64,000 nucleotides of DNA from positions 38,877 to 102,876 of the forward strand of contig CASZWJ010000004.1 in NCBI GenBank assembly GCA_949493535.1, read 5' to 3'. The translations under genes were made by a program, and so were the position numbers. Positions 1-64,000 of the stretch are shown here, piece after piece. The DNA comes from an uncultured Alphaproteobacteria bacterium (GTDB taxonomy: Bacteria > Pseudomonadota > Alphaproteobacteria > RF32 > CAG-239). Each line of letters starts with the position of its first letter. Positions within the stretch are counted from its first letter, which is position 1. The notes under the pieces are model-generated. The model did no database searches and was not told the origin of the DNA. It saw only the letters and a program-made list of their open reading frames with translations.

Positions 1-3000
1 TTAGAATTAATAGAAGTTCCTTTTTTATCTAGAATATTTGCGGCACCAGTTCCAATGATTGTTCCTTGGCTGTGGAAAATATTGTTGGCATTATCCATAT
101 CTTTTCGTGTCTCTAAATCACTGGCAACAATACGATTCATTGCCAACCAATCAGCTGTAGTGCTATTTCCGCTTAAAATTTTTCCCATTAAAGCTTCAAA
201 TGTGTCTCCAACTAAACCATAACTAGGGTTATAACGAATAACAGTTCCATCATCTAGGCTTAGTTCAACCACATCATTTGGTGAGTTTAACATACCATTA
301 ACAATATAACTTTGATACTTTTTCAAGGTCTCTTCAACGGCCTCAGCAGGAACCTTTTCTCCATTTACATAAAGCTCGCTTCTGCTTTCATCAAATGTAC
401 CAATAATCCCCCCTGGAGTACCAACTATGGCATTATATAAACCTAGCAAAGGTTTAACTACATTATCATTGAAAAATCCACTTTCTAATGAATCTGAAGC
501 TTGTTGTCCTGCTTGAACAAGGTTACCAGATGCATCACGCATGTTTTCATGATAATTTGCGATATCATCAATAAGTTTTCCAGGGCCATCGGTTATAACA
601 GAATGATTAATTGTCAGGTCAACATCTAACGCTCCTGTTACTTGGTCTTTGGTAATGGTTTCTGTTTTATTGATATCTCTGTTGATGCCGGAGATATCGC
701 TTCCATCAGCAACTTCAATATTTCCTTTGCCGATAGTTGCATGAGTCATACCTTCTTTTTCATAACCATTATCTGTGATAGTAAGGTGCGTTTTACCATC
801 ATCATATCCATCATTTGATCCCAAAGGATTCCCGCCCAGATTTGTATTGATAGAAATTCCGCTATTGGAGTTTCTGTCATAATTATAAATATCGTTAGCT
901 TCGATAGATCCTGCTTTAATATCCAGATTTCCGGCATCTTTACCGTCTTTGTCGATATTAGCAATTAAAGAACCATCCATTTTCAGCTTACCGTCAACAT
1001 CAATGTCAACTGATTCTGTACCAATAATGGATGTCTGATTATCTACCCACTGGCGATCACTTTCGCCACTGCTTTGGCTCAAGCCACCTGTCGGAGCTCC
1101 ACCTCCAAATCCTACATTATAGCTGTTTGAGCTACTATTTGCATGACTTTCATTTTGTTTAGAAGCTAGATTCATATCCCCGCCAACATTAACATCAATA
1201 TTTTTAGCAAGAGCATTATATCCTTCTGCATTCATATTGCCAGCGACATTATAAGAAATCTTACCTTCTTCTGCATAAGAACCCGAATTATTATACTGAT
1301 TTACGATTTCTTTAGATTTAGACTTTCCTGTACCAACACTTCCATATGCACCGGATTTACTGCTGATACCTGCTGAGGCATTGCTTTCAGTTGTTTGTGA
1401 GCTACTATGATAAGTATCTTTGCTTGCTTGTATATTGAGATTGTTGGCTACATTATACTCTATATCGCCTTTATTAGAAATCACTAGAGACCCAACTTGG
1501 TTTAAGTCGTTTCCTGCACTTAAGCTAATATCTTTTTCTGCAATAATATTAGATGCTGTATTTTTAACTGAACCAGAAGTTGTTTCTGTTTTAGTTGTTT
1601 CTGTTGTTATCCCTGCATCAGCATAAAAGCCTAAAGTTGGGGCTGTATTTTGGGCAGTCTCCAAAGATTGACTAGCTGCTTGAGTAACAAATGCCAAATT
1701 AGCCGTTGCAGCAGCCAAACTTATTTCTGCATCTTTTACAGCATCCGAGGAAGCTTTCCCTTGTGAATGTAATTTTTTAATTTTATCTAGATTATCTTTA
1801 GCTTTTTTGACTGCTTCAGCAGCTTCAATATTAGCATCTACAGCATAAACCGCATCCACGGCAACGTGTCCAACCCCCGCAGTTGCTGAAATTTTGCTTT
1901 CGCTGTGGGTTTTCTTGTCGTCTTCCGTGCTTTGTGAGGAAGTAATATTGATGTTATTTTCTGCCGAAATACTGACATTGTTGTCAGATATAATGTTAGA
2001 ACCTTTAAGATTAACATCTTCTGTCGCACTGATATTTACATTTCCACCAGCCTTAATATTAGAAGAAACTGCATTCTTCTGGACATTATCCCAAGTATCT
2101 TTAGTTTCTTCGCCAAGTTCCTTACTTACGGTAATTTTTCCGTTTTCAAAACCAATATCAACCGCTGATGTCAAAGATTTCATCATATTTGTCTTTTCAT
2201 GGACTTCGCGGTGTTTGGTAGTTTCTTCGCCGCTTAGAATATTAACAGAACCATCCTTACCGGATTTCTCGACTTTGCCATCGACTCCGGCTTTGTAGCC
2301 CGCCAAAATATTGACATCTTTGCCTGCTTCAACATTTGAAGCAACGAGCGTTGTATCTTTACCCGAAACAACGGTTAATCCCTCGGTTGTTTTAATATTT
2401 GAGCCGCGCAGGCGTTTTTCTTCGTGTTCGACTTCGTCTAACGATTTTTTCAAACCACCCAAAGACGATTTCTTAGTCTTGGAATAAGAATAGCTACTGT
2501 CTTCGGCGGCAACGGCAGTAATGTCGCCGCCTGCAATGATTTGGGCATCTTTCCCGGCTTCGACTTTTGAGCCTTTCGAGAATAAATCTTTAACCGATTC
2601 GATGAGGGCATTGCCGCCGGCCACGATTACTGATCCCACATTTTGAAGACTGTCTTTAACGCTTGTTGTGGTCTTTTTGCTCAAGAAGCCGGATTTTTTC
2701 ATCGTCCGTTCTTCGCGGTTATGCAATTCAACCGTATCTAAAATAATGTTTTCTGCCTTAAGGGCGACATCGCCTTCTTTGCTTTCGAGTTTTGCCCCTT
2801 TGCTGGCGTATGTGCCGCTTGCCTCAATCTGCAAGCCCTTATTACCGGAGATGACGGCTTCTTGTCCGGTTTTCTCTGTAAGAGTATAGTTTTTGCCATC
2901 ACGCATTTCTTCGGTATATTTCTTGGTTTCGTTCAAAATATCGCCGGCCTTGATAGTTGTTACTTCGCCGCCGATATTACCGCTGCGGTTAATCAGGGTT

Positions 3001-6000
3001 TGAGTGTCAATATCCGTTCTGCTACCGATAATGCGGGCGGTATGTCCGCGGTTGCTTTCGTTTAACAGGTTTTGGGCTTTGAGCGTAATCTCGTTTTTGG
3101 CAAACATATCGCCGGAGTTGCTGATGTTTCCTGCTGCGATTGCGATATTTTGACCTGTCATTTTTGCGCCGTACCCACCGATTTTAATCTTATCAAGCGT
3201 TGCATCGCACAAATAAAGTTCCGGAACAAGCACTTTTTCGCCGTTAACCTCTTTCTCCACATACCATATTATGTCGCTGTTCAATTGTTTAATCTGTTCC
3301 GGGGTAAGGGCAATGCCGATTTTAAGGTCTAGCCGTTCATATTCGTTAGCGGCATTGCGATACAGGGCTTTCATCTGGTCGAGGTCGTTTGAAATCTCGC
3401 CGTTGCCGAGGTAATGCCCGTAAGTCGCCTTGCGGATAGCATCCATAATCAAGCGGGTTTCATAAGCCGGATCGCCCAACATCTTGCGGGTGTTGTACTC
3501 ATTTGAAAAAGGTGTAATCCGGTCAAAGAAATAATCAGAGCCGATAAAATTCTGCCCAAAATAATCCACCGTTGAGGTAACCATATATTTCGGGTTATTG
3601 CTGACGGCAAACATTCCGTTGTTGCCGCGAGGCAAGGTCAAATCTACAGGAACTTGCCCCAATTTGAGGTCAGGAGCTTCATCGCGACCAAAACGAAATG
3701 CTCCGACAGGTTCTTCGACTTGGTCATTAATGACATTGCCGTCCACCGCGTTGATAACAAGGTTGTTTCCGGCAGTAACCAATGATTTTTCTTTGGAATA
3801 AAAGCGCTCATAGTAATATTCTGTAGCGTTATAAGTCTTTTTGCGTGTGCGAAGACGTTTTTTCTTCTTTGTCCGCATTTGCTTCAAGATAGGAAGCTGT
3901 GCAATCTCGCTGTAGGTTTGATTCACAAGGTGGGACGTATTAATAACAGCATCGTTCTTAGCCGAAAACGTCGAACTCTGGTTCAGGATGTCACGGCTGT
4001 TAATCGTTAGGTCATTGCCGGCCAAAATCGATGCAGCTTCTGAATCCATATGTGTGGCGTTGATTTTGTAACGCCCAAGTTCCAACCAACCCCAGTTATA
4101 AAGTGCAGAATCTCTGATTTTGTCATAATAGGTACTATAGCCTGCCGTGCCTGTGTTGTGATGATACCCCATATTATAAAGCTTGTCGGACTTAATATCG
4201 ATATTGTTCAGGCTTTCGATACGGCCGCCGACATTCACAAGGGCATTAAATTGGTCTTCACTGGCTTCAAACGGCGTGCTTGAAATCTGGCTATCAATTT
4301 TATCCGATGTCTTAAAGTCAGTGCCACTTGTTTTGTCAATCGTTTCGCCCTCGGCTTCAGTGTCGTCCCACAGCGTAAACTTAACCTCGTTGCCGTTTGC
4401 ATCAAGAATTGTCATCTTGTCAAGGTCTTCAAAGCTGATTGTCGGCTCGTCATCCGGCGTTTCAGCAGGCGTGACCTTACGTTCGCCAACATAAATCGTG
4501 TAACCGTCTATGGTATAAGAGTCACCAAGTTTGGGTTCTTCCGCAAAGGCATCTGGTGGCAGAATAATCTTTTTGCCGCTGTCAACCAAGGTAATTTCAA
4601 GCTCATCATCGCCTTCGTCAATCTCGCCATCTTTAATGTCAAACTCATTATTGCCGCCGTTTTCTGCGGTATGGTTGTTGTCCACGTTCGGGTTGTCATA
4701 AACCTTGTTCGGGTCAACGTCGCCGATTTTGGCATCTTTGCCTTTGAGTTCAATATCTCCGCCCGCAAAAATCTCAGACAGGTAATTGATAATGTCCTTG
4801 CCGACTTCAATAACCATATCCGCTCCGGCAATCAAACCGGAATCCCTGTGGTTGATGTAGTCGTTCTCAGTAGAAATATTGATGTTTCCGGCGGCGGCAA
4901 TCTGTCCGAGGTTGTGAATATTGTCAGCGGCAAGAGTTGCATCTGTTCCCGCAGCAATTTTACTGTTGTTGGTTATGTCTCCGGTTGTCGCAATAGATAA
5001 GGTGTCATCAGTGGCAATTTGGGCATTGTTGGTCAAAGTGCCTGATTTAATATCCAAAGTCTTGGCTGAAACTGAAGTTCCGTTAAGTTCTGTAGTGTTG
5101 CCGACTGTCAGACTGCCATTGTTTTGGGCAAGGATAGTATCATTATTTGTCAGATTATTGCCGACCGTAACGGTCAAATCATTATCAGCAACCAGTTTTC
5201 CGGCGTTTGTCAGGTTGTTTTTGGCTTCAATCGCAATATCTGCGGCATTCAAAAACTGGCTGTTGAGGTTGATATCGTTATCCGCTTTGAGGTTGGCCGA
5301 GGTAAGGGCAGCCAGTTGTGTATTAGAGTGAATATCTTGTCCAACGGCAATTTCCAAAGTATCAGATAAAACAAAGTCGCCGTTTAAGGCGACATCATTT
5401 TTAGCAGACACAGAGGCATTGTTTTCGGCAACAACAATGCCGGAGTTTTGGTGTGTAACCGACCCGGCAGCGGATGCAACCCGCACATTATTTTTGGCCG
5501 CGGTGTTTTTGAACACAATATCGCCGTCAGCAGTAATCTCAACATTATCCATATCGGCAACCAAATTGCCATCCGTGCGAATACCCATACCGCTTTGCGT
5601 AGCTTCAATCTTAATCCGTCCTGCATACATTCCGCCCAAAGCCGAGCTGTCAATCGCAACGGTAACTTCCGGCGTAGTGGCTTCGCCAGTTTCGGACACC
5701 GAGGGTTTAGATGTGATTTTCTTGCTCTCATAGTCAAAGGTGTCGTTACCAGTCTTGACATTAAGCTCTTGATCGGCATCAACATAAATGTTTCCGGCAA
5801 TTTTAACCGCTTGAGAGACCAAATCTGCCCCACCGCCTTGAACATGAAGACCGAACGCTTCTTCGCCGACACCCTCAACCTTAATCGTACCAATGGTCGA
5901 AATCGCAAAATCCTGAACCTTGCCATCGACAACATTCGGTTTACCCGTAATCATTGTAAGACGACTGGTATTGATAAATCCGGCCCCTTCGGCGGTAATA

Positions 6001-6458
6001 CCGTTCGGGTTGGCAATAATCAAAGCGGCTTTCTTACCAAAAATCTCGGTGTAGCCTTTCAGAGCTGTTGTAGAGTTTGATGTAACTTCGTTCAAAATAA
6101 CCCGCGCGGCATCGCCAAGTCCAAAATTCGGGTTATAGGCTACTGTGCCGCCAAGGGTACTCTCAGCTTGTCCGATATTGGTGTTAAAAGAAAGGTTGTT
6201 TAAAATAAGGTTTTTATCTGAGACATTATATTCAATAAATTTGTTGTGAGAAACACCGCCCGCAGTAGGTTTGACAATGTTTAAGACATCCGTGCCGTTG
6301 GCTGATTGCACAAAATGCGGAGCTCCGGCACCTTGATGGGCATTTTGATCAATGACAATGTTATTATTTTGGGCAAACACTAAGGACGAAAACGAAACAG
6401 ACGAAAGAAGCAGGTAAGAGAATAACCTTGCTTGATGTTTTAAAGTAGTGTTTTCCAT
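1..6458 (-). CDS. Two-partner-secretion exoprotein (TpsA / filamentous haemagglutinin family), N-terminal ~2150 aa; gene continues beyond window start
   Basis: Reverse translation from ATG at 6456-6458 gives MENTTLKHQARLFSYLLLSSVSFSSLVFAQNNNIVIDQNAHQGAGAPHFVQSANGTDVLNIVKPTAGGVSHNKFIEYNVSDKNLILNN... followed by an NPNGI motif, the canonical TPS secretion domain. The rest is a long Gly/Asn/Thr/Val-rich beta-helical repeat region. All listed antisense and other-frame ORFs in 1-6458 are short and in a different frame, consistent with one uninterrupted minus-strand reading frame running off the window edge. Confidence 0.8.
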   Translation of the reverse strand, partial: MENTTLKHQARLFSYLLLSSVSFSSLVFAQNNNIVIDQNAHQGAGAPHFVQSANGTDVLNIVKPTAGGVSHNKFIEYNVSDKNLILNNLSFNTNIGQAESTLGGTVAYNPNFGLGDAARVILNEVTSNSTTALKGYTEIFGKKAALIIANPNGITAEGAGFINTSRLTMITGKPNVVDGKVQDFAISTIGTIKVEGVGEEAFGLHVQGGGADLVSQAVKIAGNIYVDADQELNVKTGNDTFDYESKKITSKPSVSETGEATTPEVTVAIDSSALGGMYAGRIKIEATQSGMGIRTDGNLVADMDNVEITADGDIVFKNTAAKNNVRVASAAGSVTHQNSGIVVAENNASVSAKNDVALNGDFVLSDTLEIAVGQDIHSNTQLAALTSANLKADNDINLNSQFLNAADIAIEAKNNLTNAGKLVADNDLTVTVGNNLTNNDTILAQNNGSLTVGNTTELNGTSVSAKTLDIKSGTLTNNAQIATDDTLSIATTGDITNNSKIAAGTDATLAADNIHNLGQIAAAGNINISTENDYINHRDSGLIAGADMVIEVGKDIINYLSEIFAGGDIELKGKDAKIGDVDPNKVYDNPNVDNNHTAENGGNNEFDIKDGEIDEGDDELEITLVDSGKKIILPPDAFAEEPKLGDSYTIDGYTIYVGERKVTPAETPDDEPTISFEDLDKMTILDANGNEVKFTLWDDTEAEGETIDKTSGTDFKTSDKIDSQISSTPFEASEDQFNALVNVGGRIESLNNIDIKSDKLYNMGYHHNTGTAGYSTYYDKIRDSALYNWGWLELGRYKINATHMDSEAASILAGNDLTINSRDILNQSSTFSAKNDAVINTSHLVNQTYSEIAQLPILKQMRTKKKKRLRTRKKTYNATEYYYERFYSKEKSLVTAGNNLVINAVDGNVINDQVEEPVGAFRFGRDEAPDLKLGQVPVDLTLPRGNNGMFAVSNNPKYMVTSTVDYFGQNFIGSDYFFDRITPFSNEYNTRKMLGDPAYETRLIMDAIRKATYGHYLGNGEISNDLDQMKALYRNAANEYERLDLKIGIALTPEQIKQLNSDIIWYVEKEVNGEKVLVPELYLCDATLDKIKIGGYGAKMTGQNIAIAAGNISNSGDMFAKNEITLKAQNLLNESNRGHTARIIGSRTDIDTQTLINRSGNIGGEVTTIKAGDILNETKKYTEEMRDGKNYTLTEKTGQEAVISGNKGLQIEASGTYASKGAKLESKEGDVALKAENIILDTVELHNREERTMKKSGFLSKKTTTSVKDSLQNVGSVIVAGGNALIESVKDLFSKGSKVEAGKDAQIIAGGDITAVAAEDSSYSYSKTKKSSLGGLKKSLDEVEHEEKRLRGSNIKTTEGLTVVSGKDTTLVASNVEAGKDVNILAGYKAGVDGKVEKSGKDGSVNILSGEETTKHREVHEKTNMMKSLTSAVDIGFENGKITVSKELGEETKDTWDNVQKNAVSSNIKAGGNVNISATEDVNLKGSNIISDNNVSISAENNINITSSQSTEDDKKTHSESKISATAGVGHVAVDAVYAVDANIEAAEAVKKAKDNLDKIKKLHSQGKASSDAVKDAEISLAAATANLAFVTQAASQSLETAQNTAPTLGFYADAGITTETTKTETTSGSVKNTASNIIAEKDISLSAGNDLNQVGSLVISNKGDIEYNVANNLNIQASKDTYHSSSQTTESNASAGISSKSGAYGSVGTGKSKSKEIVNQYNNSGSYAEEGKISYNVAGNMNAEGYNALAKNIDVNVGGDMNLASKQNESHANSSSNSYNVGFGGGAPTGGLSQSSGESDRQWVDNQTSIIGTESVDIDVDGKLKMDGSLIANIDKDGKDAGNLDIKAGSIEANDIYNYDRNSNSGISINTNLGGNPLGSNDGYDDGKTHLTITDNGYEKEGMTHATIGKGNIEVADGSDISGINRDINKTETITKDQVTGALDVDLTINHSVITDGPGKLIDDIANYHENMRDASGNLVQAGQQASDSLESGFFNDNVVKPLLGLYNAIVGTPGGIIGTFDESRSELYVNGEKVPAEAVEETLKKYQSYIVNGMLNSPNDVVELSLDDGTVIRYNPSYGLVGDTFEALMGKILSGNSTTADWLAMNRIVASDLETRKDMDNANNIFHSQGTIIGTGAANILDKKGTSINS

Positions 6459-6816
6459 AATGCACCACCCTTAAAAGTTAATATTTGGTAAACAGAAGTT
6501 TATAATATTTTTATCAATTTACAAGCTATAATTGCAATAAAATTCAAAAAAAATAACATTTTATATAAAATTTTGTGATAAAATTCAAACAATTAGGAAT
6601 AAAGTCATTATTTTTTGATCTAAATTACCTAATATTAACATAAAATAGAATTGTTTTTTCAAATACAACTAACGAATCGGAGGGGTACATTTTTATCTGT
6701 GGATAACATTACCGATATCACCTCACAAACAAAGAAGCAGATAGTCTCGATAAGACTGGACAACCCTCGAATACTAAGCAACCCTCAATTTACATTTAAT
6801 ATATAGAGGTGATGCT
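6459..6816. promoter_or_regulatory. AT-rich 5' region of the tpsA-like gene with direct repeats ATAAAATTCAAA (6537-6548 and 6571-6582); probable promoter/regulatory region
   Basis: 358 bp non-coding, about 25% GC. Two copies of a 12-mer lie 34 bp apart upstream of the TpsA start. No TpsB transporter gene is present here. Confidence 0.3.
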
Positions 6817-7602
6817 ATGCCTGACCAATTGTCTTTCAACTTTTCAGCTCCTACTTTTCAAACTGAAACAACCATCCGCCTACCTCAACAACCAATTATC
6901 CAAGATAGCGAAAATGATTGGTCAGCCAAAGAGGCGGAATTTTTCAAAATGTTTAATCAATTGGCTACAGAGAGCAACCGATCTTTACATACCGTATTTG
7001 ATGATTTTTGCTTGATGGGGCGCTGTATTGTTCATAATTTTGGAATGCAAGAACCGATTTTGGAACAATATATGCCTAAATATGAACAATGTCATACAGA
7101 ATATTAGGAGCGAGCGAAGCATTATCAACAATCTCAAATCATACTTATTTTAAATATGCTTAAAATCTTGTCTGAGTTATTGGCTTGGCAGCCGGATGAT
7201 TATTTGGGGCGTTATTTTGGTCAAATGCGCTTAGATAAGCATTTCCACGGGCAGTTTTTCACGCCGATTCACATTTGCGAGTTCATGGCAGCCATAACTT
7301 TCGGAGATAAACTGCCAACAGGCAGATATTTAAAGGTGGCTGAACCTGCTTGTGGATCCGGGGCAATGATAATCGGGGCTGTCAGTCATTTCAAAAAGTT
7401 AGGCGTAAACAATTTGGGCGGAAAGTTATTGATTCAAGCAACAGATATCGACAGCTTGTGTGTCAATATGGCTTATTTACAGCTTGGTATATTAGGATTA
7501 TCGGTACAAATTGTTCATGGCAATACGCTCACTCTTGAAGCATGGGATGCCTTTGATACTCCCAATTTGCAAATCAATAACTGCTTAGGGTATTATAAAT
7601 AA
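6817..7602 (+). pseudogene. Remnant of an N6-adenine DNA methyltransferase (gamma-class / HsdM-like N-terminal half), interrupted by in-frame TAG at 7105-7107 and C-terminally truncated
   Basis: ORFs 6817-7107 and 7156-7602 are in the same frame, separated only by one TAG. The second part carries GQFFTP (the FxTP motif of amino-MTases) and AEPACGSGAMI (SAM-binding motif I, D/E-P-x-C-G-S-G). A hydrophobic stretch follows, but no NPPF/Y catalytic motif IV precedes the stop. The total is about 260 aa against about 500 aa for intact HsdM-type enzymes. Confidence 0.5.
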
Positions 7603-7701
7603 GTGTAGAGTGTTATTAGAACACTTATAATTTATTGGTTTGACTTTATAATTTTTATTCGGTTAGATATAATAAAGTCAATTTTATTACAGGGGGATAC
7701 A

Positions 7702-8103
7702 ATGGCTAAGATGGAACACCAAAATAAATTGTCGGATAATTTAATGGGAATGGCTGTTTTAGGGCTGATTATTTATGGCGTGTACAGCTTTTTCGCACCC
7801 AATGAACCTGCTAAACCCTACTCAACAGAAGAAACAAACGAGATTGCATCGCAGTTTAGTCTTGCGGATGGCTTCCATTATGAACTGATGAAAAAGGTTG
7901 TATCCACTCGAATGCACAATCCGAACAGCTTCAAGCATATCAAGACCAATTATTCCATAAACCGCAACGAAGAAGGTTATCCGGAGTTTTTGATGGTAAC
8001 AATGGTTTATCAAGGTGTCGATGATATGAATATGCCCTATGAAGATGTGGTGACTGCGAAAGCTGCCATAGATGGCACGATTTTAGAGATCATAAAAAAA
8101 TAA
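7702..8103 (+). CDS. Hypothetical small membrane-anchored protein (N-terminal TM helix LMGMAVLGLIIYGVYSFFA)
   Basis: 133-aa ORF with an upstream AGGGGGA-like RBS region, a single predicted N-terminal TM segment and no recognisable domain. It is followed by a hairpin terminator. Confidence 0.4.
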   Translation: MAKMEHQNKLSDNLMGMAVLGLIIYGVYSFFAPNEPAKPYSTEETNEIASQFSLADGFHYELMKKVVSTRMHNPNSFKHIKTNYSINRNEEGYPEFLMVTMVYQGVDDMNMPYEDVVTAKAAIDGTILEIIKK

Positions 8104-8124
8104 TAAAAACTCCGTTGCAATGCA

Positions 8125-8164
8125 AAAAAGTTAGCCCCGAATGAACTCTCGGGGCTTGTTTTTT
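8125..8164. terminator. Bidirectional rho-independent terminator (hairpin AGCCCCGA-ATGAACTC-TCGGGGCT with flanking A/T runs)
   Basis: GC-rich 8-bp stem at 8133-8156 followed by TTGTTTTTT on + and preceded by AAAAAAG, lying between convergent ORFs 7702-8103 (+) and 8163-8507 (-). Confidence 0.5.
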
Positions 8165-8507
8165 AGTCTTGTGAATGGCGAATTCTGAAATCATCTGTTA
8201 CTACTGCCTGTAAAATCATTGTCAAATTACAGTTTAGATATGTATTCATATTTTCGGCCAAATTTTCATCATTCCATCCGGTCAATTCCTTGATTTCTTT
8301 TAGGGACATGCCTTCTGGAGCATTTAACTTATTTATAATTTCACCCATTTGATCCTGTAGAGGATCATTACTCAAATCAATATCTATCATACGGATGGGA
8401 TAATCATCATTAATATCTTCAACCTGTTTAAGCAAATAAAGATAAAAAATAATTTTAGAGATGGCATTTTTGATGCGAAGTTCGCGAAAAACCACATTTT
8501 TAGACAA
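8163..8507 (-). CDS. Hypothetical protein (possible HTH segment MSLKEIKELTGWN)
   Basis: 114-aa ORF with no recognisable domain. It lies between the tRNA-Lys region and the MTase remnant. Real start uncertain. Confidence 0.3.
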   Translation of the reverse strand: MSKNVVFRELRIKNAISKIIFYLYLLKQVEDINDDYPIRMIDIDLSNDPLQDQMGEIINKLNAPEGMSLKEIKELTGWNDENLAENMNTYLNCNLTMILQAVVTDDFRIRHSQD

Positions 8508-8720
8508 CCGATAGCCAGTTTAGATTCACAAACCGATTTAAAACATTTTGCCCTCAACACCAATAAATCCAATGGTGGAACGTTGTCTAAGAAGCCCCAC
8601 CCTAACAGAGACTTTCTACCCGCTTAGACCGAAATTTATGCCATTTAGGGTGGGGCTTCATAGACTAAAATTCCACACTAAAACTTCCCAAACCCGCTTA
8701 TTTTCTGGGCTATACGGCAC

Positions 8721-8757
8721 AAAAAAATCTCCGCATTTCTACGGAGATTTTCTTAAA
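8721..8757 (-). terminator. Rho-independent terminator immediately 3' of tRNA-Lys (hairpin ATCTCCG-n8-CGGAGAT + U-run on minus strand)
   Basis: On the minus strand the tRNA CCA end at 8758 is followed by AAGAAAATCTCCGTAGAAATGCGGAGATTTTTTT. Confidence 0.55.
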
Positions 8758-8833
8758 TGGTGAGCGCGTCGGGATTCGAACCCGAGACCCTTTGATTAAA
8801 AGTCAAATGCTCTACCAGCTGAGCTACGCACCC
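8758..8833 (-). tRNA. tRNA-Lys (anticodon UUU)
   Basis: Reverse complement reads GGGTGCGTAGCTCAGCTGGTAGAGCATTTGACTTTTAATCAAAGGGTCTCGGGTTCGAATCCCGACGCGCTCACCA. It folds as a cloverleaf with a 7-bp acceptor stem (two G-U pairs), D-loop AGCTGGTA, anticodon loop CTTTTAA, T-loop TTCGAAT and encoded CCA. It is close to the E. coli tRNA-Lys sequence. Confidence 0.9.
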
Positions 8834-8996
8834 ACAATTTGTGGTAACGAAGGAATGTATAATAGATAAAAAATACTTAGTCAACACAAAAAACAAAAAA
8901 AATTAAAAAAAATAAATTTAATTAAAAATGTAGTATATTTATTAACAATTATATGTTACCATTCTGATAAATTAAACGAATAAACAGAGGTTGATA

Positions 8997-9305
8997 ATGG
9001 CTGAAAACATTGTTCCGGAAAGAGAAGAAGAATACAATATCCTTCAGAATGAAGCCGGTGAAATTTTAATTATCATCAAAGTACGCTCCGGCGGTCCTGA
9101 AAATCCGCGTTTGGTTTATGACGGCGGCAGAAGCGCTTTATTATACCGCAGCCGCGAAAGCGCTGTTTTGCTTACCGGCGTTAATCCCGAAGCAAGTTCT
9201 CCGTTGAAAGCCGTCAGCGAAGTATTGGTTGTAGAGCTTGAAGGCGATGAAGTTGCCCGTGAATATATGGTTCCTTTGCGGGTTGTTAAGAGTGCCGTTG
9301 CTTAA
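8997..9305 (+). CDS. Hypothetical small protein (102 aa)
   Basis: ORF with AGAGG RBS 9 nt upstream of ATG 8997, followed by a hairpin terminator. The sequence MAENIVPEREEEYNILQNEAGEILIIIKVRSGGPENPRLVYDGG... matches no family I recognise. Confidence 0.4.
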   Translation: MAENIVPEREEEYNILQNEAGEILIIIKVRSGGPENPRLVYDGGRSALLYRSRESAVLLTGVNPEASSPLKAVSEVLVVELEGDEVAREYMVPLRVVKSAVA

Positions 9306-9321
9306 TTTATCTAAAAAATTT

Positions 9322-9351
9322 TAACAGCGATTTTTTAATCGCTGTTTTTTT
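9322..9351 (+). terminator. Rho-independent terminator (AACAGCGATT-TTTTAATCGCTGTT + T7)
   Basis: Inverted repeat CAGCGATT / AATCGCTG followed by TTTTTTT downstream of the 8997-9305 ORF. Confidence 0.45.
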
Positions 9352-9373
9352 ATGCTTATTCCGAATCGCCAAA

Positions 9374-9961
9374 TTACGAATCGTTGATTTCTTTCTCTAT
9401 TCGCGGTTGGCAGCCGCAATAATCCTGATTATACAACTTTAATTCTTTAACCAGTTGATTGCGCAATTCCTGCATTCCTCCCTTTCGCCCCTCTATTTCA
9501 ACATATGCCACTCCCGTCTCGGCAGAAGCCTTGGCCGCCATTTCATTAACCTGAGCCAGATTTTTGTAACGGGAAACACCTAAAACGGAGCCGACTGCCG
9601 TAAAACCGTTAGCTTTGGCATATTCCATAACCCTTTTAAGACGCAGATGAAAACAAATTGAACAACGCCTTCCTCTTTCCGGCTCATTTTCCAACCCCGT
9701 AACTGCTTGGCACCAGCGCCCGTTATCATATTCAAGCTCAATAAAAGGAACATTATACTGCGTGCAGACACGCGCATTTTCATCACGCCGCTTTTCATAT
9801 TCAGCCCAAGGCCTGATATTCGGATTATAAAAAACAACTGTAAATTCCCTGCCCTCTTCAGCCAGAGTTTTAATCACGGCACAAGAACACGGCGCACAGC
9901 AAGACAAAAGCAAAATTTTTTCGGGCATATCTTTCCTCATCATTTTTTTCATAAAATACAA
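9374..9961 (-). CDS. queH: Epoxyqueuosine reductase QueH (DUF208 family)
   Basis: Translation contains ILLLSCCAPCS, the Cys cluster typical of QueH. The length of about 185 aa matches the family. The likely true start is the ATG at 9928 (MPEKILLL...) with an AGGAAAG RBS, rather than the longest-ORF start. Confidence 0.7.
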   Translation of the reverse strand: MYFMKKMMRKDMPEKILLLSCCAPCSCAVIKTLAEEGREFTVVFYNPNIRPWAEYEKRRDENARVCTQYNVPFIELEYDNGRWCQAVTGLENEPERGRRCSICFHLRLKRVMEYAKANGFTAVGSVLGVSRYKNLAQVNEMAAKASAETGVAYVEIEGRKGGMQELRNQLVKELKLYNQDYCGCQPRIEKEINDS

Positions 9962-10007
9962 TCAAATGTTAAATATTGCAAATTATAATATCTTTGGAGA
10001 GGAATAC

Positions 10008-10727
10008 ATGAATCCTTATTACATATACATAATTATTTTTATAACCGTTCTGCTGGTGATTTATCTCGGTGTGGAAATTCATCGCCTGTTATTATATGTG
10101 CGTGAAAAAAAAGCTGAAATGATGCAGGCGGCAGAAGCGGAATCGCGCCACGACATAGAAGACGCCATTGCTTTTTTGGAAGATGAAACTTCTTCAAAAC
10201 TTTCCGAACAGAAAAAAATAGAATTTCGCATGGCTATTTTGAACAAACTGAAAAAAGAAGAAAGAGCCAATAAAGAAATTATCAAAAAAATGATTATGGA
10301 CGAAGTTGCCCACCAAGAAAAAGAAAAGAAGAAAAAGCTCGAAAAAGAAGATGTTTTGCTGATTATGAAAGATATCTTGAGCATATTCAGAAAAGAATTT
10401 TTCAAAAAAATAAAAAAAATCATCGTTGAAACGAAAAAAGCCAACCCCAAAAGCAAACAAAGCCGTTCGGAGCAAAAACGCCGAGAGCGCGAGCGCAAAG
10501 AAAAAGAACATTCCGAAGAAGAACGGCGCAATACGGAAGAAAGAAAGCGCGAAGAAAATGAAAAACGCATTCAGGAACTCAAAGAAAAAGAACGTCAATT
10601 AGAAGAAGAGCGCAAGAAACGCGAAAAAGAAGAGAAAGAGCGCAAAGAAAGAGAAGAAAAACAAAAGAAAACCGAACAACAAAAACAAGCCCAGAAATGT
10701 GCTGCCGCAGGGAAAGGCGGGCGATAA
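10008..10727 (+). CDS. Membrane-anchored protein with long Lys/Glu/Arg-rich low-complexity coiled-coil tail
   Basis: GGAGAGG RBS 7 nt before ATG 10008. The N-terminus MNPYYIYIIIFITVLLVIYLGV is a single TM helix. The remaining 200 aa are highly charged, with ERKREENEKRIQELKEKERQLEEERKKREKEEKERKEREEKQKK. The mirror-strand ORFs 10079-10570 and 10194-10598 are artefacts of this low-complexity DNA. Confidence 0.5.
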   Translation: MNPYYIYIIIFITVLLVIYLGVEIHRLLLYVREKKAEMMQAAEAESRHDIEDAIAFLEDETSSKLSEQKKIEFRMAILNKLKKEERANKEIIKKMIMDEVAHQEKEKKKKLEKEDVLLIMKDILSIFRKEFFKKIKKIIVETKKANPKSKQSRSEQKRRERERKEKEHSEEERRNTEERKREENEKRIQELKEKERQLEEERKKREKEEKERKEREEKQKKTEQQKQAQKCAAAGKGGR

Positions 10728-10750
10728 CCTATAGATTTCCGACATATTAG

Positions 10751-10795
10751 CTTAAAAGCCCGGCAGATTTTCCTTGCGGGGCTTTTTTTTTTGCG
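10751..10795. terminator. Bidirectional hairpin terminator (AAGCCCGGC...GCGGGGCTT + T10)
   Basis: Near-perfect inverted repeat followed by TTTTTTTTTT, between the convergent genes 10008-10727 (+) and 10809-11252 (-). Confidence 0.45.
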
Positions 10796-10808
10796 CTTGA
10801 CGAAAAGT

Positions 10809-11252
10809 TTATTTGCGGTTTTGCTCCTGAATTTTCATCATTCCGCGGAAAGAAGCGGTTGACCGGTACGGCAGACTGTCTTTAGGCAAGCGTTTGCGGA
10901 CAACATATTCAATTCCCCGCTCCCGACACATCTGTTCTTTAGCTTCAGAAGCACCGTCTTCATTAACGAAGAAAATATCCGGTTTCACGATTTCAAGCTC
11001 CGGCAGGAAATCTAATTTACCGCAGCCAGAGCCGACAAAAGCGTCTTTGACAAAACGTACGGCCTTGACCATATAAAGGCGCTCATCTTCACTGCAAATC
11101 GGCTCATGATGCTTCAATTCCCGGATTGTCCGGTCAGAACCGATACTAACATATAATTCGCCAAATTCTGAAGCTTCTTCAAAGAAAGCAATATGACCGC
11201 TATGCATAAGGTCAAAGCAGCCGGATACAAAAACTTTTTTTCGATTGTTCAT
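10809..11252 (-). CDS. Cytidylyltransferase-like nucleotidyltransferase (HIGH-motif family; TagD / RfaE-domain-II-like)
   Basis: KKVFVSGCFDLMHSGHIAFFEEA is the (T/H)xGH nucleotidyltransferase signature (GxFDxxHxGH). At about 147 aa it is a single-domain enzyme. The probable start is ATG 11252 (MNNRKK...). It is co-directional with, and 27 bp downstream of, the ABC-F gene. Confidence 0.55.
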   Translation of the reverse strand: MNNRKKVFVSGCFDLMHSGHIAFFEEASEFGELYVSIGSDRTIRELKHHEPICSEDERLYMVKAVRFVKDAFVGSGCGKLDFLPELEIVKPDIFFVNEDGASEAKEQMCRERGIEYVVRKRLPKDSLPYRSTASFRGMMKIQEQNRK

Positions 11253-11339
11253 GATTTTCTCTATTTTATTTTGAAAACAATCTGAGTTTAGCTGGAAATT
11301 ATAAAAACACAAGCTGTTTTGACAGGACCGGATTTATAG

Positions 11340-13178
11340 TTAAGACAGATTTTCCAATTTCTCTGAAAGAGCAAGCCATTGGGCTTCGGCCTCATCAATC
11401 TGATTTTGCAAACAGCCTAAATCTTTTTGCAGAGAGATTAATTCTTCTGTCGGCAGAGGTTCGGCAAAACGCATCTCCATTGTGCTTTTTTCATCATTCA
11501 AACGTGATAAAGTTTTTTCAAGGCGTTTAATATCCGAGTTTAACTGTTTGATTTCGTGATAGTTTCCCTGCTTGCGCGTATTTTCTTTTTTAACCGGTTC
11601 CACTGTTTTTTTAGCCGTATTTTTATCTTCCAGCAAAGATTGTTTATAATCTTCCAAGTCACCGTTATACGGCTTGCAGGTATGATTTTTAACCAGCCAT
11701 AAATCATCGGCTATCAGTTCTATCAAATGCAAATCATGCGTAATTAAGATTACGGAACCTTTATATGCATTCAGAGCTTCGACCAAAGCATCTCGCCCTT
11801 CAATATCCAAATGGTTGGTCGGTTCATCCAGAATCAATAATGCCGGCGCATTGCGTGTCATAGCAGCGAAAAGCAGGCGGGCTTTTTCTCCGCCCGAGAG
11901 TTTGGCAATCTGCGTTATTGATTTTTCCTGATTAAGGCCGAAACGCGCCAAATGCGCCCTTACTTTCGGCTCCAAAACGCCGGGCATTAATGTTGACATA
12001 TATTCGCAAGCAGTCATATCCAGAGGCAATTCTTCCGACTGGTGTTGGGCGAAATAACCGACTTCAAGTTTTTTAGAACGGTTTATTGTTCCGCTCATCG
12101 GGGTCAGGCGCCCTGAAAGGAGCTTTGCCAAAGTCGATTTTCCGTTGCCGTTTGCCCCAAGCAAAGCAATTCGGTCGTTATCAACTATTCTGAAAGACAA
12201 TTTTTTTAGTACGATATTGTCATCATAACCGGCGGAAACATCATCCAGACTGATTAACGGCGGCGACAGTTCTATCGGTTCGGGAAAATCGAAACTGCTG
12301 GAATACTCTGAAGACAGCGGCGCCAAAATCTCCATTTTCTCAAGCATTTTGATACGGCTTTGCGCCTGTTTGGCTTTAGTTGCTTTATAACGAAAACGGT
12401 CGACAAAAGACTGCAGATGTTTGCGCTGAATTTCTTGTTTGGCAATCTGCTTAGCCTGAACTTCTCGCTGTAAAGTCCGTGTTTTTTGAAAAGTGTCATA
12501 ATTGCCCGAATAAGTATTCAGCCGCTGATTTTCAAAGTGAATGATATAATTGCACAAATCATTCAAAATATAGCGGTCATGGCTGATGAGCAGCAAAGTG
12601 CCTTTATAGCGCCGCAAATGGTTTTCAAGCCAAATGCTCGCTTCCAAATCAAGATGGTTGGTCGGCTCATCAAGCAGTAAAATATCTGACGGCTGAAACA
12701 ATGCCGCAGCCAAAGCCAGACGCATCCGCCAACCGCCGGAGAATTCCTTTATCGGTCGGCGCAGGTCATCATTGGCAAACCCCAGACCGTTTAAAATTGC
12801 CGCGGCACGCCCTTCCGCCGAAGAAGCTCCTATAATTTTCAACTGTTCATGGATTTCACCCAGTTCTTCTTCGGAAGCCGTTTTCAATTTTTGCAAAAGC
12901 CTTGCGCGCTCTTTATCTTGAGCAAGCACAAAATCCCAAATAGGCATTTCCGTTTCGTTTTGTTCCTGCGCAACGGTTGCCACCCGGCTGCCGGACGGAA
13001 AATAAACTTCGCCGAGTTCGGTTTCCAATTCTCCGAGCAAAACGCGAAATAGGGTAGATTTACCACAGCCGTTATGCCCGACCAAGCCGACTTTCCAGCC
13101 GTCGGCAATATGGGTGGAGGCCTGTTCTAATAAGACTTTTGAGCCTATGCGAACGGTTATGTTATTAATATCAATCAT
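11340..13178 (-). CDS. ABC-F family ATPase (two tandem ABC domains, no TM domain; Uup/YheS/YbiT-like)
   Basis: It has two Walker A sites, GHNGCGKST and GANGNGKST. It has two signature motifs, LSGGWRMR and LSGGEKAR. It has two Walker B sites, LLLDEPTNHLD and LILDEPTNHLD. Long inter-domain and C-terminal coiled-coil regions are typical of ABC-F translation factors. Total 612 aa. Confidence 0.85.
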   Translation of the reverse strand: MIDINNITVRIGSKVLLEQASTHIADGWKVGLVGHNGCGKSTLFRVLLGELETELGEVYFPSGSRVATVAQEQNETEMPIWDFVLAQDKERARLLQKLKTASEEELGEIHEQLKIIGASSAEGRAAAILNGLGFANDDLRRPIKEFSGGWRMRLALAAALFQPSDILLLDEPTNHLDLEASIWLENHLRRYKGTLLLISHDRYILNDLCNYIIHFENQRLNTYSGNYDTFQKTRTLQREVQAKQIAKQEIQRKHLQSFVDRFRYKATKAKQAQSRIKMLEKMEILAPLSSEYSSSFDFPEPIELSPPLISLDDVSAGYDDNIVLKKLSFRIVDNDRIALLGANGNGKSTLAKLLSGRLTPMSGTINRSKKLEVGYFAQHQSEELPLDMTACEYMSTLMPGVLEPKVRAHLARFGLNQEKSITQIAKLSGGEKARLLFAAMTRNAPALLILDEPTNHLDIEGRDALVEALNAYKGSVILITHDLHLIELIADDLWLVKNHTCKPYNGDLEDYKQSLLEDKNTAKKTVEPVKKENTRKQGNYHEIKQLNSDIKRLEKTLSRLNDEKSTMEMRFAEPLPTEELISLQKDLGCLQNQIDEAEAQWLALSEKLENLS

Positions 13179-13264
13179 ATGCAGCCATACAAGAAATTAC
13201 ATTATTCTTTTTCCTAGCCTGAAACCTTTGATGTGTCAAGCTTCTCCCGGCCGTATTTAAATAT

Positions 13265-13293
13265 AAAAAAGCCCCGGATAAAACCACCGGGGC
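13265..13293 (-). terminator. Rho-independent terminator downstream of the Cys-rich protein gene
   Basis: AAAAAAGCCCCGGATAAAACCACCGGGGCTTTTTTT: an 8-bp GC stem flanked by A-run and T-run. The U-run lies on the minus strand, 3' of the stop at 13315. Confidence 0.55.
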
Positions 13294-13314
13294 TTTTTTT
13301 ATGCTATGGCTTTA

Positions 13315-15639
13315 CTACTCAGCATACTTGTCATCAAATGTCGTCAAGCACATTAGAGTCGCAGTACTGTAGCCGGGGTCGCAAGGAGTTTTAGCTCCTG
13401 ACGAGCAACAATATTTTTTACCGTTACAAGTCTTTAAAGTACCGTTGCAGCCACCGATTCCCGGATTTACCGGATTAAGTGTCGCGTTCAGTTTCCATGT
13501 GCCTTTGACATAATTTGAGTCATATGGGCAAGTCGCCGTAACAGTAAATGTGTATTCCTTATACTGATACTGAGGATCATCTATTATGTCCACTCTATCG
13601 CCGACAATCGGCTTGCTAGGATCGATAACAGGTTGATCGGTGGCTAGAAGACCACAGCAATAGTAAGCCTGACAAGAGGATGTACAATTTTGTTTACATG
13701 AATTTATCATGTTTGCCGGACAACCCTGAGCTAACTCAGGAGTTGTGATAGCAGCCTGAGCAGACTTCAGTTCGATGATATTCTTCATGAAGTTAGCCAG
13801 CATTGAGCTCGGGATAACCGTTTCATTAGAAGCTGTCGGTTTCGGCCAGTCTTCTTTCAGACGATAACCTTCATCCAAGCATTTCTGAGCATTGCTCTTA
13901 GCTTCGCAAGCCGTATATTTTCCACCGCAAGACTCACCTTTCAGCGTTCCTGAACAGTTGGAAGAATTATAGATATACTTGCTCTGAGAACACGGGCAAC
14001 CAGGCTGTCCGGGTTGGATATCGGCAACTTTCTTACTGCTGTTGCCACCGGTTCCGGTCCAGCTTTCGCATCTGTAATCACCGTCAATACCACCCTGGAA
14101 GACACTGGTCGTTACACTCGGGTCTGTCTTGATGAGACCATTTACAGTTACTTTTCCTTTATACGTATAAGTACGTTTCTGAGAATAGTAACCGCCGTTG
14201 GAAACAACCAAACCTGATATCAATTCTTTCGTTTTGAAAGCATTGGTAACGGTTGAATCGCCCCACATACGCAACCATGCAACTTCATAAGTTCCGTTAT
14301 CTTTCGGAGTTCCGGTTGTTACATTTGCAGTATGACCATAGGCATCCCATCCGCATTTGCCATTCGGAATAGTAATGTTACCATCAGAATTGACGAAGTA
14401 ACGAGAGCATTTGTCTGTCGGACAGTTACTGTTCTTTTTCGGACAACCTTCAGAACCCTGCGGAATATTGTCTTTAATTACATGCCATTTATTTGCACCA
14501 CTATCGGCGGAAACTGTTTGGCAGGTAAAGTCGCCACAGACGCCTTTTTCAAATCTGACGGTTGTGACACCGGGTTCCAAACGTATTTTATCGGTTACGG
14601 TTACCAAACCTTTATAGGTAATGGTACGCTTCTGTTTATACGGTCCGCCGTTGGAGATAACCATACCCGGCGTTAAAATACCGGTTGTAAAGTCACCGAT
14701 AACGGTAGAGTTGCCCCACATACGAATCCATGCCGATGAATAGCTTTTACCGGACGGAACCGTAATGGTTGCCGTATGTCCGTAAGTATCCCAAGAACAT
14801 GCAGAATCCGGAATTGTGTGAGAACCGTCACCATTCCAGAAGTGTCCGCAGTTTGAAACAGACTCACATTTACCGCACTGTTTGCCGGCACTGTAGTATG
14901 AAGAACCTTTCCAAGACGTCATTCCCGAACAAGTGGTTTGGCTTGTCGAATACCCGCTCGGGCAAGGTGTAGGCGTGCATTTATAATGAGTGCCGCTGCT
15001 ATCCGAACATGATGAACAGGTATAACCTTGGTGAGAAATATCACTGCTGTAAGAATAATCAGCTTTACACTTACAAGCCTTATAACGCTGGGTTGAATTT
15101 ATTTTGCACCCGTTAGTGACATCGATAATCTTTTTGGAATCTCCGCAGCTGGCATCATTCGTATAAGGATATGCCGATGAAGTACAGCCACAGGCATCGC
15201 CAAACGTACCGCCGCCATCCTGCCGGCAAATTTTTCCAGAATAAAGCGCACTACCCTGAGTATTGCCTGCACCAGAGGTCGCATAGCAGTTATTTGCGCT
15301 GTACGGGAACTTTTTACCGTTACAAAAACAGGTTTTATATTTATTGCGATTAAACGGGCAAAAATCGGCAGCATCCTGATTGTTCGGGCATTTACCCGTT
15401 TTACCATAAGCTGCACAGTTGTTTGTCGGCTTTCTTCCGGGGATATTATCTCCGGCCCAGCCGGTTTCGCTGTCTTTTAAATCAGGCAGGAATTGTAAGC
15501 CTGCATATTTTTGAACATTTACCGAGTCGGCCATTGAATCCAATGTAAGACTCATTTCTCCTGCTGCAAGCGAATTGCCGGCAAAACACCAAAGGCCTGC
15601 CGCCAGCGCCCACAACAGGTAATTACATTTCTTAAACAT
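13315..15639 (-). CDS. Large secreted cysteine-rich protein of unknown function (about 775 aa, about 85 Cys), with internal tandem about 100-aa domain duplication
   Basis: A GAGGTG RBS precedes ATG 15639. The N-terminus MFKKCNYLLWALAAGLWCFAGNSLAA is a signal peptide. The composition is dominated by C, G, S, T, Y, K and N. Two paralogous modules share the motifs C(S/G)WD(T/A)YGHTA and AW(I/L)RMWG(N/D)STV and SNGG(P/Y)Y(K/S)QKRT(I/Y)TYKG. One is at about residues 290-390 (DSACSWDTYGHTATITV...) and one at about 430-530 (NGKCGWDAYGHTANVTT...). Many N-x-S/T sequons. No homolog recognised. Confidence 0.6.
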   Translation of the reverse strand: MFKKCNYLLWALAAGLWCFAGNSLAAGEMSLTLDSMADSVNVQKYAGLQFLPDLKDSETGWAGDNIPGRKPTNNCAAYGKTGKCPNNQDAADFCPFNRNKYKTCFCNGKKFPYSANNCYATSGAGNTQGSALYSGKICRQDGGGTFGDACGCTSSAYPYTNDASCGDSKKIIDVTNGCKINSTQRYKACKCKADYSYSSDISHQGYTCSSCSDSSGTHYKCTPTPCPSGYSTSQTTCSGMTSWKGSSYYSAGKQCGKCESVSNCGHFWNGDGSHTIPDSACSWDTYGHTATITVPSGKSYSSAWIRMWGNSTVIGDFTTGILTPGMVISNGGPYKQKRTITYKGLVTVTDKIRLEPGVTTVRFEKGVCGDFTCQTVSADSGANKWHVIKDNIPQGSEGCPKKNSNCPTDKCSRYFVNSDGNITIPNGKCGWDAYGHTANVTTGTPKDNGTYEVAWLRMWGDSTVTNAFKTKELISGLVVSNGGYYSQKRTYTYKGKVTVNGLIKTDPSVTTSVFQGGIDGDYRCESWTGTGGNSSKKVADIQPGQPGCPCSQSKYIYNSSNCSGTLKGESCGGKYTACEAKSNAQKCLDEGYRLKEDWPKPTASNETVIPSSMLANFMKNIIELKSAQAAITTPELAQGCPANMINSCKQNCTSSCQAYYCCGLLATDQPVIDPSKPIVGDRVDIIDDPQYQYKEYTFTVTATCPYDSNYVKGTWKLNATLNPVNPGIGGCNGTLKTCNGKKYCCSSGAKTPCDPGYSTATLMCLTTFDDKYAE

Positions 15640-16078
15640 AATACACCTCACACACTTAACACTATACACAGCATTATTGTATAACAAAATTGAAATGATT
15701 TAAAGTCAATGAAACAAGTTATACGTGTTTTTTCGTTAATTGTAACATTTTTGTAACAATTAAAATAAGCGGGCGGAAATTTTGAAAGATGACGAAGACA
15801 TTGTCCGGAGTCCGAAACTGCTGTTTTTACAAAAGCCAATCCATTTCTTAACAAAAATGTCACATTTTTTGTCTAGGCGGGGCTATGAAAATATGATATG
15901 TTGAATTTGTTATCTTAAGTATATTGCTATTAAAATGGTTTATTATTGGAAATGTTGTCAGAAAATTAAAATTTTAGAATTCTCTAGAGTTTTTAATATC
16001 TGTTCAGTCTGATGATTTACCTTTTATAAGTGCTTCCGATGACAAAACAATATTAACAACTCTAAAATTTTTACAACT

Positions 16079-16711
16079 ATGGCAACAAACATGGTAAGCA
16101 ACAACGAAGTTCTCAACCTGCTCAACAACTCCAAAATGACCGCTATCCCCACCGGCGCCGAGCGACTCATCATCCCGGCTTTCGGCTTCATCGGAGGTAT
16201 CGCTACTCAACGTGAAGAATGGGGTGCAAACGGCGCTTTCATGGAAGATGTTATCGGACTCGAGTTTTATAACGACAAAGACCGGAAGACTCAGGTACTC
16301 AAGGCTGCTGACGGATGTCTCATCTGCTATGCCGCTCCCGGCCGTCTGGAAGCTGTCAAAGAATATCTCGAAGAGAACTCCGACACGTTTGCTACCGCCG
16401 ATGGTGTGACCGCCCTGATTAACTTCATAAAAGAAGATATGGAACTCGACGGCCTCACTCCCGACCTCTACGACACGGATGTCAACTTTGCTCAGGGTCT
16501 GCTCGGCGCTCCCGCTGAAATCACTGTCGGCGTTCCTTTCACCGGCGTGAAGAAAAAGGAAGTGCTTACGGTCATCGAAGTTGCTCCCGGAACAGAGTTC
16601 GGCGGCGCGACGGCAGGCGAAGACGGCGCTTACATCAGAAGAGATTCCAAGGGTGACATCAAGATGGTTCAGCGTGCTGAATTTCTCGCCGCTTACCAGC
16701 TCTCTGAGTAA
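16079..16711 (+). CDS. Hypothetical acidic protein (210 aa) with atypical C-ending codon preference
   Basis: ORF with a clean start and a hairpin terminator. Codons are overwhelmingly C-ending (ctc, atc, ggc, gcc, acc, gac, ttc), unlike neighbouring genes, and local GC is about 52% against about 44%. The sequence MATNMVSNNEVLNLLNNSKMTAIPTGAERLIIPAFGFIGGIATQREEWGANGAF... matches no recognised domain. Confidence 0.5.
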   Translation: MATNMVSNNEVLNLLNNSKMTAIPTGAERLIIPAFGFIGGIATQREEWGANGAFMEDVIGLEFYNDKDRKTQVLKAADGCLICYAAPGRLEAVKEYLEENSDTFATADGVTALINFIKEDMELDGLTPDLYDTDVNFAQGLLGAPAEITVGVPFTGVKKKEVLTVIEVAPGTEFGGATAGEDGAYIRRDSKGDIKMVQRAEFLAAYQLSE

Positions 16712-16738
16712 TCTTCACTAAAAAACTTTTTGTTTTTC

Positions 16739-16763
16739 GGCTCCCCTCGGGGAGCTTTTTTTT
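16739..16763 (+). terminator. Rho-independent terminator (GGCTCCCC-TCGG-GGAGC + T9)
   Basis: GC-rich hairpin followed by TTTTTTTTT directly after the 16079-16711 stop. Confidence 0.5.
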
Positions 16764-16827
16764 ATGCACGCTATATTCTGCCCTTTGCCAATAAAACGAA
16801 AAAATAAAACGGGCATTACGGCAAAAA

Positions 16828-17343
16828 CTATTCTACCTGCCAACTTTTAGAAAACTCTTCATCTTTGAACAATGAGGCCAATCCTGTTATTTGCTTTAAC
16901 CTTAAAACCTCATCCGCCGACATGCCGATATTGCGGCAAATCCACGCATCAGACTTGCCCATTTCCAAAAGTTCTTTAACAATATTGCTCATCAGATCGA
17001 TATTATGGCTGCCGCGGGCACGGTTATGGCGTATGGTTGATGCCATGCGTTCTCCCAGCTCTTTATCAATCACGACAACCGGTGCCATGCCCTGCTCCCG
17101 ATCACGAATGCGGTCGTTGGTCATTAAAATCGTGTAGCGGTGAAAGCCGTCAACCACAATATATTCATCCCGCCTCTTATCATAATAGCAGACAATCGGC
17201 TGGGTGAAACCGTCTTCCCATATTGAAAGCTCCAGCAGTTTCATTTCCGGCGGCGCAACTTTATTCGGATTATAATCATTCGCGCGGATTTTTTTGAGCG
17301 GAATTGCTTTAACATTATAAACGGGACTGATAAACTGGCTCAT
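16828..17343 (-). CDS. ParB/sulfiredoxin-fold (ParB N-terminal nuclease-like) domain protein, IbrB-like
   Basis: 171 aa. IPLKKIRANDYNPNKV...LLELSIWEDGFTQPIVC...YIVVDGFHRYT carries the DGxHR motif of the ParB/Srx superfamily. It is the last gene of a three-gene minus-strand operon. Confidence 0.7.
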   Translation of the reverse strand: MSQFISPVYNVKAIPLKKIRANDYNPNKVAPPEMKLLELSIWEDGFTQPIVCYYDKRRDEYIVVDGFHRYTILMTNDRIRDREQGMAPVVVIDKELGERMASTIRHNRARGSHNIDLMSNIVKELLEMGKSDAWICRNIGMSADEVLRLKQITGLASLFKDEEFSKSWQVE

Positions 17344-17353
17344 CGTTTTATCC

Positions 17354-18655
17354 TTATAGTTTTCTGTATTTATCCATTAATTCGGCTTGGCGGGATTTCT
17401 GCTTTTTTGATTCCGAAAAGCCCATATGTTTACACAAATGGTCATTTTTCAAAATGCAGACAGCCATGCGTTTCCAAGACGGAATGTCTATAGACGATTT
17501 TATATCATCTGTATTATCCGGCGTTCCTAAAAAGCGGACGCGTTCTTTGCTTGATTTATAATTGCTCTGTCCGTTTATTGAAACGGGATAATTGCAAGCC
17601 TCCAGCTCTTTGATTGTTTCTTCACAAACCACACCGCCGGTTTTCCACCAAAAGCGGATAGACGTTGAGAATTTTTTGATATAATTACGGCGGATTTCTC
17701 CCGGCAGGGTTGCCAGCAAAAATTTTACGTAAGACCGCCATGTATGCCCTTCCGGCAACGTGATTTTACCGCAGCCCAAGGCTCTGGTATTGCCGTAAAT
17801 GGCGCCAAAATTTGCCCCGTGTACACGCCCGACGACTTTTGCCCAAGTTACGGGTTCCAACACCCTATATAAATTCAGACTGTCCTTCGCGCTTTCGTGA
17901 TAGGGGCTGGCTACGCGCATTTGCGCTATTGACAGCCCCGCTTTCCAATATAAATCATAAATTTCATTATAATCAAAATCAAATTTGGAATTGGCCGTCC
18001 AGACGTCTTTTACCGTCCAATCATACAACGGATAAGCATTATACAAATTATCAGCCAGTTTTGTCGTCCATTGCCGGTTTTTAAGAATATCTTTATGAAC
18101 ATTGGCATAAGCACGATAACGATTTAAAGATTCATCCGCGCGAATGCCCAGCAGGCAAATGCTTTTTCCCTTATGGCTATTGGCATACCAATGCCCGAAA
18201 CCGGCATATAAATCTTCTTGCAGCATTTTATCTTTATAAAAATCAAACGGATTATTTTCTTCATTAATGACATAAGGAAAAGCCGGCATCGGACGAACCC
18301 AGGCCTCTTTCTGGGATTTCTCCCACGGATACCAATAGATTTGAAAATTGCTGACGGCACAGCGCGATGCCATCGGCAAACATACCCAATAAGGCTCTAT
18401 TTGCCCGAGGTTGTTTTGAAACATGCGGGTCACATATTGCGTCGTCAAATCATATTGAGCCTCAAAATCCTGATGAAATACGCCTATTTTGCGGTTAATT
18501 TGGTGTTTTTTGACATAGTCAAGCACCAAATTCAGCAAAAGCCCGCTGTCTTTGCCGCCGGAGAATGACACATAAATATTTTCAAAATTTTCGAAAATAA
18601 ATTTCAGCCTATCCTGCAGGGCATCATAAACATTTATATCCAAATATTTTTTCAT
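17354..18655 (-). CDS. PAPS-reductase-like / PP-loop ATP pyrophosphatase family protein (IbrA/DndC-like), 433 aa
   Basis: N-terminal YVSFSGGKDSGLLL is the SGGxDS PP-loop of the PAPS reductase / DndC / IbrA family. A long C-terminal extension is present. It lies 10 nt upstream of the ParB-like gene and overlaps the SNF2-like gene by 4 nt. Confidence 0.7.
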   Translation of the reverse strand: MKKYLDINVYDALQDRLKFIFENFENIYVSFSGGKDSGLLLNLVLDYVKKHQINRKIGVFHQDFEAQYDLTTQYVTRMFQNNLGQIEPYWVCLPMASRCAVSNFQIYWYPWEKSQKEAWVRPMPAFPYVINEENNPFDFYKDKMLQEDLYAGFGHWYANSHKGKSICLLGIRADESLNRYRAYANVHKDILKNRQWTTKLADNLYNAYPLYDWTVKDVWTANSKFDFDYNEIYDLYWKAGLSIAQMRVASPYHESAKDSLNLYRVLEPVTWAKVVGRVHGANFGAIYGNTRALGCGKITLPEGHTWRSYVKFLLATLPGEIRRNYIKKFSTSIRFWWKTGGVVCEETIKELEACNYPVSINGQSNYKSSKERVRFLGTPDNTDDIKSSIDIPSWKRMAVCILKNDHLCKHMGFSESKKQKSRQAELMDKYRKL

Positions 18656-19911
18656 AAGCTTAAAACGGCCTCCCTAGACATCTGACGGCATACATTATTG
18701 AGCACGATTTTCTTGCGGTTGAGATTATCGCGGATTAATTCTTCCAGACCGGTCTTAACCCAAAAATTATAAATATTCACCGTCCTTGCACGCAGCTTTT
18801 GATTCAGATTATACAGGCTCTGCACTTTATCTTTATAATCAAAGGTCTGAGAAAAATAGATAATGTTGTCGCAAGCATGCAGACTCAAATGCAAACGGTC
18901 AACCCGATAAGTGCAGAACATAATATTAATATCTCTCTCAAAACAGCGGATTGCCCGCAACTTGTTTGAACGCCCCGTCAGTTCGACAAAAGCGCCTTTG
19001 ACAAAGCCGCCGCTTTCGCGCAGAAAAACCACCTCATCCAAATACTTGGTATAAATGATAACTTTTTCGTTGCGTTTTTCAATCTGACGCACCAGTTTGA
19101 ACAAAGCTTCCACCTTGTTTTTGGCAATTGTGTAGATATGTTGGAACTTCTGAGCGACTTCCATAAAAGCCACGTGATATTTGCCTTTCAAAAAATCTTC
19201 TTTTTCCTGACGGTAGTTTTTGGCTTCTGCCGGCGTCAATTCAAAATCCTGATTGTAATGGCGCAAATTACTATTCCAATCCTTTAAATCAAACTTAAAA
19301 ATATAAGGGCGTATCATTTGTATCAATTTTTTTTCGTTTTCGGGCGTTGACCAGCGTCTACAGGTTTTAAAATCATCAAAATAAAACGGAAGGAAATAAT
19401 TGGCAAACTGAGTTTCCGTCATTCGCAAAATATTTGAATCAATAAATGTCAGCTGGGCATATAAATCTATCAGCCCCTGCGTCAACGGCACTGCGCTCAA
19501 AATCAGCCTGTATTTGAATTTTTTATGTATCGACAAAAGCCGCCGCGTTCTTCCGGCTTCAGAATTTTTGATTGTCAAACTGTCGTCAACCACGCAAAAT
19601 GTTCGATATTTATCGCAGATATTATACAATCGCAAATACTTTTCATCAGACAAAGAAACAGATTCAATCGAAAAAAAACAAATTTTTTTGGCAGTCTCTC
19701 CGGCATAAAACCTTATCAAGGATTTGTATTCCGGCGTGCCGAAAAAAGCTGACGGCGCTATCCAAATAACAAAATCTATCTCTGAGAGCTTTGAGCGGAT
19801 TAAATCAACAGCGAACTTTATTTTTTCATCGCTCGCATTTATAAAAACAGCTCCCGCTTTAAGACAGGAGAGTTTTTTACTTGCTTCCTTAAACTGCCGG
19901 CTGAAATTCAT
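18652..19911 (-). CDS. SNF2-family helicase-like protein with degenerate ATPase motifs (probable pseudo-ATPase), 419 aa
   Basis: It aligns by motif spacing to the SNF2 N-domain. VIWIAPSAFFGTPEY matches motif Ia (LIVxPxSxxxNW). FCVVDDSLTIKN matches motif II, with DDSL in place of DEAH. RLILSAVPLTQGLIDLYAQLTFID matches motif III (LLLTGTPLQNxLxELWSLLNFL), with SAVP in place of TGTP. The motif I position reads GAVFINASDEKIK, with no GxGKT P-loop. The C-terminal half has helicase-C-like VIIYTKYLDEVVFLRE...FVELTGRSN...IMFCTYRVDRLHLSLHACDNIIYFSQTFD but lacks the QxxDRxHRIGQ arginine-finger motif. Confidence 0.6.
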   Translation of the reverse strand: MNFSRQFKEASKKLSCLKAGAVFINASDEKIKFAVDLIRSKLSEIDFVIWIAPSAFFGTPEYKSLIRFYAGETAKKICFFSIESVSLSDEKYLRLYNICDKYRTFCVVDDSLTIKNSEAGRTRRLLSIHKKFKYRLILSAVPLTQGLIDLYAQLTFIDSNILRMTETQFANYFLPFYFDDFKTCRRWSTPENEKKLIQMIRPYIFKFDLKDWNSNLRHYNQDFELTPAEAKNYRQEKEDFLKGKYHVAFMEVAQKFQHIYTIAKNKVEALFKLVRQIEKRNEKVIIYTKYLDEVVFLRESGGFVKGAFVELTGRSNKLRAIRCFERDINIMFCTYRVDRLHLSLHACDNIIYFSQTFDYKDKVQSLYNLNQKLRARTVNIYNFWVKTGLEELIRDNLNRKKIVLNNVCRQMSREAVLSL

Positions 19912-20066
19912 TTTTTACTTACATATCTTATTATATACTACTTCTAATATACAACCATTTTGCCTTTTATACCATATTTTGCTCATCTTTTTCAACAAGC
20001 ACATCTTTCCGATGAAAAAACTTGAAATAAGACTATTTTAAATTAGACTGATGAAAAATTTACATT

Positions 20067-20504
20067 GTGAAAGTTAACATTATGAAAAAATTGCCGATAA
20101 TTACAGCCGCTTTTATGCTGGCTGCCATATCTGCCCAAGCTGAAAAGCCGGAAGAAACTCCTGATAACATTCAAATTCCCGAACAATATCTGGAAATTGA
20201 CAAAGGGTGTCAGAATTCTGATATTTATCAATATAATTCGTGCCTGAAAGAAGCTTTGTTCAAAATCATGTCCGCAACATTGACCGAAGAACAGATTGAT
20301 GATTTAAAATCGCAGCTGGCCGGCATTGAACAAGAAGTTGACACTGCAGAGCCGGATTATGATAACCCTCAGGTTAAAACAGCAGAAGGCAATGAAAGCA
20401 AAATAAAAGAGATGCGCGCCGAGAGCATGAATTTGATATGGAAAAGAATTTTAATTGAAACGCTGAACAGCCTGAATGCCGTTACGGCCGGCCAGAATGC
20501 TTAA
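20067..20504 (+). CDS. Hypothetical secreted protein (145 aa, signal peptide MKKLPIITAAFMLAAISAQA)
   Basis: Clear Sec signal peptide. The mature part has a two-Cys segment, CQNSDIYQYNSC, and coiled-coil-like EEQIDDLKSQLAGIEQEV. Possibly a DUF1311/LprI-like fold, but this is not certain. Confidence 0.45.
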   Translation: MKVNIMKKLPIITAAFMLAAISAQAEKPEETPDNIQIPEQYLEIDKGCQNSDIYQYNSCLKEALFKIMSATLTEEQIDDLKSQLAGIEQEVDTAEPDYDNPQVKTAEGNESKIKEMRAESMNLIWKRILIETLNSLNAVTAGQNA

Positions 20505-20540
20505 AAAAAACCCCGCTTAAAGCGGGGCTTTTTGTTTTTT
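20505..20540. terminator. Bidirectional rho-independent terminator (A8-CCCCGCT-TAA-AGCGGGG-T12)
   Basis: Perfect 7-bp GC stem flanked by A8 and T-rich runs, exactly between the convergent stops at 20504 (+) and 20540 (-). Confidence 0.6.
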
Positions 20541-21178
20541 TACTGCATATTTATCAATGTGATTTCCACACGGCGGTTTTGTTCTCGGCCGGCAGCCGTC
20601 GCATTCGAAGCTATCGGATTAGCAGAACCCAATCCCGATGCATAAACACGGGCTGCAGCTACGCCGCGGAGTTTTAAATAAGAGGCGACAGCATTGGCTC
20701 TGTCTGCGGAAAGCTTATTGTTAATTGCCGCAGTGCCGGTATTGTCCGTATAACCGGTTACCTGAACTTTAGTCTTGTCAAATTCGGTTAAAACCTTGGC
20801 CACAGAATCCAAAACTGGTTTGAAGTTCGCTTTAATATTGGATTGGTTTGTATCAAAAGTAATATTACCCGGCATAACCAAAACGACCATTTGTCCGTCT
20901 TTAACAACGCGAACGCCGGTTCCTTCCAATTCCTGACGCAGCTTGCGCGCCTGAACATCCATATAAGCTCCGACGCCGGCGCCCGAAGCAGCGCCGATGC
21001 CCGCACCGATTAAAGCGCCTTTTTCACCGCCGATCAAAGCGCCTATGCCGGCGCCGGCGGCCGTACCGATACCGGTTCCCCATGCTGTTTTGGAAACTTT
21101 GCTCTCTCCGGTATAAGGATCAATTGCACAAGCGCTCAGAAAAGAAAGGGCGGCCAATGCACAAAGTAATTTTTTCAT
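20540..21178 (-). CDS. OmpA-family lipoprotein with N-terminal glycine-zipper (YiaD-like)
   Basis: Lipoprotein signal LSFLSAC. A glycine zipper, GTGIGTAAGAGIGALIGGEKGALIGAGIGAASGAGVGAY, is followed by an OmpA C-terminal peptidoglycan-binding domain (VTGYTDNTG...NNKLSADRANAVASYL...REQNRRVEI). Confidence 0.75.
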   Translation of the reverse strand: MKKLLCALAALSFLSACAIDPYTGESKVSKTAWGTGIGTAAGAGIGALIGGEKGALIGAGIGAASGAGVGAYMDVQARKLRQELEGTGVRVVKDGQMVVLVMPGNITFDTNQSNIKANFKPVLDSVAKVLTEFDKTKVQVTGYTDNTGTAAINNKLSADRANAVASYLKLRGVAAARVYASGLGSANPIASNATAAGREQNRRVEITLINMQ

Positions 21179-21309
21179 AGCAAACTCCTCTGTTTCAATA
21201 AAATCGGTTAATCGAATTATTCATTTCTAATAACAGTTTTAAACACTTTATTTAGAGAATCAAATTTATACTCTTCATAATTGAAAAGATTTAATAAAGG
21301 GTGAATCTT

Positions 21310-22752
21310 ATGAAACTTTGCACATTGGCCGAGGGCCTGAACTTAAACTTAACAACACCTGACTTGGAAATCAGCGATATTGCTTCCGACTCCCGCGCCG
21401 TCTCAAACGGCTGCCTGTTTGCAGCCCTTGACAACGGCGTAGACAACGGCAATGCCTATATTCCGCATGCAATCAGCAGAGGAGCTTCAGCCGTTGTCTG
21501 TAAAAATGCCGAAATGAAGAAAGAATATCCCGATACGGTTTTCATTGAGACAGAAAATCCAAACAAAGTTTTTTCACGCATGGTTGCCAGATTTTATGAA
21601 GGCCAGCCGCGGCATATTGCGGCTATCACCGGAACCAACGGCAAGACCTCTATTGCCGATTTTATCCGCCAGATGTTGGTTGCAGACGGAAAAAATGCCG
21701 CCAGCATCGGCACCTTGGGGCTAATCAAAAATAACAATGCTCCGGCGGCTTACGTTAATACGACGCCGGGGGCAATTACGTTGCACAAAGATATGCAGCG
21801 CTTGGTTCAAGACGGTTTTGATTATCTGGCGATTGAAGCTTCCAGCCACGGAATCTGCCAATACCGCATCGGCGGCATCAATATTGAGGTTGCCGGTTTT
21901 ACCAACCTCACTCAGGATCATTTGGATTACCACCAAACAATGGAAAACTATTATGAAGCCAAAAAGCTTCTGTTTACAGATATTATGGCTCATGGCGGCA
22001 CTGTTGTTCTCAATGCCGATATTGATATTTATGAAGATTTGAGAAACGCCTGCCGAAAGGCCGGACACAAAATCATCAGCTATGGCCGCGGCGGAGACGA
22101 TATCCGTTTACTAAGCGCAGAACCGCTTCCTCACGGACAAAACCTGAAAGTCCGCTATTTCGGCAAAGAGCATGATTTATCTGTTCCGTTAGCCGGAAAT
22201 TTTCAGGCGATGAACATTCTCTGCGCTTTAGGCATGGCCGGCGCTCTGAGCGGAAAACCCGAAGAAATGCTGAAATATGTTTCGAATTTGAAAGGCGCTA
22301 AGGGACGCTTGCAATATATAGGCACAACGGCTATAGGCGGCGCGGTTTACGTTGACTATGCGCATACGCCGGACGCTCTTGAAAACGTTATATCCGCCAT
22401 GCGGCCCCATACCGAGAACAAACTGCATATTCTGTTCGGCTGCGGCGGCGACAGAGACAAGACCAAACGCCCGATTATGGGACAGATTGCTCAGAAGGAA
22501 GCTGATGTCGCCTATGTTGCAGATGACAATCCCAGAACGGAAAACGCCGAAGATATCCGCCAGCAGATTATGGCTGGCTGCCCCGATGCTCACAATATCG
22601 GCGACAGGGAAAAAGCCATAGAATTTGCCATAAACCGGCTGAATAAGGGCGATGTTTTGATTGTGGCCGGCAAAGGGCATGAGACCGGACAATATATAAA
22701 CGGCAAAATTTTGCCTTTTAATGATGAAGAAATTATCAAAAAATATCTTTAG
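21310..22752 (+). CDS. murE: UDP-N-acetylmuramoyl-L-alanyl-D-glutamate--2,6-diaminopimelate ligase (MurE)
   Basis: Mur ligase P-loop AITGTNGKTS. The central domain has ASSHGI and HLDYH. DYAHTPDALE and the DNPR motif (ADDNPRTE) that specifies meso-DAP-adding MurE are present. The GTG at 21301 in the ORF track is likely an extension. ATG 21310 is preferred as start. Confidence 0.85.
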   Translation: MKLCTLAEGLNLNLTTPDLEISDIASDSRAVSNGCLFAALDNGVDNGNAYIPHAISRGASAVVCKNAEMKKEYPDTVFIETENPNKVFSRMVARFYEGQPRHIAAITGTNGKTSIADFIRQMLVADGKNAASIGTLGLIKNNNAPAAYVNTTPGAITLHKDMQRLVQDGFDYLAIEASSHGICQYRIGGINIEVAGFTNLTQDHLDYHQTMENYYEAKKLLFTDIMAHGGTVVLNADIDIYEDLRNACRKAGHKIISYGRGGDDIRLLSAEPLPHGQNLKVRYFGKEHDLSVPLAGNFQAMNILCALGMAGALSGKPEEMLKYVSNLKGAKGRLQYIGTTAIGGAVYVDYAHTPDALENVISAMRPHTENKLHILFGCGGDRDKTKRPIMGQIAQKEADVAYVADDNPRTENAEDIRQQIMAGCPDAHNIGDREKAIEFAINRLNKGDVLIVAGKGHETGQYINGKILPFNDEEIIKKYL

Positions 22753-22764
22753 CTTGTCAAAGTA

Positions 22765-22791
22765 AAGCCCCGATATTTCGGGGCTTTTTTT
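22765..22791 (+). terminator. Rho-independent terminator after murE (AAGCCCCGA-TATT-TCGGGGCTT + T7)
   Basis: Perfect 9-bp stem followed by TTTTTTT. Confidence 0.55.
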
Positions 22792-23095
22792 ATTTATCCA
22801 TTATTTTTTTCAATACATTTTTTATGGAAATATAATTTTCCTGCTGCCCGTGCCCAGCCCTTTTGTGGCCGTCTTCAGACGCAGCCTCGCGAAAATAGGT
22901 TACCAAAAACAGGCGGGTGGAATAAGTCAATCCCAGAATATCAGATTTATTTGCTTCAATCATTTCTATCAAATGATTTTTAGAGATTCTTTCAATTTTG
23001 CAGACCTCGTATAAAGCATCCCATTCCTTTTGGCACAACCGCATACTTGTCCGGCGGTTGTTAATCAGAATTATCTTATTCATTAATTTGGTCAT
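22790..23095 (-). CDS. Ribbon-helix-helix (CopG/Arc-like) DNA-binding protein, putative regulator
   Basis: RRTSMRLCQKEWDALYEVCKIERISKNHLIEMIEA matches the RHH pattern (RTSVRLDDELWEALDELA...S.SELIREAL). It is a 101-aa protein divergently placed upstream of flgI. Confidence 0.4.
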   Translation of the reverse strand: MTKLMNKIILINNRRTSMRLCQKEWDALYEVCKIERISKNHLIEMIEANKSDILGLTYSTRLFLVTYFREAASEDGHKRAGHGQQENYISIKNVLKKIMDK

Positions 23096-23395
23096 GGCGC
23101 TAACACTGCTTAGTTACAAATCATCTTAAATTTTATATTACTGATTTTAACTATACATGTACGGCACAAAAATACAATTAAAAAAAGAAAATTTACATAA
23201 AAAAGTGTATAGTTTTATAAAAAGACTACTTTTACTTACTATATTATGTATTTTATCCAATCTATTAAAATTGCTAAACATATTATTTTATGTACAGGAT
23301 TAATATCCTATATGATTTTGCAATCACCCGCCCGATTATTTTGGCACGAATTTTGCATTATTAAGGTAAAGTTTAATTACAATTTTGAGGCCATA

Positions 23396-24526
23396 ATGAA
23401 GATGATTGCTTTCAAACCTATTAAAACCGCGCTTTTTGCCGTATTCAGCCTGGGAATATTTTTTCAGGCACAGGCAGTTTATGCCTCTTCGCGCATAAAA
23501 GATATTGCCGATTTTGAAGGCATAAGGGACAACCAGCTTGCCGGATATGGTTTGGTTGTCGGTTTGAACGGCACCGGAGACAATATCAAGTCCATAGATT
23601 TTACCAAAGAAAGCATTTTATCAATGCTTGACCGTATCGGTATTAATGCGCGCGACGGACAGTTGAAGTCTAAAAACGTTGCGGCGGTTATGGTCACGGC
23701 CAATCTGCCGGCATTCGGGCGTCAGGGAAGCCGCATTGACGTTATGGTCAGCGCTTTGGGCGATGCCAAAAGCCTGCAGGGCGGCACTTTGCTCGCAACA
23801 GCACTCACCGGCGCCGACGGCGAGGTTTATGCTGTTGCCCAAGGACAGATTGCAGTCGGTGCAGTCAGTGCCAAAGGCGCAACCCAGTCTGTTGTCAAAG
23901 GCGTGCCAACCTCAGGAAGAATTGCCAACGGGGCTATTATCGAAAATGAGATTCCTTTTGAGCTGGATAACATGAAAAAAATCAGAATTGCCCTACGCAA
24001 TCCTGACTTTACGACGGCTCGCCGCGTGACAGACGCAATCAATGCCTATATGAGCACGAATGCGGCAAAAGCCCTTGATCCGGGAACGATTGCCATTGAC
24101 ATTCCCGAAAATTATGACGGCAAGATTGTCGATTTTATGACCAAAATCGAACAACTCCAAGTCCAGCCGGACCAATTGGCTAAAGTGGTTATTGACGAAG
24201 CCTCCGGCATTGTCGTTATCGGCAAAGACGTTAAGATTAACCGTTTGGCCATCGCCCAAGGCAACCTGACGATTAAAATTACGGAAATGCCTTTTGTTTC
24301 GCAGCCGCTGCCTTTTTCTGACGGGCAAACCGTTGTCGGCACCAATACGGCTATTGATATTAATGAAGGCATTGAAACCAAACTCAGCGTTTTGGACACC
24401 GGCGTTAATTTACAGGAACTGGTTGACGGCTTGAACGCTTTGGGCGTAACGCCGCGCGACCTTATCAGCATCTTGCAGGCTATTAAAGCCAGCGGCGCAT
24501 TACAAGCAGATATAGAGGTAATTTAA
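23396..24526 (+). CDS. flgI: Flagellar P-ring protein FlgI
   Basis: Signal peptide MKMIAFKPIKTALFAVFSLGIFFQAQA, then SSRIKDIADFEGIRDNQLAGYGLVVGLNGTGD and the conserved FlgI core through to C-terminal LQADIEVI. The ORF-track start at 23246 is an upstream extension. ATG 23396 precedes the signal peptide. Confidence 0.9.
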   Translation: MKMIAFKPIKTALFAVFSLGIFFQAQAVYASSRIKDIADFEGIRDNQLAGYGLVVGLNGTGDNIKSIDFTKESILSMLDRIGINARDGQLKSKNVAAVMVTANLPAFGRQGSRIDVMVSALGDAKSLQGGTLLATALTGADGEVYAVAQGQIAVGAVSAKGATQSVVKGVPTSGRIANGAIIENEIPFELDNMKKIRIALRNPDFTTARRVTDAINAYMSTNAAKALDPGTIAIDIPENYDGKIVDFMTKIEQLQVQPDQLAKVVIDEASGIVVIGKDVKINRLAIAQGNLTIKITEMPFVSQPLPFSDGQTVVGTNTAIDINEGIETKLSVLDTGVNLQELVDGLNALGVTPRDLISILQAIKASGALQADIEVI

Positions 24527-24527
24527 G

Positions 24528-24869
24528 ATGACTGAAGCCGTTTCGACATATCAGGCCAATCAAGTTTTTTCCGGCAAAACGGGAAAAGCTCTATCGTCTC
24601 AGGATAAAGGCGCCAAAAATTTAGCCAAGGCTAAAGAAGCGGCCGAAGATTTTGAAGCCTTTTTCATGACAAAAATGATGGAAAGCATGTATGAAGGCGT
24701 TTCAACTGACGGAATGTTTGGCGGCGGCCATGCCGAAAAAATCTACCGTTCCATGCTGTTAACGGAATATGGCAAGATTATGGCAAAAACCGGCACCATT
24801 GGCATTTCAGACAGCATTATGGATTCAATTATTCAGATGCAGGAGGCTCAGAGTGCCGCGGCACATTGA
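24528..24869 (+). CDS. flgJ: Flagellar rod-binding protein FlgJ, short form (no muramidase domain)
   Basis: AAEDFEAFFMTKMMESMYEG...GGGHAEKIYRSMLLTEYGKIMAKTGTIGISDSIM matches the FlgJ N-terminal rod-binding domain. The 113-aa length means no glucosaminidase domain. Start is 1 nt after the flgI stop. Confidence 0.65.
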   Translation: MTEAVSTYQANQVFSGKTGKALSSQDKGAKNLAKAKEAAEDFEAFFMTKMMESMYEGVSTDGMFGGGHAEKIYRSMLLTEYGKIMAKTGTIGISDSIMDSIIQMQEAQSAAAH

Positions 24870-24883
24870 GAAAAGGTGATAAG

Positions 24884-25336
24884 ATGGAAAATATTACGCA
24901 AGAAGAATTAAATAAAAGGATTGCCGATTATCATGAAATTATTTCCGGCTTTACCGCTCTTCTCAAGGAAGAAAATAAAGCTTTGGCCGAGTTGGATATG
25001 GACACGGTCGGAAAACTGTTTGAAAAAAAAGCGCAAACCGTCGGCGTTTATCGCGGTTTAGTCGCATTTTTCATTAAACATCAAGATGCCTTAAACAGCC
25101 TCAGCGACGAAGAAAAAAACAGCCTCAAAGAAGAATCCAAGACATTGGATGAGCTGCTGCTTGAAAATGACAAATTATTAAAAACCAGAATGGAAACCAG
25201 CCAGACGGTAATGGATTCAATTATCAACATTGCCAAAGTGGCTAACAACGCCAATGCGACATCTTACGGCTGTCAGGGGCGCTATACCCCTCTGGACAAC
25301 AGTAAGAATGCCCTTGCCGTTAACAGGACTTTGTAG
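24884..25336 (+). CDS. Putative flagellar export chaperone, FlgN-like (helical 150-aa protein preceding flgK)
   Basis: AAGGTG RBS 5 nt before ATG 24884. The protein is all-helical and E/K/L-rich, with a C-terminal YGCQGRYTPLDNSKNA tail resembling FlgN termini. The call rests mainly on position and composition. Confidence 0.35.
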   Translation: MENITQEELNKRIADYHEIISGFTALLKEENKALAELDMDTVGKLFEKKAQTVGVYRGLVAFFIKHQDALNSLSDEEKNSLKEESKTLDELLLENDKLLKTRMETSQTVMDSIINIAKVANNANATSYGCQGRYTPLDNSKNALAVNRTL

Positions 25337-25347
25337 GAGACACGACC

Positions 25348-27531
25348 ATGGCATTAATTCCCAGTTTAAATACTTCTCTTTCCGGAATGAAAACGGCTCA
25401 AGGGCAGTTGGACATTGTCAGCCGCAATATTGCCAATACCGATACTGTCGGCTATTCCCGCAAATCAGCCCAGCAGAACGCCGTGGTTTTGTCAGGAACC
25501 CCCAACGGCGTGGCTCTCGGCGAAGTCAGACGCAATGTTAACGAAGGATTGTTACGCAGCTTTCTGGCATCTAATTCGACAACCGGAAATCTTAGTTCTA
25601 AAAATGAATATCTGAGCAAAACCCAGCTTCTTTTGGGAACACCGCAAAGCGACAACTCCATTGCTGCTAACGTCGGCGCGCTCCAAGCCGCTTTTGAAAC
25701 TTTTGCCAGCGACGTCACTTCTGCTTCCAGCCGCTATAATCTTTTAAATAATGCGCAAACAATCGCCCAGCGCCTCAGCTCTATTTCTACCGAAATCCAA
25801 AAACTGCGCGGTGATGCAGATTTGGGAATCAGCGGCGCGGTTAACGAAGTCAATGCCTTATTAACCAGTCTGGACGATTTGAATGACAGCATTGTCAAAT
25901 ACAAAGTTCTGGGCTATGAGGGCGTTCCCGATTTGGAAGACAAGAGAGACCAAGCCTTGCGCGAGCTGAGCGAAAAAATTGATATCACTTATTTCAAACG
26001 CGACAACGGCGCTATCGTCATTCAGACACAAAACGGCATTACCCTGTTGGACAACGATCCTTATTACCTTTCGCATTCTGCCGTTGCCCAGACCAGCCCC
26101 ACTTCAACTTATGCCGGAGGCGAAATCGGCGGCATCTTTGTTGACGGCACCGATATAACAAACCTGTTAAAAGACGGCGAAATTAAAGGATTGGTCGAAG
26201 TACGAGATGTCATCCTTCCGTCTTTGCAGTCTCAGTTAGACGAGCTTGCCGGCAGCTTGAAAAACGAAATCAATGCCGTTCATAACCAAGGAACAGCATT
26301 TCCGGCAACGCCGTCAAGCCTGACCGGCACCCGCACGATTATTGATGCGGCCAAACAGCGTATCAAGATTGAAGGCGGCGATGTCCGTTTTACGATTTTT
26401 GATAAATCAGGCAACCAAGTGTCAACAGCTTCGCTCATCGGCGACATCGGTTTTAGCGAAGGCACAATTGAAGAAATGACGACAGCCATTCAAAACTGGC
26501 TGACATCCCCGACCGGCGGCAATATGCCCGAAGCGGTTGCCCAAATTGACAAGAACGGACATTTGACCATTCAGACCGGTGACAGCGAGTATTCTATCTC
26601 AATTATGGATCAGGTTTCTTCGACGCCGGGAAGCGATCAGGGCAGCGTAACCATTAAATTTGCCGGAAACAATACCCTCAATTATGACCGCTCGTTTGAA
26701 GGCTTTTCCAATTTCTTCGGGCTTAATGACTTTTTCGTTACTCAAAATACGGAATCTATTTATGACTCGAAAGTTGTCTCTCGCAATCTGAACCTCGGAT
26801 TGAAAGAACAGGTGGTTCTCGGCTTTTCCACCCCAGGCAACGGTGTCAATTTCGGTTCTATTACCGTTAATCCGTTTGACAGCCTGACGGACATTGTCAA
26901 TAAAATTAACGATGACCCGACTCTTAACTCGACAATTCGCGCTTCCCTTGTTCCAAACGGTGACGGCTATATGCTCCGTATTGTTAATACGACCGGCGAA
27001 CAATTGGAAATTTCGGAAAACCGCATGAACGGCGACCCGGCTCCCGGCCTGATTGAGAAACTCGGTTTGCGCCCGTCCAACGCCACGGCAGCCACTTCGT
27101 TGCAGGTACGCGATAATTTGGCAAATCAGCCGGATTTGATTGTTTCCGGCACTCCGGAATTTAACAAAAATTCAGGAAAATACCAGCTCAATCCGGCGCA
27201 AAACGATATTGCCAATAAATTAGCCGAAGTTTTTTCAACAACGCATGATTTTGCACAATCAGGAACGATTGCAAAAACGACAACCACACTCGGAAACTAT
27301 GCCGCAACTTTTGTCGGAAGCATTGCCACCCAGACCAGCAATGCGGAAAGCAACCTGAAATATCAACAGGAATTAACAAACTCCATTTCGACCAAAGAAG
27401 CGCAAATCAGCGGCGTAGACATCGACGAAGAACTTGGACAAATGATTATTTTTCAGCAGTCTTACGCGGCAAGCGCCAAAGCTTTTACCGCAGCAAAAGA
27501 AATTTTAGACATGCTGCTTAATATTGTATAG
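25348..27531 (+). CDS. flgK: Flagellar hook-associated protein 1, FlgK
   Basis: AGGAGA RBS. The N-terminus MALIPSLNTSLSGMKTAQGQLDIVSRNIANTDTVGYSRK is the rod/hook N-terminal signature. The C-terminus GQMIIFQQSYAASAKAFTAAKEILDMLLNIV is the FlgK C-terminal helix. 727 aa. Confidence 0.85.
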   Translation: MALIPSLNTSLSGMKTAQGQLDIVSRNIANTDTVGYSRKSAQQNAVVLSGTPNGVALGEVRRNVNEGLLRSFLASNSTTGNLSSKNEYLSKTQLLLGTPQSDNSIAANVGALQAAFETFASDVTSASSRYNLLNNAQTIAQRLSSISTEIQKLRGDADLGISGAVNEVNALLTSLDDLNDSIVKYKVLGYEGVPDLEDKRDQALRELSEKIDITYFKRDNGAIVIQTQNGITLLDNDPYYLSHSAVAQTSPTSTYAGGEIGGIFVDGTDITNLLKDGEIKGLVEVRDVILPSLQSQLDELAGSLKNEINAVHNQGTAFPATPSSLTGTRTIIDAAKQRIKIEGGDVRFTIFDKSGNQVSTASLIGDIGFSEGTIEEMTTAIQNWLTSPTGGNMPEAVAQIDKNGHLTIQTGDSEYSISIMDQVSSTPGSDQGSVTIKFAGNNTLNYDRSFEGFSNFFGLNDFFVTQNTESIYDSKVVSRNLNLGLKEQVVLGFSTPGNGVNFGSITVNPFDSLTDIVNKINDDPTLNSTIRASLVPNGDGYMLRIVNTTGEQLEISENRMNGDPAPGLIEKLGLRPSNATAATSLQVRDNLANQPDLIVSGTPEFNKNSGKYQLNPAQNDIANKLAEVFSTTHDFAQSGTIAKTTTTLGNYAATFVGSIATQTSNAESNLKYQQELTNSISTKEAQISGVDIDEELGQMIIFQQSYAASAKAFTAAKEILDMLLNIV

Positions 27532-27542
27532 GAGATTTTATT

Positions 27543-29471
27543 ATGACCAGAGTTCCAACTTATAACAGCTATATGAATATGCTGAGCCAGACAATGAATA
27601 CAAAAGCCAATTTGGATTTGTATAACTTTCAGGCTTTGACCGGCTTAAAATCTCCGACTTATTCCGGATACGGCATGTCTGCTTCGTCTATCGTCGGCAA
27701 CGAAGCTGCTTTGGGAATTACCAAGAACTTTATGGAAAACAATAAAATTTTGACAACCGAAGTCAAAGCCGTCAACACCTCTTTGGAAGCCATAAGCAAA
27801 GCGGTTAATGATTTTAAATCCCTTCTGACAAATTTCAGCGGAATGGATTTGGAAAAGATTACACCGGATTACACCGGCGGCGAAATTACTTTCGGCAGCA
27901 ATGAAGATGTTTATGCCGGAACAACCCTGACCGTCAACGGACAGGTTTATACCTTCACAAATAACGGCGACAATACCGGCAACAACATCGACCTTTCAAC
28001 CTTAACGCCAGGTTCCGATACTTATGGCGCGGACGTTATGAATGCTTTGAAAGAAAAGCTGCAAACATCTGATGCCGCAAACTTCCCCGATTTTACTTTT
28101 GACGGAAACAAATTTGAATTTCCGCTTTATACAATTGACGGAGAATCTTCGGTTTTGGACGCTTCCGGCGTTACGACAGGCAAGCCGCACACAATGAACG
28201 ACGAGCAATACCGCAATATGAAAGAGCTGCAAACCATGGCCTTTACGACCATGACGGCCTTGGTTGACAGCCTGAATATTTTTGCCAACGGAAAATACCT
28301 GTTCGGCGGCGGCGTTTCAACTCAGGCTCCCATTGATTTTCCTTTCAAAACGCTTGACGAATTCCAAAGCTACTATGACGGGCTGAACATCACTTATCCG
28401 ACCAACAGCAGCGCCGATTTGTCGACTTACAATGTTGGCGCATCAATGACCGGCGCTATTGAACTGATTAACAACGGGGGCAACAAAGGAACAATCAAAG
28501 CGACCAACGGATCTTTCCTGACACCTTCGATTTCCGCAAATGAGTCTACAACCGGCGACTTAACGTTTAACAGTGATAAAAACACTATTAAAGCAACCCA
28601 ATACGGCGCCTTTAACACTATCAAACCCGGAGATTCAATCGTTATTTCAGATGCCGGAGATACGCACAACGGCGCATATATCGTTAAATCAGTTTCTGCT
28701 GACGGCAAAACGATTACTTTTGAAGATTCAACGCCTATCCGCGCAGATGACACGATTGCTAACGGCGGCGGCGCCCAGTTCAGCAAATCTTTCCCTGTCG
28801 GGGCCGTTATCAATATGGAAGGTTTTGACAACAATATTTCTCCGCAAGTCCAAGTTACCGGTATCAGTGCCGACGGCACGGAATTATATGTGAGTATGGA
28901 TCCTGCACGCTGGCCGGAAACAAGCCAGACAATTGAGGCCTCCAGCCGCTGGAAACTGGACAGCAATTCTTATTATCGCGGCGGAGAGCTTATTTCAGAA
29001 AAACGCGTTAACGACAATCAGTCTATTACTCTTGACGTAAACGCCAACGATCCGGTTTTTGAACAAATGTTCCGCGCTTTGGGAATGATTGCGCAAGGCA
29101 ACCTTGTCGATACAAGGAATCCGCTGGACGGCGGCACCGGCATTGATCCTAATGAAACGCTCAACCGCGTAACCGAAGCTCTGGATTTAATTAATGATGC
29201 GCTTTACAGCGGCGGCAGAAATTCAGATTTGAAAAATCCGGATTTATATACCGTTCAGGCCAAAATGAACTCCAACACAATTATTCTCAACAGTGTTGAG
29301 GAAAATCTGACGTTAGTTTCGAATAACCTGCAAACCAACATTGATTCCCTTAAAAAGGTTGACAAAGAAGAAGCTGCCGTCAAAGCGCTTCTGGCGCTGA
29401 ACCAGCTTAATGCCTCCTACTCAGTTTTGCAGGCGGCAATGAGTACATCGTTGTTAAATTACTTAAATTAA
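27543..29471 (+). CDS. flgL: Flagellar hook-associated protein 3 (FlgL-family, flagellin-like termini) with large central insertion, 642 aa
   Basis: AGGAGA RBS. The N-terminus MTRVPTYNSYMNMLSQTMNTKANLDLYNFQALTGLK resembles FlgL N-termini (MRVT..M..LS.L.ANQTKM...QQQLTTGKK). The C-terminus VKALLALNQLNASYSVLQAAMSTSLLNYLN is flagellin/FlgL-like. The canonical SDDP motif is absent and the protein is about twice typical FlgL length. Confidence 0.6.
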   Translation: MTRVPTYNSYMNMLSQTMNTKANLDLYNFQALTGLKSPTYSGYGMSASSIVGNEAALGITKNFMENNKILTTEVKAVNTSLEAISKAVNDFKSLLTNFSGMDLEKITPDYTGGEITFGSNEDVYAGTTLTVNGQVYTFTNNGDNTGNNIDLSTLTPGSDTYGADVMNALKEKLQTSDAANFPDFTFDGNKFEFPLYTIDGESSVLDASGVTTGKPHTMNDEQYRNMKELQTMAFTTMTALVDSLNIFANGKYLFGGGVSTQAPIDFPFKTLDEFQSYYDGLNITYPTNSSADLSTYNVGASMTGAIELINNGGNKGTIKATNGSFLTPSISANESTTGDLTFNSDKNTIKATQYGAFNTIKPGDSIVISDAGDTHNGAYIVKSVSADGKTITFEDSTPIRADDTIANGGGAQFSKSFPVGAVINMEGFDNNISPQVQVTGISADGTELYVSMDPARWPETSQTIEASSRWKLDSNSYYRGGELISEKRVNDNQSITLDVNANDPVFEQMFRALGMIAQGNLVDTRNPLDGGTGIDPNETLNRVTEALDLINDALYSGGRNSDLKNPDLYTVQAKMNSNTIILNSVEENLTLVSNNLQTNIDSLKKVDKEEAAVKALLALNQLNASYSVLQAAMSTSLLNYLN

Positions 29472-29491
29472 AAAATGCAGCATAAAAAAAT

Positions 29492-29521
29492 AACCCCGCT
29501 CAAAACGGGGTTATTTTTTTG
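29492..29521. terminator. Bidirectional terminator between flgL and malQ (AACCCCG-CTCAAAA-CGGGGTT + T8)
   Basis: Perfect 7-bp stem with T-run on + and A-run upstream. Confidence 0.6.
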
Positions 29522-29526
29522 TTTTC

Positions 29527-31674
29527 TCAACGCTCTCTGTGGATTGCTTTCAAATTGCGGATATAAGCAATATCTGTTTCCAAAGCTTCCAGCCTGACGG
29601 GCAGTTTTCTTCTCCAGTTCGGGTGCAAATCCCTGTCTGTTCCCGGCAGATTTTGCATTTTTTCGACATGCAGAATATCCTCCAGCTGAGCCAGAAAAAC
29701 CGCGCAAGGCGTTTGCGCCATATAACGGTTAACAGCCTCTTCTATGCCTTCGGGATAACGCTCGCCATAAATATAATTATTTTTGCGCGGGTTGTCTTCC
29801 GGCCAAACACGGCTGCAATCCAAAGCGCCCAAAAGTTTCCAACGGTCTGACTCGCGTTTTTTATAAGCCTGATTGCGCTCCTGTTCGCTGGAAATTAACC
29901 CTAACTGATAGGACTGTTCAATATCAAAACCAAACCACCACATTCTGAGTGGCGCCATGTCATGGGTTCCGACAGAAACAAAAGCGCGTGCCGGATATTC
30001 TGACGGCGATATAAAATCTCCCCAGCCTGCATTGCAGCGCTCAGCCCAAAGCACACTCAGAGAATAAATGTTTTTCTGCTCCAGAATACTCAAGAAACCG
30101 TCAGGAACATTGCCGATGCTTTCGCCGACAACAGCGCATTTATTCAGACAGCTTTCCAAAGCAACGATATTCAGCATATCTTGAAAATTATAATAAATAT
30201 AGGTTCCGCAGTCTGATTTTTCGGGAATGATATACAACCGCATCAGACTCATTACATGATCGATGCGCAAAGCGCCCGAATTTTTCATATTCGCCCGCAA
30301 AATACGGATAAACGGACGGTAAGCATCTTCTTTCAAAGCCATCGGGCGAAAAGCGCCCAAGCCCCATTTCTGCCCGCAAGGGAAGAAAGCGTCCGGCGGC
30401 GCGCCGGCACCTGCATCTTTGAAGAACAAATCCGGTTCGCTCCAGACTTCTGCGCTGTCTTGGCCTACGCCAACTGCCAAATCTCGGTAAAAGCCTATTT
30501 TCAGGCCTAATTCATCGATGAGTTTTTGCGCTTTATCAAATTGGCGGAAAGCCTCAAACTGCATAAACTTGAAAAACCCGATTTTATCTGCGTGCTCTTT
30601 GGCATAATCCCTCACAGCAAGAGAATGCGGATTGCGATATTCTTCCGGCCAGGCTTTCCAGCCGCCCCAAACCGATGTTGTTTTTTCGCTGTATAAAGTT
30701 TGGAATATCGCCAATTTTTCCAAATCGCTGCCCTGCTCTTTAACGAAAGCCTCATATTCTTCCCTGCGTTTTTTATCCGTTGATGTTTTAAAGCGCTCGT
30801 AACACTTTTCCAACATTCTGACCTTCAGCGGGTAAATATGTTCATATTGAATCAACTCGCTCTGACGCAGTTCGTTAATTTCATTTTCAATTTCAGCCTT
30901 ATCTTCCGGCAAAAACTCGGGAACAGCCTCGATATCTATATAAATCGGATTAAGGAACAAACGGCTGACAGATTGATACGGACTGGCATTTTCAGGATAA
31001 TCATGCGATAAAACATTTAACGGGTTCAACCCTATAATGCCGACACCGGCCCGATCAGACATTTTAACAATATCGCATAAATCGGTAAAATCGCCGACGC
31101 CCCAGTTACGCTCGCTTCTGACAGAATAAAGCTGAATTGCAAAACCCCAGATTTTGCTGTCCAGCGCAGGATTGGCATAACAGCGCGCTGGCGCTACGGC
31201 AAGCAACGTTTTATAGCGTTTGCTGTTCACACGCAAGTCAACATTATAATACCCTATTTCCAAAGGAGACGTGACAACGAACTGCAGTTTTACATATTTA
31301 GTTTTGCCAATCAGGCGGTATTCTTCATTATTGACAACATTAAAAGAAACCGGCTCGGCTTTATCATTGCCCTCACGCGTTAAAAGCAGTTCAAAATCGT
31401 CATTCTCGTTTTCTGCCGGAATAACCAAATCAAAAGTAACATTGCTTTGTTCAACAACATAAATTTTTTCCAAAGACTGCTGCCAACGACGGCGTTCAAA
31501 GGCTGCCAATGAGGCTTCGACCTCTTCATCGCAACCGGCTTTGTATCCCATTTTTTCCGCAAAAAAGCGAATGATCTCATCACTCACCTGATATTCCTGC
31601 CGAACCATTCCGGCATCGGCAAATTGGGTAGAAATTCCAAGTTTATCAGCTAATTGCTGCAAATTATTTTCCAT
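29527..31674 (-). CDS. malQ: 4-alpha-glucanotransferase (amylomaltase, GH77), long MalQ-type with N-terminal extension
   Basis: 715 aa. GH77 core WGVGDFTDLCDIVKMSDRAGVGIIGLNPLN...GAGAPPDAFFPCGQKWGLGAFRP...VGESIGNVPDG...FVSVGTHDMAPLRMWW. Confidence 0.85.
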   Translation of the reverse strand: MENNLQQLADKLGISTQFADAGMVRQEYQVSDEIIRFFAEKMGYKAGCDEEVEASLAAFERRRWQQSLEKIYVVEQSNVTFDLVIPAENENDDFELLLTREGNDKAEPVSFNVVNNEEYRLIGKTKYVKLQFVVTSPLEIGYYNVDLRVNSKRYKTLLAVAPARCYANPALDSKIWGFAIQLYSVRSERNWGVGDFTDLCDIVKMSDRAGVGIIGLNPLNVLSHDYPENASPYQSVSRLFLNPIYIDIEAVPEFLPEDKAEIENEINELRQSELIQYEHIYPLKVRMLEKCYERFKTSTDKKRREEYEAFVKEQGSDLEKLAIFQTLYSEKTTSVWGGWKAWPEEYRNPHSLAVRDYAKEHADKIGFFKFMQFEAFRQFDKAQKLIDELGLKIGFYRDLAVGVGQDSAEVWSEPDLFFKDAGAGAPPDAFFPCGQKWGLGAFRPMALKEDAYRPFIRILRANMKNSGALRIDHVMSLMRLYIIPEKSDCGTYIYYNFQDMLNIVALESCLNKCAVVGESIGNVPDGFLSILEQKNIYSLSVLWAERCNAGWGDFISPSEYPARAFVSVGTHDMAPLRMWWFGFDIEQSYQLGLISSEQERNQAYKKRESDRWKLLGALDCSRVWPEDNPRKNNYIYGERYPEGIEEAVNRYMAQTPCAVFLAQLEDILHVEKMQNLPGTDRDLHPNWRRKLPVRLEALETDIAYIRNLKAIHRER

Positions 31675-31695
31675 TAAAAGAACTCCTAATCAGTA

Positions 31696-33774
31696 TTATT
31701 TGCGGATTTCAAACAACAAAACGCTCCATGAAGGAACATGTATCTTTTGGTTGCTTGAAACTTTGTTTTCATCGTTAAATTTATCAGAAGTGTCAAGCAA
31801 CAGGTTCCAAGTATAATTCTTGTCAATGTCAGGCAGCTGCCAGACAACTTCGCCGTAATTGGCATTCAGAATGCAAAAAACATATTTGCTGCCGTTATAA
31901 ATACTATAGGCCAAACATTTGCGGCTGCCATCATGCCAAGCTTCATTATGCATTTCAGCGCCTGCTTCCGTGTACCAAGTGATGTCTTTTATTCCGGTCT
32001 TGTCAATCGGTTTTCCCGTTAAAAATTTGCGCCGTTCAAAAATCTTTAATTTTTTGCGCAATTTGATTATCCGGCGGCAAAAACGCGCCAAATTTCTATC
32101 GCGTTCGGAAATCCCTTCCCAATTCATCCAAGTAATTGCATTATCCTGACAATAAGGATTATTATTTCCCATGTTGGTATGAGAAAATTCATCGCCGCCA
32201 ACCATCATCGGCGTTCCGAAAGAAAGCATGAGCGTCGCAAGCATTGCTTTGGCGCGGGCATAACGATTATCCCTTATAATCATATTGTCCGTTTCGCCTT
32301 CGGCACCGGAATTCCAACTCCAGTTGCTGTCTGTTCCGTCGCGATTGTTTTCATTGTTCGCGCCGTTGTGCTTTTGGTTATAGCTGACTAAATCGCGCAA
32401 AGAAAAACCGTCATGCGCCGTAATAAAATTGACGCTGGTCCAAATATCCCTGTTATTATAATTAAACACATCGCTGGAACCGGCAATCCGGCTGGCAAGT
32501 TCTGCCACCTGAAATTGATCCCCCTTCCAAAAACGGCGGACAACATCGCGATATTTATCATTCCATTCTGCCCAGCGCGGCGTAAAACCGCCGACCTGAT
32601 AACCGCCGAAACCGACATCCCAAGGTTCGGCTATCAATTTTGCTTCGCGCAGAACCGGATCCTGACCGACGGCATAAAGGAAGCCGCTTTCCTGCCTGAA
32701 TTCCCTATTCATTCTTCCGAGGGTTGTCGCCAAATCAAAACGGAAACCGTCAACACGCATTTCCTGATACCAATAACGCAGGGAATCCATAACCAGATTT
32801 AAAACATAAGGATTTTGCAAATTAAACGAAGCTCCGCAACCGGTCGAATCATAGTAATAACGCTTGTTCTCGGGATTAAGGGTATAATAGCTCGAGTTAT
32901 CAATACCGCGATAGCACAAAGTCGGCCCGAGCTGATTGCCCTCGCCTGTATGGTTATAAACCACGTCTAAAAAGACTTCCATGCCGGCAGCATGATACTC
33001 TTTGACCATTTGCCTGATTTCATCAAGATTGTTATTGGCCAAATAATTTTGTTCCGGCGCAAAAAAGCTGAAGCTTTCATAGCCCCAGTAATTGTCTTTG
33101 ACAAAACCTTTTTTGTGGCGGTTGCCGAAAAACGCATGAACAGGCAAAAGTTCCACTGCAGTTACGCCCAGCCATTTCAGATATGAGCGCACACACTTGT
33201 CACTCATACCGGCAAAGGTGCCGCGCTTGGCGTCCGGAATTGACGGGTGCAATTTGGTAAAGCCGCGCAAATGCGTTTCATAAACAATTGTATTTTCAAA
33301 CTTCGTTTTGGGGCGGACATCGCCTTCCCAATCAAACGTGTCTTCAACCACAACCGATTTCGGAACATAAGGGGCACTGTCCAATGTGCTGAATGACAAG
33401 TCCTTTTCAGGGCTGTCCCAATCGTAGCCGAAAATTGCCTTGTGCCAAATCAGCTTGCCCACCAGTTTTTTGCCGTAAGGATCTATCAGCAGTTTGTTGG
33501 GATTAAAACGCAGGCCTTCCTGCGGTTTATACGGCCCGTAAACGCGATAGCCGTAAACTTGTTCGGGCTTCAGGCCGGGAATATAAATATGCCAGATATT
33601 ATTGTCGCATTCGGTAATCGGATAACGGGCTGTTTCCGTAATGCCGGTTTCATCAAACAGGCATAATTCCACTTTTTCGGCATGCGCCGAAAAAATAGAA
33701 AAATTTACGCCTTGGCCGTCATAGGTCGAACCTAACGGATAAGGTTTGCCGTCTGAGGGTTTGATGCTGCCCAT
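31696..33774 (-). CDS. glgX: Glycogen debranching enzyme GlgX (GH13 isoamylase-type)
   Basis: N-terminus MGSIKPSDGKPYPLGSTYDGQGVNFSIFSAHAEKVELCLFDE. GH13 regions VFLDVVYNHTGEG, DGFRFDLATTLGR, KLIAEPWDVG and FITAHDGFSLRDLVSYNQKHN are present. Confidence 0.85.
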   Translation of the reverse strand: MGSIKPSDGKPYPLGSTYDGQGVNFSIFSAHAEKVELCLFDETGITETARYPITECDNNIWHIYIPGLKPEQVYGYRVYGPYKPQEGLRFNPNKLLIDPYGKKLVGKLIWHKAIFGYDWDSPEKDLSFSTLDSAPYVPKSVVVEDTFDWEGDVRPKTKFENTIVYETHLRGFTKLHPSIPDAKRGTFAGMSDKCVRSYLKWLGVTAVELLPVHAFFGNRHKKGFVKDNYWGYESFSFFAPEQNYLANNNLDEIRQMVKEYHAAGMEVFLDVVYNHTGEGNQLGPTLCYRGIDNSSYYTLNPENKRYYYDSTGCGASFNLQNPYVLNLVMDSLRYWYQEMRVDGFRFDLATTLGRMNREFRQESGFLYAVGQDPVLREAKLIAEPWDVGFGGYQVGGFTPRWAEWNDKYRDVVRRFWKGDQFQVAELASRIAGSSDVFNYNNRDIWTSVNFITAHDGFSLRDLVSYNQKHNGANNENNRDGTDSNWSWNSGAEGETDNMIIRDNRYARAKAMLATLMLSFGTPMMVGGDEFSHTNMGNNNPYCQDNAITWMNWEGISERDRNLARFCRRIIKLRKKLKIFERRKFLTGKPIDKTGIKDITWYTEAGAEMHNEAWHDGSRKCLAYSIYNGSKYVFCILNANYGEVVWQLPDIDKNYTWNLLLDTSDKFNDENKVSSNQKIHVPSWSVLLFEIRK

Positions 33775-33806
33775 GTTTTTCTCCCGAATTAATTTTCAGC
33801 CAATGC

Positions 33807-36005
33807 CTAGCGCATCGGTTTTAAAACAATAGTCGACAAAGGCGGCAGGGTCAAGCGGATTGAATAAGGTTTGCAGTTCCAATCCTGTGTTTCCGCCATA
33901 ATTGTTCCGTCGTTTTTAACGCCGCTTCCCCAATAGTTTTTATCATCGCTGTTGAAGATTTCCTGATAGCCGCAGAGCTCGTTGACACCGATGCGGAAGT
34001 CATGTCTGACAACAGGCGTAAAGTTAGATATGACAATCATATAGTCGCTCGGATTATGCCCCTTGCGCATATAGGCAATTACGCTGTCATCCGCATTTGA
34101 GTGCTCAATCCACTCAAAACCGCGATAGTCAAAATCTTCTTCATAAAACGCCGGATTGCCTTTATACATCAGGTTCAAATCGCGAATGCAGTTTTGCATG
34201 CCTTTATACATCGGATATTCAAGCAGGTGCCAACGCAGGCTTTCTTCGGCATTCCATTCCCAATCCTGTCCGAATTCGCAGCCCATAAACAAAAGCTTTT
34301 TGCCCGGGTGGGTGAACATGAAGCCGTAATAAGCGCGCAGGTTGGCAAATTTCTGCCATTCGTCGCCCGGCATTTTGGAAAGCATGGAACCTTTGCCGTG
34401 GACAACTTCGTCATGCGAAATCGGCAGAATAAAGTTTTCATTAAAAGCGTACAGCAGCCCGAAAGTCAGCATACCATGGTGATATTTGCGGTGAACCGGC
34501 TCATGGCTGATGTATTTTAACGTATCGTTCATCCAGCCCATATTCCATTTATAACCGAAGCCCAAACCGCCCATAGAAGTCGGACGGGAAACCATCGGCC
34601 AAGCGGTTGACTCTTCGGCTACGGTAACGGCACCGTTGGCCTGAGAATATGCCAGCTCATTCATCTTGCGCAGGAAACCGATTGCCTCCAAGTTTTCATT
34701 GCCGCCGTATACGTTGGGAATCCATTCGCCGTTCTTGCGGGAATAATCCAGATAAAGCATAGAGGCTACGGCATCAACACGCAGGCCGTCAATATGAAAT
34801 TCTTTCAGCCAGTAAATGGCGCTTGCACATAAGAAGTTGCAGACTTCGGTGCGGCCGTAATTATAAATTTTTGTTCCCCAGTCGGTGTGTTCGCCTTTTC
34901 TCGGGTCGGCGTGCTCGTATAAATGCGTGCCGTCAAACTCGACCAAGCCATGGCCGTCTTTCGGGAAATGCGCCGGAACCCAGTCCATAATCACGCTGAT
35001 GCCGGCCTGATGAAACTTGTCAATCATATAGCGGAAATCATCAGGATTGCCGAAACGCGATGTCGGCGCAAACATGCCTGTTACCTGATAGCCCCAAGAC
35101 GCATCAAGCGGGTGCTCGGTCAAAGGCAGAAACTCAACATGGGTAAAGCCCATATTAACGACATAGGGCACCAAATGGTCTGCCAATTCGCGATAGGTCA
35201 GATATTCGCAGCCGTTTTCTCCTTTACGGCGCCAAGAACCCAAATGTACTTCATAAATGGACATCGGTTTGTCAAAGCTGTTGTATTCCTGACGATAATT
35301 CATCCAAGCGGCATCTTCCCACTGATATTTATTTATATCATAAACGATTGACGCCGTATCCGGACGTTTTTCAGAATAAAATGCGACCGGATCCGATTTT
35401 AAGAGAATATAATTTTCTTGGGTTTTGATTTCAAATTTATATACTTCGCCTTCGTTTAATTCGGGCACGAAAATATCCCATACGCCGCAGGAAATATGTT
35501 TGCGCATGACATGGGCACGCCCGTCCCAATTATTGAAGTTTCCGACGACGCTGACACGTTTGGCATTAGGAGCCCAAACAGCAAAACTGACGCCTTTGAC
35601 ACCGTTTATCGTTGCAACATGGGCGCCCAGTTTTTTATACATATCAAGGTGGTTGCCTTCTGCCAGCAAATAAATGTCTATGTCTCCCAATGTTGCAGGA
35701 AAACTGTAAACATCATGCACGGTATAAAAGTTTCCGCAGTCATTTTGAATTTTTAATTTGTAATTGAAATTTTCTCTCGGGCCGAGATTGATTTGGTAGA
35801 ATCCGCGGTCATCCAATTTGGCAAAACTGCCCATTGAATTTCCGTCTTCGTCTAAAAGTTCCACTGACTGTGAATGCGGCTGATAGGTTCTGATAAAGAC
35901 TTCTTTTGAGCCTTTGTCCTTATGGATACCCAAGACGGCAAAAGGATTGCCGTGATCGCCGTTGATGATTGCTTCCATCTCTTCTTTAGACAATAAATTT
36001 TCCAT
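33807..36005 (-). CDS. glgB: 1,4-alpha-glucan branching enzyme GlgB
   Basis: 732 aa. GH13 regions VIMDWVPAHF, HIDGLRVDAVASMLY, VTVAEESTAWP and FILPISHDEVVHGK are present. The N-terminal CBM48 region shows KGVSFAVWAPNAKRVSVVGNFNNWD. Confidence 0.9.
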   Translation of the reverse strand: MENLLSKEEMEAIINGDHGNPFAVLGIHKDKGSKEVFIRTYQPHSQSVELLDEDGNSMGSFAKLDDRGFYQINLGPRENFNYKLKIQNDCGNFYTVHDVYSFPATLGDIDIYLLAEGNHLDMYKKLGAHVATINGVKGVSFAVWAPNAKRVSVVGNFNNWDGRAHVMRKHISCGVWDIFVPELNEGEVYKFEIKTQENYILLKSDPVAFYSEKRPDTASIVYDINKYQWEDAAWMNYRQEYNSFDKPMSIYEVHLGSWRRKGENGCEYLTYRELADHLVPYVVNMGFTHVEFLPLTEHPLDASWGYQVTGMFAPTSRFGNPDDFRYMIDKFHQAGISVIMDWVPAHFPKDGHGLVEFDGTHLYEHADPRKGEHTDWGTKIYNYGRTEVCNFLCASAIYWLKEFHIDGLRVDAVASMLYLDYSRKNGEWIPNVYGGNENLEAIGFLRKMNELAYSQANGAVTVAEESTAWPMVSRPTSMGGLGFGYKWNMGWMNDTLKYISHEPVHRKYHHGMLTFGLLYAFNENFILPISHDEVVHGKGSMLSKMPGDEWQKFANLRAYYGFMFTHPGKKLLFMGCEFGQDWEWNAEESLRWHLLEYPMYKGMQNCIRDLNLMYKGNPAFYEEDFDYRGFEWIEHSNADDSVIAYMRKGHNPSDYMIVISNFTPVVRHDFRIGVNELCGYQEIFNSDDKNYWGSGVKNDGTIMAETQDWNCKPYSIRLTLPPLSTIVLKPMR

Positions 36006-36229
36006 AAATATACTCCTGTATTTTGACCCAAGAACCGTAAATATTTTTTACGTTATCAAAGCTAATCTATAATTTCATATAACATTAATTGCAAGTAAAT
36101 TACACGATATGTAAATATTATTTTGCAAAGTGCATATTTTCAATCCATTAGGTATTGACGTATTAATTTTTGATTGTATATTGAATGGTGTATGTAAACA
36201 TTGTTTGAAATTTTTTATTGGAGTTTATC

Positions 36230-36472
36230 ATGGTTAAAAATAACGAAAATGCCATCAGAGAAGCTGCTTATTACAACTGGCAAAATGCCGGTTGCCCGAA
36301 TGGTCAGGACGAGTACTTCTGGGCTATGGCTGTAGAACAATTTTCTAATTGCAAATCAAATACTTGCAGCAAATCTTCCTCTGCTAAGAAAACCGCTTCC
36401 AAAAGCAGCACTTCTTGCAAAACAAAATCTGCAGCTTGCAAGTCTAATTCTTCTTCTAAAAAATCTAAATAA
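36230..36472 (+). CDS. DUF2934-family small protein with Ser/Lys/Cys-rich C-terminal tail
   Basis: GGAG RBS 6 nt before ATG 36230. IREAAYYNWQNAGCPNGQDEYFWAMAVEQ matches the DUF2934 signature (IRERAYYLWEQEGRPHGRDLEHWLQAE). The tail is KSNTCSKSSSAKKTASKSSTSCKTKSAACKSNSSSKKSK. The ORF-track start at 36218 is a TTG. Confidence 0.5.
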   Translation: MVKNNENAIREAAYYNWQNAGCPNGQDEYFWAMAVEQFSNCKSNTCSKSSSAKKTASKSSTSCKTKSAACKSNSSSKKSK

Positions 36473-36492
36473 TTTTGAGACAGATTTTTGTA

Positions 36493-36524
36493 AAAAAGCT
36501 CTTGTTGAAACAAGAGCTTTTTTA
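36493..36524. terminator. Bidirectional terminator (AAAGCTCTTG-TTGAAA-CAAGAGCTTT + T-run)
   Basis: Perfect 10-bp stem between the convergent stops at 36472 (+) and 36522 (-). Confidence 0.55.
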
Positions 36525-37850
36525 TTGCCTGCGAGCAGCAAAAATATACCCCCAGACATCTTGCTTCCCTTCTGTTCTAAGCTTTGTTTTCTCTTGCTTT
36601 TCCAGAATAAAGCCGTTTATTTTTAAAAGCCTTTTTATATAGTTTTCATGGTGCTGGAATCGACCTGAAATATGCAAAAAATAATCATCATTATTTTGTT
36701 CGTTTGCCGTTACGCTGAAAATTATCCTTCCTGATTTTTTTAAAGCCGAAAACAGATTTTCAAACAGGGAATCCAAACTGCCGAAATAAGTAAAAACATC
36801 TGCCGAAACAATCAGCTCATACGCTTTTTCCTTACGGCTCAAAAAATTGTTTATTTCCTGGCAAAACAATCGATTATAAAGCTTCTTGCCTTTTGCTATT
36901 TTTAACATTTCCGAGGATAAATCCACGCCGTCAAGAGAAAAGAATCCGGCATATTTTTTCAGAAATTTTCCGCATAATCCGGTGCCGCATCCGGCATCGA
37001 GAATCCGCATTTTTTTTCGGGGATTTTCTCCATAAAATTCTTTCAAGAATCCGTTTATCTGCTGTGGCGTCCGATAGTCCAGCGAGGTTAAAACATTTTC
37101 AAAATCGGGCGCAAAAACATCAAAAATATTTTGCAGATATTCATCATTGGCGCGACCGATTTCCGCATTATTCAGAACAGCATTTCCCATATGTGCGGCA
37201 ACGTTATTTTCCGGATATTTTTCCAACCATAAACGAGCATATTTTTTTGCCTCGCCGGCATTATTTTCCATTGCAATTTCATAAAGAAGATAACCGAAAG
37301 AAATCTGCTGGGAATCATCGCCTTCGGACAAAACGATTGCCTGCCACCCCGCATCCAGAGCTTCGGAGACATTCCCGTTTTGCTGATATGCCCGACTTAA
37401 AGAATTATACAGCCAAGCATCCGTCGAATTCGATTTTTCCGCTTTTTCCAAAGCAGAAACGGCCTCTGAATATTGCTCTTTTTCCAACAGGGAATTTCCT
37501 AAAATATTCCACCCCAGATAACTTTGAGAATCCAGTTTTAAAGCCTGGCGTGCATAGTCTTCCGCATTATCATAATCTTGCATTTCAAAATAAGTATTCG
37601 CGAGGTTTATTTTAACCGGATAATAATCAGGCCGGGCAGCATCCGCTTTGAGATAGGCTTCAACGGACTTTGAATATTCTTTTTTTATGAAAAGCAGATT
37701 TCCCAAATTAATCAATGCGGCATAATTATCAGGAGCCGTTTTCAAAACTTTGCGGCAAAGTTTTTCCGCCTCTTTGTATTTTTTATTTTCATACAAATCG
37801 ATACTCAAATCCGTTAAAGCAGAAACTGAATATTTTGTTTTGAAAAACAT
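36522..37850 (-). CDS. TPR-repeat protein fused to class I SAM-dependent methyltransferase domain
   Basis: The N-terminal 270 aa are TPR-like repeats (YAALINLGNLLF..., AYLKADAARPDYYPVKINLANTYF...). The C-terminal domain has ILDAGCGTGLCGKFLKKY (motif I GxGxG) and LIVSADVFTYF, typical of Rossmann SAM MTases. Confidence 0.6.
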   Translation of the reverse strand: MFFKTKYSVSALTDLSIDLYENKKYKEAEKLCRKVLKTAPDNYAALINLGNLLFIKKEYSKSVEAYLKADAARPDYYPVKINLANTYFEMQDYDNAEDYARQALKLDSQSYLGWNILGNSLLEKEQYSEAVSALEKAEKSNSTDAWLYNSLSRAYQQNGNVSEALDAGWQAIVLSEGDDSQQISFGYLLYEIAMENNAGEAKKYARLWLEKYPENNVAAHMGNAVLNNAEIGRANDEYLQNIFDVFAPDFENVLTSLDYRTPQQINGFLKEFYGENPRKKMRILDAGCGTGLCGKFLKKYAGFFSLDGVDLSSEMLKIAKGKKLYNRLFCQEINNFLSRKEKAYELIVSADVFTYFGSLDSLFENLFSALKKSGRIIFSVTANEQNNDDYFLHISGRFQHHENYIKRLLKINGFILEKQEKTKLRTEGKQDVWGYIFAARRQ

Positions 37851-37932
37851 TTATTTATCCCGAAAAAAAGCCAAACGCCGCGGTTTTTAAGTATAGGCGC
37901 AGATGATTAATATTCAAGTTTTTTTACGGGCT

Positions 37933-37961
37933 TTGACAAACTATTTGCGATATGCTAGTTT
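37933..37961 (+). promoter_or_regulatory. Candidate sigma70-type promoter for the MATE gene (TTGACA-17 bp-TAGTTT)
   Basis: Perfect -35 TTGACA at 37933-37938 and a weak -10 TAGTTT at 37956-37961, 50 bp upstream of ATG 38011. Confidence 0.3.
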
Positions 37962-38010
37962 GCAGGCAAAAGAGGCTTATATTTAATGCCGAAAATATGT
38001 AGAGTGGCAC

Positions 38011-39336
38011 ATGGTTTACAACTTCAAAAAAATATGGGAAATTTCTTATCCTATTCTTTTCGGACTGATTATCCAACAGATAATCGGCCTGACAGACACA
38101 GCTTTTTTAGGGCGTGTCGGGGAAGTTGAACTCGGCGCTTCTGCCATTGCTGGCGTTTTTTATATTATGATTTTTATGCTTGGGCAAGGCTTCAGCGTCG
38201 GCGCGCAAATCATCATCGCCAGAAGAAACGGCGAGAAGAATTTTCAGCGCATAGGCCCGGTATTTTATCAGGGTTCGGCTTTTTTGCTTTTGGCCGCGGC
38301 TGCCGCTATCATCCTTATTTTATGGCAAGCGCCGTTTATCTTAAAACAAGTTATTTCTTCCCCCAAAGTTTTGCAGGCATCTGTCGATTATTTGGAGCCC
38401 AGAGTTTCAGGATTTGTATTTGCTTTTTTAATTGTGATGTTTCGCGCTTTTTACGTGGGCATTACCGATACAAAAATTCTGACTATTAATGCCCTGCTGA
38501 TGCTGGTTGTCAATATTGCTCTGGATTATGTTTTGATTTTCGGAAAGCTCGGCTTGCCGGCCATGGGAATCCGCGGCGCCGCTATCGCATCGGTTATATC
38601 GGAAGCCGTTTCAGCACTGTTTTTTATCATCTATACATTCAAAAAAACAGATTTGAAAAAATACGGTTTTAACAATATTGTTATTGCCGACATGGGCATA
38701 CTCGGAAAAATTCTGAACATCTCTGTCTGGACAATGCTGCAAAGCGTCGTCTCCCTTGCCACATGGCTGATGTTTATTTTAGCCACAGAACACTTAGGCG
38801 AAAGCGAACTGGCAATTACCAACATCTTGCGCAGCATATCTTCCCTGCCTTATATGATCGTCGGCGCATTATACGGTTCTGCCAATGCCATTACCGGAAA
38901 CCTTATCGGTTCAGGCAAAGATGACCAAGTGGAAAGAACCGCAAAAAAAATTATCATTATGGGATATGCTGCCGGTATTGCGCTTGAACTGCTCATGCTG
39001 ATTTCGCCCTATTATGTCATGCGTATTTATTCTGACAACATTGGCCTTATCGCCAGAGCTATTCCCGCCTATTATGTGATGCTGACCGGATATTTGACGC
39101 TTGTTCCCGGTTTTATCCTGCTCGGCGTTATTTCCGGCACCGGCGACACCAAACAAGCCATGGTTCTGGAGCTTATTGCTCTCGGCGCTTATACGCTCAC
39201 CGTGTGGTATGTTGTTATTTATCTTCGGGCGGATATTGCCATTTGCTGGTTCTGCGAACATCCCTATAATATTTTGCTCACATATCTGACTTACAGATAC
39301 TTAAAGAGAAACAATTGGTGCTGCAAAATTATCTGA
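38011..39336 (+). CDS. MATE-family multidrug/Na+ efflux transporter (NorM-like)
   Basis: 441 aa, 12 predicted TM helices. The MATE N-terminal signature is MVYNFKKIWEISYPILFGLIIQQIIGLTDTAFLGRVG...GASAIAGV, with an internal repeat of the 6-TM unit. Confidence 0.8.
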   Translation: MVYNFKKIWEISYPILFGLIIQQIIGLTDTAFLGRVGEVELGASAIAGVFYIMIFMLGQGFSVGAQIIIARRNGEKNFQRIGPVFYQGSAFLLLAAAAAIILILWQAPFILKQVISSPKVLQASVDYLEPRVSGFVFAFLIVMFRAFYVGITDTKILTINALLMLVVNIALDYVLIFGKLGLPAMGIRGAAIASVISEAVSALFFIIYTFKKTDLKKYGFNNIVIADMGILGKILNISVWTMLQSVVSLATWLMFILATEHLGESELAITNILRSISSLPYMIVGALYGSANAITGNLIGSGKDDQVERTAKKIIIMGYAAGIALELLMLISPYYVMRIYSDNIGLIARAIPAYYVMLTGYLTLVPGFILLGVISGTGDTKQAMVLELIALGAYTLTVWYVVIYLRADIAICWFCEHPYNILLTYLTYRYLKRNNWCCKII

Positions 39337-39669
39337 TTGCGCGCACATTATTTTCTTGATTAATCTTCACGCTTCTTCTAAAGTTTAGCTGATTGCAGGC
39401 ATGCCTGCAGTTAGAACCAGAGATGGTTCGGAGCCTTGACAAGCTCTTATACAATACGGTGCCTGATATTGCATCGTCAATCAGTTATGCCTTTTTTGCA
39501 TCCTGATGAAATATCCCCGTGCATAGAAATATGGCCGGGGAGGTTTTAGTGTATGTTCAGAAACTCCGGTTTTAAAGACTAAAACGGTCATTTTATTGTA
39601 TATGATTTGTCAACTCTCCGACCGCCTTCTCAGGCGGTTTTTTGTTACGCATAACACACAACCGGAGAA

Positions 39670-41322
39670 TTGGAATCTATGACCAACAAAACTAACTTTA
39701 TTAAAAGCTTTATATATCCGCAGAACGGAAAAACCGGCAACAATATTCTGTTTGCCATTGCCGCAACGACAGCTGTTCTTGCTCCCGATATGATTATGAA
39801 CTATGCGGCAAACGCACATATTATTCAGGAACCTTTGTTTGTTTTATATCTTGGCGGCTTTATGCTGCTTCTGTCTTTCTGCCAAAACAAATTCGTTTAT
39901 GCCGTCATCGGCATTATTGCGCTTATGCAAACAATTCAGCTCAATTTTATGGCTTATTTCGGGCAGCCAATTACCGCCAGCGAAATCATGAATATTATAA
40001 ATGAAAAGCGCGATATTTTCGATGCAGCCTATCTGCGGCAGACATGGTTTGTAATGCCGGCGATTATCCTCTTTTACGGCATGATTGTTTTTATTTTTTA
40101 CACTGGCAGCAGGGAATCCGTCAAAATCCGCTGGATGTTTCTGATTGTTTTATACCTTATGTCGCACAAACCTTATCGCGCGTGGAGCGAAACCAAAGGA
40201 ATCTGGTATTTCCAGCCCGGTCCGACACGCCCGACGCTCAAAAACAGCATCAATACTTTTTCGTATTTCTTTTTTCAATATTTACGGAAAGACAACCATA
40301 CTTCGGAAGTTGCCTACAAACCATATAAAGTGCAAGAGCATGCCTCTGAAGCCGAAAATATTTTATTGATATTCGGCGAGAGTTTATACAGTCCGCATAT
40401 GCCGATGTATGGCTATGGGCGCAACACTTTCCCCAAACTTGCCGCGCGCTTAAGCCAAGCGCCGCAAGCAGCCATTGCGGCTTCAATATCGCCGGGTATC
40501 TCGACGGCAACCTCTACGGCATTGTTTTTTAATTCCGTCCGAGAACCGGGGAATATAAAAGAAATCAACAACCAGACGGCAAACCTGTTTCGCATAGCCA
40601 AACAAAACGGCTTTGAAACTTATTATTACTCTAATCAGGAATCCAGATTGACTATGAATATCGGCGTCAAATATATCGACCATATCGCCAATAATGATTC
40701 CGAACCGGTTTTATTCGGAAAATTCCACGATGAAGGTTTGGTTGAGCTTTTGCGCAAAACAGATTTCGGCAAAGGAAAAAAATTTGTTGTCCTGCATATG
40801 CGTTCACCGCACCTGCCTTATGAAAAACACTATAAAAACCGCAAAAGCGAGTTTGAAAAATTTGTTCCGGCAGAAACAGGCAAAAACCGGTTGGAATATA
40901 CAATCAACACATATGATAATGCCCTGCTCTATACAGACTTTGTCATAGATGAGATTATTGATGTGTTCAACAGAGCCAATGCCGGCAAAAAAGCCACCGT
41001 TTTTTTAACGGCAGACCACGGACAGCTTTTTGACTTTCAGGGTTTGTGGGGACACAATCATCTGCTTGCGGAGCAAGGTAAAGTTCCGGCCGTTATTTTC
41101 GGATATAATGCCGATAAACTCCCGCCTGTCATCTCTTCTTATCAATTCGGCAAAAAGATTTTGGAAACTCTCGGCGGAAAGCTTATTAATGCAAACGAAG
41201 ACAACCGGCATTTTCTGCACGGAAACAATATTTATTATCCATATGATTTTCTCGAATATCAGATTTCGGAGAGCGGAAAAATTATTGAAAACGGCATTAA
41301 AAATACCAATGAAATAAAATAA
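39670..41322 (+). CDS. Phosphoethanolamine transferase family membrane protein (EptA/EptB/OpgE-like, sulfatase-type catalytic domain)
   Basis: The N-terminal 180 aa hold 4-5 TM helices. The C-terminal alkaline-phosphatase-superfamily domain shows ILLIFGESLYSPHM, the metal and nucleophile region. It also shows VVLHMRSPHLPYE and FLTADHGQLF, the HxxP and DHG motifs of LTA-synthase/PEtN transferases. Confidence 0.7.
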   Translation: MESMTNKTNFIKSFIYPQNGKTGNNILFAIAATTAVLAPDMIMNYAANAHIIQEPLFVLYLGGFMLLLSFCQNKFVYAVIGIIALMQTIQLNFMAYFGQPITASEIMNIINEKRDIFDAAYLRQTWFVMPAIILFYGMIVFIFYTGSRESVKIRWMFLIVLYLMSHKPYRAWSETKGIWYFQPGPTRPTLKNSINTFSYFFFQYLRKDNHTSEVAYKPYKVQEHASEAENILLIFGESLYSPHMPMYGYGRNTFPKLAARLSQAPQAAIAASISPGISTATSTALFFNSVREPGNIKEINNQTANLFRIAKQNGFETYYYSNQESRLTMNIGVKYIDHIANNDSEPVLFGKFHDEGLVELLRKTDFGKGKKFVVLHMRSPHLPYEKHYKNRKSEFEKFVPAETGKNRLEYTINTYDNALLYTDFVIDEIIDVFNRANAGKKATVFLTADHGQLFDFQGLWGHNHLLAEQGKVPAVIFGYNADKLPPVISSYQFGKKILETLGGKLINANEDNRHFLHGNNIYYPYDFLEYQISESGKIIENGIKNTNEIK

Positions 41323-41480
41323 TCCGCCCTTTAAGGCTCTGCCGCACCAACGGAGCCTTTTTGTCCGGCAGATTTCGCCATGATTTCTGCCGGATTTTTT
41401 TTATCATATAAAAATATGCTTTTTATAAAAAAAACTATTGACGGATAAGATTAAATATATTAATTATATCGCCAGACGAT

Positions 41481-41566
41481 GGGGGTATGGCGGAACTGGT
41501 AGACGCGCTAGACTCAAAATCTTGTTCCCACAAGGAGTGTCAGTTCGAGTCTGACTACCCCTACCA
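41481..41566 (+). tRNA. tRNA-Leu (anticodon CAA), class II with long variable arm
   Basis: The sequence GGGGGTATGGCGGAACTGGTAGACGCGCTAGACTCAAAATCTTGTTCCCACAAGGAGTGTCAGTTCGAGTCTGACTACCCCTACCA folds as a cloverleaf. It has a 7-bp acceptor stem with one G-U pair, D-arm GCG/CGC, anticodon loop CTCAAAA, a long extra arm, T-arm GTCAG-TTCGAGT-CTGAC, discriminator A and CCA. It has the same architecture as E. coli tRNA-Leu. One U-U mismatch lies in the anticodon stem. ORF 41487-41720 overlapping it is spurious. Confidence 0.8.
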
Positions 41567-41572
41567 CTTTGA

Positions 41573-41601
41573 AAAGCCGGATTTATTTCCGGCTTTTTTT
41601 T
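41573..41601 (+). terminator. Rho-independent terminator after tRNA-Leu (AAAGCCGGA-TTTATTT-CCGGCTTT + T8)
   Basis: Perfect inverted repeat followed by TTTTTTTT. Confidence 0.55.
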
Positions 41602-41612
41602 ATATCTTAGCC

Positions 41613-42221
41613 TTATCCAACTATTTCTCTTCTAATATATTTTATCTTATCTGCTTTTATGTTTGTATAAAAAGCCTGTTTTTTGCAATAATGAAGACGT
41701 CCATAAAAATCGCATTCTGATTTATACATTTCTAATGGATTTTCGTTATAATTTTCAAAATTACATAAATAATTCACATATAATACATTTATAAAACATC
41801 CCGTATTTAAATTTTCCGATGATGTTAAAATTTGATTTAACTGTTTTACAGACCCAAAAATCTCTGTATCAAATTTCTGAGAAAAATCTATAAAAATAAA
41901 ATCCTCCTTTGTGGTCTCTATTTGCAAACCGACAACTTCTGCTATCTTAAAAGAACGTCCTCGTTCACGTTTATTTTCTATTAATAACTTTGCTTCATGA
42001 AAAGATGCTGCAAACCATCCCATATGGTATGAAGTGTATCCTCTACCAGTCAATACTTCATATAATTTTATAAATCTTATATTTGTTATTTCTTTTTTTA
42101 TAATTTCTTTATTCCCTGAAAATAAAGGAATACTATAGGATAAAGATGTTTTCTTTCTCTTTGTATCAGCAATAATCAATCTACGTTTTTCATCTTCGAA
42201 ATTATAGATAATAGCGTTCAT
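41613..42221 (-). CDS. Hypothetical protein encoded by a markedly AT-rich (about 27-30% GC) orphan gene next to tRNA-Leu
   Basis: Strong AAGGAG RBS 7 nt before ATG 42221 (MNAIIYNFEDEK...). The codon usage is AT-extreme compared with flanking genes. The sequence ...GYTSYHMGWFAASFHEAKLLIENKRERGRSFKIAEVVGLQIE... matches no family I recognise. Confidence 0.45.
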   Translation of the reverse strand: MNAIIYNFEDEKRRLIIADTKRKKTSLSYSIPLFSGNKEIIKKEITNIRFIKLYEVLTGRGYTSYHMGWFAASFHEAKLLIENKRERGRSFKIAEVVGLQIETTKEDFIFIDFSQKFDTEIFGSVKQLNQILTSSENLNTGCFINVLYVNYLCNFENYNENPLEMYKSECDFYGRLHYCKKQAFYTNIKADKIKYIRREIVG

Positions 42222-42531
42222 TATTTTCTCCTTTAAAATAAAAAAGCTCAATTAAAAATATTTTTAACTGAGCAAATACAAAAAAAACAGCTATTTGCAT
42301 AGCTGTCCAATATTCTGCCTATATGGCTTTTATAGAGTTATTTTAGCTAAAATTTAAATCTGTGTCAATTATTTTTTGCATCAATAAAAAATGAATCGAT
42401 TCACTTTTTAAGATGTCGGTGTGCAAAATTTTCGTTAGCTGACTCCGAAATTTAGGCATATGGCAAAATCTTGTTTTCTTCCGAAAAATTAACATTTTAT
42501 TAATATACAGTTTTTTTAGGAGGATAAAAAA

Positions 42532-42747
42532 ATGTTAAAGGTAAATGTTGCAGGCTATCTTATTCATAATCTGGCCGGAATGAACTACGACAACAACGAA
42601 GCTGCTGTCGCTCAGACCATTGATATGCTTGTAGATTCATGGTCTGATAACAGATACCTTTCCGTCCAGCCTAATCTTGAATATCACATCAAGCCGGATC
42701 AGGTTAACTTTGGAAAAACACCGTTACGCGCGGTCACCAATTGTTGA
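42532..42747 (+). CDS. Hypothetical small protein (71 aa) with strong RBS
   Basis: TAGGAGGAT RBS 8 nt upstream of ATG 42532. MLKVNVAGYLIHNLAGMNYDNNEAAVAQTIDMLVDSWSDNRYLSVQPNLEYHIKPDQVNFGKTPLRAVTNC. A hairpin terminator lies downstream. Confidence 0.4.
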   Translation: MLKVNVAGYLIHNLAGMNYDNNEAAVAQTIDMLVDSWSDNRYLSVQPNLEYHIKPDQVNFGKTPLRAVTNC

Positions 42748-42803
42748 TGAGTTTTTTTATTATTATGCCGACATGATTACATCTCTCAAACACACACAAC
42801 AAA

Positions 42804-42830
42804 AAGGCTGTTCAGAATGAACAGCCTTTT
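42804..42830. terminator. Bidirectional hairpin terminator (AAGGCTGTTC-AGAA-TGAACAGCCTT)
   Basis: Perfect 10-bp stem with T-run downstream on + and A-run upstream, between 42532-42747 (+) and the cysS stop at 42850 (-). Confidence 0.5.
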
Positions 42831-42849
42831 ATCTTTATCAGAACATCAA

Positions 42850-44274
42850 TTACAACCTTTTCCAAGAGGTACCGTTGGGGCCGTCTTCAAGAACAATCCC
42901 CTGCTCTTTCAGCTCATTGCGGATTTTGTCGGCCGTTGCCCAGTCTTTGTTCTTTTTGGCTTCGGCACGAGCGGCAATTTTAGCTTCAATTTCAGAATCG
43001 CCGCCTTCGGCAACATCACCCCTGAACCAAGCTTCCGGATTTTGCCACAATAATCCCAGCAGATAAGCATTTGCCAAAAGTTCGGATTTGTATTTTACCT
43101 TATCTTCCTGCGTTTCCGCCTTGTTCAGGTTATTGACGTTTTCATGCAGGTATGACAAAGCTAAAGGCGTATTCAAATCATCGGCCAAAGCCTCGACTAC
43201 TCTGGCGTCGGGAGCAACATCTTCAACCTTTACACCAATATTTTTCAAAAGGGCGTTATAGAATTTATCCAAAGTGGTTTTGGCATTCTGCAAGCCTTCA
43301 AACGTGAAGTTAAACGGCTGGTGGTAATGCGTGGTTAAAAACAGCAGGCGCAGCGCTTCTGCCGGAGCTTTTTGCAAAACTTCGTCAAGCGTGAAGAAAT
43401 TTCCCAAAGATTTGGACATTTTAACGCCGTCAACCATAAGCATGCCGGCATGTACCCAATAATGGGCAAAGCGGCTGCCTTCAAAAGCACAGCAAGATTG
43501 GGCGCATTCGTTTTCGTGGTGCGGAAAAATCAAGTCAGATCCGCCGCCGTGAATATCAAAATCATTGCCCAAAAGTTTTGAACTCATGGCAGAGCATTCC
43601 AGATGCCAGCCCGGGCGTCCGTATCCCCAAGGGCTTTCCCAACCCGGTTCGTCTGGGTTAGAAGGCTTCCACAGTACAAAATCCGCCGGATTTTTCTTAT
43701 AATCGGCAACTTCTACTCTGGCGCCGGCCAGCATCTCTTTCATCGAACGTCCGGACAAGCAGCCGTAATCAGGCATAGAATCAACATCAAACAGCACATG
43801 CCCTTCGGCTTCATAAGCATGCCCGTTGTCCAGCAGGCGTTTGACCAGTTCTATCATCTCGTTGATATAATCCGTTGCTCTCGGGCGGAAATTCGGCTCC
43901 AGGTTGCCGAGTTTTTTCATATCTTCAATATACCAGTTATATGTTTCTTCGGTAATCTCGCGGATCGGCTTTCCGGTTTCTTTATGCTTGTTGAGAATTT
44001 TGTCGTCAACATCGGTAATGTTGGAAACATAAGTCACATGTTCCGCTCCGTAAACATGGCGCAACAAGCGGTAAAGCACATCATATGAAACAGGCGTTTT
44101 GCCGTTGCCCAAATGTGCTTTGTCATAAACGGTCGGACCACAGACATACATGCGCACATTATTACAGTCGATAGGACCAAATTTTTCTTTACGACGTTTC
44201 AATGTATTGTGCAAATAGATGTCTACCACGTTTTTTCTCCTTATGTGCCAAACTGCCGAGTTTTCGGCAAACAA
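42850..44274 (-). CDS. cysS: Cysteinyl-tRNA synthetase
   Basis: Class I aaRS with N-terminal YVCGPTVYDKAHLGN (HIGH-type motif) and KMSKSLGN. A zinc-binding Cys region is present. The overall about 470-aa architecture matches CysS. The exact start codon is uncertain. Confidence 0.9.
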   Translation of the reverse strand: MFAENSAVWHIRRKNVVDIYLHNTLKRRKEKFGPIDCNNVRMYVCGPTVYDKAHLGNGKTPVSYDVLYRLLRHVYGAEHVTYVSNITDVDDKILNKHKETGKPIREITEETYNWYIEDMKKLGNLEPNFRPRATDYINEMIELVKRLLDNGHAYEAEGHVLFDVDSMPDYGCLSGRSMKEMLAGARVEVADYKKNPADFVLWKPSNPDEPGWESPWGYGRPGWHLECSAMSSKLLGNDFDIHGGGSDLIFPHHENECAQSCCAFEGSRFAHYWVHAGMLMVDGVKMSKSLGNFFTLDEVLQKAPAEALRLLFLTTHYHQPFNFTFEGLQNAKTTLDKFYNALLKNIGVKVEDVAPDARVVEALADDLNTPLALSYLHENVNNLNKAETQEDKVKYKSELLANAYLLGLLWQNPEAWFRGDVAEGGDSEIEAKIAARAEAKKNKDWATADKIRNELKEQGIVLEDGPNGTSWKRL

Positions 44275-44280
44275 TGTATT

Positions 44281-45603
44281 TTAAGCTTCAATTCCTTTTA
44301 AGCGGTTATATGCTTTTTCCCGCCCCATCAAAGGCAGCAGAATTTTAAGTTCGGGACCGTTTTCCTGAGCCGTTAAGGCCTTGCGTATCGGGTGGAATAA
44401 ATCCCTTCCCTTTTTGCCGGTCTGAGCTTTTACCTCATTAACCCAAGCGCTCCAAGTTTCTTCATTCCACGGCTCCGGCGGCAAAAGTTCGGCAGCAGCC
44501 GAAGTTAAAGCCTCATCTTCAATTACCGGTTTAACTTTTTGATGACAAATCCCTTTCCATGCATTGATATCATCAACCGTTTCCAGATTGCCTTTGACCG
44601 CATTCCAAAAAGCTTCGTCGACGCCGGCGCGTTCTTTAACATAAGCATAAGGCGCAGCATGGATAAACTTGGCATTAAAAATTTTCAGTTCATCAACATC
44701 AAATTTCGGTTGGGAACGTCCGATTTTTGCAAAATCCAAAGACGCGGCCAGTGTATTCAAATCATAAAAAGGCTCTATGGCTTCCGAAGTACCCAGTTTG
44801 GCCAAGAAAGAACTGATTGCCATGGCTTCGACGCCTTCTTCGCGCAATTCGCGGACGCCCAAACTTCCCAAACGTTTGGAGAGTTTTCCTTCTTTGCCGG
44901 TCAGCAGCGGCAGATGCGCAAATGAGGGAACCTTGCCGCCCAAAGCTTCAAACATCTGAACCTGAGAAGCCGTATTGGTCACATGGTCTTCTCCGCGGAC
45001 AATATGCGTAATGCCGAAATCAACATCGTCAATAACCGAAGGCAAATGATACAAAAAGCTGCCGTCTTCGCGAATGATAATCGGGTCGCTCAAATTATGC
45101 GCCTCGTATTTAACCTCGCCTCTGACCATATCGTTCCATTTGATTTCGCCGTCAAGCAGTTTGAAACGGTAGTGCGGTTTGCGCCCCTCGGCTTCATAAG
45201 CGGCAATTTCTTCTTTTGTCAGGGCCAAAGACTTGCGGTCATAAATCGGCGGCAAGCCTTTGTTCATCAGGCGTTTGCGCATAAACTCCAATTCTTCGGC
45301 CGTTTCATAGCAGGCATAAATCCGCTCTTGAGCCTTGAGCTTTTCAACAACTTCGTTATAGCGGTCAAAACGAGCCGACTGGCGGGCTTCTTCTTCCCAG
45401 ACTAATCCCAGCCATTTTAAAGACTCCCGCAGAGAAAGCTCATATTCTTCTTTTGAACGCAATTTATCCGTATCATCAATACGCAGCATAAATTTTCCGC
45501 CCAGCTTTTTTGCCAAAAGCCAATTAAACAATGCCGTGCGCGTGTTGCCGATGTGCATATAACCGGTCGGGCTCGGGGCAAATCTAACTTTGATTTCCGT
45601 CAT
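44281..45603 (-). CDS. gltX: Glutamyl-tRNA synthetase
   Basis: MTEIKVRFAPSPTGYMHIGNTRTALFNWLLAKK has the GluRS N-terminus with its HIGH-variant. KLSKR is the KMSKS-variant. 440 aa. It lies 6 nt upstream of cysS on the same strand. Confidence 0.9.
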   Translation of the reverse strand: MTEIKVRFAPSPTGYMHIGNTRTALFNWLLAKKLGGKFMLRIDDTDKLRSKEEYELSLRESLKWLGLVWEEEARQSARFDRYNEVVEKLKAQERIYACYETAEELEFMRKRLMNKGLPPIYDRKSLALTKEEIAAYEAEGRKPHYRFKLLDGEIKWNDMVRGEVKYEAHNLSDPIIIREDGSFLYHLPSVIDDVDFGITHIVRGEDHVTNTASQVQMFEALGGKVPSFAHLPLLTGKEGKLSKRLGSLGVRELREEGVEAMAISSFLAKLGTSEAIEPFYDLNTLAASLDFAKIGRSQPKFDVDELKIFNAKFIHAAPYAYVKERAGVDEAFWNAVKGNLETVDDINAWKGICHQKVKPVIEDEALTSAAAELLPPEPWNEETWSAWVNEVKAQTGKKGRDLFHPIRKALTAQENGPELKILLPLMGREKAYNRLKGIEA

Positions 45604-45705
45604 AATAAAAAAAATCCACCTCAGAATTAAAAAAACTAAAGTGGATATTATAAGTTTCCGCCAATAAATTCAAGGCTATTTTATATACAAAGTGTAATTT
45701 ATTCC

Positions 45706-46365
45706 CTATTGGTTTTGCAATTTCATCTGATTTGTCCGCTCTGTTGAAACGACGGAGTTTTCAAGGTCTTCCAAAAACCATTCCATATCGCCGTCAACAT
45801 CGGCAACCATTTGGTAGAATCGGTTGCGGTAAGATAAAATCAGGCTGCTTTCTGCCAATTTCAAATCTATCAGCTTTATCTTATTATTTTGTCCCGTCAA
45901 ACGAAACATCACGTTTATTTTTTGAGACTGCCCCTCGTTTTGCCAATTGCCGCCCAAATCTATAAAAGCCCAAACATCAGTATAACCGTTGCCGGGCCGG
46001 GCATTATTTATCGAAAAAGTTATCGGCTTGTCAAAAGTCAGAGGAAAGCTTTTATAAACGCCCAAAGCATAGCGCTTGAACAATTCCTGATAGCGCTGCT
46101 GCTGCTCGGGAGTCATTTCGCGCCAATGCTTGCCTATAACAAATTTGGAAATATACGGCAAGTCGACATGCTCTATAAACAATTCATCCAATAATTTATA
46201 TTTTTTGCCGATATCTTTAACCTGAAACGTTTCAAGCAGCAGATTTCCTTTATCTTCAGCCCATTGCTCAGCGGCTGCCGACGACGGTCCCGCAGCCTGA
46301 ACGGCCGCTGCGCCCAGCAAACAAAAACAGACGATAATAAGTTGTAAAAATCTCTTACTTTTCAT
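45706..46365 (-). CDS. mlaC: Periplasmic phospholipid-binding protein MlaC (Ttg2D family)
   Basis: Signal peptide MKSKRFLQLIIVCFCLLGAAAVQA. ...ELFIEHVDLPYISKFVIGKHWREMTPEQQQRYQELFKRYALGVY... matches the MlaC/Ttg2D pattern (V.GR.W......Q...F...F...L...Y). Confidence 0.65.
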   Translation of the reverse strand: MKSKRFLQLIIVCFCLLGAAAVQAAGPSSAAAEQWAEDKGNLLLETFQVKDIGKKYKLLDELFIEHVDLPYISKFVIGKHWREMTPEQQQRYQELFKRYALGVYKSFPLTFDKPITFSINNARPGNGYTDVWAFIDLGGNWQNEGQSQKINVMFRLTGQNNKIKLIDLKLAESSLILSYRNRFYQMVADVDGDMEWFLEDLENSVVSTERTNQMKLQNQ

Positions 46366-46425
46366 GAAAATATGTCCTATAGTAATCGCAAATTTGATTT
46401 ATTATAGCATATATTGGTTAATAAA

Positions 46426-47445
46426 ATGAAACTTAAATTTTGGGTTGTCCTGTTATTTTGTATTTTTGCCGTCAGACAAGCAGAAGCCGCTGATACCGGT
46501 TTTCGTTACATTAATACCCGAGGCACGGTGCGTTGCGGTTCGGAACTGCAAAGCAACACTTATGCTTATAAGGATGAAGCCGGATATTGGCGCGGCATTG
46601 ACGCTGATTTGTGCCGGCTTTTTTCAATCGCCGTTTTCGGACGTTCAGACCGTTTTGAACTGGTTGACGTCAAACCCTCGCAGGTCAACAAAGCCATTGC
46701 CACCAATAAAATAGACATCATGCTCGGCGATGCCCCCGGAACAGCCAGCCGCGACGTCAGCGGCAAAGCAACTCAGGCAGAGCTGATGTATTATGCCCGC
46801 CAGATGTTTCTGGCGCAAAAAATTGAAGGTGCGACCTCAATGGAAGCTTATAAAGGCAAGAAAGTCTGCGTGGTTACAAATTCAGAAGACTATTACAATC
46901 TGCAAGACTACAGCGACAAATATGACTTGGATTTGCAGCCGCTGTTTTTTGCCGACAGGGTGCGTGCTAAAGAGGCTTTCCTGCTCAAGCGCTGCGATTT
47001 GTTTACCGGCAATGAGATTTATCTGAAAAGCGTTTATGACCAGGTGAACAATGACAATATGAACCTCGTCTTGCTGCCGGAAGTGATTGCCGACAAGCCG
47101 ATTTATGCGCAGGTCCTCAAAGACAACCAGAAGCTTCGCATTGCCATTAAATGGATTATGAACGCTGTTACTTTGGCTGAAAAGAAAGGGATCAACTCCA
47201 AAAATATTGATATTTTTATCGGCGTGAAAGACGGTTCAATCAAAAACCTTTTGGGTATTAATCCCGATTTGTGGAACAAGTTTCAGCTCAAACCGACTTG
47301 GGTCAAAACAGCCATTACCGAGCTTGGCAACTATGGCGAAATTTATGAAAAAAATCTCGGGTCTTTATCAAAATTTGAAATTGAACGCGGGCGCAACAAG
47401 CTGGTTGAAGACGGCGGACTGATTAAATCGCAATCTTTTTTCTAG
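46426..47445 (+). CDS. Amino-acid ABC transporter periplasmic substrate-binding protein (family 3; AapJ/BztA-like, about 340 aa)
   Basis: Signal peptide MKLKFWVVLLFCIFAVRQAEA. The protein is of type-3 SBP size and pattern (GIDADLCR...KIDIMLGD...). The ORF-track start at 46414 is a TTG. ATG 46426 is preferred as start. Confidence 0.6.
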   Translation: MKLKFWVVLLFCIFAVRQAEAADTGFRYINTRGTVRCGSELQSNTYAYKDEAGYWRGIDADLCRLFSIAVFGRSDRFELVDVKPSQVNKAIATNKIDIMLGDAPGTASRDVSGKATQAELMYYARQMFLAQKIEGATSMEAYKGKKVCVVTNSEDYYNLQDYSDKYDLDLQPLFFADRVRAKEAFLLKRCDLFTGNEIYLKSVYDQVNNDNMNLVLLPEVIADKPIYAQVLKDNQKLRIAIKWIMNAVTLAEKKGINSKNIDIFIGVKDGSIKNLLGINPDLWNKFQLKPTWVKTAITELGNYGEIYEKNLGSLSKFEIERGRNKLVEDGGLIKSQSFF

Positions 47446-48142
47446 CAGGCTTTTTGCCTAAAATAAAATCGGCGGCGGCGGCAAGCCCCTCTTCCGAAAT
47501 GCGGTGCTGTCCGTTTTCAATGACTTTTGTTTCAACATTGCAGCCGATTTTTTCCAAATTCTTTTGAGTAAAATCCAATGCTTCAAAGCGGACAAGATTA
47601 TCGCCGTTGCCATGTATCAACAACGCGTCCGGCGTTGAATGCCAATGTTTCTGCAAAAAACTGTGCGATGCCAATATGCCGCTGAAGCTGACAACGCCGC
47701 CGATTTTATTTTCGCGCATTAAGGCGGTATAAAGCGCCAGCATTGCCCCTTGCGAAAAACCGCAAAGATACAAATTTTTGTCTTCCAGCTGATATTCGTT
47801 CAGGCAATTGTCAATATATTCGTCAAGATATGTTCGGGCTTCTTCCAAACCCAGCGCCATTTTATCATAAATGGCAACGCATTCGTCCATTGTCGCAACC
47901 GTCTTGCGTTCATCATTCGGGTCAAAGCGGTGCATAGAATACCATTGGCGCTTGTCTTCCAAAACCTCGCAAGAAATCGGCGCCTGCGGCAAATGGATTG
48001 CCGTATTGTCAAAGCGGCAGATAAAATCTTTGAGAGTATTGTTCAGGTAATCTGCGTTATCAATATAGCCATGCAGAAAGATAATCAAACGCTGCGGTAC
48101 GCCGTTGACATGGACAATTTCTTCATTAATCGTATTCAGCAT
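47423..48142 (-). CDS. Alpha/beta-hydrolase of the phospholipase/carboxylesterase family
   Basis: 239 aa with the nucleophile elbow LYLCGFSQGAMLALYTAL (GxSxG) and an Asp/His-containing C-terminal part (LIHGNGDNLV...). It is convergent with the SBP gene and overlaps it by 23 nt. Confidence 0.75.
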   Translation of the reverse strand: MLNTINEEIVHVNGVPQRLIIFLHGYIDNADYLNNTLKDFICRFDNTAIHLPQAPISCEVLEDKRQWYSMHRFDPNDERKTVATMDECVAIYDKMALGLEEARTYLDEYIDNCLNEYQLEDKNLYLCGFSQGAMLALYTALMRENKIGGVVSFSGILASHSFLQKHWHSTPDALLIHGNGDNLVRFEALDFTQKNLEKIGCNVETKVIENGQHRISEEGLAAAADFILGKKPARKKIAI

Positions 48143-48296
48143 TGCTTTTTCCGTTACAGAGAATCGCTTTCGTTTGGAATATAGTCCCGATTGGCTAAAT
48201 AAAAAGTAAACATACTTTCAAAAAATTAAACTTTTGCAAGGATTAATATTGCCAAATAATTTATTTCAATTAGTCTGTTTATATGGAGAAAAAGTG

Positions 48297-48689
48297 ATGA
48301 GAAAAATATTTATGATATTGCTTTTAATTGTACTGGGTGCTTGCCAAGCAACGGCTGAACAAGAACAAAGATTTGTCAATCCGTTGTTTTATAAAACGAT
48401 GGAACCGGTTTCAACCATGGCATGGCGGACAAAAATTACGCCGACTTCTGTGGTTCGTGACAATAAGGGTACAGTTTTAGAGCAAAAATGTACCCTTGTC
48501 GAAAACACCATGGAAGCTGTCACGCTTAACTGCGAAGGCGCTTACGAAAAAGAAATCCGAACCTTATACCGCTTTGTCCTTAAAGGAAATAACGGCAGAG
48601 GAATGATTATATATATGCACGATAAATATCCACGTGAAGAGATATTCTCCAATCAGGAAACGTTCATTATTTATGAATATAATCAATAG
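48297..48689 (+). CDS. Small secreted protein/lipoprotein, paralog 1 (130 aa)
   Basis: GGAGAAAAAGTG RBS. Signal peptide MRKIFMILLLIVLGAC, with a possible lipobox. The mature N-terminus QATAEQEQRFVNPLFYKTMEPVSTMAWRTKITPTS... is near-identical at the DNA level to paralog 2. Confidence 0.5.
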   Translation: MRKIFMILLLIVLGACQATAEQEQRFVNPLFYKTMEPVSTMAWRTKITPTSVVRDNKGTVLEQKCTLVENTMEAVTLNCEGAYEKEIRTLYRFVLKGNNGRGMIIYMHDKYPREEIFSNQETFIIYEYNQ

Positions 48690-48742
48690 TCTAATCTTCT
48701 GATTTTACGGATTTCATCTTCTGTTTATACGGAGAAAAAGTG

Positions 48743-49132
48743 ATGAAAAAAATATTTACATTCATATCCTTAATATTACTCAACTGTTGCCATGCAACGG
48801 CTGAACAAGAACAAAGATTTGTCAATCCGTTGTTTTATAAAACGATGGAACCGGTTTCAACCATGGCATGGCGGACAAAAATTACGCCGACTTCTCTAGT
48901 TAGTGACAACAAGGGTACAGTTTTAGAGCAAAAATGCACCCTTGCCGAAAACACTATGGACACAGTCACGCTTGATTGCGAAGGCGCTTACGAAAAAGAA
49001 AAAAGAACCTTATACCGTATTGTCTCGCAAAAAAGAGATTCTGATGGGATTTTTATTGTTATATATTTTAAATCTCCCATAGAAGAAGAATATATTTCTC
49101 AAGATACATTTTTTATTTATGATAATCCTTAA
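48743..49132 (+). CDS. Small secreted protein, paralog 2 (129 aa)
   Basis: It has the same leader, RBS and first about 60 mature residues as paralog 1 (ATAEQEQRFVNPLFYKTMEPVSTMAWRTKITPTS). The C-terminal third diverges. Confidence 0.5.
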   Translation: MKKIFTFISLILLNCCHATAEQEQRFVNPLFYKTMEPVSTMAWRTKITPTSLVSDNKGTVLEQKCTLAENTMDTVTLDCEGAYEKEKRTLYRIVSQKRDSDGIFIVIYFKSPIEEEYISQDTFFIYDNP

Positions 49133-49830
49133 TAATTCAGCCTTTTGATTTTGCGGATTTCATCTTCAGCCCATTGGTTGCGTTTTATACCAACCTGGTA
49201 TCTATGTACATTATCTAATATTCCTTTAATGCTGCGCTTAGCAATAGCCTTATGTAAATTTGGCCAATTTATTGGCAAGACATTGCCGGTGTTATATTTG
49301 ATATCCAGTAAAACATTTTGCAGTTCCGGCGGAAAACGGTCAAAATCTTTAAACGTGTCCCGCAGTTCTTTCAAATCATTATTCACATGCATGTCATATA
49401 ACCGTCGTATTTCTTCATCGGCAATGCGCAGCGGCGTTTTATCCTCATAATAATCGGCTTTATAATTATTTCCTTCCATTTCGTGTAAAACATTTCGATA
49501 TTTAACAGCATCATCGGGACGAATCCTCCGTTTCTGCTCATCCATCCACTCCATGCTTCTGAATTTGTCTTCATCATCAATATTGATGCCGGCACCGATT
49601 GTAATTTTGCCCACACTGTCTTTATAGGGAAAATTTTTATTTCCTTCATGAGCTTTAATTATCGGATACATTCTTTCGCGAATCTCATGGTCAGGATCCG
49701 CCGCTTGCGCGGCGGTCCTTGACGGCGTGTTAAAAAATCCGGCGGATGCGTCAGGATTCTCGTTTTCTTTCTGCCGGCGCATTTTTTCCATCGGGTCTTC
49801 CTGAGTAATATAACGAATCAAGTTAGCCAT
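49129..49830 (-). CDS. Phage lysozyme-family protein (GH24 / T4-lysozyme-like catalytic region), last gene of the phage block
   Basis: IKAHEGNKNFPYKDSVGKITIGAGINID matches the GH24 pattern (E-G-x-x-L-x-A-Y-x-D-x-x-G-x-x-T-I-G-x-G) including the catalytic Glu. 233 aa with N- and C-terminal extensions. Confidence 0.5.
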   Translation of the reverse strand: MANLIRYITQEDPMEKMRRQKENENPDASAGFFNTPSRTAAQAADPDHEIRERMYPIIKAHEGNKNFPYKDSVGKITIGAGINIDDEDKFRSMEWMDEQKRRIRPDDAVKYRNVLHEMEGNNYKADYYEDKTPLRIADEEIRRLYDMHVNNDLKELRDTFKDFDRFPPELQNVLLDIKYNTGNVLPINWPNLHKAIAKRSIKGILDNVHRYQVGIKRNQWAEDEIRKIKRLNY

Positions 49831-49847
49831 ATTTCTTCTCCTCCTGT

Positions 49848-50045
49848 TTAATTTTCTTTAGGATATTTTGCTTTGATATCCTGCCATTTTTCTATCAGGT
49901 CTATCAGTTCATACGGCAAGTCGCCGCCGGCCTGAAGCACAAAGTCAAAAGCTTTCAAGATTGTATCCAACTGGTCGCCGACCGGCAGATATTTGTTGTA
50001 GGCGCGTTGTCTTTTTTCACGATAAGTCATTTTGGTTCTAGGCAT
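49848..50045 (-). CDS. Hypothetical phage protein (65 aa)
   Basis: Small ORF within the phage block. No recognised domain. Confidence 0.35.
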   Translation of the reverse strand: MPRTKMTYREKRQRAYNKYLPVGDQLDTILKAFDFVLQAGGDLPYELIDLIEKWQDIKAKYPKEN

Positions 50046-50056
50046 TTTATTTCTCC

Positions 50057-50452
50057 TTATTTGATTATTTTTCCGGTGGTTGAGATGACAGACGACAATA
50101 AATTGCGGTTGCCGCTGCGGCGCAGGTTTTCGTATTCCTGCTGATATTTGAAATTATTTTCGGCAATGTCTTCATAAGCTTCTTTAGCCATTCGCTGTTC
50201 GACGGCGGCTGCCGATTTGCTCGATGTGATGCCTATGGCGCCCAATCCAGCGCGGCGGTTTGCCAATTGCGTTTCAAGCAGATTTTTCCTCTTTTGGGCC
50301 GAGGCTTGGCGATTTGCTTCCATATATTTCATTCTTTGTTTATCAGCGGAAGCATTGTTCATCAGATTCATTGCCGTCATACCGACCGAAGCGGCCGTTG
50401 CCAGACTAATTCCTCCCATTTGTTTTCTCCTAATCTTTGGTTTTGATTTCAT
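50057..50452 (-). CDS. Hypothetical phage protein (131 aa; basic N-terminus, Ala/Gln-rich)
   Basis: It lies directly downstream of the tail tubular B-like gene, overlapping it by 23 nt. Possibly a minimal internal virion protein, assigned by position only. Confidence 0.35.
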   Translation of the reverse strand: MKSKPKIRRKQMGGISLATAASVGMTAMNLMNNASADKQRMKYMEANRQASAQKRKNLLETQLANRRAGLGAIGITSSKSAAAVEQRMAKEAYEDIAENNFKYQQEYENLRRSGNRNLLSSVISTTGKIIK

Positions 50453-52328
50453 TTACTGCCGAAAGCAGCGTAAAGGCGCAAGGCACCTCGCTTTTGATGC
50501 TCCACATCGGTTTTTCCAAATCTCTTATCCAACCGATAGAACGCAACTCAACGTCTCCGTTAAAAATTGTCGGAGGCGAATCCAAAATCTGATTGCGATA
50601 CATCTTTTTCAGCGGCACTTCAAAATAGCCGCTGCCAAAATCAAGTTTCAGCGACTTTGAAGCTATAATGCGAAACAACCCGTAGACCACACGGTAAGCT
50701 TTCGGCGGGAACGGACGCATAGCATCATTCATAAACGGCAGCGGTTCGATAATATGTTCATACGGCAGCCCGACCATAATTTCAGAGGCTTCTTCATTCA
50801 GCGTGATTTTGCCGTCAATAACGGGAAAAGAACCGACGGTAAATTCATCGGCGACAACCATCACTTCTTTGCCTTCCAAATAGTCAAGCCCGCTCCATTC
50901 CGCCTGAGGTTCTTCCGCTGTAAATCTTTTTCCGCAGTCTACAAAAAAGGCTTCGTCAAAAGTCTCCAAAAAGAAACTTTCTCCGCGTTTGACCACAAAA
51001 TAAATATCGTCGCCGATAACCGCCGTAGACATAAATTCTCCGGCAGTCTTAAGCCGGCTCCAGGCATTGACTTCTTCCGTCCGGTAAGTTGTCAGGCAGG
51101 AAACGCTCCCGTCTTCCAAAACAATGTATAAAACGCTCTCGTCCTGATAATAAACCGTGTCTTTCGGACTGCTGATAATGCCGCTTGAAAGCAAGGTTAA
51201 ATCTTTGGCCTGATAGGCCTGTTCGACATCGGCATATAAAAATTCGCGCAATTGTTTGCCACTTTGCGAAATAAATGTCGTGGCACCGTCAATATTCTGC
51301 GGCGGCAAGGTATAACGCGCATAGCTGCCGATGTTGGTTTGGCGGTTCAGCCTGATGCTTGACGGCGTGAGCGGTTCGCCCGAAACCATCCATTCGGCAC
51401 CGGTGGTAAAAACCAACAGATGTCTGGTGGAAACAACGCTGGTAATGGCATTAACCTGATCAGACAAAATGGCAAAATCTATCGCTTCGTCATCTTTGCC
51501 GGTTCCGATGTCAAAGTTGAACAAATCCGACGATTTTGACAGCCACATGCGGTTCGGCAGGCTTTTTGAACCGCCGATAACCATACGGTCCTGATGAAAG
51601 GTTACCGCATTCGGATACCCGCGTAAGGCCGAAAAAGCCTGCTCCTCCCAATCTGTCGTTCCGCCGTTGCCGGAAAGGTTTTTGTTAACCGTCGCATTGC
51701 ATTTGGCCGGCGAAGCAACGGAAGTTATTGTCACCTGACCGCCGTTTATGCGCAAACGGATCCCGACATAAGCCGAAGTAAAAATCTCTTTATCTGCGGT
51801 TAAAGTAATGTTGCCGGAGGTTCCGCTCGGCGTCAGTTTCGTTTTATGTTGGTAAAAATTAAAATACGGGCAAAAAACCTGCCCGCCTGACGTATAGTAT
51901 TCCCATTCTCCGATTTGCCATTCTTCATTGGCATTGCGGCTGATTTGGCGCGGAGCCACATCAGGATGCACAATAAGCAACGTGTCGGCACTCTGCGTCC
52001 AGTTGATGTTTTTAAGCTGTGCCAAAGTCCACGGCGTTTCCAATGAAGCAATCGCTTCGCCGTTTTTATAAACCGTCATTGTTTGATTAAGCAGGCATAG
52101 CAAATAAGTTTGTTCGGTATTAAATTCAAAAGCAATCAGGCGGGCCGATGACGGCAATTCATCAATAAAACGCAGGCCGCTGCGTCTCGAAACGCCGCCG
52201 GTCGGGTGAATTATGACATTTTGCAGCGTTTTGGCGCCGTTTTCAAAAATCCGCAAATCGCCGCGCCCGAATAAATTGGCCGAAACCTGACCGGCCGTAA
52301 AATTGCTTTTGACACAAATTTGACTCAT
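50430..52328 (-). CDS. Tail tubular protein B-like (T7 gp12-like), 632 aa
   Basis: Its position follows the gp11-like gene. The segment DFAILSDQVNAITSVVSTRHLLVFTTGAEWMVSGEPLTPSSIRL parallels T7 gp12 VSTNRIAILKYAVPFSEELLIWSDEAQFVLTASGTLTSKSVEL. Size class and beta-rich composition are consistent. Confidence 0.5.
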   Translation of the reverse strand: MSQICVKSNFTAGQVSANLFGRGDLRIFENGAKTLQNVIIHPTGGVSRRSGLRFIDELPSSARLIAFEFNTEQTYLLCLLNQTMTVYKNGEAIASLETPWTLAQLKNINWTQSADTLLIVHPDVAPRQISRNANEEWQIGEWEYYTSGGQVFCPYFNFYQHKTKLTPSGTSGNITLTADKEIFTSAYVGIRLRINGGQVTITSVASPAKCNATVNKNLSGNGGTTDWEEQAFSALRGYPNAVTFHQDRMVIGGSKSLPNRMWLSKSSDLFNFDIGTGKDDEAIDFAILSDQVNAITSVVSTRHLLVFTTGAEWMVSGEPLTPSSIRLNRQTNIGSYARYTLPPQNIDGATTFISQSGKQLREFLYADVEQAYQAKDLTLLSSGIISSPKDTVYYQDESVLYIVLEDGSVSCLTTYRTEEVNAWSRLKTAGEFMSTAVIGDDIYFVVKRGESFFLETFDEAFFVDCGKRFTAEEPQAEWSGLDYLEGKEVMVVADEFTVGSFPVIDGKITLNEEASEIMVGLPYEHIIEPLPFMNDAMRPFPPKAYRVVYGLFRIIASKSLKLDFGSGYFEVPLKKMYRNQILDSPPTIFNGDVELRSIGWIRDLEKPMWSIKSEVPCAFTLLSAVNEIKTKD

Positions 52329-52894
52329 TGCCTGACCTCCACCAAACTGAAATCTTCAAAACAAGACGGGGTGGATTGCTGCGCGTCAATCGAACGGGCG
52401 CGGCTGATTGAAGCTTCTGCCAATTTATTTAAAAACTCCGCGCGGCTTGAAGATTCCGTCAACGGAATACAAAATTCAAAAGCAAGTTTATTTATCAGCG
52501 CTTCACAGAAATAAGCCGGAAAAATATTTTCATCCGGCCGGTATATATAAGTCAGATTGATTCCGTTCAAGTTGGTATGCAGGCGGTCTTCCACAATGCG
52601 GTATTCAATGCCGCGCCCTTTTGAACCGAAACCAGCCGAAACAATCCGCAAAAAATCATTCGGCAGCTGATATGCAAAATCATAATCCGCCAAAGGGCAT
52701 GTCTCCAAACGCGGCAATTTTGCCTGAGCTACGGCAAAACTCCAAGGATAAGCGGAAAGCAGCCCGTCACGGATACAGGGGTAAAGGTTTGCCGCAACTT
52801 CGGCTTCGGCAGTCCCTTCTTCAAAAGATGTAATGGTAGAGGCTCCGATTTTGAGCAGAGCTTTGGAGCATAAGCTTATGCTGGTATAGGTCAT
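52325..52894 (-). CDS. Tail tubular protein A-like (T7 gp11-like), about 190 aa
   Basis: AGGAGA RBS 9 nt before ATG 52894. MTYTSISLCSKALLKIGASTITSFEEGTAEAEVAANLYPCIRDGLLSAYPWSF parallels the T7 gp11 N-terminus ([48 protein letters not shown]). The length matches gp11 (196 aa). Confidence 0.5.
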   Translation of the reverse strand: MTYTSISLCSKALLKIGASTITSFEEGTAEAEVAANLYPCIRDGLLSAYPWSFAVAQAKLPRLETCPLADYDFAYQLPNDFLRIVSAGFGSKGRGIEYRIVEDRLHTNLNGINLTYIYRPDENIFPAYFCEALINKLAFEFCIPLTESSSRAEFLNKLAEASISRARSIDAQQSTPSCFEDFSLVEVRQ

Positions 52895-52910
52895 GAGGTG
52901 TTTCTCCTGA

Positions 52911-52939
52911 TAAAAAAGGGAGCCTGAAAACAGGCTCCC
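52911..52939 (-). terminator. Rho-independent terminator inside the structural module, one small gene after the capsid gene (analogous position to T7 Tphi)
   Basis: On the minus strand the hairpin GGGAGCCTG-TTTT-CAGGCTCCC is followed by TTTTTTAT. Confidence 0.5.
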
Positions 52940-52972
52940 CCTCATTTGCCAATAGATGTACGGGTTAAAAAC

Positions 52973-53236
52973 TTATGCGGCAGGCGTATATGGAGCAATA
53001 ACCGCAACGGTGACGCTCTCGGAAGATACGCTGCTGACAGACAAAATTGCGGGCTGCGGCGCGTTTGCCGTATCTGCATTTACCAAAACCATATCTCCGG
53101 GTCTGGCAAACGGCGCAATTTCATTAAAATAACCGTCGGCTTTGACCGCGGCCAATTCGTCTTCGGTCGTGTAGTTCCACAGGGTGAAACCGTTGGCATA
53201 AGCCATTACGCTGAAATTTTTAGAATTATATGACAT
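52973..53236 (-). CDS. Hypothetical small phage protein (87 aa) following the capsid gene
   Basis: AAAGGA RBS before ATG 53236. MSYNSKNFSVMAYANGFTLWNYTTEDELAAVKADGYFNEIAPFARPGDMVLVNADTANAPQPAILSV... Possibly a minor capsid or decoration protein, assigned by position only. Confidence 0.35.
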   Translation of the reverse strand: MSYNSKNFSVMAYANGFTLWNYTTEDELAAVKADGYFNEIAPFARPGDMVLVNADTANAPQPAILSVSSVSSESVTVAVIAPYTPAA

Positions 53237-53264
53237 TCTTTTTTTTCCTTTCTTAAATATTGAA

Positions 53265-54089
53265 TTAAGCTTCTTTGCATTTGATGCGGACAACGCCGGT
53301 CTCGTCAATCAGGCAGGCGCCCTGGCTCATCATGTTATTGACGAAGTGGGCGGCATGGTCGCCGTGCCAGGTGATGTCTGACTTGACATCCTGTCCGGAA
53401 GCGTGGCCGACGGCCGTTTTATGGAAGATGAAGCAGTCGCGGTTGGTGCCGTTCAAAGGCAATCCGGTGTGCATAATCCAGTTAATGCCCAGCCATTTGC
53501 GGCTCTCAGTGCCTTTCAAAAACGGCAGGTTGTCGCCGGCATAGTCAGAACTTGAAAATTCAGGGATATTCAGCAGCGCATTCCACTGCAACGGGCCGAC
53601 AATGCCAAAACGCTGGCCGTCATCAGGAACATCTTTTTCATTAAGTTTGGCAAAAGCGTTCAAAATATCAGCTTTAGCCAAAGCTTTGCCATAATCGCCG
53701 ACATCATTGCCGTCAGACGCTTTGTTCAAAGCGCCGATAATCAATTCGTCGGTTTTGCGGCCCAAGGCGTAAGCGCCGGCGGAAGCAATCACGCGGCGTT
53801 CGTCAATGCTCATTTTGAGTTCATCCAAAGCATCGACCCAATCGCCGGCATAATAATCCTGCAGCTCGCATTCGACCGGAGAATGGTCTACGCTCATTAC
53901 CGGAACCAAACCATGGCGGGCTTTGCCGGAGGCGATGCCTTTGCCGACTTTTTGGAAAACGGTTGAAGAACCGATGACATCGTTCTTAAAACGGACGGTG
54001 TTTTTTAATTTAGAGCCCATTTGCTGATAAGCCAAATGGACATCTGCTTCAAAGTTTTTAATAAAAGACTTGCTGACTTGTGTTGTCAT
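53265..54089 (-). CDS. Major capsid protein, T7 gp10-like (274 aa)
   Basis: Its position follows the scaffold gene. The C-terminal region AAHFVNNMMSQGACLIDETGVVRIKCKEA resembles the T7 gp10 C-terminus (AKYAMGHGGLRPEAAGAVVFKVE). The composition is typical of HK97-fold podovirus capsids. Confidence 0.55.
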   Translation of the reverse strand: MTTQVSKSFIKNFEADVHLAYQQMGSKLKNTVRFKNDVIGSSTVFQKVGKGIASGKARHGLVPVMSVDHSPVECELQDYYAGDWVDALDELKMSIDERRVIASAGAYALGRKTDELIIGALNKASDGNDVGDYGKALAKADILNAFAKLNEKDVPDDGQRFGIVGPLQWNALLNIPEFSSSDYAGDNLPFLKGTESRKWLGINWIMHTGLPLNGTNRDCFIFHKTAVGHASGQDVKSDITWHGDHAAHFVNNMMSQGACLIDETGVVRIKCKEA

Positions 54090-54131
54090 AATTTATTACT
54101 CCTGATTAGTGATTATATATAAATTCTGTGG

Positions 54132-54842
54132 TTATTTTTCGGGATAAAGCTTTTCAAAGCCGCGGGTGATTTTGGCAATGTAAGCGCTGTCTTTGTCTCT
54201 CCAATATCTGGGGTCTTCCATCATCTTGCGCAGAGATGCTTCGCTCAGATTTTCAACCGCGCCGCCTTCTTTGCTCAAAGACGGTTCGGAAGAAGACATC
54301 ATGTTATACAAAGCAATAACGCCCTCTGCCGTCGAGCCAAGCGCATCATAAACTTCGGGGTTGACATTTTGTTTCGCCCAAGCAGAAATCTGGCGCGAGA
54401 CTTCATTAAACTTATCTCTGCCGCCAAAATGCCGGCTCAGTTTTTCCAATTGGCGTTCCGCTTCAAAATTGACGCCCATTTCGCCCAAAACAGGCAAAAC
54501 CCTTTCGCCGGCCAAGTCATAAACGAGCTGCGCCTGTTCATTAGTGAAACGCTTTTCATAAAACTTTTTCAAAATATCGTCATCAACGTCCAGCAGCGGC
54601 GACGGCGACTTGATTTGATATTTGTCATAGCTTTCGGGAATATTGCGCAGATTAGTTTCAACGAGATTGTCGTCTCTGGCAGCCAAATCGTTGTATGCCC
54701 GAACTAATTCCTCCAGCTTTACCTGTCCTGTTTTTTCATCCAAGAACTGTTCCGGCAAAGCTTTCGGATATTTGGCAAAGCTGCTCTCTGTTGAACCGGC
54801 TGAAGATGCTTCAACCAGATTTTTTTCTTTTTGTAATTCCAT
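54132..54842 (-). CDS. Putative scaffolding protein (236 aa, acidic, helical)
   Basis: It is located between the portal and capsid genes as in T7 (gp9). It is highly charged and helical (...KLEELVRAYNDLAARDDNLVETNLRNIPESYDKYQ...). Confidence 0.45.
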   Translation of the reverse strand: MELQKEKNLVEASSAGSTESSFAKYPKALPEQFLDEKTGQVKLEELVRAYNDLAARDDNLVETNLRNIPESYDKYQIKSPSPLLDVDDDILKKFYEKRFTNEQAQLVYDLAGERVLPVLGEMGVNFEAERQLEKLSRHFGGRDKFNEVSRQISAWAKQNVNPEVYDALGSTAEGVIALYNMMSSSEPSLSKEGGAVENLSEASLRKMMEDPRYWRDKDSAYIAKITRGFEKLYPEK

Positions 54843-54862
54843 TATTTATCCTTTCTAAAAAA

Positions 54863-55096
54863 TTATGATTGCCGTCCGCCGAGCTTTTCTATCAGCTTGA
54901 CTAAATGTCTCTGCCCTTCTAAGTGGCGCAATTCGTCACTTGAGGCATCAGGACCCAAATAACGCTCAACGGTCAAACGGCGCAAAAAAGAGAGGACAAC
55001 CATGCCCTCTCCGGTTTTAAAGCACTTGGCAAACGCGGCGCGGATTTCCTCATCGCCCATTTGCTCCGTGCAATAAATGTTACTATGCGGCGGCAT
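54863..55096 (-). CDS. Hypothetical small phage protein
   Basis: ORF partly overlapping the portal 3' end. Start uncertain. Confidence 0.25.
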   Translation of the reverse strand: MPPHSNIYCTEQMGDEEIRAAFAKCFKTGEGMVVLSFLRRLTVERYLGPDASSDELRHLEGQRHLVKLIEKLGGRQS

Positions 55097-56618
55097 TGTC
55101 AGAAGCTCCGTCGCCGAGTTCAGGCAATTCCAAATCAAGCGGCTGCTCGTTAATCAGTTTGGCCGGTACATTTAAAATTTGCCCGATTGTTTTGGCAGCC
55201 TCAAACATATTGACTGCTGCCATGGCACCGATACCCATTCCGGAAACAATGCCGACCCATTCGGAAATATTGCCGACATCTGCTTTGGCCTGAAGCATGG
55301 CCAGAGGAGATTTGTATTGCAAATCGACAATCTTGCCGTCTAAGTCAAAATTCAGGATATCGCCGCGGCGGCGCAAAATATGAAAAGCCCTTTTCAAAAG
55401 CGGCGTCAGCAATTCTGACTGCAAACGCCCGAAACTGGCGCCCAAAATCCGCGCAATTTCTGCCGAACGTTCCAAAACTTCGGTTGCCGTCATGTTCGGC
55501 GTTTCAACCTGAGACAAGCGGTCTGCCAATAAAGAATGGTTAATCCGCTTTTGCAGGTTTTCCAAAATAAGTTGAGAAACATCAAATTTACCCGGAGATT
55601 CCAGAGGCGTCAGCCCTTTGGAGCCGACAGCCTTCGGGATAATAGCTCCCGGAACCAGTTTGATATTGGCCGGATTTAAAATGCCGTCATCATCGGCCTG
55701 CCAAATGCCTGTCACCGAAATTGACGCGTTTTTCAAAATCAGTTCCACAACCTTGTTGGCCGTTTTGATATCCGGCAGCGCTTTCATGACCGGCGACCGC
55801 CCGTAAACTTCTCCCGGCGCTTTCAGCCAGCGGAAATTAATAAACGGCGACGTATCAAAAATGCCTTCCTTGACAACCAGATTTTCTTCGATGCCGGCAT
55901 TTTCATCCCAAACGAAAGCCGTATATTCATAACCGGCAGCGCCGAATTTGCCGTGTCTGGGCATAACGGCTTCAATCAAACTCAAACGAAAATCGCTGTC
56001 ATTTTTTGCCCTTTCCTGCCAGATCTCGGGAATTTCAACCTCAGGAAAACGCAAGCCGATTGCTTCCAATCGGATTTCCGAACGGCGAAAAGTCGTATCC
56101 AAACGCCCGTCAGCGCTTTCTTCCAGCGCAATTTCCCGCAGAGGAACCGCGTAAAAGCGAAAGGCAGAGCTTTCCCCAAGCGGCGCTTCTTCAAACATAA
56201 GGCAGGCTGTTCCCGCCGTTACCAAATCCAGATAACATTGGTGAATCTCAACCGCAAAATTAGAATGTTCAAAATTTTGAAGCATGATTTCTGATGTTTT
56301 CTCCAAGGTATCAGCTACTTGGCTCCGCTCTTCCGAAGTCAGTTCAGAACCTGCCTTTAAGCCGAACCATTTGGCCCAAGGCGGCGTCAGTTCCGCCAAA
56401 AGCGATGAGGCCAGCTGATCGACGGCATCGGGCGCGGTTCCGTCAAAAAGGTGAATATTCTTTTTTGAACCGCAATTTTCCGATACCTGCATTGAACAGG
56501 CATTTTCACGCTGCGGCAGCGCATATTCATAACACTCCTGCCAATGCGGTTCCCATTGCCGGCGCCGTTCTTCCGCTTTTTTATAACGTTCGATAAGTTT
56601 TTCGATTTTGTTGTCCAT
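55083..56618 (-). CDS. Portal (head-to-tail connector) protein, T7 gp8-like (511 aa)
   Basis: APGEVYGRSPVMKALPDIKT parallels T7 gp8 LDGESYGRSYIEEYLGDLRS. The size of 511 aa against 536 for T7 gp8, the acidic C-terminus and the position before the scaffold gene fit the assignment. Confidence 0.6.
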   Translation of the reverse strand: MDNKIEKLIERYKKAEERRRQWEPHWQECYEYALPQRENACSMQVSENCGSKKNIHLFDGTAPDAVDQLASSLLAELTPPWAKWFGLKAGSELTSEERSQVADTLEKTSEIMLQNFEHSNFAVEIHQCYLDLVTAGTACLMFEEAPLGESSAFRFYAVPLREIALEESADGRLDTTFRRSEIRLEAIGLRFPEVEIPEIWQERAKNDSDFRLSLIEAVMPRHGKFGAAGYEYTAFVWDENAGIEENLVVKEGIFDTSPFINFRWLKAPGEVYGRSPVMKALPDIKTANKVVELILKNASISVTGIWQADDDGILNPANIKLVPGAIIPKAVGSKGLTPLESPGKFDVSQLILENLQKRINHSLLADRLSQVETPNMTATEVLERSAEIARILGASFGRLQSELLTPLLKRAFHILRRRGDILNFDLDGKIVDLQYKSPLAMLQAKADVGNISEWVGIVSGMGIGAMAAVNMFEAAKTIGQILNVPAKLINEQPLDLELPELGDGASDNAAA

Positions 56619-56621
56619 TAA

Positions 56622-56828
56622 TTATTCTCCAAGCAGTTTTTTGCGCTTCAAATCCATATTTTGCGGATCCAGAATTCCGGTATAAGATGTGCGTATCGTG
56701 CTGTCCAAACCGCGGCGCTGCCGTTCCAGAGCCTTCTGGCGCTCGGCTTCGGCGTTTCTTTCCGCCTCTGCTGCCGTATCGACTTTGCTGACTTCTATTT
56801 TCGGGGTTCCGCTGAATACTTTTCCCAT
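56622..56828 (-). CDS. Hypothetical small phage protein (68 aa)
   Basis: It lies between the holin-like gene and the portal gene. Charged helical peptide. Confidence 0.3.
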   Translation of the reverse strand: MGKVFSGTPKIEVSKVDTAAEAERNAEAERQKALERQRRGLDSTIRTSYTGILDPQNMDLKRKKLLGE

Positions 56829-56870
56829 TTGTTTTCTCCTAAAAAAAAGCCCTTGTTTCCAAGGGCTGCG

Positions 56871-57416
56871 TTAAAAAATTTTGTTGACTGTTTTTGAAAA
56901 GATGTCTTCGCCTTTTTTGCTTTGTTTTTCCTGAGAGCGTTTGACAACCTGAACGCCAAGGACGCCCAGAGCAATACTCCACAAAGAGGTGGTTTCGACC
57001 AGCGATGCGATTATTTCTGTTACATTCGGATAATCGGCAATAATCACATAACAAACCGTTGAGATTGTCAGCAGCCAGGCCAAAGCCACGGAATATCCGA
57101 AAGCCGGACGCCAAAAACGAACAAAACGGTCTTCGGAAGCCAATTCCTGCCTTATTGTTTCATTAATCGTGCTTAATGTTTTGGCATCAAATTCGTTTTC
57201 AACCTCCTGTGTTTTTTCGGCATGGCGGTTGGCTTCTTTCAACGCTTCTACCGATATTTCGCCCTGTTTTATGGCATCGCTCACTTCAAACAAAGCCGAA
57301 CCTGCCTTTTTTGCGGCATCATTATCAAGTTTGTTCAATGACGAACTGACAAACTTTACTAAAATAGGCAGTCCTATTTTTCCCAGAACTTTGCTTATCA
57401 TTTTTTCATTCCTCAA
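56871..57416 (-). CDS. Putative holin (181 aa; soluble N-terminal domain plus two C-terminal TM helices)
   Basis: TM segments FGYSVALAWLLTISTVCYVIIA and LWSIALGVLGVQVV lie at the C-terminus. The gene is immediately downstream of, and overlapping, the endolysin gene. Confidence 0.4.
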   Translation of the reverse strand: MRNEKMISKVLGKIGLPILVKFVSSSLNKLDNDAAKKAGSALFEVSDAIKQGEISVEALKEANRHAEKTQEVENEFDAKTLSTINETIRQELASEDRFVRFWRPAFGYSVALAWLLTISTVCYVIIADYPNVTEIIASLVETTSLWSIALGVLGVQVVKRSQEKQSKKGEDIFSKTVNKIF

Positions 57417-57825
57417 TGTCGTTATAGAAAAAATGACTGCCGATTTCGGCGCAGGGGATTTTGCCTACGGACCATTTAGGACGCAGCTTTTTGACATGAT
57501 AATGCGTTGCGCCGCCGGTTCGGTCTTCCAGCAATCCGGCAGCCGCGCGGCGGGCAATCCGCTTACAGGTTGCAAATACCGGATTATCTTCATTTGCCTT
57601 CAACAAAATCCTGTAGTTGGGGTCATCCATATTCCAACAAGAAAACTGGTACGGTTTTTGGCAAACCTCGGCAATATTGTTTCCCCACCAGTAATGCCCG
57701 TATTTTCTGCTGAAGGCAACACGGTTTATAACCACCGAAGCAACAGCTTCCTGGCCTGAAAGAGGTTCGCCTCTGGCTTCGCCGAAAATGGTTTTGGCCA
57801 GAATATCAATTGTTAAATCGCTCAT
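57406..57825 (-). CDS. Endolysin, SleB/CwlJ-type cell-wall hydrolase (Hydrolase_2 family)
   Basis: LAKTIFGEARGEPLSGQEAVASVVINRV...YGHYWWG...YQFSCWN matches the SleB-like hydrolase signature (ARGE...INR...QFSxWN). 139 aa. Confidence 0.65.
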   Translation of the reverse strand: MSDLTIDILAKTIFGEARGEPLSGQEAVASVVINRVAFSRKYGHYWWGNNIAEVCQKPYQFSCWNMDDPNYRILLKANEDNPVFATCKRIARRAAAGLLEDRTGGATHYHVKKLRPKWSVGKIPCAEIGSHFFYNDIEE

Positions 57826-58109
57826 CTGTTTTTTCCTACTTCATCAAGTTTTTTCTCAATCCGCAGCAGATGATTGGTTAACCGGCTCTCAACATCTTTG
57901 AGATAGTTCACCGACACATAGTTGCGGGCGACATGGAGTTTGAAATCAGCCAAAGCATCTTTCAAATCCAATATTTGTTGTTCCTGCGCGGCTTTAGCCT
58001 GCTCTAATTCGGCATCTGCCTCCTTTTTGTTGCGCAGCACCATTCGAAACAAGGCGGCAAAAGCCGGCAGTTCGACCATGGCCACCCAGGTCGTTATTTC
58101 ATTAAACAT
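57822..58109 (-). CDS. Small membrane/coiled-coil lysis-associated protein (i-spanin- or antiholin-like)
   Basis: N-terminal hydrophobic segment WVAMVELPAFAALFRMVL followed by about 65 aa of coiled coil. It overlaps the endolysin start by 4 nt. Confidence 0.35.
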   Translation of the reverse strand: MFNEITTWVAMVELPAFAALFRMVLRNKKEADAELEQAKAAQEQQILDLKDALADFKLHVARNYVSVNYLKDVESRLTNHLLRIEKKLDEVGKNR

Positions 58110-58121
58110 TGTTAAAATTCC

Positions 58122-59624
58122 TTATTCTATTTCAAAGCCGGTTTGAGCATTGAACTGGCGAGAGCTTCCCTGCCAGCTGTTCATCCTGGCCTTGCCGCCG
58201 TCAACAGCAAAAACAGGCAGCCGAACAGGCTCAGCAGCCAAACAGCCGGCAACAGCGTCAAGAGCATCGTCATGATGAGAGCCTTCAACGCTAAATTCGC
58301 GCATTTCTTCAATGAACGGCGTCGTCCAGATTTTCTGATGTACATTTAAAGCCCTTTCAGCCAGCAAAACCTCAAAAGCGGACAATATCCGCGCAGCTTT
58401 GCCGGCAGTTGAATACATTTCTAAAACCGCAACCCTGAGATTGCGGCGTTTAAGCGCTTGTTTCAAAATCCCCGGCAAAAATTTGCCGATGCCGTTTGCT
58501 TCAATCCGGACGGCATTCAGATAATTGCGTTCCAGAAAAGCGATCACTTTTTCGCACTGGGCGGAAGCGGCATTATCACAGCTTTCATGGCCAAGCCTGA
58601 TATATTCCAAATCATGCAGCCAATAATGCCCCTCCTCATCGGTAAACACGCAGGCAATCACCGAGTTATCTCCTTTTTGAGACGCAAAAGACGGATCCCA
58701 CCAACAAGAAGCCGCCACCATTTTTTTATCGCCGATTTTTAAGAACTCGCGATTATTGGCCGCGCTTAAAACGATTTCTTCGTTATACGTCCTGAGACGA
58801 GACGGATCCAAGATGCTGTCGCAAAAATTGACCGGTTGCAGCATCATTTGCGACAAGAACTTATTTTCGCCCGAACGAGCGCGAATCGAAGCAATTTTTT
58901 CAATACTGAAACGTTCCGGCCAATTTGAATTTCCGTTTTTATCAAGCACCGGAAGCTCCAGTTTCTTGAAGCCGCGTAAAAAAGGCTCGGTTTCAGGCTT
59001 TGATTTTTCAGTCTCCGTTTGATAAATCGTATAAAAATTATGCGGTGTTCCGATATATAACTGCATTCCCTGCGGGGTGAGAATGTAATCAAGCTCATTG
59101 AGCTTTTCCCGCAGTTCCTGTCTCTTTAACGGCGTATCGCAGTTTTTAGGCACTTCAACGTCATCACAAATTATCAAATCAGCTCTCAAGCCGGTTATGT
59201 TGGCGCCGATGCCTTTTGCCAGCATCGACGGATCTCTTAATTCCTGAGGGCGGACAACCGTAAACTGCCCCGAAGCCCATTGATCCTGCTTTTGTGGTTT
59301 CAAATGCTTCGCAAGCGGATGCTGCTCAATTATCCTTTTGACATTGCGCACCATTTTCTTGGCCAATGCATGATCTGCTGCCATTACCAAAATCCGCAAA
59401 GAGGGATTATCATACAAAGCCCATGCGCAAAACAGCCCGACAATCGTCGATTTTCCCGAATTGCGAAAGGCCATCAGCAAGCCCTGCCTGTCTGACGGTT
59501 TCGCATAAAGTTTTGACAACCAACGCAACATCTTGTTTTGATGCCGCGGAATTTTCATTCCCTGAAGGCGAAACCAAACATATACAAATTCAAAAAAGCC
59601 GACGCCCCAAAGCGTCTGCTTCAT
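58122..59624 (-). CDS. Terminase large subunit (500 aa)
   Basis: Walker A LMAFRNSGKSTIVG and Walker B-like LVMAADHA. A C-terminal nuclease-domain acidic residue (...IICDDVEV...) is present. The size is that of T7-like TerL (gp19-class). Confidence 0.65.
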   Translation of the reverse strand: MKQTLWGVGFFEFVYVWFRLQGMKIPRHQNKMLRWLSKLYAKPSDRQGLLMAFRNSGKSTIVGLFCAWALYDNPSLRILVMAADHALAKKMVRNVKRIIEQHPLAKHLKPQKQDQWASGQFTVVRPQELRDPSMLAKGIGANITGLRADLIICDDVEVPKNCDTPLKRQELREKLNELDYILTPQGMQLYIGTPHNFYTIYQTETEKSKPETEPFLRGFKKLELPVLDKNGNSNWPERFSIEKIASIRARSGENKFLSQMMLQPVNFCDSILDPSRLRTYNEEIVLSAANNREFLKIGDKKMVAASCWWDPSFASQKGDNSVIACVFTDEEGHYWLHDLEYIRLGHESCDNAASAQCEKVIAFLERNYLNAVRIEANGIGKFLPGILKQALKRRNLRVAVLEMYSTAGKAARILSAFEVLLAERALNVHQKIWTTPFIEEMREFSVEGSHHDDALDAVAGCLAAEPVRLPVFAVDGGKARMNSWQGSSRQFNAQTGFEIE

Positions 59625-59935
59625 TCTTCATCCTCCGGCAAATCTTCTGCCTGAGCTTCTGCCAAAAGCTGCTGCATCGACGTCAGCTCCGCCGAATTAT
59701 CCTCAGCAGGCAGCAATTCGTCTTCTGTCCAGCGCGCAAGCTTTAGCAGAGTTTCGGCATGAATAACCGCCGATTTGCAGGCGGTATGATGCGCGCTGAA
59801 CCCTTTGGCATCAACCGGAGCCGGCTGTTCCGAAAAATCTTCATAGCTTTGTATCACCTCAGATATTTTCTGTGGCAGCGTTTTTTTCAAATTCTTTTTC
59901 AAAGCCTGAAGAGTTTTTATTTTTTTGACTGGCAT
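59621..59935 (-). CDS. Putative terminase small subunit / packaging protein (104 aa)
   Basis: It is immediately upstream of TerL with ATGA overlap. Basic N-terminus (MPVKKIKTLQALKKNLKK) and acidic C-terminus. Assigned by position and size only. Confidence 0.3.
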   Translation of the reverse strand: MPVKKIKTLQALKKNLKKTLPQKISEVIQSYEDFSEQPAPVDAKGFSAHHTACKSAVIHAETLLKLARWTEDELLPAEDNSAELTSMQQLLAEAQAEDLPEDEE

Positions 59936-60028
59936 TTAATAAAACTCCATAAAAAAAAGTCCAACCGCTGGCTGAACTTTTAACTTTTTTTGGATACACT
60001 ACTGGCAAGTGATAGAATCATCTATAAA

Positions 60029-60469
60029 TTAAAAAAAATCATTTGTCAAGACTTTTTTCCTACAATTCTGAGTAATTGTTAAATATTTATACAATTTATA
60101 TGGCGTGGCTATGCATACGTCATGGATTCCAAGCACCCTTTTAACAAATTCAACGCAGGTAAACGGCGCCAAAGGCGCTGCCTTGAGAGGCGCTTGTCGG
60201 AACTTTACCGGAATAACTTTAATATTTTCTTTCTTTTTCAAATGATAAATATAATCAAAATTCAAAGGATTGGCGTGCACAAAAAAACATATCTGATTAG
60301 ACATCGGATTAATTTCAAGCCACTGCTCTTTCTCCCCCGAGAGTTTCAGCAGCAAATAACAATGCCGGAAACCCTTTTTTAGAAAACGAAGCCACCAAAG
60401 GTTTGTTTCATGCTCAAAGACAACATATCCATTGCCAAAATATTTTTCATTAAACATAGAATCATACAT
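60029..60469 (-). CDS. Hypothetical early phage protein (146 aa; His...Cys arrangement compatible with a permuted papain-like fold, speculative)
   Basis: GFRHCYLLL and PFTCVEFVKRVLGI resemble the His and Cys boxes of NlpC/P60-type peptidases in permuted order. No firm family assignment. Confidence 0.3.
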   Translation of the reverse strand: MYDSMFNEKYFGNGYVVFEHETNLWWLRFLKKGFRHCYLLLKLSGEKEQWLEINPMSNQICFFVHANPLNFDYIYHLKKKENIKVIPVKFRQAPLKAAPLAPFTCVEFVKRVLGIHDVCIATPYKLYKYLTITQNCRKKVLTNDFF

Positions 60470-60481
60470 TAGGTTTTCCTT

Positions 60482-60808
60482 TTATAGAATTTCCTTATAT
60501 TTCAAATACACGTCAAAGTTGCGCATTGCTTCTTCCCATAGGCGTATTTCACTACGTTTCGCGCGTTTGTCATACCAAGGAGAAACTTGCTTTTCTCCCC
60601 ATTCCGTCATCACACGCAAATGCCTGTTTGTTAAATGGTGATTCTTCTTCATATTCTTTACTATTCCATAGATATCCGATATTTCACAATTTCTTAATTT
60701 TCCCCAATAATCGCTTTTTGAACGCAGTCCTCCGCGTGCCGATAAGCTGTTGCAGAACCAAAACCAGACTTCTTCTGCGCTGTTAAACGGTTCATAATCT
60801 TCCCTCAT
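60482..60808 (-). CDS. Hypothetical early phage protein (108 aa), first gene of the leftward operon
   Basis: GGGAGA RBS 5 nt before ATG 60808. It is Trp-rich (EEVWFWF...). LTNRHLRVMTEWG resembles a sigma70-region-4/LuxR-type HTH, weakly. Confidence 0.3.
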   Translation of the reverse strand: MREDYEPFNSAEEVWFWFCNSLSARGGLRSKSDYWGKLRNCEISDIYGIVKNMKKNHHLTNRHLRVMTEWGEKQVSPWYDKRAKRSEIRLWEEAMRNFDVYLKYKEIL

Positions 60809-60969
60809 ATTGTCTCCCTTAAAAACACACTACAATTAACCAAATGTTAACCATGTGAAATTTATATATAAAGTTGTAGGAATTTCAACACAAAAAAGAT
60901 TTGATTCCTAACAATAATTGTTTATAATAACACAAACACCTTTGAAACCCTAATTAAAGAGTAGCTAAA
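60809..60969. promoter_or_regulatory. Divergent intergenic switch region between the CI-like repressor and the early operon; contains direct TTAACCA repeats and inverted repeat AGGAAT...ATTCCT
   Basis: TTAACCAAATGTTAACCATG at 60834-60853 has two TTAACCA copies around a GTTAAC palindrome. AGGAAT at 60878-60883 and ATTCCT at 60904-60909 form an inverted repeat. Confidence 0.35.
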
Positions 60970-61590
60970 ATGAAATATGACACGATATGGAACTCTGTTG
61001 ATAAGTTAGCCCAAAGCAAAGGATTATCCCCTTCGGGGCTGGCTAAACTAGCCGGGCTGGACGCAACAACGTTTAATAAAAGCAAAAGAATTCGTCCGGA
61101 CGGAAAAAACAGATGGCCTTCCATGGATAGTGTCAACAAGCTTCTTGAAGTTTGCAATATTACTTTTGAGCAATTTTACAATATGGGAAACAGCGAGGAA
61201 GAATTTGAGGGGGGAACAATCCCCTTTATTAAGCTCTCACAATTAGGCTGCAATCCTAAAATTGAAGATAAATACTTAAAAACGGCCGGCTGGAATAAGA
61301 TTATTTTTCCTGATGCAAAAGACATTCTCTACGCAGCAGAAATTAATACTGACGAATATCTGCCGCTATACCGTCACGGTTCCACAGTTATACTATCTGC
61401 AAATTCAGATATACGCAAAGGCGACCGTGTTGCAATTTTTTTGAATGAAGACAAGCTACTCCTAAAAGAATTTATCCGCCGCACGCCGTCTCAACTGGTT
61501 ATAACCGATATTAACAATCCTGCCGAAGAAAAGATTATTGCCATTGCCGATGTCAAACTGATCAACCGCATTCTTTGGGCCAGCCAATAG
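60970..61590 (+). CDS. CI/LexA-type phage repressor (N-terminal XRE-family HTH plus C-terminal S24 peptidase domain)
   Basis: The HTH is IWNSVDKLAQSKGLSPSGLAKLAGLDATTFNKSK. The C-terminus GDRVAIFLNEDKLLLKEFIRRTPSQLVITDINNPAEEKII parallels lambda CI [37 protein letters not shown], including the catalytic Lys. YRHGSTVIL is the probable Ser region. Confidence 0.65.
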   Translation: MKYDTIWNSVDKLAQSKGLSPSGLAKLAGLDATTFNKSKRIRPDGKNRWPSMDSVNKLLEVCNITFEQFYNMGNSEEEFEGGTIPFIKLSQLGCNPKIEDKYLKTAGWNKIIFPDAKDILYAAEINTDEYLPLYRHGSTVILSANSDIRKGDRVAIFLNEDKLLLKEFIRRTPSQLVITDINNPAEEKIIAIADVKLINRILWASQ

Positions 61591-61598
61591 GAATAAAA

Positions 61599-61853
61599 AT
61601 GGATACAAAAAAATATCTGCAATTAAGCAGCTTGAAACTTTCAGAATTGGAAAACAAGTATCATTATATTGCAAATGAACATAACATTAAGGAAATCGGC
61701 CACTCAATTGATCGGGCTTGTCTCAAAGAGACTCTGAAAATCGCCAGCCTGAGAAACAAAAACGGCCTCAGCAGCATTAAATTTTCTGAGAAAAAACTTT
61801 TTGAAAAGCGGCAATTCGCCATTTTGGGCAATAAATGCCCGGATGAATTTTAA
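61599..61853 (+). CDS. Hypothetical small protein downstream of repressor (84 aa)
   Basis: AGGA RBS 8 nt before ATG 61599. MDTKKYLQLSSLKLSELENKYHYIANEHNIKEIGHSIDRACLK... Its stop abuts the convergent stop of the next gene. Confidence 0.3.
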   Translation: MDTKKYLQLSSLKLSELENKYHYIANEHNIKEIGHSIDRACLKETLKIASLRNKNGLSSIKFSEKKLFEKRQFAILGNKCPDEF

Positions 61854-62342
61854 TTAATAGAATTGCGTGGTTTTCAGCATTTCTTCAATTTGGCATAAAA
61901 CATTATCGGCATCTTGCGACAAATCTATCGTCACACAGTCGCCGATACGGCAGGTATTGGTTTCTGCATTATAATGGCAAAACGGCGTTGTGAACCATTT
62001 TTGATATTGGGTGCCGTCATCAATATGAATGTTTATCCCCTGTGAATTGCAGTATTCGGCTTTTGCCGAATTCCACAGCTTTTCCGGCACCTTAAATTCA
62101 CCGTTGCTGAAATATTTGACTTCGCCCTGCGCATCATAAAAGTCCAGAATTGCAAAAACGGCCGTATAAAAAATATTATGGCTGTTCAGATAATCTTCAA
62201 CTGTTTTTCTCGGACCGCCGGTTATAATATGAAGTTCATAGCCACGCTCTTTTACAGCCTTTGAAAAAGCGCTGAAAAATTCGGGGCGATCCGTTATAAC
62301 ACCGTGAAAATCCAACCCGATTTTTACTTTAAACTTCCTCAT
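61854..62342 (-). CDS. Hypothetical protein, possible HAD-like/nucleotidase-like hydrolase (162 aa)
   Basis: The N-terminus KVKIGLDFHGVITD resembles HAD/5'-nucleotidase motif I, but the second Asp is His. It overlaps the upstream AsmA-like gene by 4 nt, so it is host operon rather than phage. Confidence 0.35.
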   Translation of the reverse strand: MRKFKVKIGLDFHGVITDRPEFFSAFSKAVKERGYELHIITGGPRKTVEDYLNSHNIFYTAVFAILDFYDAQGEVKYFSNGEFKVPEKLWNSAKAEYCNSQGINIHIDDGTQYQKWFTTPFCHYNAETNTCRIGDCVTIDLSQDADNVLCQIEEMLKTTQFY

Positions 62343-64000
62343 TTGTCCGAACTTCCGAATATTGATGACAATAAATCTTTTAACGATCCCGGACTCAAAG
62401 CAGAAAGCGGATTGATGCTAACCTCAGGATTAGAGATATCTCCTTTGATTGAATAATTGGCAGCAAATACCGTACCGTCTTTACCGCTCAGAATATTGCC
62501 GACAATCGGCAGTTTTCCGATGAAAGTATTCAGTCCATAAGCGGGAGCAATCACGCCTTTCATATTCAAATCTTCGGTATTGCGGTCGTAATAGCCTTTC
62601 AGAGTTATACCCATAACATTACCAAACGCTTTGCTTTCCGCCACAGACAAAATTTTATTTTTATATTCGAACGGCGCGTCCAAATGAGAAAAAGCCATTC
62701 CCTCGCCGGTCAGCATATTGACCATGCCGCTCAAAGAAGCAACTGTCAGCAACTTGGCAAAAACCGGCGTATTATGGATGCTGAAATCGCGGATTTTGGC
62801 ATGCCCGATAAAAGCTTTGTTTTTGTCTCTTTTAGCACTGATACTCAGCCTGCCGCCGCGCATGTCGTCATAAATGCGCAAAAACTTCATGGTTTTTCCG
62901 GCATCATTACTGTCAATGGCAAGCAGATATTCTTTACCCGGGCGCGGCGTATAATCAAGTTTGAGGTATTTCTTCTGGTTGCCGCCGAAATTGCCGATTA
63001 AATGCATTTCCTGAATGCCGATGCCGTTACGCAGCTGTGCTGACCCCGCAAAATTTTTGACAGAAACATATTCATTGGTCCAAAGGCTGTTAACGGCGAT
63101 GAAAACATCCGTGTCAGGCACGTTTTCCCATTCGTCGTCTTCTTTTTGATTCTTTTTGCCCGCAGATTTAGGTTTGGCAGTTTTCTCATCAGTCTTGTCA
63201 AAAAATTCTGACAAATCATAGCTGCTGCCGGAAACATTGATTTTTACTTTTTTCTTTTTGCCGTATGCCAGTTCTATTTTGGCTTTGGCATTGGTTTTCG
63301 GCGCTTTAATATTAAAAATATCAACCACTTTGACACGTTGTTCTTTATCCAATTCAATTTTGCCGTTTAGAACAAAATCGCGCTTATTAAAGCTGATATT
63401 CGGTACGGAAATGAGCTTTCCATCTACAAAATTCAAACGCACTTTGGCTGTTCCCAGCTGCCCCAAAGGCTTGACCAAACCAAGAAAAGCATAATCCACA
63501 TCCGCATTGGCCATATTACCGTTAATATCAATCTGCATGCGCTCATCGTCAAAACGGGTAATCTCGGCATCAATCAAAGCATATCCGGAAATATACGGCG
63601 GATTAATAATATCTGATTCAATGCCGACTTTCTTTTTGAAAGCATCGTCAAATTTGAATGAAATATTATAACGGCTTTTATAGTTTTTATCGGTAAAACG
63701 CTCATTCCAGACCAAACTGAGCGGGATACCTTCTATTGAAGCATCGCCGGTCACTTTCAGCCCGTTATTATCAACTTCAAGCTTAAGTTCTTCAGCCTTA
63801 ATGCTTTTTTTCTCAATAATATCGGGAATTTCCACATTATGCAGGTCTGATTTGACAGCGACTTTGACTTCATCCGGCCTGAGGTTTTGCTTTAATTCAA
63901 AATTCAGATATAAATCCGTGTCCACAGTTCCGGTAATTGCTTCCGGAGCGATACCCATTTCGCTGGCATAATTTAACGGTTTGTGATCTATCAATTTCAG
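62339..64000 (-). CDS. AsmA/YhdP-family envelope protein, C-terminal part (gene start beyond window end)
   Basis: The C-terminal region ...LTGEGMAFSHLDAPFEYKNKILSVAESKAFGNVMGITLKGYYDR...GKLPIVGNILSGKDGTVFAANYSIKGDISNPEVSINPLSALSPGS matches the AsmA-like C-terminal domain (DUF3971). The ORF is open to the window edge, and the listed Met at 63994 is probably internal. Confidence 0.55.
   Translation of the reverse strand: MKLIDHKPLNYASEMGIAPEAITGTVDTDLYLNFELKQNLRPDEVKVAVKSDLHNVEIPDIIEKKSIKAEELKLEVDNNGLKVTGDASIEGIPLSLVWNERFTDKNYKSRYNISFKFDDAFKKKVGIESDIINPPYISGYALIDAEITRFDDERMQIDINGNMANADVDYAFLGLVKPLGQLGTAKVRLNFVDGKLISVPNISFNKRDFVLNGKIELDKEQRVKVVDIFNIKAPKTNAKAKIELAYGKKKKVKINVSGSSYDLSEFFDKTDEKTAKPKSAGKKNQKEDDEWENVPDTDVFIAVNSLWTNEYVSVKNFAGSAQLRNGIGIQEMHLIGNFGGNQKKYLKLDYTPRPGKEYLLAIDSNDAGKTMKFLRIYDDMRGGRLSISAKRDKNKAFIGHAKIRDFSIHNTPVFAKLLTVASLSGMVNMLTGEGMAFSHLDAPFEYKNKILSVAESKAFGNVMGITLKGYYDRNTEDLNMKGVIAPAYGLNTFIGKLPIVGNILSGKDGTVFAANYSIKGDISNPEVSINPLSALSPGSLKDLLSSIFGSSDK

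Follow-up and report, generated by a model that had tools for sequence, protein, structure and literature searches.

The open reading frame at positions 13315–15639 lies on the minus strand of the 64,000-nucleotide stretch of DNA analysed here (the window). Read from the ATG at 15639, it encodes a protein of 774 residues and ends in a stop codon at 13315–13317. The earliest in-frame start is a TTG at 15687; the GAGG ribosome-binding site precedes the ATG at 15639 instead. A candidate sigma-70-like promoter falls inside the intergenic region that separates the gene from its divergent neighbour at 16079. As the first-pass annotation had stated, this gap is AT-rich and exactly 439 bp long (GC 0.285 vs 0.429 for the window), and the neighbour is atypical in codon usage, with a GC3 of 0.59 compared to 0.37–0.53 in 17 other genes of the window. 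The gene's own terminator, also claimed at that stage, was located downstream of the stop codon as a stem-loop (stem GCCCCGG/CCGGGGC at 13293–13271) followed by a T-run (13270–13265); the consensus scan had overlooked it because its loop is 9 nt long. The gene is monocistronic. Its GC of 0.452 and GC3 of 0.422 are typical of the window, and it is compositionally native, chromosomal and single-copy in the window. The features of the gene and its product are collected in Table 1.

Table 1. Features of the gene for the Cys-rich protein and of its predicted product, in window coordinates
Feature	Residues	Position (nt)	Strand	Basis or remark
Candidate sigma-70-like promoter, TTTAAA-17-TACAAT		15676..15704	-	consensus scan 9/12; pattern match only
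GAGG ribosome-binding site		15646..15649	-	6-nt spacer to ATG at 15639; read from sequence
Predicted signal peptide	1–27	15559..15639	-	MFKK / hydrophobic core / NSLAAG; holds 2 of the 50 Cys
N-proximal linker	28–74	15418..15558	-	predicted disordered, pLDDT <50
Family-wide FLP motif, YAGLQFLPDLKDSETGW	45–61	15457–15507	-	sits in N-proximal linker
Cys-rich stalk	75–258	14866..15417	-	22 Cys; motif scan
Repeat unit 1: predicted beta-helix (262–376) and trailing hairpin ending GCP	259–400	14440..14865	-	
Repeat unit 2: predicted beta-helix (409–527) and trailing hairpin ending GCP	401–549	13993..14439	-	
Conserved Cys-knot after repeat 2, CSQSKYIYNSSNC...C...C...C	550–592	13864..13992	-	
Hypervariable cassette	593–731	13447..13863	-	allele comparison with contig L011; pLDDT <50
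Conserved C-terminal Cys-rich knob, CNGKKYCC...C...C, and stop codon	732–774	13315..13446	-	
Rho-independent terminator		13265..13300	-	A-run, stem, 9-nt loop, T-run; read from sequence

Neighbours in the window include an ABC-F gene, an uncharacterised ORF of 210 aa and a ParB_N gene; flgI and flgK are present in the window as well. Conservation in related genomes, which the first-pass annotation had proposed to check, was confirmed: in each of the six relatives for which contigs were fetched, the gene sits in a conserved chromosomal context. Close relatives keep the order SNF2–DUF3440–ParB_N ... gene–ABC-F. In relatives at 47–49% identity, the gene follows hda and lies beside fliQ/fliR/flhB and a CckA-like hybrid kinase, and on one contig (L013) ftsZ is found downstream of it. 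Since the neighbours differ between these two synteny classes, the gene has no conserved operon partner. A functional tie to the SNF2/DUF3440/ParB_N trio (IbrAB-like) was considered and rejected, as this neighbourhood is absent from distant orthologues.

The reading frame is unbroken in 17 of 17 relatives, an identical protein is encoded on 17 contigs from several metagenomes, and dN/dS against three relatives is 0.15–0.25. Together with the GAGG site, the ATG start and the terminator, these data show that the ORF is real, as first reported, and that the gene is functional and under purifying selection. It nevertheless evolves faster than its surroundings, its dN being 2–4 times that of the flanking genes and its omega 0.15–0.20 vs 0.02–0.06. 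That the ORF is a non-functional chance ORF or a pseudogene, as its missing annotation and the uniformly unnamed relatives might suggest, is effectively refuted by these intact frames and dN/dS values, the invariant cysteines, the ribosome-binding site and terminator and a high-confidence structure prediction, and retains next to no probability.

No recognisable sequence family had been noticed in the protein, and our searches bore this out. Scans of the protein against Pfam (E ≤ 10), NCBIfam and PADLOC gave no matches, and searches of PDB sequences, with the single sequence or with profiles A1 and A3, gave none that was significant (best E = 0.012, to phage spike tips). The suspected rarity was likewise borne out. 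When 1.84 billion representative proteins were searched with a profile, about 36 true relatives of the duplicated domain were recovered, all of them unnamed and nearly all Cys-rich; most of those that are complete have a signal-peptide-like segment at their start. A wider profile search (A3) of a set of 5.8 billion proteins added only two further unnamed proteins. A scan of a genome collection found nothing with the single protein and one MAG contig with the alignment, a metagenome scan found one contig, and a scan of viral contigs found no match. Judged from these searches, the duplicated domain is a new, very rare sequence family that has no Pfam or NCBIfam model.

The N-terminus of the protein (MFKK-CNYLLWALAAGLWCFAG-NSLAAG), read by eye, resembles a Sec/SPI-type export signal, in agreement with the signal peptide proposed earlier. 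MFKK is followed by a 17-residue hydrophobic core, and A and G occupy positions -3 and -1 for a cleavage after G27; cleavage would be expected about residues 25–27. Most of the full-length relatives in the alignment that retain their N-terminus begin with a comparable hydrophobic segment. The signal peptide does not end in a lipobox ([LVI][ASTVI][GAS]C); C18 is preceded by G-L-W, which does not fit. The L-P of the FLP motif that follows in the linker is invariant in alignment A5, and the strict FLP pattern occurs in the first 110 residues of 40 of the 72 family sequences. This strict pattern misses the type found in the window protein, the homology of which is seen in the alignment. In its superfamily-wide form, x-[FY]-x-[IVL]-A-x-x-x-[FW]-L-P-[DE], the motif may tether or sort the protein.

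About 85 cysteines had been reported for the protein. We counted 50 (6.5%), of which 48, an even number, lie in the mature chain and the other two in the signal peptide. Two further impressions of composition were not upheld: CGKC-type motifs are few, with just two CxxC in a motif scan, and the 12 N-x-S/T sequons are what composition-preserving shuffles would give (9.0 ± 2.6, P = 0.16). The cysteines of the stalk are arranged in modules that repeat as C-x-C-x3-5-[YF]-x-[YF]-x-C ... C ... [YF]-x-C. In the N-terminal region and stalk, 18 Cys columns are invariant over 18 sequences with identities down to 27%, and dN/dS for the stalk is 0.07 against one relative (L001). AF2 builds the stalk as beta-hairpins, with a pLDDT of 68–90, from residue ~110. 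A C-x-C-Y-x-Y-C type of module is common to the stalk and the Cys-knot that follows the second repeat; C548, C550, C562, C571 and C578 are invariant in alignment A1.

Residues ~260–400 and ~407–549 are 48% identical (E = 8e-41). The duplication is visible in the DNA as well, where the D1 and D2 blocks are 73–76% identical at a spacing of 453 nt. The internal duplication described in the first-pass annotation is real; its unit measures ~140 aa (core 115–120 aa) and not ~100 aa. The motifs quoted for the two copies, CSWDTYGHTA/CGWDAYGHTA, AWIRMWGNSTV/AWLRMWGDSTV and SNGG.Y.QKRT.TYKG.VTV, are all present. In repeat unit 2, which has a pLDDT of ~76–90 in the full-length model, the HMM domain match covers the entire beta-helix (residues 409–527). 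When this full-length model was compared with the PDB by Foldseek, no match reached E<0.1; the low confidence of about a third of the model is the probable reason. Confidence is low in the N-terminal 110 and the C-terminal ~220 residues. Structural matches for the repeat were obtained once a single domain had been re-modelled with a 59-sequence alignment and compared with the PDB by Foldseek. In the resulting model, the domain consists of ~11 short strands in 115 aa; it is all-beta, its short strands stack as rungs, and it superposes on solved right-handed parallel beta-helices. Sequence identity to every structural match is 5–16%. From these models, of which that of the single domain is of high confidence, we predict the repeat to be a small right-handed beta-helix with ~5–6 rungs, of the type known from bacterial surface adhesins. 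Such a fold would make a block of 'hypothetical proteins' of an uncultured proteobacterial lineage interpretable.

Comparison with a conspecific contig (L011) showed that the cassette is only 48–79% identical between the two alleles and carries indels of more than 150 bp, while its flanks are 98–100% identical. Within the cassette dS is 1.45 and dN 0.30, against a dS of ~0.01 in the 5' half of the gene. Allelic hypervariability between conspecific strains is thus localised and sharply bounded. Alternative cassette types, CC-rich or with furin-like C..C..GY.L repeats, occupy the same place in alignment A1; the furin-like/VSP-like repeats occur in P0002, P0005–7, P0010 and P0015. With a cassette so sharply bounded, the protein is likely to be under frequency-dependent selection imposed by phage, predator or host. 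In the model, the C-terminal ~75 residues form a Cys-rich knob that contains four short strands, and 20 of the 72 family sequences, among them the distant P0027, P0059 and P0068, carry C.G..[YC]CC close to the C-terminus.

Among the closest known systems are the putative adhesins with a DUF2807 or 'GIN' domain from Bacteroidales (PDB 3lyc, 3pet, 3jx8 and 3ljy; PF10988), which include P. gingivalis PGN_1547. The P. gingivalis DUF2807 protein is an experimentally supported adhesin (PMC10949514). The window protein, at 6–16% identity to these, gives no PF10988 match at E ≤ 10 and falls outside the family. A distant relative, P0028, scores 22.1 bits against PF10988, below the cut-off of 24.2; the same protein is the only family member to match the AC_1 autochaperone (27.7 bits vs a cut-off of 27.1).

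Passengers of type V secretion were compared as well, namely the autotransporters UpaB (6bea), Pet, IcsA, Hap and pertactin and the TpsA proteins FHA (1rwr), HMW1 and HxuA. Unlike these, the window protein would carry its helices as two separate ~115-aa domains, not as one long solenoid. It differs from type Va autotransporters in that no C-terminal beta-barrel translocator (Pfam, NCBIfam) and no AC_1 autochaperone (Pfam) were detected, and from TpsA proteins in that it has no TPS domain, no NPNL/NPNGI motifs and no adjacent TpsB gene. A genuine TpsA-like giant protein, which carries these motifs, is encoded elsewhere in the window by the ORF at 3–6458. Cysteine makes up 0.1% of that protein, compared to 6.5% of the Cys-rich one.

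Likeness to the CARP, TBCC and RP2 domains and to bactofilins, at 5–11% identity, is one of fold class only; cyclase-associated protein, tubulin cofactor C, RP2 and bactofilin are intracellular proteins. With furin-like/VSP-like surface proteins (Giardia VSPs, Furin-like_2), the protein shares a high cysteine density and a concentration of variation in one part of the molecule; the extracellular C..C..GY.L-type repeats of those proteins recur here in some relatives, within the variable cassette. However, the window protein itself, with two CxxC and no Pfam match, does not belong among them, and its stalk modules follow another pattern (C-x-C ... Y-x-Y ... C).

We give about an even chance to the reading that the product is a modular protein of the envelope or surface, exported by Sec, stabilised by disulfides, adhesin-like and with a recombining exposed tip, in an uncultured Pseudomonadota lineage that is probably alphaproteobacterial. 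Once the signal peptide is removed, the chain would hold 48 cysteines and could form up to 24 disulfides in the periplasm. A flexible N-proximal segment would carry the FLP-type motif for tethering or sorting. It would be followed by a rigid stalk of small invariant-Cys modules and then by the two tandem copies of the short right-handed beta-helix. The C-terminal part would comprise a cassette that is swapped between strains by recombination and the conserved CC-containing knob. The conserved stalk and beta-helices would act as a scaffold, and selection would act on the part that is exposed, the variable tip at the C-terminus. The job of the protein is most likely adhesion or another surface-contact function. 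We count the hypervariable cassette and the higher dN and omega of the gene, relative to its neighbours, as support for exposure. The experimentally supported DUF2807 adhesin of P. gingivalis, the AC_1 and PF10988 scores of P0028, the even number of mature cysteines, the invariant Cys columns and the conserved gene position also speak for this reading; the low identity to all structural matches and the low model confidence at both ends speak against it. We infer secretion across the outer membrane, disulfide pairing and a ligand. Surface display is putative, as our scans turned up neither an outer-membrane anchor or autotransporter barrel nor a TPS domain, a lipobox or any C-terminal sorting domain already known. 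The joining of mini beta-helices to a dense framework of invariant cysteines is unusual for Gram-negative bacteria.

The absence of a surface-display module in the Pfam and NCBIfam scans would also suit a periplasmic or outer-membrane-associated structural part, such as an accessory of a secretion machine, of the flagellum or of the division apparatus, held together by disulfides as periplasmic stabilisers, rather than a surface adhesin. The core chromosomal setting near flagellar and cell-cycle genes, the single copy in the window and the conserved contexts in six relatives are consistent with such a role. We consider it unlikely, since a strain-specific cassette and an evolution 2–4 times faster than that of the neighbours would be unusual for an internal machine part, the gene has no conserved operon partner across synteny classes, and it is monocistronic with its own terminator.

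The first-pass annotation had itself leaned towards a eukaryote-interacting effector or a lectin- or toxin-like fold. We found no direct support for this: composition is native, the chromosomal context is conserved, and the scans revealed no toxin or enzyme domain. In its fullest form, that of a released effector or toxin that acts against eukaryotic cells and binds a receptor through eukaryote-like Cys-rich repeats, the idea could draw on the high cysteine density, on the furin-like/VSP-like C..C..GY.L repeats in the cassette of some relatives and on a superfamily of small Cys-rich proteins with signal-peptide-like N-termini and a common N-terminal motif. One relative matches Furin-like_2 (E = 0.0021) and another TNFR_ELAPOR1 (E = 0.0049). 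These Pfam matches to eukaryotic repeats are, however, sub-threshold and confined to single members; searches of Pfam, NCBIfam and PDB sequences revealed no domain for catalysis or pore formation, the adjacent genes do not belong to a secretion system, and the gene, native in composition, keeps a conserved chromosomal position instead of lying in an island. An effector is accordingly improbable in our judgement.

More doubtful again is a pectate-lyase-like beta-helix protein that acts on polysaccharides as an enzyme or binds carbohydrates, a reading that we regard as very improbable. Such enzymes have at least 10 rungs and catalytic loops, compared to ~11 short strands in 115 aa here. No lyase or hydrolase family was matched even at E ≤ 10, the protein falls outside these enzymes when judged by a lyase/GH28 sequence match and catalytic residues, and identities are 5–12%, the better structural matches being non-enzymatic mini-helices.

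The adhesin-like surface protein that we favour may also be one member of a larger group. We suggest, tentatively and as an unlikely reading, a lineage-restricted superfamily with at least 50 Cys-rich representatives, defined by the post-signal-peptide motif and the invariant-Cys stalk and not by the payload. The motif would then be a possible sorting or anchoring signal of an undescribed pathway for export or surface attachment in which the displayed payloads are interchangeable, and it offers a concrete starting point for tracing a mechanism dedicated to sorting or anchoring. It reads S-[FY]-[QK]-[IVL]-A-K-A-x-F-L-P-[DE] ... D-[DS]-[EL]-G and lies 20–30 residues past the signal peptide; complete members mostly start with a signal-peptide-like segment. 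Behind this shared motif, the payloads would comprise the beta-helix domain in 1–4 copies, furin-like repeats and others.

The first start found by ORF calling for the minus-strand cysteine-rich gene is TTG 15687. An ATG at 15639, with GAGG 6 nt ahead, yields the product described in the first-pass annotation, which measures 774 aa. That annotation also correctly reported a sequence rich in C, G, S, T, Y and K (N is abundant too), an own terminator (a clean stem-loop and T-run 3′ of the stop codon at 13315–13317), the 439-bp AT-rich divergent intergenic region (GC 0.285, compared to 0.429 for the window) and the atypical composition of the 210-aa divergent neighbour (GC3 0.59). The gene itself has a composition typical of the window (GC 0.452, GC3 0.422). 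The claimed count of about 85 cysteines was too high: the protein has 50 (6.5%) and, since two lie inside the signal peptide, the mature chain has 48. The proposed wealth of N-x-S/T sequons reduces to 12, against 9.0 ± 2.6 in shuffled sequences (P = 0.16), and enrichment is therefore absent.

Features of the window discussed in the text
Feature	Coordinates	Strand	Remarks
Giant ORF	3-6458	-	>2,150 aa, extends past window start
Rho-independent terminator of the cysteine-rich gene	13265-13300	-	GCCCCGG/CCGGGGC stem, 9-nt loop, T-run; after stop
Cysteine-rich gene	13315-15639	-	774 aa from ATG 15639
Divergent 210-aa ORF	16079-16711	+	GC 0.53; GC3 0.59 versus roughly 0.37-0.53 elsewhere
Three-gene block	16828-19911	-	SNF2-family helicase, PAPS-reductase/DUF3440 (IbrA-like), ParB_N (IbrB-like)
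Flagellar cluster and adjoining glycogen-metabolism genes	23246-29471 and 29527-36005		FlgI, FlgK, 642-aa flagellin/FlgL-like protein
tRNA-Leu(CAA)	41481-41566		
Likely prophage	about 42000-60000	mostly -	
Phage_nozzle-domain protein	50430-52328		within likely prophage

The ORF is a real gene. Checking relatives, as had been proposed, revealed 17 full-length ones (42–97% identity over the alignment), all unnamed and without Pfam domains. In the six whose contigs were examined, the gene lies in one of two conserved neighbourhood types. Close relatives keep the neighbours (SNF2 – DUF3440/PAPS-reductase – ParB_N ... gene – ABC-F – cytidylyltransferase – QueH), and relatives at 47–49% identity occupy another, equally 'core' context, after hda, fliQ/fliR/flhB and a CckA-like hybrid kinase; on one contig, a 568-aa FtsZ gene lies ~0.8 kb downstream. 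Such surroundings point to a probable alphaproteobacterium. The identical protein occurs on 17 contigs from several metagenomes, and dN/dS against three relatives is 0.15–0.25 (Nei–Gojobori). Relatives, identical copies, dN/dS and conserved neighbours together refute the reading that this is not a gene, and the conserved positions mark it as native to the chromosome rather than an island gene.

The slot beside the gene is variable. The 210-aa ORF, which had no match in Pfam, NCBIfam or PADLOC, recurs in conspecific contigs L003–L005, L007, L011 and L012; on two contigs from other species, L001 and L010, a CsoR-like metal-sensing repressor gene (PF02583) occupies this slot, directly upstream of the cysteine-rich gene, and L001 additionally holds a 233-aa ORF there. 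The adjoining three-gene block is conserved in close relatives and absent near distant orthologues. DndC, ZorD and DrmD defence-system models match it only weakly; it may act in DNA modification/defence or in IbrAB-type regulation.

Consistent with the initial description of no recognisable family, the protein gave zero matches to Pfam, NCBIfam, PADLOC or PDB sequences, even at E ≤ 10. The reported internal duplication is evident, residues ~260–400 and ~407–549 being 48% identical (E = 8e-41), and persists at the DNA level as blocks of 73–76% identity spaced by 453 nt. The domain length of about 100 aa did not hold: the unit is ~140 aa, a 115–120-aa core followed by a hairpin terminating in G-C-P. 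A profile of the repeated domain, run against 1.84 billion representative proteins, matched 39 at E ≤ 0.001. Domain-level re-scoring removed three spurious hits, each a partial match to an unrelated repetitive protein, leaving ~36 true relatives. A broader profile contributed only two further proteins, and the family did not occur in the viral contigs searched. The ~36 relatives are all unnamed and nearly all cysteine-rich, most complete ones have a signal-peptide-like start, and they carry one to four domain copies, usually behind other Cys-rich modules. Pfam signals among them are only sub-threshold or borderline (in P0028, autochaperone AC_1 at 27.7 bits, cut-off 27.1, and DUF2807 at 22.1 bits, cut-off 24.2). 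Three distant members (P0036, P0041 and P0055) bear a second repeated, unannotated Cys-containing module either ahead of or behind the beta-helix domain, with the rough consensus C..(I/L)CG..F.YDRPG...GGQE.VCTRYP.SCGYGCTTGWDF.Y...YTCQ.A, possibly another domain family of this lineage that is still uncharacterised.

A full-length AF2 model from an 18-sequence alignment had a mean pLDDT of 64. Residues ~110–555, entirely beta, scored 64–90 per ten-residue block (mostly 73–90), and the N-terminal ~110 residues and residues 557–696 scored below 50. Foldseek found no PDB match for this model below E = 0.1; the weak matches were beta-solenoids, every one. Rebuilding the broader domain alignment with distant members (59 sequences) and re-modelling residues 260–379 gave a pLDDT of 95.9 and a pTM of 0.89, with 11 short strands. 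The structure prediction suggested by the first-pass annotation produced a confident, all-beta model of a single repeat. Its structural matches include ChiW, TBCC/RP2, alginate epimerases, bactofilin, an FHA secretion domain and a Legionella Dot T4SS subunit; at identities of 5–16%, these support a fold-class assignment, not homology. As a sequence family the repeated domain is new and very rare; its predicted fold is a known one.

Ahead of the repeats, a stalk (residues 75–258) holds 22 Cys in short recurrent modules of the pattern C-x-C-x3-5-[YF]-x-[YF]-x-C ... C ... [YF]-x-C, a type found again past repeat 2 (residues 548–578). The N-terminal region has 18 invariant Cys columns in 18 sequences, down to 27% identity, compatible with a fixed disulfide framework of putative pairing. 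The linker between signal peptide and first Cys is predicted to be disordered and bears YAGLQFLPDLKDSETGW, of which L-P is invariant. A profile of the N-terminal region matched 16 proteins, 14 of them new (280–435 aa, unnamed); the matches share S[FY][QK][IVL]AKA.FLP[DE]..D[DS].G and the Cys framework, and at least some differ in their C-terminal part. A strict pattern for this FLP motif hits 40 of 72 family sequences inside their first 110 residues. Another conserved element, C.G..YCC, is found close to the C-terminus in 20 of the 72, including distant ones. The shared N-proximal motif may mark an undescribed sorting or anchoring route.

Compared to L001 and L010, the flanking genes show dN of 0.03–0.05 and omega of 0.02–0.06, against 0.10–0.19 and 0.15–0.20 for the cysteine-rich gene, which is constrained yet evolving 2–4 times faster than its neighbours. 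Against conspecific L011, the upstream flank is 98–100% identical and the downstream flank mostly 94–100% (one 100-nt window, 90%). Within the gene, the first ~1,200 nt are 98–100% identical; identity declines from ~14450, falls to 48–79% with indels >150 bp at 13850–13445 (aa ~597–731) and returns to 100% ~55 nt ahead of the stop codon. Regional dS is 1.45 in this cassette and ~0.01 in the 5′ half. In the full-length alignment, two or more cassette types occupy this position, among them the CC-rich one of the window and one with furin-like C..C..GY.L repeats. Such localised divergence and cassette types bear the apparent signature of allelic replacement by recombination of a defined C-terminal segment.

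The evidence best supports a modular protein of the envelope or surface, Sec-exported and stabilised by disulfides. Its scaffold would consist of the conserved stalk and the two mini beta-helices, and the C-terminal cassette and knob (aa 732–774) would form the exposed, selection-driven end, a mode of action that may resemble that of Gram-negative beta-helical adhesins. The chief alternative is a structural protein in the periplasm or associated with the outer membrane, in keeping with the Dot/Icm core being decorated by the same fold. Little speaks for a toxin/effector or an enzyme. In the favoured reading, surface localisation, tethering or sorting through the FLP motif, the way the cysteines pair and any ligand are inferred. 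By the hallmarks of each class, the protein does not qualify as an autotransporter, TpsA protein, lipoprotein or DUF2807 protein; in architecture it is an unusual variant of the beta-helical surface proteins. The protein is clearly real and rare and, given the predicted fold, now seems interpretable structurally; it has no bearing on a long-standing question.

Elsewhere in the window, the giant ORF is N/G/A/S/T-rich with only 0.1% Cys, and its TPS-domain-like N-terminal motifs (AYNPNFGLG, IIANPNGIT) mark it as an FhaB/TpsA-like two-partner-secretion exoprotein; no TpsB-sized gene was seen beside it within the window. The mostly minus-strand ORFs following tRNA-Leu(CAA) are likely an integrated prophage. 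No Pfam model matched the 642-aa flagellin/FlgL-like protein of the flagellar cluster. The adjoining glycogen-metabolism genes encode 4-alpha-glucanotransferase, an isoamylase-like protein and GlgB, and together the flagellar and glycogen genes support the window being ordinary chromosomal DNA from a motile Gram-negative organism.

Follow-up and report, generated by a model that had tools for sequence, protein, structure and literature searches.

Gene layout and flanking regions

The ORF map of the window (the whole stretch of DNA that was analysed, 64,000 nucleotides) places three minus-strand genes at the same coordinates as the preliminary description did. The first (18652-19911, minus strand) encodes a predicted SNF2-fold pseudo-ATPase of 419 aa, assigned from Pfam, a family profile compared with the PDB, AF2, Foldseek and motif analysis. 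The second (17354-18655, minus strand) encodes an IbrA-like enzyme of 433 aa (Pfam, phrog_2302, YbdN similarity and AF2), and the third (16828-17343, minus strand) an IbrB-like mini-ParB of 171 aa (Pfam, phrog_2159, YbdM similarity and phmmer). At the SNF2/IbrA junction the stop and start codons overlap as ATGA, with GGGAGG ahead of them, and the IbrA/IbrB junction consists of a TAA stop, the 10-nt spacer ggataaaacg and then an ATG, with AAGGA spanning the stop codon; the coupled arrangement with 4-nt and 10-nt junctions that had been described is thus borne out. From gene linkage and translational coupling, and from these only, we infer that the three proteins associate physically.

Upstream of the operon lies an AT-rich intergenic region of 155 nt (19912-20066, minus strand; from sequence and ORF map) that is presumed to hold the promoter, and the gene beyond it is divergent. 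A TATAAT is found within this region at 19935-19930, and the output of a consensus scan over 19912-20066 contains no strong promoter. Across 66 members of the clade described below, no conserved motif or palindrome, operator or parS-like site is found upstream of the operon, and an Rfam search of the upstream intergenic region gives no match. On the other side, the downstream neighbour of the triad is a convergent gene of 210 aa (16079-16711, plus strand), and between the two a scan and the sequence place a GC-rich hairpin (16732-16756) that is common to both. This hairpin is terminator-like for the plus strand and has no T-tract on the minus strand. The description of the triad as flanked by terminators is thus right only in part, since this shared hairpin lies downstream and the terminator at 20511-20527 belongs to a neighbouring gene. 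At 49-62 kb of the window, about 30 kb from the triad, there is a T7-like prophage, which is a candidate target for activation of the IbrAB type; no link between the triad and this prophage was found in this analysis.

The three proteins and their relatives

The SNF2-rel_dom match of the first protein (2.1e-7, 30.8 bits against a cutoff of 24.9) spans no more than profile positions 101-230 of 290, and Helicase_C scores 15.5 bits, under its cutoff of 23.5, whereas the active relatives reach 44.9 bits, above threshold. The family profile, compared with the PDB, finds SNF2 remodeller structures at E 1e-23, and the AF2 model (pLDDT 83.6, pTM 0.78) matches the ISW1, Mot1 and CSB motors in Foldseek with a TM of about 0.7. 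The protein is a minimal two-lobe SNF2 core. Its proposed relationship to SNF2 proteins is upheld, and it can be regarded as a member of the family by descent and fold and as a predicted pseudo-enzyme.

The peptides quoted in the preliminary description are all present, and alignment to active relatives confirms that the catalytic signatures are replaced: the motif I position has GAVFINASDEKIK in place of GALFMKMGTGKTK, motif II has DDSL in place of DESL, motif III has SAVP in place of NGTP, and motif VI has QSLYNLNQ in place of QSxxRIYRTGQ. In all, the window protein lacks the Q-motif, motifs I, III, V and VI and the E of motif II. What is kept is motif Ia together with the motif II/IIa residues D109, S111, I114, K115, N116, R121, T122 and R124, which by position we take to be DNA-contacting residues in SNF2 enzymes. 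When 92 active sequences are compared site by site with 67 degenerate ones, the losses prove specific: they affect the Q-motif, motifs I and III, the end of motif V, and motif VI. Both groups share 45 conserved positions, and a further 16 are conserved in the degenerate clade only. The motif loss predicts that the SNF2 subunit has lost its ATPase activity. With its catalytic signatures gone and its gene still held by purifying selection (see below), the protein may fairly be read as a non-hydrolysing scaffold rather than a motor, as had been suggested.

The second protein carries PAPS_reduct (PF01507, 1.4e-10) and DUF3440 (PF11922, 4.2e-77) in one chain, with an N-terminal PP-loop domain of the PAPS-reductase family of ATP pyrophosphatases followed by the C-terminal DUF3440. 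Its motifs are SGGKDS, invariant in all loci compared, and GIRxDESxNR. It matches phrog_2302 at 2e-110 and E. coli YbdN over the full length with 31% identity (BLASTP, 9e-64). The N-domain of its AF2 model matches the PP-loop fold, and its nearest structural relatives include the tRNA-modifying PP-loop enzymes NcsA, TtuA and TilS; the DUF3440 part, where the model is of low confidence, has no recognisable fold match. Searches for a solved homologue of the protein and for a conserved cysteine dyad or cluster found none. It is not an orthologue of CysH (TIGR00434, 19.6 bits against 165; TIGR02057, 14.9 against 254), in line with the earlier expectation, and ECGLH is absent from the sequence. Nor is it an orthologue of DndC (TIGR03183, 26.9 bits against a cutoff of 290.4).

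The third protein is the best conserved of the three. Its ParB/Srx N-domain, with NDYNPN, DGFHR and IRHNRARG, matches ParB_N at 3.8e-5, slightly under the gathering cutoff, and its C-terminal segment, as read from the sequence, appears helix-turn-helix-like. The DGFHR is invariant across the loci compared. The protein matches phrog_2159 at 4e-79 and E. coli YbdM over the full length with 49% identity (BLASTP, 9e-53), and phmmer aligns Spo0J (1vz0) to residues 11-148, including part of the DNA-binding region. Of the Pfam domains that had been expected for the operon, SNF2-rel_dom, PAPS_reduct and DUF3440 are thus recovered and Helicase_C and ParB_N fall short of their cutoffs.

The PP-loop PAPS_reduct plus DUF3440 architecture, the coupled DGxHR protein and the similarity to YbdN/YbdM together assign the downstream pair, at the level of sequence, to the IbrA/IbrB type, as first proposed. 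The E. coli pairs IbrA/IbrB (ECOR-9 island) and YbdN/YbdM share with the window the PAPS_reduct plus DUF3440 IbrA, a YbdM-type ParB/Srx protein with DGFHR and RHNRARG, and adjacent or overlapping genes in the same order. Unlike the window pair, they have no SNF2 partner on chromosome or plasmids: 5401 of 5426 E. coli genomes have ybdNM as a core pair, and on plasmids the pair occurs alone. That the E. coli pair works without SNF2 fits the idea that motor activity is dispensable.

A phage module and its chromosomal clade

The preliminary description knew of no described system that couples the pair to a degenerate SNF2; the ATPase-dead clade alone does appear undescribed, but pairing with an SNF2 protein as such is not special to this locus. 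The combination of SNF2, IbrA and IbrB is a widespread phage module, already annotated in phages and in Listeria. It occurs in cultured phages of Lactobacillus (CR28, phiAQ113), Streptococcus (PY2), Flavobacterium (FCV-1, 6H, FCL-2) and Clostridium, where it is annotated and uncharacterised, and in at least 285 IMG/VR contigs. The authors of the FCL-2 study describe IbrA, IbrB and two upstream ORFs as common to phage and host (PMC4541368). In Listeria monocytogenes, lmo1309-lmo1311 are IbrB, IbrA and an SNF2-family protein, in a chromosomal gene set found specifically in Listeria sensu stricto (PMC5736727); by annotation this is the same triad as in the window.

The triad holds together as a conserved unit, as the preliminary description had supposed: no genome locus with enough sequence lacks a member, and 69 of the 70 viral loci with enough room have all three genes. 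The phage module has four genes, namely a small phrog_27058 ORF upstream, the SNF2 ATPase, IbrA and IbrB; its gene families are identical to those of the window triad and sit in close linkage, mostly in the same order. The window pair is nearer to these triad-type copies than to YbdNM, with identities of 46-48% for IbrA and 63-68% for IbrB. The phage SNF2 copies keep GxGKT, DESxxIKN, NGTP and RxxRxGQ, and the viral copies are intact in 75 of 78 cases. By contrast, the clade of the window lacks the SNF2 motifs, has lost the small upstream phrog_27058 gene and is chromosomal. Phage genomes are the ancestral and commonest home of the triad.

Motifs I and VI are both lost in 70 loci, all of them in alphaproteobacterial MAGs, and both present in 16, and the 67 degenerate SNF2 tips of the tree are monophyletic. 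Only uncultured gut Alphaproteobacteria carry the ATPase-dead form, sampled in 67-70 species-level genomes. When the search is widened to the 226 clusters that reach E<=1e-30, only about four among the best 150 of the 226 representatives are clearly degenerate and full-length, and a few others fail simple motif patterns. In the clade, purifying selection is strong on each of the three genes (dN/dS 0.02-0.075), and the reading frames are intact and constant in length in 67-70 species. The triad is flanked by housekeeping genes, and the locus, small "orphan" neighbours included, is syntenic across genomes in which MurE is only 61% identical. Synteny with such distant species means that the locus is not a recent islet, so the accessory or mobile islet once suggested is set aside in favour of a housekeeping neighbourhood. 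The clade operon is a vertically inherited chromosomal copy of the phage module.

Possible functions of the triad

Our best explanation, to which we give a probability of about 0.45, is a domesticated phage DNA-targeting module, in which IbrA and IbrB alter a DNA-borne readout and the SNF2 subunit is a static DNA-binding scaffold. IbrB would be a mini-ParB with an Srx/DndB "DGxHR"-type NTP pocket and an HTH, able to bind DNA and to act as the NTP-gated loading partner for IbrA, a PP-loop enzyme that would activate its substrate by adenylation. The SNF2-fold subunit would grip duplex DNA. In phages, ATP-driven movement or distortion of the DNA by SNF2 could let the IbrA/IbrB pair act along the genome, and in the clade the same subunit would serve as a non-hydrolysing, static platform for DNA binding and assembly. 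The output would be a covalent change to DNA, or to material bound to it, with consequences for how that DNA is read; the effect may be gene activation, as for E. coli IbrAB and eib, or nuclease protection in the phage setting. Several points weigh against this explanation: IbrA scores far below the DndC and CysH thresholds and has no conserved cysteine cluster, its DUF3440 part matches no recognisable fold, the operon has no conserved operator or parS-like site upstream, linked genes for a sulfur donor or an effector are lacking, and PP-loop enzymes, where characterised, mostly act on tRNA or small molecules.

Parts of this arrangement are seen in known systems. In Dpd 7-deazaguanine DNA modification, a ParB-fold ATPase assists the DNA-modifying enzyme and an SNF2 helicase belongs to the system. 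The triad resembles Dpd (DpdA/DpdB with the SNF2 protein DpdE) in this ParB-fold helper and SNF2 helicase, but neither a TGT-like DpdA nor preQ0 genes are present here, and the similarity to DpdE is generic to SNF2 (E 0.007-0.07). DndB is an established ParB-fold partner of a DNA-modifying enzyme (PMC12704722, PMC12839542), and a phage T-dioxygenase is reported to be dependent on ParB (PMC13229309). Dnd/Ssp (DndB/DndC, SspD) and the BrxP of BREX type 4 share with the triad a PAPS-reductase-family PP-loop enzyme, a ParB-fold DGxHR protein and an ATPase, and there is remote similarity of IbrA to DndC at about residues 160-264. However, DndA/IscS, DndD, DndE, the restriction partner, BrxC and PglZ are all missing here, and the ATPase of the triad is SNF2 rather than SMC-like as in Dnd. 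Neither the window nor about 150 related loci contain a DndA, DndD or DndE gene, and no BREX gene is found near the triad, BrxP itself reaching only 19.5 bits over 23 residues in PADLOC. The kinship with Dnd and BREX families that had been drawn from the pairing is remote, with DndC at 26.9 against 290 bits and no Dnd, Ssp or BREX partner genes.

Could the operon nevertheless be an anti-phage system, as the preliminary description allowed? In a scheme of the Dnd, Ssp, BREX-4 or Dpd type, IbrA and IbrB would mark self DNA and the SNF2-like protein would sense or restrict unmodified DNA, and the PP-loop enzyme, ParB-fold protein and ATPase do echo DndC, DndB and DndD. For PglZ (BREX) and DndH, a sensing or binding role has been proposed for inactive Swi2/Snf2 lobes (PMC12839542), and these resemble the window protein in losing the ATP-binding motifs while retaining the domain in a prokaryotic DNA-conflict protein. 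They are, however, single truncated lobes fused into large, fast-evolving effectors, whereas the window protein is a stand-alone, complete two-lobe core under strong purifying selection, with IbrA and IbrB as partners. PADLOC and NCBIfam give weak matches to DndC, BrxP, ZorD, DpdE and DrmD, all far under the family thresholds; PADLOC-DB v2 recognises no defence system, with only weak partial matches to ZorD (1.9e-6) and DndC (6.9e-8), while IbrB matches nothing. In about 150 related loci the triad has no linked gene for a sulfur donor, a nuclease or any other effector. Given also that phage genomes are the ancestral home of the triad and that the clade module sits in housekeeping neighbourhoods rather than defence islands, we consider a defence role improbable. 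An RNA or tRNA modification complex, in which IbrA would work like TilS, TtcA, TtuA or MnmA and a phage would alter host or phage tRNAs, strikes us as equally improbable: the structural neighbours of the IbrA N-domain point that way, but both obligate partners come from families that handle dsDNA (an SNF2 translocase fold and a ParB with an HTH), and neither tRNA genes nor RNA motifs are linked to the triad.

A purely transcriptional co-activator or anti-silencer is possible, if rather unlikely. It would involve no DNA chemistry: a VirB/KorB-like IbrB would spread or clamp on DNA to lift silencing from horizontally acquired genes, IbrA would provide or use up a nucleotide-derived ligand, and SNF2 would help to remodel nucleoid proteins or RNA polymerase. 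E. coli IbrAB reportedly activates prophage eib genes, in genetic work attributed to Sandt et al. in 2002 and cited in PMC6008420, and the family is not known to have any other genetic phenotype. IbrB resembles a mini-ParB with an HTH, IbrAB-like pairs adjoin the virulence loci ehx and iro on enterobacterial plasmids, and the phage copies often lie directly 5' of packaging and late genes. Yet the VirB-like behaviour is an analogy only, no conserved binding site lies near the operon, and the invariant PP-loop active site of IbrA implies real catalysis, which pure DNA binding leaves unexplained. Far less probable is a toxin-antitoxin pair with IbrB as antitoxin and IbrA as toxin, after the guess of TASmania for Listeria lmo1309/lmo1310. 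That call is one of guilt by association, accompanied by co-evolving residues between the proteins (PMC7020466); co-evolution indicates interaction only, and the sizes and enzymatic signatures, the linkage to a third and a fourth gene, the very strong purifying selection and the place in the E. coli core genome are all atypical of such systems. Hardly credible at all is a functionless, decaying remnant of a prophage. The phage origin, the loss of the ATPase motifs and of the small upstream gene, and the lower GC of the SNF2-like gene (0.37-0.40) would suit it, but it is contradicted by the selection analysis of all three genes, the intact frames, the 16 positions conserved in the degenerate clade only and the synteny across deep divergence.

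Returning to the domesticated DNA-targeting module, a bolder version, which we regard as doubtful, would have the four-gene phage module make a novel covalent DNA mark by PP-loop adenylation, guided by the mini-ParB and the SNF2 translocase, and would have this module domesticated in gut Alphaproteobacteria as an epigenetic or regulatory system independent of the ATP motor. If true, such covalent-mark chemistry would explain both the orphan core pair ybdNM and the IbrAB "prophage co-activators".

The operon and its enzyme pair

We consider the operon as three open reading frames on the minus strand: an SNF2-like gene (18652-19911, 419 aa), an IbrA-like gene (17354-18655, 433 aa) and an IbrB-like gene (16828-17343, 171 aa). 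Both the reading frames and the tight junctions of the preliminary description are verified: the SNF2-like and IbrA genes share an ATGA stop/start overlap preceded by GGGAGG, and the TAA stop of IbrA is followed by 10 nt and the ATG of IbrB, with AAGGA spanning the stop codon. The Pfam domains expected there are also found: SNF2-rel_dom in the first protein (2.1e-7, profile positions 101-230 of 290 only), PAPS_reduct (1.4e-10) with DUF3440 (4.2e-77) in the second, and ParB_N in the third (3.8e-5, with a score just under the cutoff); Helicase_C in the first protein is sub-threshold (15.5 bits against a cutoff of 23.5). The G+C content of the SNF2-like gene is 0.37-0.40, against 0.45-0.47 for IbrA/IbrB and a window average of about 0.43 (window 18001-20000). 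The exact SNF2-like sequence occurs also in the MAG GCA_965647215.1, flanked there by the same genes. Across 66 clade members the 220 nt upstream of the operon share no palindrome, operator or parS-like site; the only recurring k-mers are AT-rich and promoter-like. Rfam finds no riboswitch or sRNA in the whole window or in a permissive rescan of 16.6-20.3 kb; its only matches are two tRNAs, both away from the triad.

By descent the downstream pair is of the IbrA/IbrB kind, as had been proposed: the window IbrA is 31% identical to YbdN of E. coli K-12 (9e-64) and the window IbrB 49% identical to YbdM (9e-53). More than 7,700 homologues of IbrA/IbrB-type genes at E<=1e-5 are among the matches listed. 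The K-12 genes (locus L092, 6748-8570) form a near-universal E. coli core pair: of 5426 complete E. coli genomes, 5401 match with a query coverage of 80% or more. They have no SNF2 neighbour, and the LysR regulator CitR/YbdO, encoded next to them, represses them (PMC9068703). IbrA-like genes are found on 711 plasmid records, mostly of Klebsiella, E. coli and Salmonella. The IbrA/IbrB-like pairs of E. coli pSA53IncF (L093, 8959-10814) and K. pneumoniae pVirDD01665 (L094, 8959-10820) likewise come without an SNF2 gene, on large virulence plasmids, and in the two contexts inspected the plasmid pairs adjoin the ehx (enterohaemolysin) or iro (salmochelin) virulence loci. The pair is thus able to function without any SNF2 protein, which fits a dispensable motor activity in the clade of the window.

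No solved homologous structure exists for IbrA. In its AlphaFold2 model (pLDDT 71) the N-terminal domain is predicted with confidence and agrees with the PP-loop/adenine-nucleotide alpha-hydrolase fold, with PAPS reductase, FAD synthase, CysD, TtuA/NcsA, TilS and GMP synthase as Foldseek relatives. The DUF3440 part is poorly modeled (pLDDT 35-78) and at this low confidence gives no Foldseek match, so that the search yields generic PP-loop relatives only. IbrB aligns to Spo0J (PDB accession code: 1vz0) over residues 11-148, its segments NDYNPN, DGFHR and IRHNRARG are nearly invariant, and its C-terminal segment reads like a helix-turn-helix on sequence grounds.

PADLOC and NCBIfam return weak partial matches only (ZorD, DpdE, DrmD, DndC, BrxP, CysH), so a known defence system can be set aside. 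The PP-loop protein scores 26.9 bits against DndC (cutoff 290) and 19.6 bits against CysH (cutoff 165). These scores lie far below the cutoffs, so it is an orthologue of neither; CysH-like sulfate assimilation is thereby ruled out, which agrees with the preliminary description. Unlike DndC, IbrA has no conserved cysteine cluster. The suggested relation to Dnd and BREX systems is a remote one, and the module falls outside the Dnd, Ssp, BREX, Dpd and CysH families.

ATPase motifs lost, SNF2 fold retained

The first protein is a member of the SNF2 family by its fold. Its family profile matches SNF2 remodeller structures at E ~1e-23, with the archaeal SsoRad54 core (PDB accession code: 1z63) aligned across positions 92-406, and its AlphaFold2 model (pLDDT 83.6, pTM 0.78) superimposes on the motor cores of ISW1, Mot1, CSB and INO80 with a TM of about 0.7. 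The family's catalytic motifs, however, are missing. Where phage relatives have GALFMKMGTGKTK, DESL/IxIKN, ILNGTP and RIYRTGQ, the corresponding sites of the window protein read GAVFINASDEKIK, DDSLTIKN, ILSAVP and QSLYNLNQ.

We compared, site by site, the conservation of 92 SNF2-like sequences with intact motifs (active) and 67 that have lost them (degenerate). Conserved in the active group only are Q7 (Q-motif), G27/T28/G29/T31 (motif I), N139/G140/T141 (motif III), N343/L344/Q345 (the end of motif V), R368/R371/G373/Q374 (motif VI), K113 and K120. Another 45 positions are conserved in both groups alike, including W50 and P53 of motif Ia and D109, S111, I114, K115, N116, R121, T122 and R124 of motif II/IIa, and 16 are conserved in the degenerate group only, W187, S188, E193, F296 and E299 among them. 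Losses this selective are expected of a pseudo-enzyme in which the fold and the contacts to DNA or partners persist, not of random decay: the ATPase motifs have been lost specifically. Both the SNF2 relationship and the replaced catalytic signatures of the preliminary description are therefore upheld. Ten long SNF2-like representatives contain only SNF2, Helicase_C and ResIII domains, plus one GNAT domain; no fusion to IbrA or IbrB is seen among them, a result that is uninformative.

The loss is confined almost entirely to one lineage. A one-genome-per-species scan gives 147 relatives, of which 80 are kept. About 70 of these are uncultured gut Alphaproteobacteria MAGs (labeled CAG:495, 'Candidatus Scatocola' or 'uncultured Azospirillum'), and the remainder belong to Holosporaceae, Arcobacteraceae, Opitutales, Melioribacteraceae, Clostridia and Gastranaerophilaceae. 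The losses of motif I and motif VI are perfectly coupled, both being missing in 70 loci, all alphaproteobacterial, and both present in 16. The 67 degenerate sequences group into a single clade, free of active members, when the family is arranged by neighbour joining. When 1.84 billion cluster representatives were searched exhaustively, 226 clusters matched at E<=1e-30, and among the best 150 of them only about 4 are clearly degenerate and full-length. Among the same 150 a few other full-length ones, outside the alphaproteobacterial clade, fail the simple GxGKT / RxxRxGQ patterns (cluster representatives P0420, P0443, P0493 and similar); these could be independent ATPase losses or mere motif variants.

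The catalytic signatures of the two enzymes, in comparison, are intact, with SGGKDS of IbrA and DGFHR of IbrB kept in all degenerate and active genome loci. Within the clade the SNF2-like protein is 42-79% identical to its window counterpart, IbrA 70-86% and IbrB 77-88%; even with phage copies IbrB shares 63-68% identity. All three genes are under purifying selection: by the Nei-Gojobori method, dN/dS over unsaturated pairs is 0.024-0.075 in the degenerate SNF2-like gene and 0.011-0.063 in IbrA, with IbrB of like order. The ratio of SNF2-like dN to IbrA dN is 2-3.6 in the clade versus roughly 0.5-1 in three active pairs; with dN/dS still low, the constraint on the SNF2-like gene is relaxed, not lifted. 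These dN/dS values and the specific, non-random loss of motifs rule out a decaying pseudogene.

A phage module domesticated into a chromosome

The triad is of phage origin. With tblastn, adjacent SNF2-like and IbrA genes are found in several cultured phages, namely Lactobacillus phages CR28 and phiAQ113, Streptococcus phage PY2, many Flavobacterium phages (FCV-1, 6H and others) and a Clostridium scindens phage. IbrA matches the phage protein family phrog_2302 (2e-110) and IbrB phrog_2159 (4e-79). The IMG/VR scan gives 285 viral contigs with an SNF2-like relative, of which the best 80 matches, 79 distinct loci, were analysed. Among these best 80 of 285, the SNF2-like copies are at most 46% identical to the window protein, and GxGKT and RxxRxGQ occur together in 75 of 78 copies. 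Of the three exceptions, L108 and L173 start at a contig end or close to one, probably the reason for the absence, and L152, without the motif VI pattern, may be a variant. Of the 70 such loci with enough room, 69 have the whole triad, in the orders SNF2-IbrA-IbrB (45 loci), SNF2-IbrB-IbrA (15) and IbrA-IbrB-SNF2 (9), and all three genes are present in every genome locus with enough sequence, so the triad is indeed conserved as a unit.

Active copies adjoin terminase, portal or Mu-F genes or lie within phage genomes. In CR28 (L009, 6977-9933) and PY2 (L010, 5836-8777) the triad sits between the lysis cassette and early genes (Cro/antirepressor or replication), the site of lysogeny/moron genes in temperate relatives; in four other phages or prophages (L008, L011, L081, L091) portal or terminase genes follow shortly after it. 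In almost every phage locus the SNF2-like gene is immediately preceded by a small ORF of 95-130 aa belonging to phrog_27058 (L008:1271-1570; L010:5362-5751; most of the viral loci L095-L173), so the phage unit is effectively one of four genes. Several clusters of this family have a common C-terminal tail HHxPxKIxPLENN, as EHH(S/T)PxKIxPLENNxIxKLKK; Pfam and PHROG detect no known domain in these small ORFs or in the neighbours of the window triad. Neither the window nor the degenerate clade has this ORF, and its product looks like a fourth component lost along with the ATPase activity.

The preliminary description knew of no described system coupling the pair to a degenerate SNF2. Triads of the pair with an SNF2-family protein are annotated in public genomes already: Listeria monocytogenes EGD-e has lmo1309 (IbrB), lmo1310 (IbrA) and lmo1311 (an SNF2-family protein) (PMC5736727), and the authors of the phage FCL-2 work noted IbrA, IbrB and two upstream ORFs common to phage and host (PMC4541368). 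The literature searched holds no functional description of the triad, and in it the ATPase-dead, chromosomally fixed alphaproteobacterial clade and the small fourth phage gene are undescribed.

In the degenerate clade the module is domesticated into the chromosome. Housekeeping genes flank it in a small number of recurring arrangements, with no phage genes among them: flgK-flgN-flgJ-like-flgI upstream; mutL-zip upstream with lpxK-kdtA downstream; the window's own, murE-ompA upstream with an ABC-F gene downstream; and further ones with, among others, nagA/nagB, mnmA, an aldo-keto reductase or a citrate transporter. The window arrangement recurs in two distant species (L013, L014) whose MurE is only 61% identical, so the locus is old and vertically inherited and no recent accessory islet. 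The synteny takes in the two 'orphan' neighbours on the plus strand, a 210-aa gene (16079-16711) and a 145-aa gene (20067-20504) with a signal-peptide-like N-terminus, which occupy the same positions there at 74% and 36-39% identity and are unlinked to the triad in other subclades. They are lineage-specific genes and no recent arrivals; the 210-aa product has no Pfam match.

Beside the triad, the only clearly variable insertion is the gene of a secreted cysteine-rich protein of 790 aa (13315-15687, minus strand), which has two internal repeats of about 190 aa with the signature …C(S/G)WD(T/A)YGHTA…AW(I/L)RMWG(N/D)STV… and is missing from the syntenic place in both L013 and L014. The prophage-like element noticed at 49-62 kb is real: a T7-like podoviral prophage or remnant (49129-60469, minus strand) with lysozyme-like, nozzle, capsid (Phage_capsid_2), T7 scaffold, head-tail connector and terminase genes, beside an S24 LexA/CI-like repressor (60970-61590, plus strand). 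It carries no IbrAB genes, and we find no link between it and the triad 30 kb away in the window.

Possible joint action on DNA

We turn to what the three proteins may do. DpdB is a ParB-fold partner of a DNA-modifying enzyme. Further precedents for IbrB are DndB, a partner of the same kind (PMC12704722, PMC12839542), and a reported ParB-dependent phage T-dioxygenase (PMC13229309). In the reading that we tentatively prefer, with a probability of about 0.45, the three proteins would act jointly on DNA: IbrB would be an NTP-gated DNA-binding loader, IbrA the adenylating catalytic subunit, and the SNF2-fold protein the grip on duplex DNA, a motor in phages and a static scaffold in the window clade. 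The output would be either a covalent mark or a changed nucleoprotein state, with an effect on gene expression or on sensitivity to nucleases.

An anti-silencer or co-activator that works free of chemistry is a rather unlikely possibility. Action on RNA instead, as a modification enzyme, draws on the TtuA/NcsA and TilS relatives of the IbrA N-domain, and we still regard it as improbable; a defence system, which the preliminary description had entertained, is just as improbable, no catalogued one being recognised by PADLOC or NCBIfam. That the genes form a toxin-antitoxin pair is scarcely credible, and least credible is a dead remnant, which the low dN/dS and the 16 clade-only conserved positions contradict.

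The alphaproteobacterial clade is a natural separation of function, in which the ATPase is dispensable and the SNF2-like protein and both enzymes are required. A protein kept after its ATPase became dispensable argues for a structural or DNA-binding role of the SNF2 subunit beyond translocation. The clade is also a clear-cut example of phage genes being domesticated and one product turning into a pseudo-enzyme, in bacteria of the human and animal gut that are abundant but uncultured. The IbrA/IbrB family extends over E. coli core genes, enterobacterial virulence plasmids and hundreds of phages, and the active SNF2 motor and small fourth protein that usually accompany the pair in phages tie it to DNA transactions. 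The phage four-gene set defines the unit for cloning, and the dead-motor clade gives a clear experimental handle on a large family that touches E. coli core genes.

Follow-up and report, generated by a model that had tools for sequence, protein, structure and literature searches.

At one end of a podovirus-like block in the 64,000-nt stretch of DNA that we analysed (the window), two genes for small secreted proteins form a tandem array, which arose by an illegitimate join between the 3′ end of a convergent muramidase gene and the region upstream of the small gene. The pairing of the muramidase gene with the small gene is kept across unrelated genomic settings. Cassettes of the small genes as well as muramidase alleles have been exchanged by homologous recombination, which is anchored in the small gene's conserved core and in the conserved last codons of the muramidase. 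What is new here is an unannotated, mostly lipoprotein family that is convergent with a T4-lysozyme-like muramidase in five unrelated contexts. By analogy with Pim, TsiI2 and Spackle, we consider it somewhat better than an even chance that the small proteins are periplasmic immunity or inhibitor proteins for the adjacent muramidase.

Structure and junction of the tandem array

The first repeat unit (48274..48721, plus strand) contains a leader, an RBS, geneA and a captured lysozyme 3′ fragment, and in the second (48720..49167, plus strand) the leader, the RBS and geneB are followed by the live lysozyme gene's 3′ end. The preliminary description had reported two units of about 450 bp, and repeat search together with MAFFT alignment gave a start-to-start spacing of exactly 446 nt with zero indels; the copies lie head-to-tail and in register with a definable junction, as in a tandem segmental duplication. 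Both units end, as had been reported, in the 22-mer TGATTTT(A/G)CGGATTTCATCTTC (48700-48721 and 49146-49167), which has no other occurrences, and the match is beyond chance (0 matches in 100 shuffles with up to 3 mismatches allowed). In reverse complement, the 22-mer at 49146-49167 gives the EDEIRKI codons of a 233-aa ORF (49129-49830, minus strand) whose C-terminus reads ...WAEDEIRKIKRLNY.

The duplication junction was indeed found within the lysozyme gene, at CATCTTC followed by TGTTTATA, with TC common to both ends. One end of the join is 39 nt inside the muramidase 3′ end, at this 2-nt microhomology, and the other is 23 nt upstream of the ATG of the small gene. The capture of the lysozyme 3′ end is also real, but the captured piece is longer than first noted and covers 12 codons plus the stop (48683..48721, minus strand). 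This orphan stub after copy 1 is an intact lysozyme end of the A haplotype (reverse complement EDEIRKIRRLDY and a stop), and its overlap with the geneA stop is 7 nt, the same as for the intact gene of locus L010; the geneB stop overlaps the lysozyme stop by 4 nt. Because the convergent genes overlap by 4-7 nt, duplicating the whole small gene must take lysozyme sequence with it, and the capture is largely a by-product of the duplication. An independent array in L022 has a period of 424 nt and a shorter captured lysozyme piece.

Identity between the units is 95% in the leader and RBS, 100% along 102 nt (48348..48449, plus strand, matching 48794-48895 in unit 2), 88% over 48459-48578, 52% in the C-terminal cassette (48579-48699) and 21/22 in the 22-mer. 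Near-identity had been described for the leader, RBS, signal peptide and early mature part, followed by divergence; this holds for the leader and RBS but not for the signal peptide, where 48313-48335 is only 48% identical between the units. The 102-nt identical tract is likely the result of gene conversion or a retained duplicate core. Two bases, 48370 G within the tract (K to R) and 48341 T, 7 nt upstream of it, are common to both window copies and were found in no other copy examined. The promoter-like site TTTGCA-16-AATAAT (48233..48260, plus strand) lies upstream of unit 1 only and outside the repeated unit, which weakly suggests that geneA and geneB may form one operon, the count of such sites being not above shuffled expectation.

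Older cassettes and their exchange among relatives

Copy-number variation among relatives, which the preliminary description had proposed to check, was found: they carry 1, 2 or 4 copies. Cassette A adjoins an intact lysozyme gene in L010 and L011, with a tail identical to that of unit 1 (RRLDY and a stop), and cassette B adjoins an intact lysozyme gene in L012-L015; both are 97-100% identical to the window against a background of 88%. Thus, cassettes A and B are older alleles, which stand as single copies beside the lysozyme gene in sister lineages. The first reading of the locus was that a tandem duplication had recently arisen in situ and that its copies had then diverged rapidly, with function left open. 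Its first half, a tandem structure with the junction in the lysozyme gene, stands, and the exact period without indels, the identical 102-nt run and the two bases common to the window copies alone would all fit a recent event. The divergence after duplication is not supported, since the divergent halves pre-exist as alleles, and 52% identity in the cassette is far too low beside 102 identical nt, so we regard this reading as unlikely.

A conserved hinge at 49146..49184, made up of the 22-mer and the next 17 nt, lies between the small-gene cassette and a variable C-terminal block of the lysozyme and is an anchor for homologous exchange. Comparison of the window with L002 showed zero differences up to 49184 and then 33 differences in 49185-49274; the muramidase C-terminal block is variable and was swapped within one strain background. 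An identical cassette B adjoins two different muramidase C-terminal alleles, LPIN...YQVGIK in the window and QKK...KDVSTE in L002, so the proximal cassette and the muramidase allele do not strictly co-vary. Orphan muramidase 3′ stubs follow internal copies in the window and in L022, and in L008 and L009 the muramidase is deleted while the small gene is intact. As to the order of events, an illegitimate join built the array, after which cassettes were swapped at the conserved hinge and gene conversion probably acted within the array.

The small-protein family, its muramidase partner and the phage-like block

GeneA (48297..48689, plus strand) encodes 130 aa with a predicted signal peptide (MRKIFMILLLIVLGAC, with a lipobox-like LGAC), followed by a conserved core that contains two Cys and by the C-terminal cassette A, and geneB (48743..49132, plus strand) encodes 129 aa with a predicted signal peptide (MKKIFTFISLILLNCC) and the C-terminal cassette B. 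Both thus carry a candidate N-terminal export signal. The AF2 model of the geneA product is all-beta (pLDDT 72), with seven beta strands and one short helix after the signal peptide, and had only a weak fold match. Neither gene had a match in Pfam, PHROGs, NCBIfam or PADLOC scans, their products had no significant match in PDB sequence searches, and 41 family relatives had no match in a Pfam scan. By tblastn, geneA and the muramidase had no match among 50,697 phage records, and geneA had none among 72,556 plasmid records; the genome-contig and metagenome-contig scans each returned the UMGS1426 contig only. Remote relatives formed 122 sequence clusters, 79 of which have a lipobox-like Cys, and those inspected among the remainder (e.g. 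P0166, P0175) have SPase-I-type signal peptides. In an alignment of 41 sequences drawn from these clusters, the two Cys are invariant, a motif is conserved with them, and the C-terminus is hypervariable; it is also charged and hydrophilic. The ORFs are intact in all copies examined (at least 20 contigs). We take geneA and geneB as members of an undescribed family of small secreted proteins, mostly predicted lipoproteins. A 281-aa extra ORF of L010-L015 was considered as a double-domain relative and rejected (hhalign probability 0.7%).

The neighbouring gene (49129..49830, minus strand) encodes a T4-lysozyme-like (GH24/pesticin-like) muramidase of 233 aa, assigned to the GH24/T4-lysozyme-like class by the spacing of its catalytic triad and by its fold. 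E62, D71 and T77 are invariant across 13-15 homologues, and the 9- and 6-residue spacing of this Glu-Asp-Thr set equals that of T4L (E11, D20, T26). The AF2 model (pLDDT 81) had T4 lysozyme as its top Foldseek matches (probability 1.00, TM 0.66 on target), and the top 50 in the PDB were all T4 lysozyme except one T4-lysozyme fusion-type entry. Residues 1-37 are disordered in the model, and the muramidase domain takes up residues 45-233. PHROG endolysin matches were found, and the protein has no signal peptide. Against Pfam Pesticin (PF16754) it scored E=3.8e-4 and 20.9 bits, below the gathering cutoff of 25.8, and hhalign against Pst gave E=0.008 with a probability of 4.9%. No gene of the block diverges faster than the muramidase: its identity is 54-61%, compared with 81% in the nozzle and 92% in the capsid.

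The rest of the podovirus-like block (49848..61853, minus strand) encodes 65-aa and 120-aa proteins, nozzle, tail tubular A, capsid, scaffold and portal, and further a holin, a Hydrolase_2 lysin and the large terminase, with an S24 repressor at 60970-61590 on the plus strand. On the left, the slot of the small genes is flanked by a host carboxylesterase gene (47423..48142, minus strand). The small genes had been tied to the phage element, and this was borne out: L020 has an empty site (rpsU-esterase) without small genes and lysozyme, and the slot is occupied by an OMP beta-barrel gene in L018. The empty site and the alternative cargo place the small genes in the phage-like block and not in the host core. 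No att-like direct repeat of at least 11 nt was found at the two block ends, and no tRNA was found beside the block.

We then asked how widely the pair occurs, and the search was reciprocal, some loci being found through the small protein and others through the muramidase. Pairing was judged on loci with genomic context, the 122 remote relatives being sequences only. In an HMM scan, a family member was immediately downstream and convergent wherever the 3′ side of a muramidase homologue was visible. The convergent pair was present in five independent contexts: the window clade; viral contig L024, where the pair overlaps; viral contig L025; the chromosomal loci L028-L030, beside SOD and flagellar genes and with three tandem copies; and L033, where one 256-aa protein has two fused domains. 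The family thus ranges from one to four copies or a fused double domain, and the synteny is kept down to 27-35% identity. Scanning 2.9 million viral contigs with the muramidase profile gave only two matches, and the small protein is encoded on both of them. L025 has the muramidase domain in a fusion with a Phage_Mu_F domain, and in L024 a neighbouring protein has a Tlde1 toxin domain.

Candidate function and comparison with known systems

Recurrence of the pairing in unrelated genomes points to lysozyme inhibition as the most likely role of the small proteins. The mature protein would be in the periplasm, where it would bind and inhibit the adjacent muramidase, and the immunity would be directed against muramidase coming from outside, in phage-like particles or from lysing neighbours. 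Keeping several diverged copies could widen protection to several muramidase variants. Several traits are of the kind that immunity genes typically show: the small genes form arrays of 1-4 copies with orphan stubs, the small gene outlasts the muramidase, and the muramidase diverges fast and has a swapped C-terminal block. The Phage_Mu_F fusion and the Tlde1-domain neighbour would fit a toxin logic and were counted for immunity as well, and a separate lysis cassette of the block (holin and Hydrolase_2) lies 7 kb from the small genes, so the muramidase is not needed as an endolysin. Counted against immunity were the lack of a database family, the hhalign probability of 0.08% with Pim, the loose co-variation and the muramidase without a signal peptide.

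An extension of the immunity reading is that the 13-kb block is inherited vertically and has been domesticated to make GTA-like or tailocin-like particles, with the muramidase in its end slot as particle-delivered toxin and the array as immunity bank. We hold this doubtful; if true, it would be a phage-derived interbacterial weapon with polymorphic toxin/immunity cassettes in gut Alphaproteobacteria.

Superinfection exclusion and receptor masking had been among the first candidate roles. On such a reading, a Cor/Llp-like lipoprotein would act on an outer-membrane receptor, and its place beside the lysozyme would only reflect moron placement at a prophage end. The gene does lie at the block end, convergent with late genes and with its own promoter-like site, the OMP beta-barrel gene in the L018 slot is of the classical moron type, and many family members are lipoproteins. 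However, the muramidase pairing persists in unrelated phages and at a non-phage chromosomal locus, PHROG matches to any Sie family were zero, and in some lineages the lipobox is replaced by an SPase-I signal, which argues against a membrane-anchor-dependent role. Since the pair is also kept outside the phage of the window, inhibition of the neighbouring lysozyme is a likelier role than receptor masking, and we give the exclusion or masking explanation a low probability. A lysis accessory role, as a spanin-like protein or as a regulator acting together with the muramidase when the host is lysed, would fit a small lipoprotein encoded beside a muralytic enzyme, with a beta-rich predicted periplasmic domain. 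But the small gene is always on the strand opposite to the muramidase gene and convergent in all loci, the C-terminus of its product is hydrophilic and hypervariable and lacks a transmembrane segment, a partner i-spanin is absent, and the gene forms multi-copy arrays and is kept where the muramidase is deleted. Spanin genes belong to the lysis cassette and share its strand, and u-spanins further have a C-terminal transmembrane segment; here the lysis cassette lies elsewhere in the block. Neither an o-spanin nor a u-spanin was recognised, and such a role is improbable. Neutral hitch-hiking, in which a fast-evolving ORFan of no special function happened to be duplicated because it lay at a recombination hotspot, would fit the missing known domain and the weak fold match but stands little chance against the intact ORFs, the conserved motif and Cys, and the synteny kept at low identity.

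If the small proteins do inhibit the muramidase, they would make up an immunity or lysozyme-inhibitor family that is new, unannotated and more than 120 sequence clusters in size, and inhibitors of this kind would be relevant to engineered lysins and pesticin-lysozyme hybrids against Gram-negative bacteria. The locus is also a clear natural example of how immunity-gene arrays get built.

Like Ivy, MliC/PliC, PliI and PliG, which are small periplasmic or lipoprotein inhibitors and mostly beta-sheet (PMC7677548), the family is small and predicted to be exported, but no profile or fold match to these inhibitors was found. T4 Spackle is a phage-encoded periplasmic disulfide protein that inhibits the virion gp5 tail lysozyme and not the endolysin (PMC7677548), and the window block also has a separate endolysin. 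Spackle is a 75-aa alpha-helical bundle (PMC7677548), whereas the window model is all-beta, and its target gp5 is virion-borne, which the window muramidase may or may not be. CDI/Rhs and MuF polymorphic toxins likewise have arrays of immunity genes, each followed by a toxin 3′ stub, and cassettes displaced by recombination at a conserved junction; here, in contrast, the stubs have 8-12 codons and the candidate immunity genes lie on the strand opposite to the muramidase. For temperate phages, MuF toxins have been described (PMC5576092), in a paper in which a term search found no mention of lysozyme, pesticin or peptidoglycan. Polymorphic toxins also have a variable C-terminus and an N-terminal trafficking domain. 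The muramidase C-terminal block is variable here, but a MuF domain joined to this muramidase is present in L025 only, the N-terminus in the window being the 37-residue disordered stretch.

Among T6SS systems, TssI2-TsiI2 and VgrG3cp of V. cholerae combine a periplasm-toxic muramidase with an adjacent gene for a Sec-exported binding immunity protein of about 127 aa (PMC9620997, PMC9927483). TsiI2 of Vibrio fluvialis is a 127-aa periplasmic immunity protein for the pesticin-domain effector TssI2 (PMC9620997). T6SS effector/immunity clusters also differ between strains (PMC9620997, PMC9927483). Unlike in these systems, no T6SS genes were seen near any locus here. The two genes here are convergent, whereas the description of tsiI2 says only that it follows tssI2 directly on the downstream side (PMC9620997).

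The arrangement is also like that of Pst/Pim on Yersinia pestis pPCP1, where the genes for a T4-lysozyme-like muramidase and a protein of about 130 aa lie 3′ end to 3′ end, with pim (4385-4780, plus strand) and pst (4815-5888, minus strand) convergent and 34 nt apart. Pim has 131 aa, is periplasmic and is specific for its own enzyme, giving no protection against a Pst-T4L chimera (PMC3390615). Homology of the small protein to Pim was rejected (hhalign, A5 vs Pim, probability 0.08%). Unlike Pst, the muramidase here falls below the Pfam Pesticin cutoff and has no receptor-binding or translocation domain, and the genes are in a phage-like block instead of a bacteriocin plasmid, with the immunity candidates in arrays. 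If inhibition holds true, a phage-borne peptidoglycan-targeting toxin-immunity pair would join the plasmid (Pst/Pim) and T6SS (TssI2/TsiI2) examples.

Tandem units and the captured muramidase end

The repeat search and alignment showed that 48274-49167 consists of two head-to-tail units (48274-48721 and 48720-49167) whose starts lie exactly 446 nt apart and which align without an indel, so the tandem duplication proposed in the preliminary description is real. The units overlap by the dinucleotide TC at their join. The left unit border reads ...CAATTAGTC followed by TGTTTATAT, the junction of units 1 and 2 reads ...CATCTTC followed by TGTTTATAC, and the right border reads ...CATCTTC followed by AGCCCATT. 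Behind a GGAG ribosome-binding site (RBS), each unit carries one plus-strand ORF, geneA (48297-48689, 130 aa) or geneB (48743-49132, 129 aa). Identity between the units was a mosaic along their length: 95% in the leader and RBS, 48% in the signal-peptide stretch (48313-48335), 100% in a 102-nt run (48348-48449), 88% in 48459-48578, 52% in the C-terminal cassette (48579-48699) and 21/22 in the 22-mer that ends each unit. The near-identity claimed for the 5' parts therefore holds, except for the signal peptides. A hairpin with 14-nt arms (AAGGGTACAGTTTT / AAAAATGTACCCTT) was also seen in the conserved core of both copies (48465-48497 and 48911-48943).

The 22-mer, which starts with TGATTTT(A/G) and is the reverse complement of the muramidase codons for EDEIRKI, was located only at 48700-48721 and 49146-49167. 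It was found in none of 100 shuffles even if up to 3 mismatches were tolerated. The capture of the lysozyme 3' end was confirmed, but the piece is longer than had been claimed: the reverse complement of 48683-48721 encodes EDEIRKIRRLDY plus stop. All of the final 12 codons and the stop of the muramidase gene, which in the window ends EDEIRKIKRLNY plus stop, are thus represented, with conservative changes. The placing of the duplication junction inside the muramidase gene was also borne out. The small gene and the muramidase gene overlap by 4-7 nt, so duplicating a whole small gene necessarily takes some muramidase sequence.

The muramidase gene, its block and the related loci

The muramidase ORF (49129-49830, minus strand) encodes a T4-lysozyme-like protein, which was matched by PHROG endolysin families and, below the cutoff, by Pfam Pesticin (E=3.8e-4). 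E62, D71 and T77 were invariant with the spacing of E11, D20 and T26 in T4 lysozyme, and the AF2 model (pLDDT 81, residues 1-37 disordered) had T4 lysozyme as its best PDB matches (probability 1.00, TM 0.66). The gene is the terminal one of a podovirus-like block of ~13 kb (49129-61853) with genes for nozzle, tail tubular A, capsid, scaffold, portal, holin, Hydrolase_2 lysin, large terminase and S24 repressor; no integrase, replication or tail-fibre genes were recognised in this interval. Host genes (esterase, SBP, MlaC, gltX and cysS) form the left flank, and the next ORF past the block (62339-63994, minus strand) encodes a host-type YhdP protein. Upstream of cysS, the near-identical sister strain (L002 1-3821) had glycine-rich (Gly_rich_2, ALK_LTK_GRD) and small unknown genes, and the window strain had MatE and sulfatase. 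The closest isolated phages were Pelagibacter podophages (nozzle identity ~30%). The site of the block was constant across lineages, apart from one lineage with an empty site, and its proteins and host genes diverged in parallel at three levels of relatedness (capsid 97/92/92% and nozzle 95/81/74%, vs host gltX 96.5/92.6/84.5%). The block may be a domesticated podovirus-like, GTA-like element, which would be a more speculative but more interesting setting for the small-gene/muramidase module.

The JGI contig Ga0209694_1000170 was identical to the window, and the sole named relative was the human-gut MAG "uncultured Alphaproteobacteria bacterium UMGS1426". All small-gene loci recovered from related gut Alphaproteobacteria (L001-L023) had the order esterase, one to four small genes, muramidase gene or remnant, and block. 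Copy number varied among related strains, with one small gene in L008-L016, two in the window type (20 contigs, several samples) and in L022 (period 424 nt), and four in L001 (period ~395 nt). L022 is an independent duplication event with a shorter stub, RVIKNLDY. The lone small gene of UMGS1426 (L016 9765-10235) was apparently frameshifted near its C-terminus relative to P0014 and appears to be a pseudogene or an assembly error. In L010-L015 the esterase and small genes were separated by an extra Cys-rich ORF of 278-281 aa (L010 4795-5631, L012 5117-5962), which had no match in any library searched and is unrelated to the small family.

The link of the small genes to the phage element was upheld by two distant relatives. 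In L020 the rpsU-esterase site was empty, with block, muramidase gene and small gene all absent; in L018 the block was present, but the slot between block and esterase held an OMP_b-brl/Opacity gene for a 198-aa beta-barrel protein (L018 8258-8854, also L019 3977-4573) and no muramidase or small genes. This makes the small genes and the muramidase accessory cargo at the block end and not part of the host core.

Exchange of cassettes at a conserved hinge

The small family is modular, and signal-peptide types and C-terminal cassettes reassort among lineages. Cassette A directly adjoins an intact muramidase gene in L010/L011 (tail ...CAATAGTCTAATCTTCTGATTTTGCGGATTTCATCTTC, the RRLDY-stop end), and cassette B does so in L012-L015. 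Against a background of 85-90% identity between these lineages, window cassette A was 98-99% identical to L010, and the window copy-2 core, cassette B and ~2/3 of the muramidase gene were 97-100% identical to L012/L013. The sister genomes L008 and L009 differ by cassette B vs cassette A, with a different breakpoint. Window and L002 had 72 differing sites in 12 kb, of which 48 fell in 49185-49672 and 0 in 46800-49184; differences between these near-identical strains were almost confined to the muramidase gene (protein identity 91%). The muramidase C-terminal block was LPIN...YQVGIK in the window and QKK...KDVSTE in L002, and the window allele was 100% identical to that of L012/L013, where flanking DNA was only ~88% identical.

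Based on the distribution of cassettes and alleles and on the abrupt change at 49184/49185, the 22-mer and the next 17 nt act as a conserved hinge, at which homologous recombination exchanges the small-gene cassettes to one side of it and the variable muramidase C-terminal block to the other. The array needed at least three events, given here in no particular order: an illegitimate join that used the TC microhomology, one or more homologous exchanges, and homogenisation of the 5' core between copies. The last is suggested by the 102 identical nt and by two sites where both window copies share a base seen in no other copy examined: 48370 G, which lies within the 102 nt and changes K to R, and 48341 T, a little upstream of them. 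The earlier reading of duplication and diversification was thus right about duplication but is revised: simple duplication followed by divergence has less support, and the array is, from these comparisons, a recombining set of allelic cassettes within a conserved two-gene module of muramidase and secreted protein.

Candidate role of the small proteins

Pfam, PHROGs, NCBIfam and PADLOC did not recognise the geneA and geneB proteins. When 1.84 billion representative proteins were searched with a profile, 122 clusters of relatives were obtained, mostly of 100-200 aa (14 were double-length, >=240 aa), with the common motif E-E-K-F-V-N-P-x-F-Y...P.S...W.T.LTPT and a hypervariable C-terminus; two Cys were invariant in a 41-sequence alignment. 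A lipobox-like Cys was present in 79/122, and inspected members of the remainder had SPase-I-type signal peptides. The AF2 model was all-beta and moderate (pLDDT 72), and no specific structural neighbour was found for it.

Searching from both directions, some loci via the small protein and others via the muramidase, we found a muramidase gene homologue followed directly by a convergent small-protein gene in five unrelated contexts: the window clade; viral contig L024, with an overlap of the two genes; viral contig L025; a chromosomal site next to SOD and flagellar genes, where L028 has three tandem copies and L029 one copy and a fragment; and L033, with a single 256-aa lipoprotein of two fused family domains. 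The muramidase-profile scan of IMG/VR returned only two contigs, both with the small protein. L025 encodes a fusion of the muramidase domain with a Phage_Mu_F domain, and in L024 a neighbouring gene joins a similar N-terminal motif to a Tlde1 toxin domain; such arrangements fit the pattern of polymorphic toxins carried by phages (PMC5576092). The gene for this Tlde1-domain protein (282 aa) is followed on the same strand by three paralogues encoding hydrophobic 114-125-aa proteins (L024 7509-9590), possibly another toxin and its immunity-like array beside the muramidase pair.

We consider it somewhat probable that the small proteins are periplasmic immunity or inhibitor proteins for the adjoining muramidase, and the family is a candidate new immunity family. 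This is suggested by the conserved pairing, the export signals, the arrayed, diverged copies and their orphan enzyme stubs, the fast divergence and swapping of muramidase alleles, and the separate holin and Hydrolase_2 lysis cassette of the block. It is also suggested by L008 (10393-10625) and L009 (4562-4790), where unrelated sequence has replaced all of the muramidase gene but ~80 nt at the 3' end, yet the small gene is intact. Weak points are the moderate structural model and the lack of strict co-variation between small-gene cassette and muramidase allele. A receptor-masking lipoprotein, one of the roles in the preliminary description, a lysis accessory protein and neutral hitch-hiking each have less support.

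Precedents for an immunity function are Pst/Pim, which has the convergent layout seen here and a Pim of 131 aa (PMC3390615), TssI2/TsiI2 (PMC9620997) and gp5/Spackle (PMC7677548). Membership in these families is unsupported: the small protein has no homology to Pim, and Spackle is helical, unlike the all-beta small-protein model.
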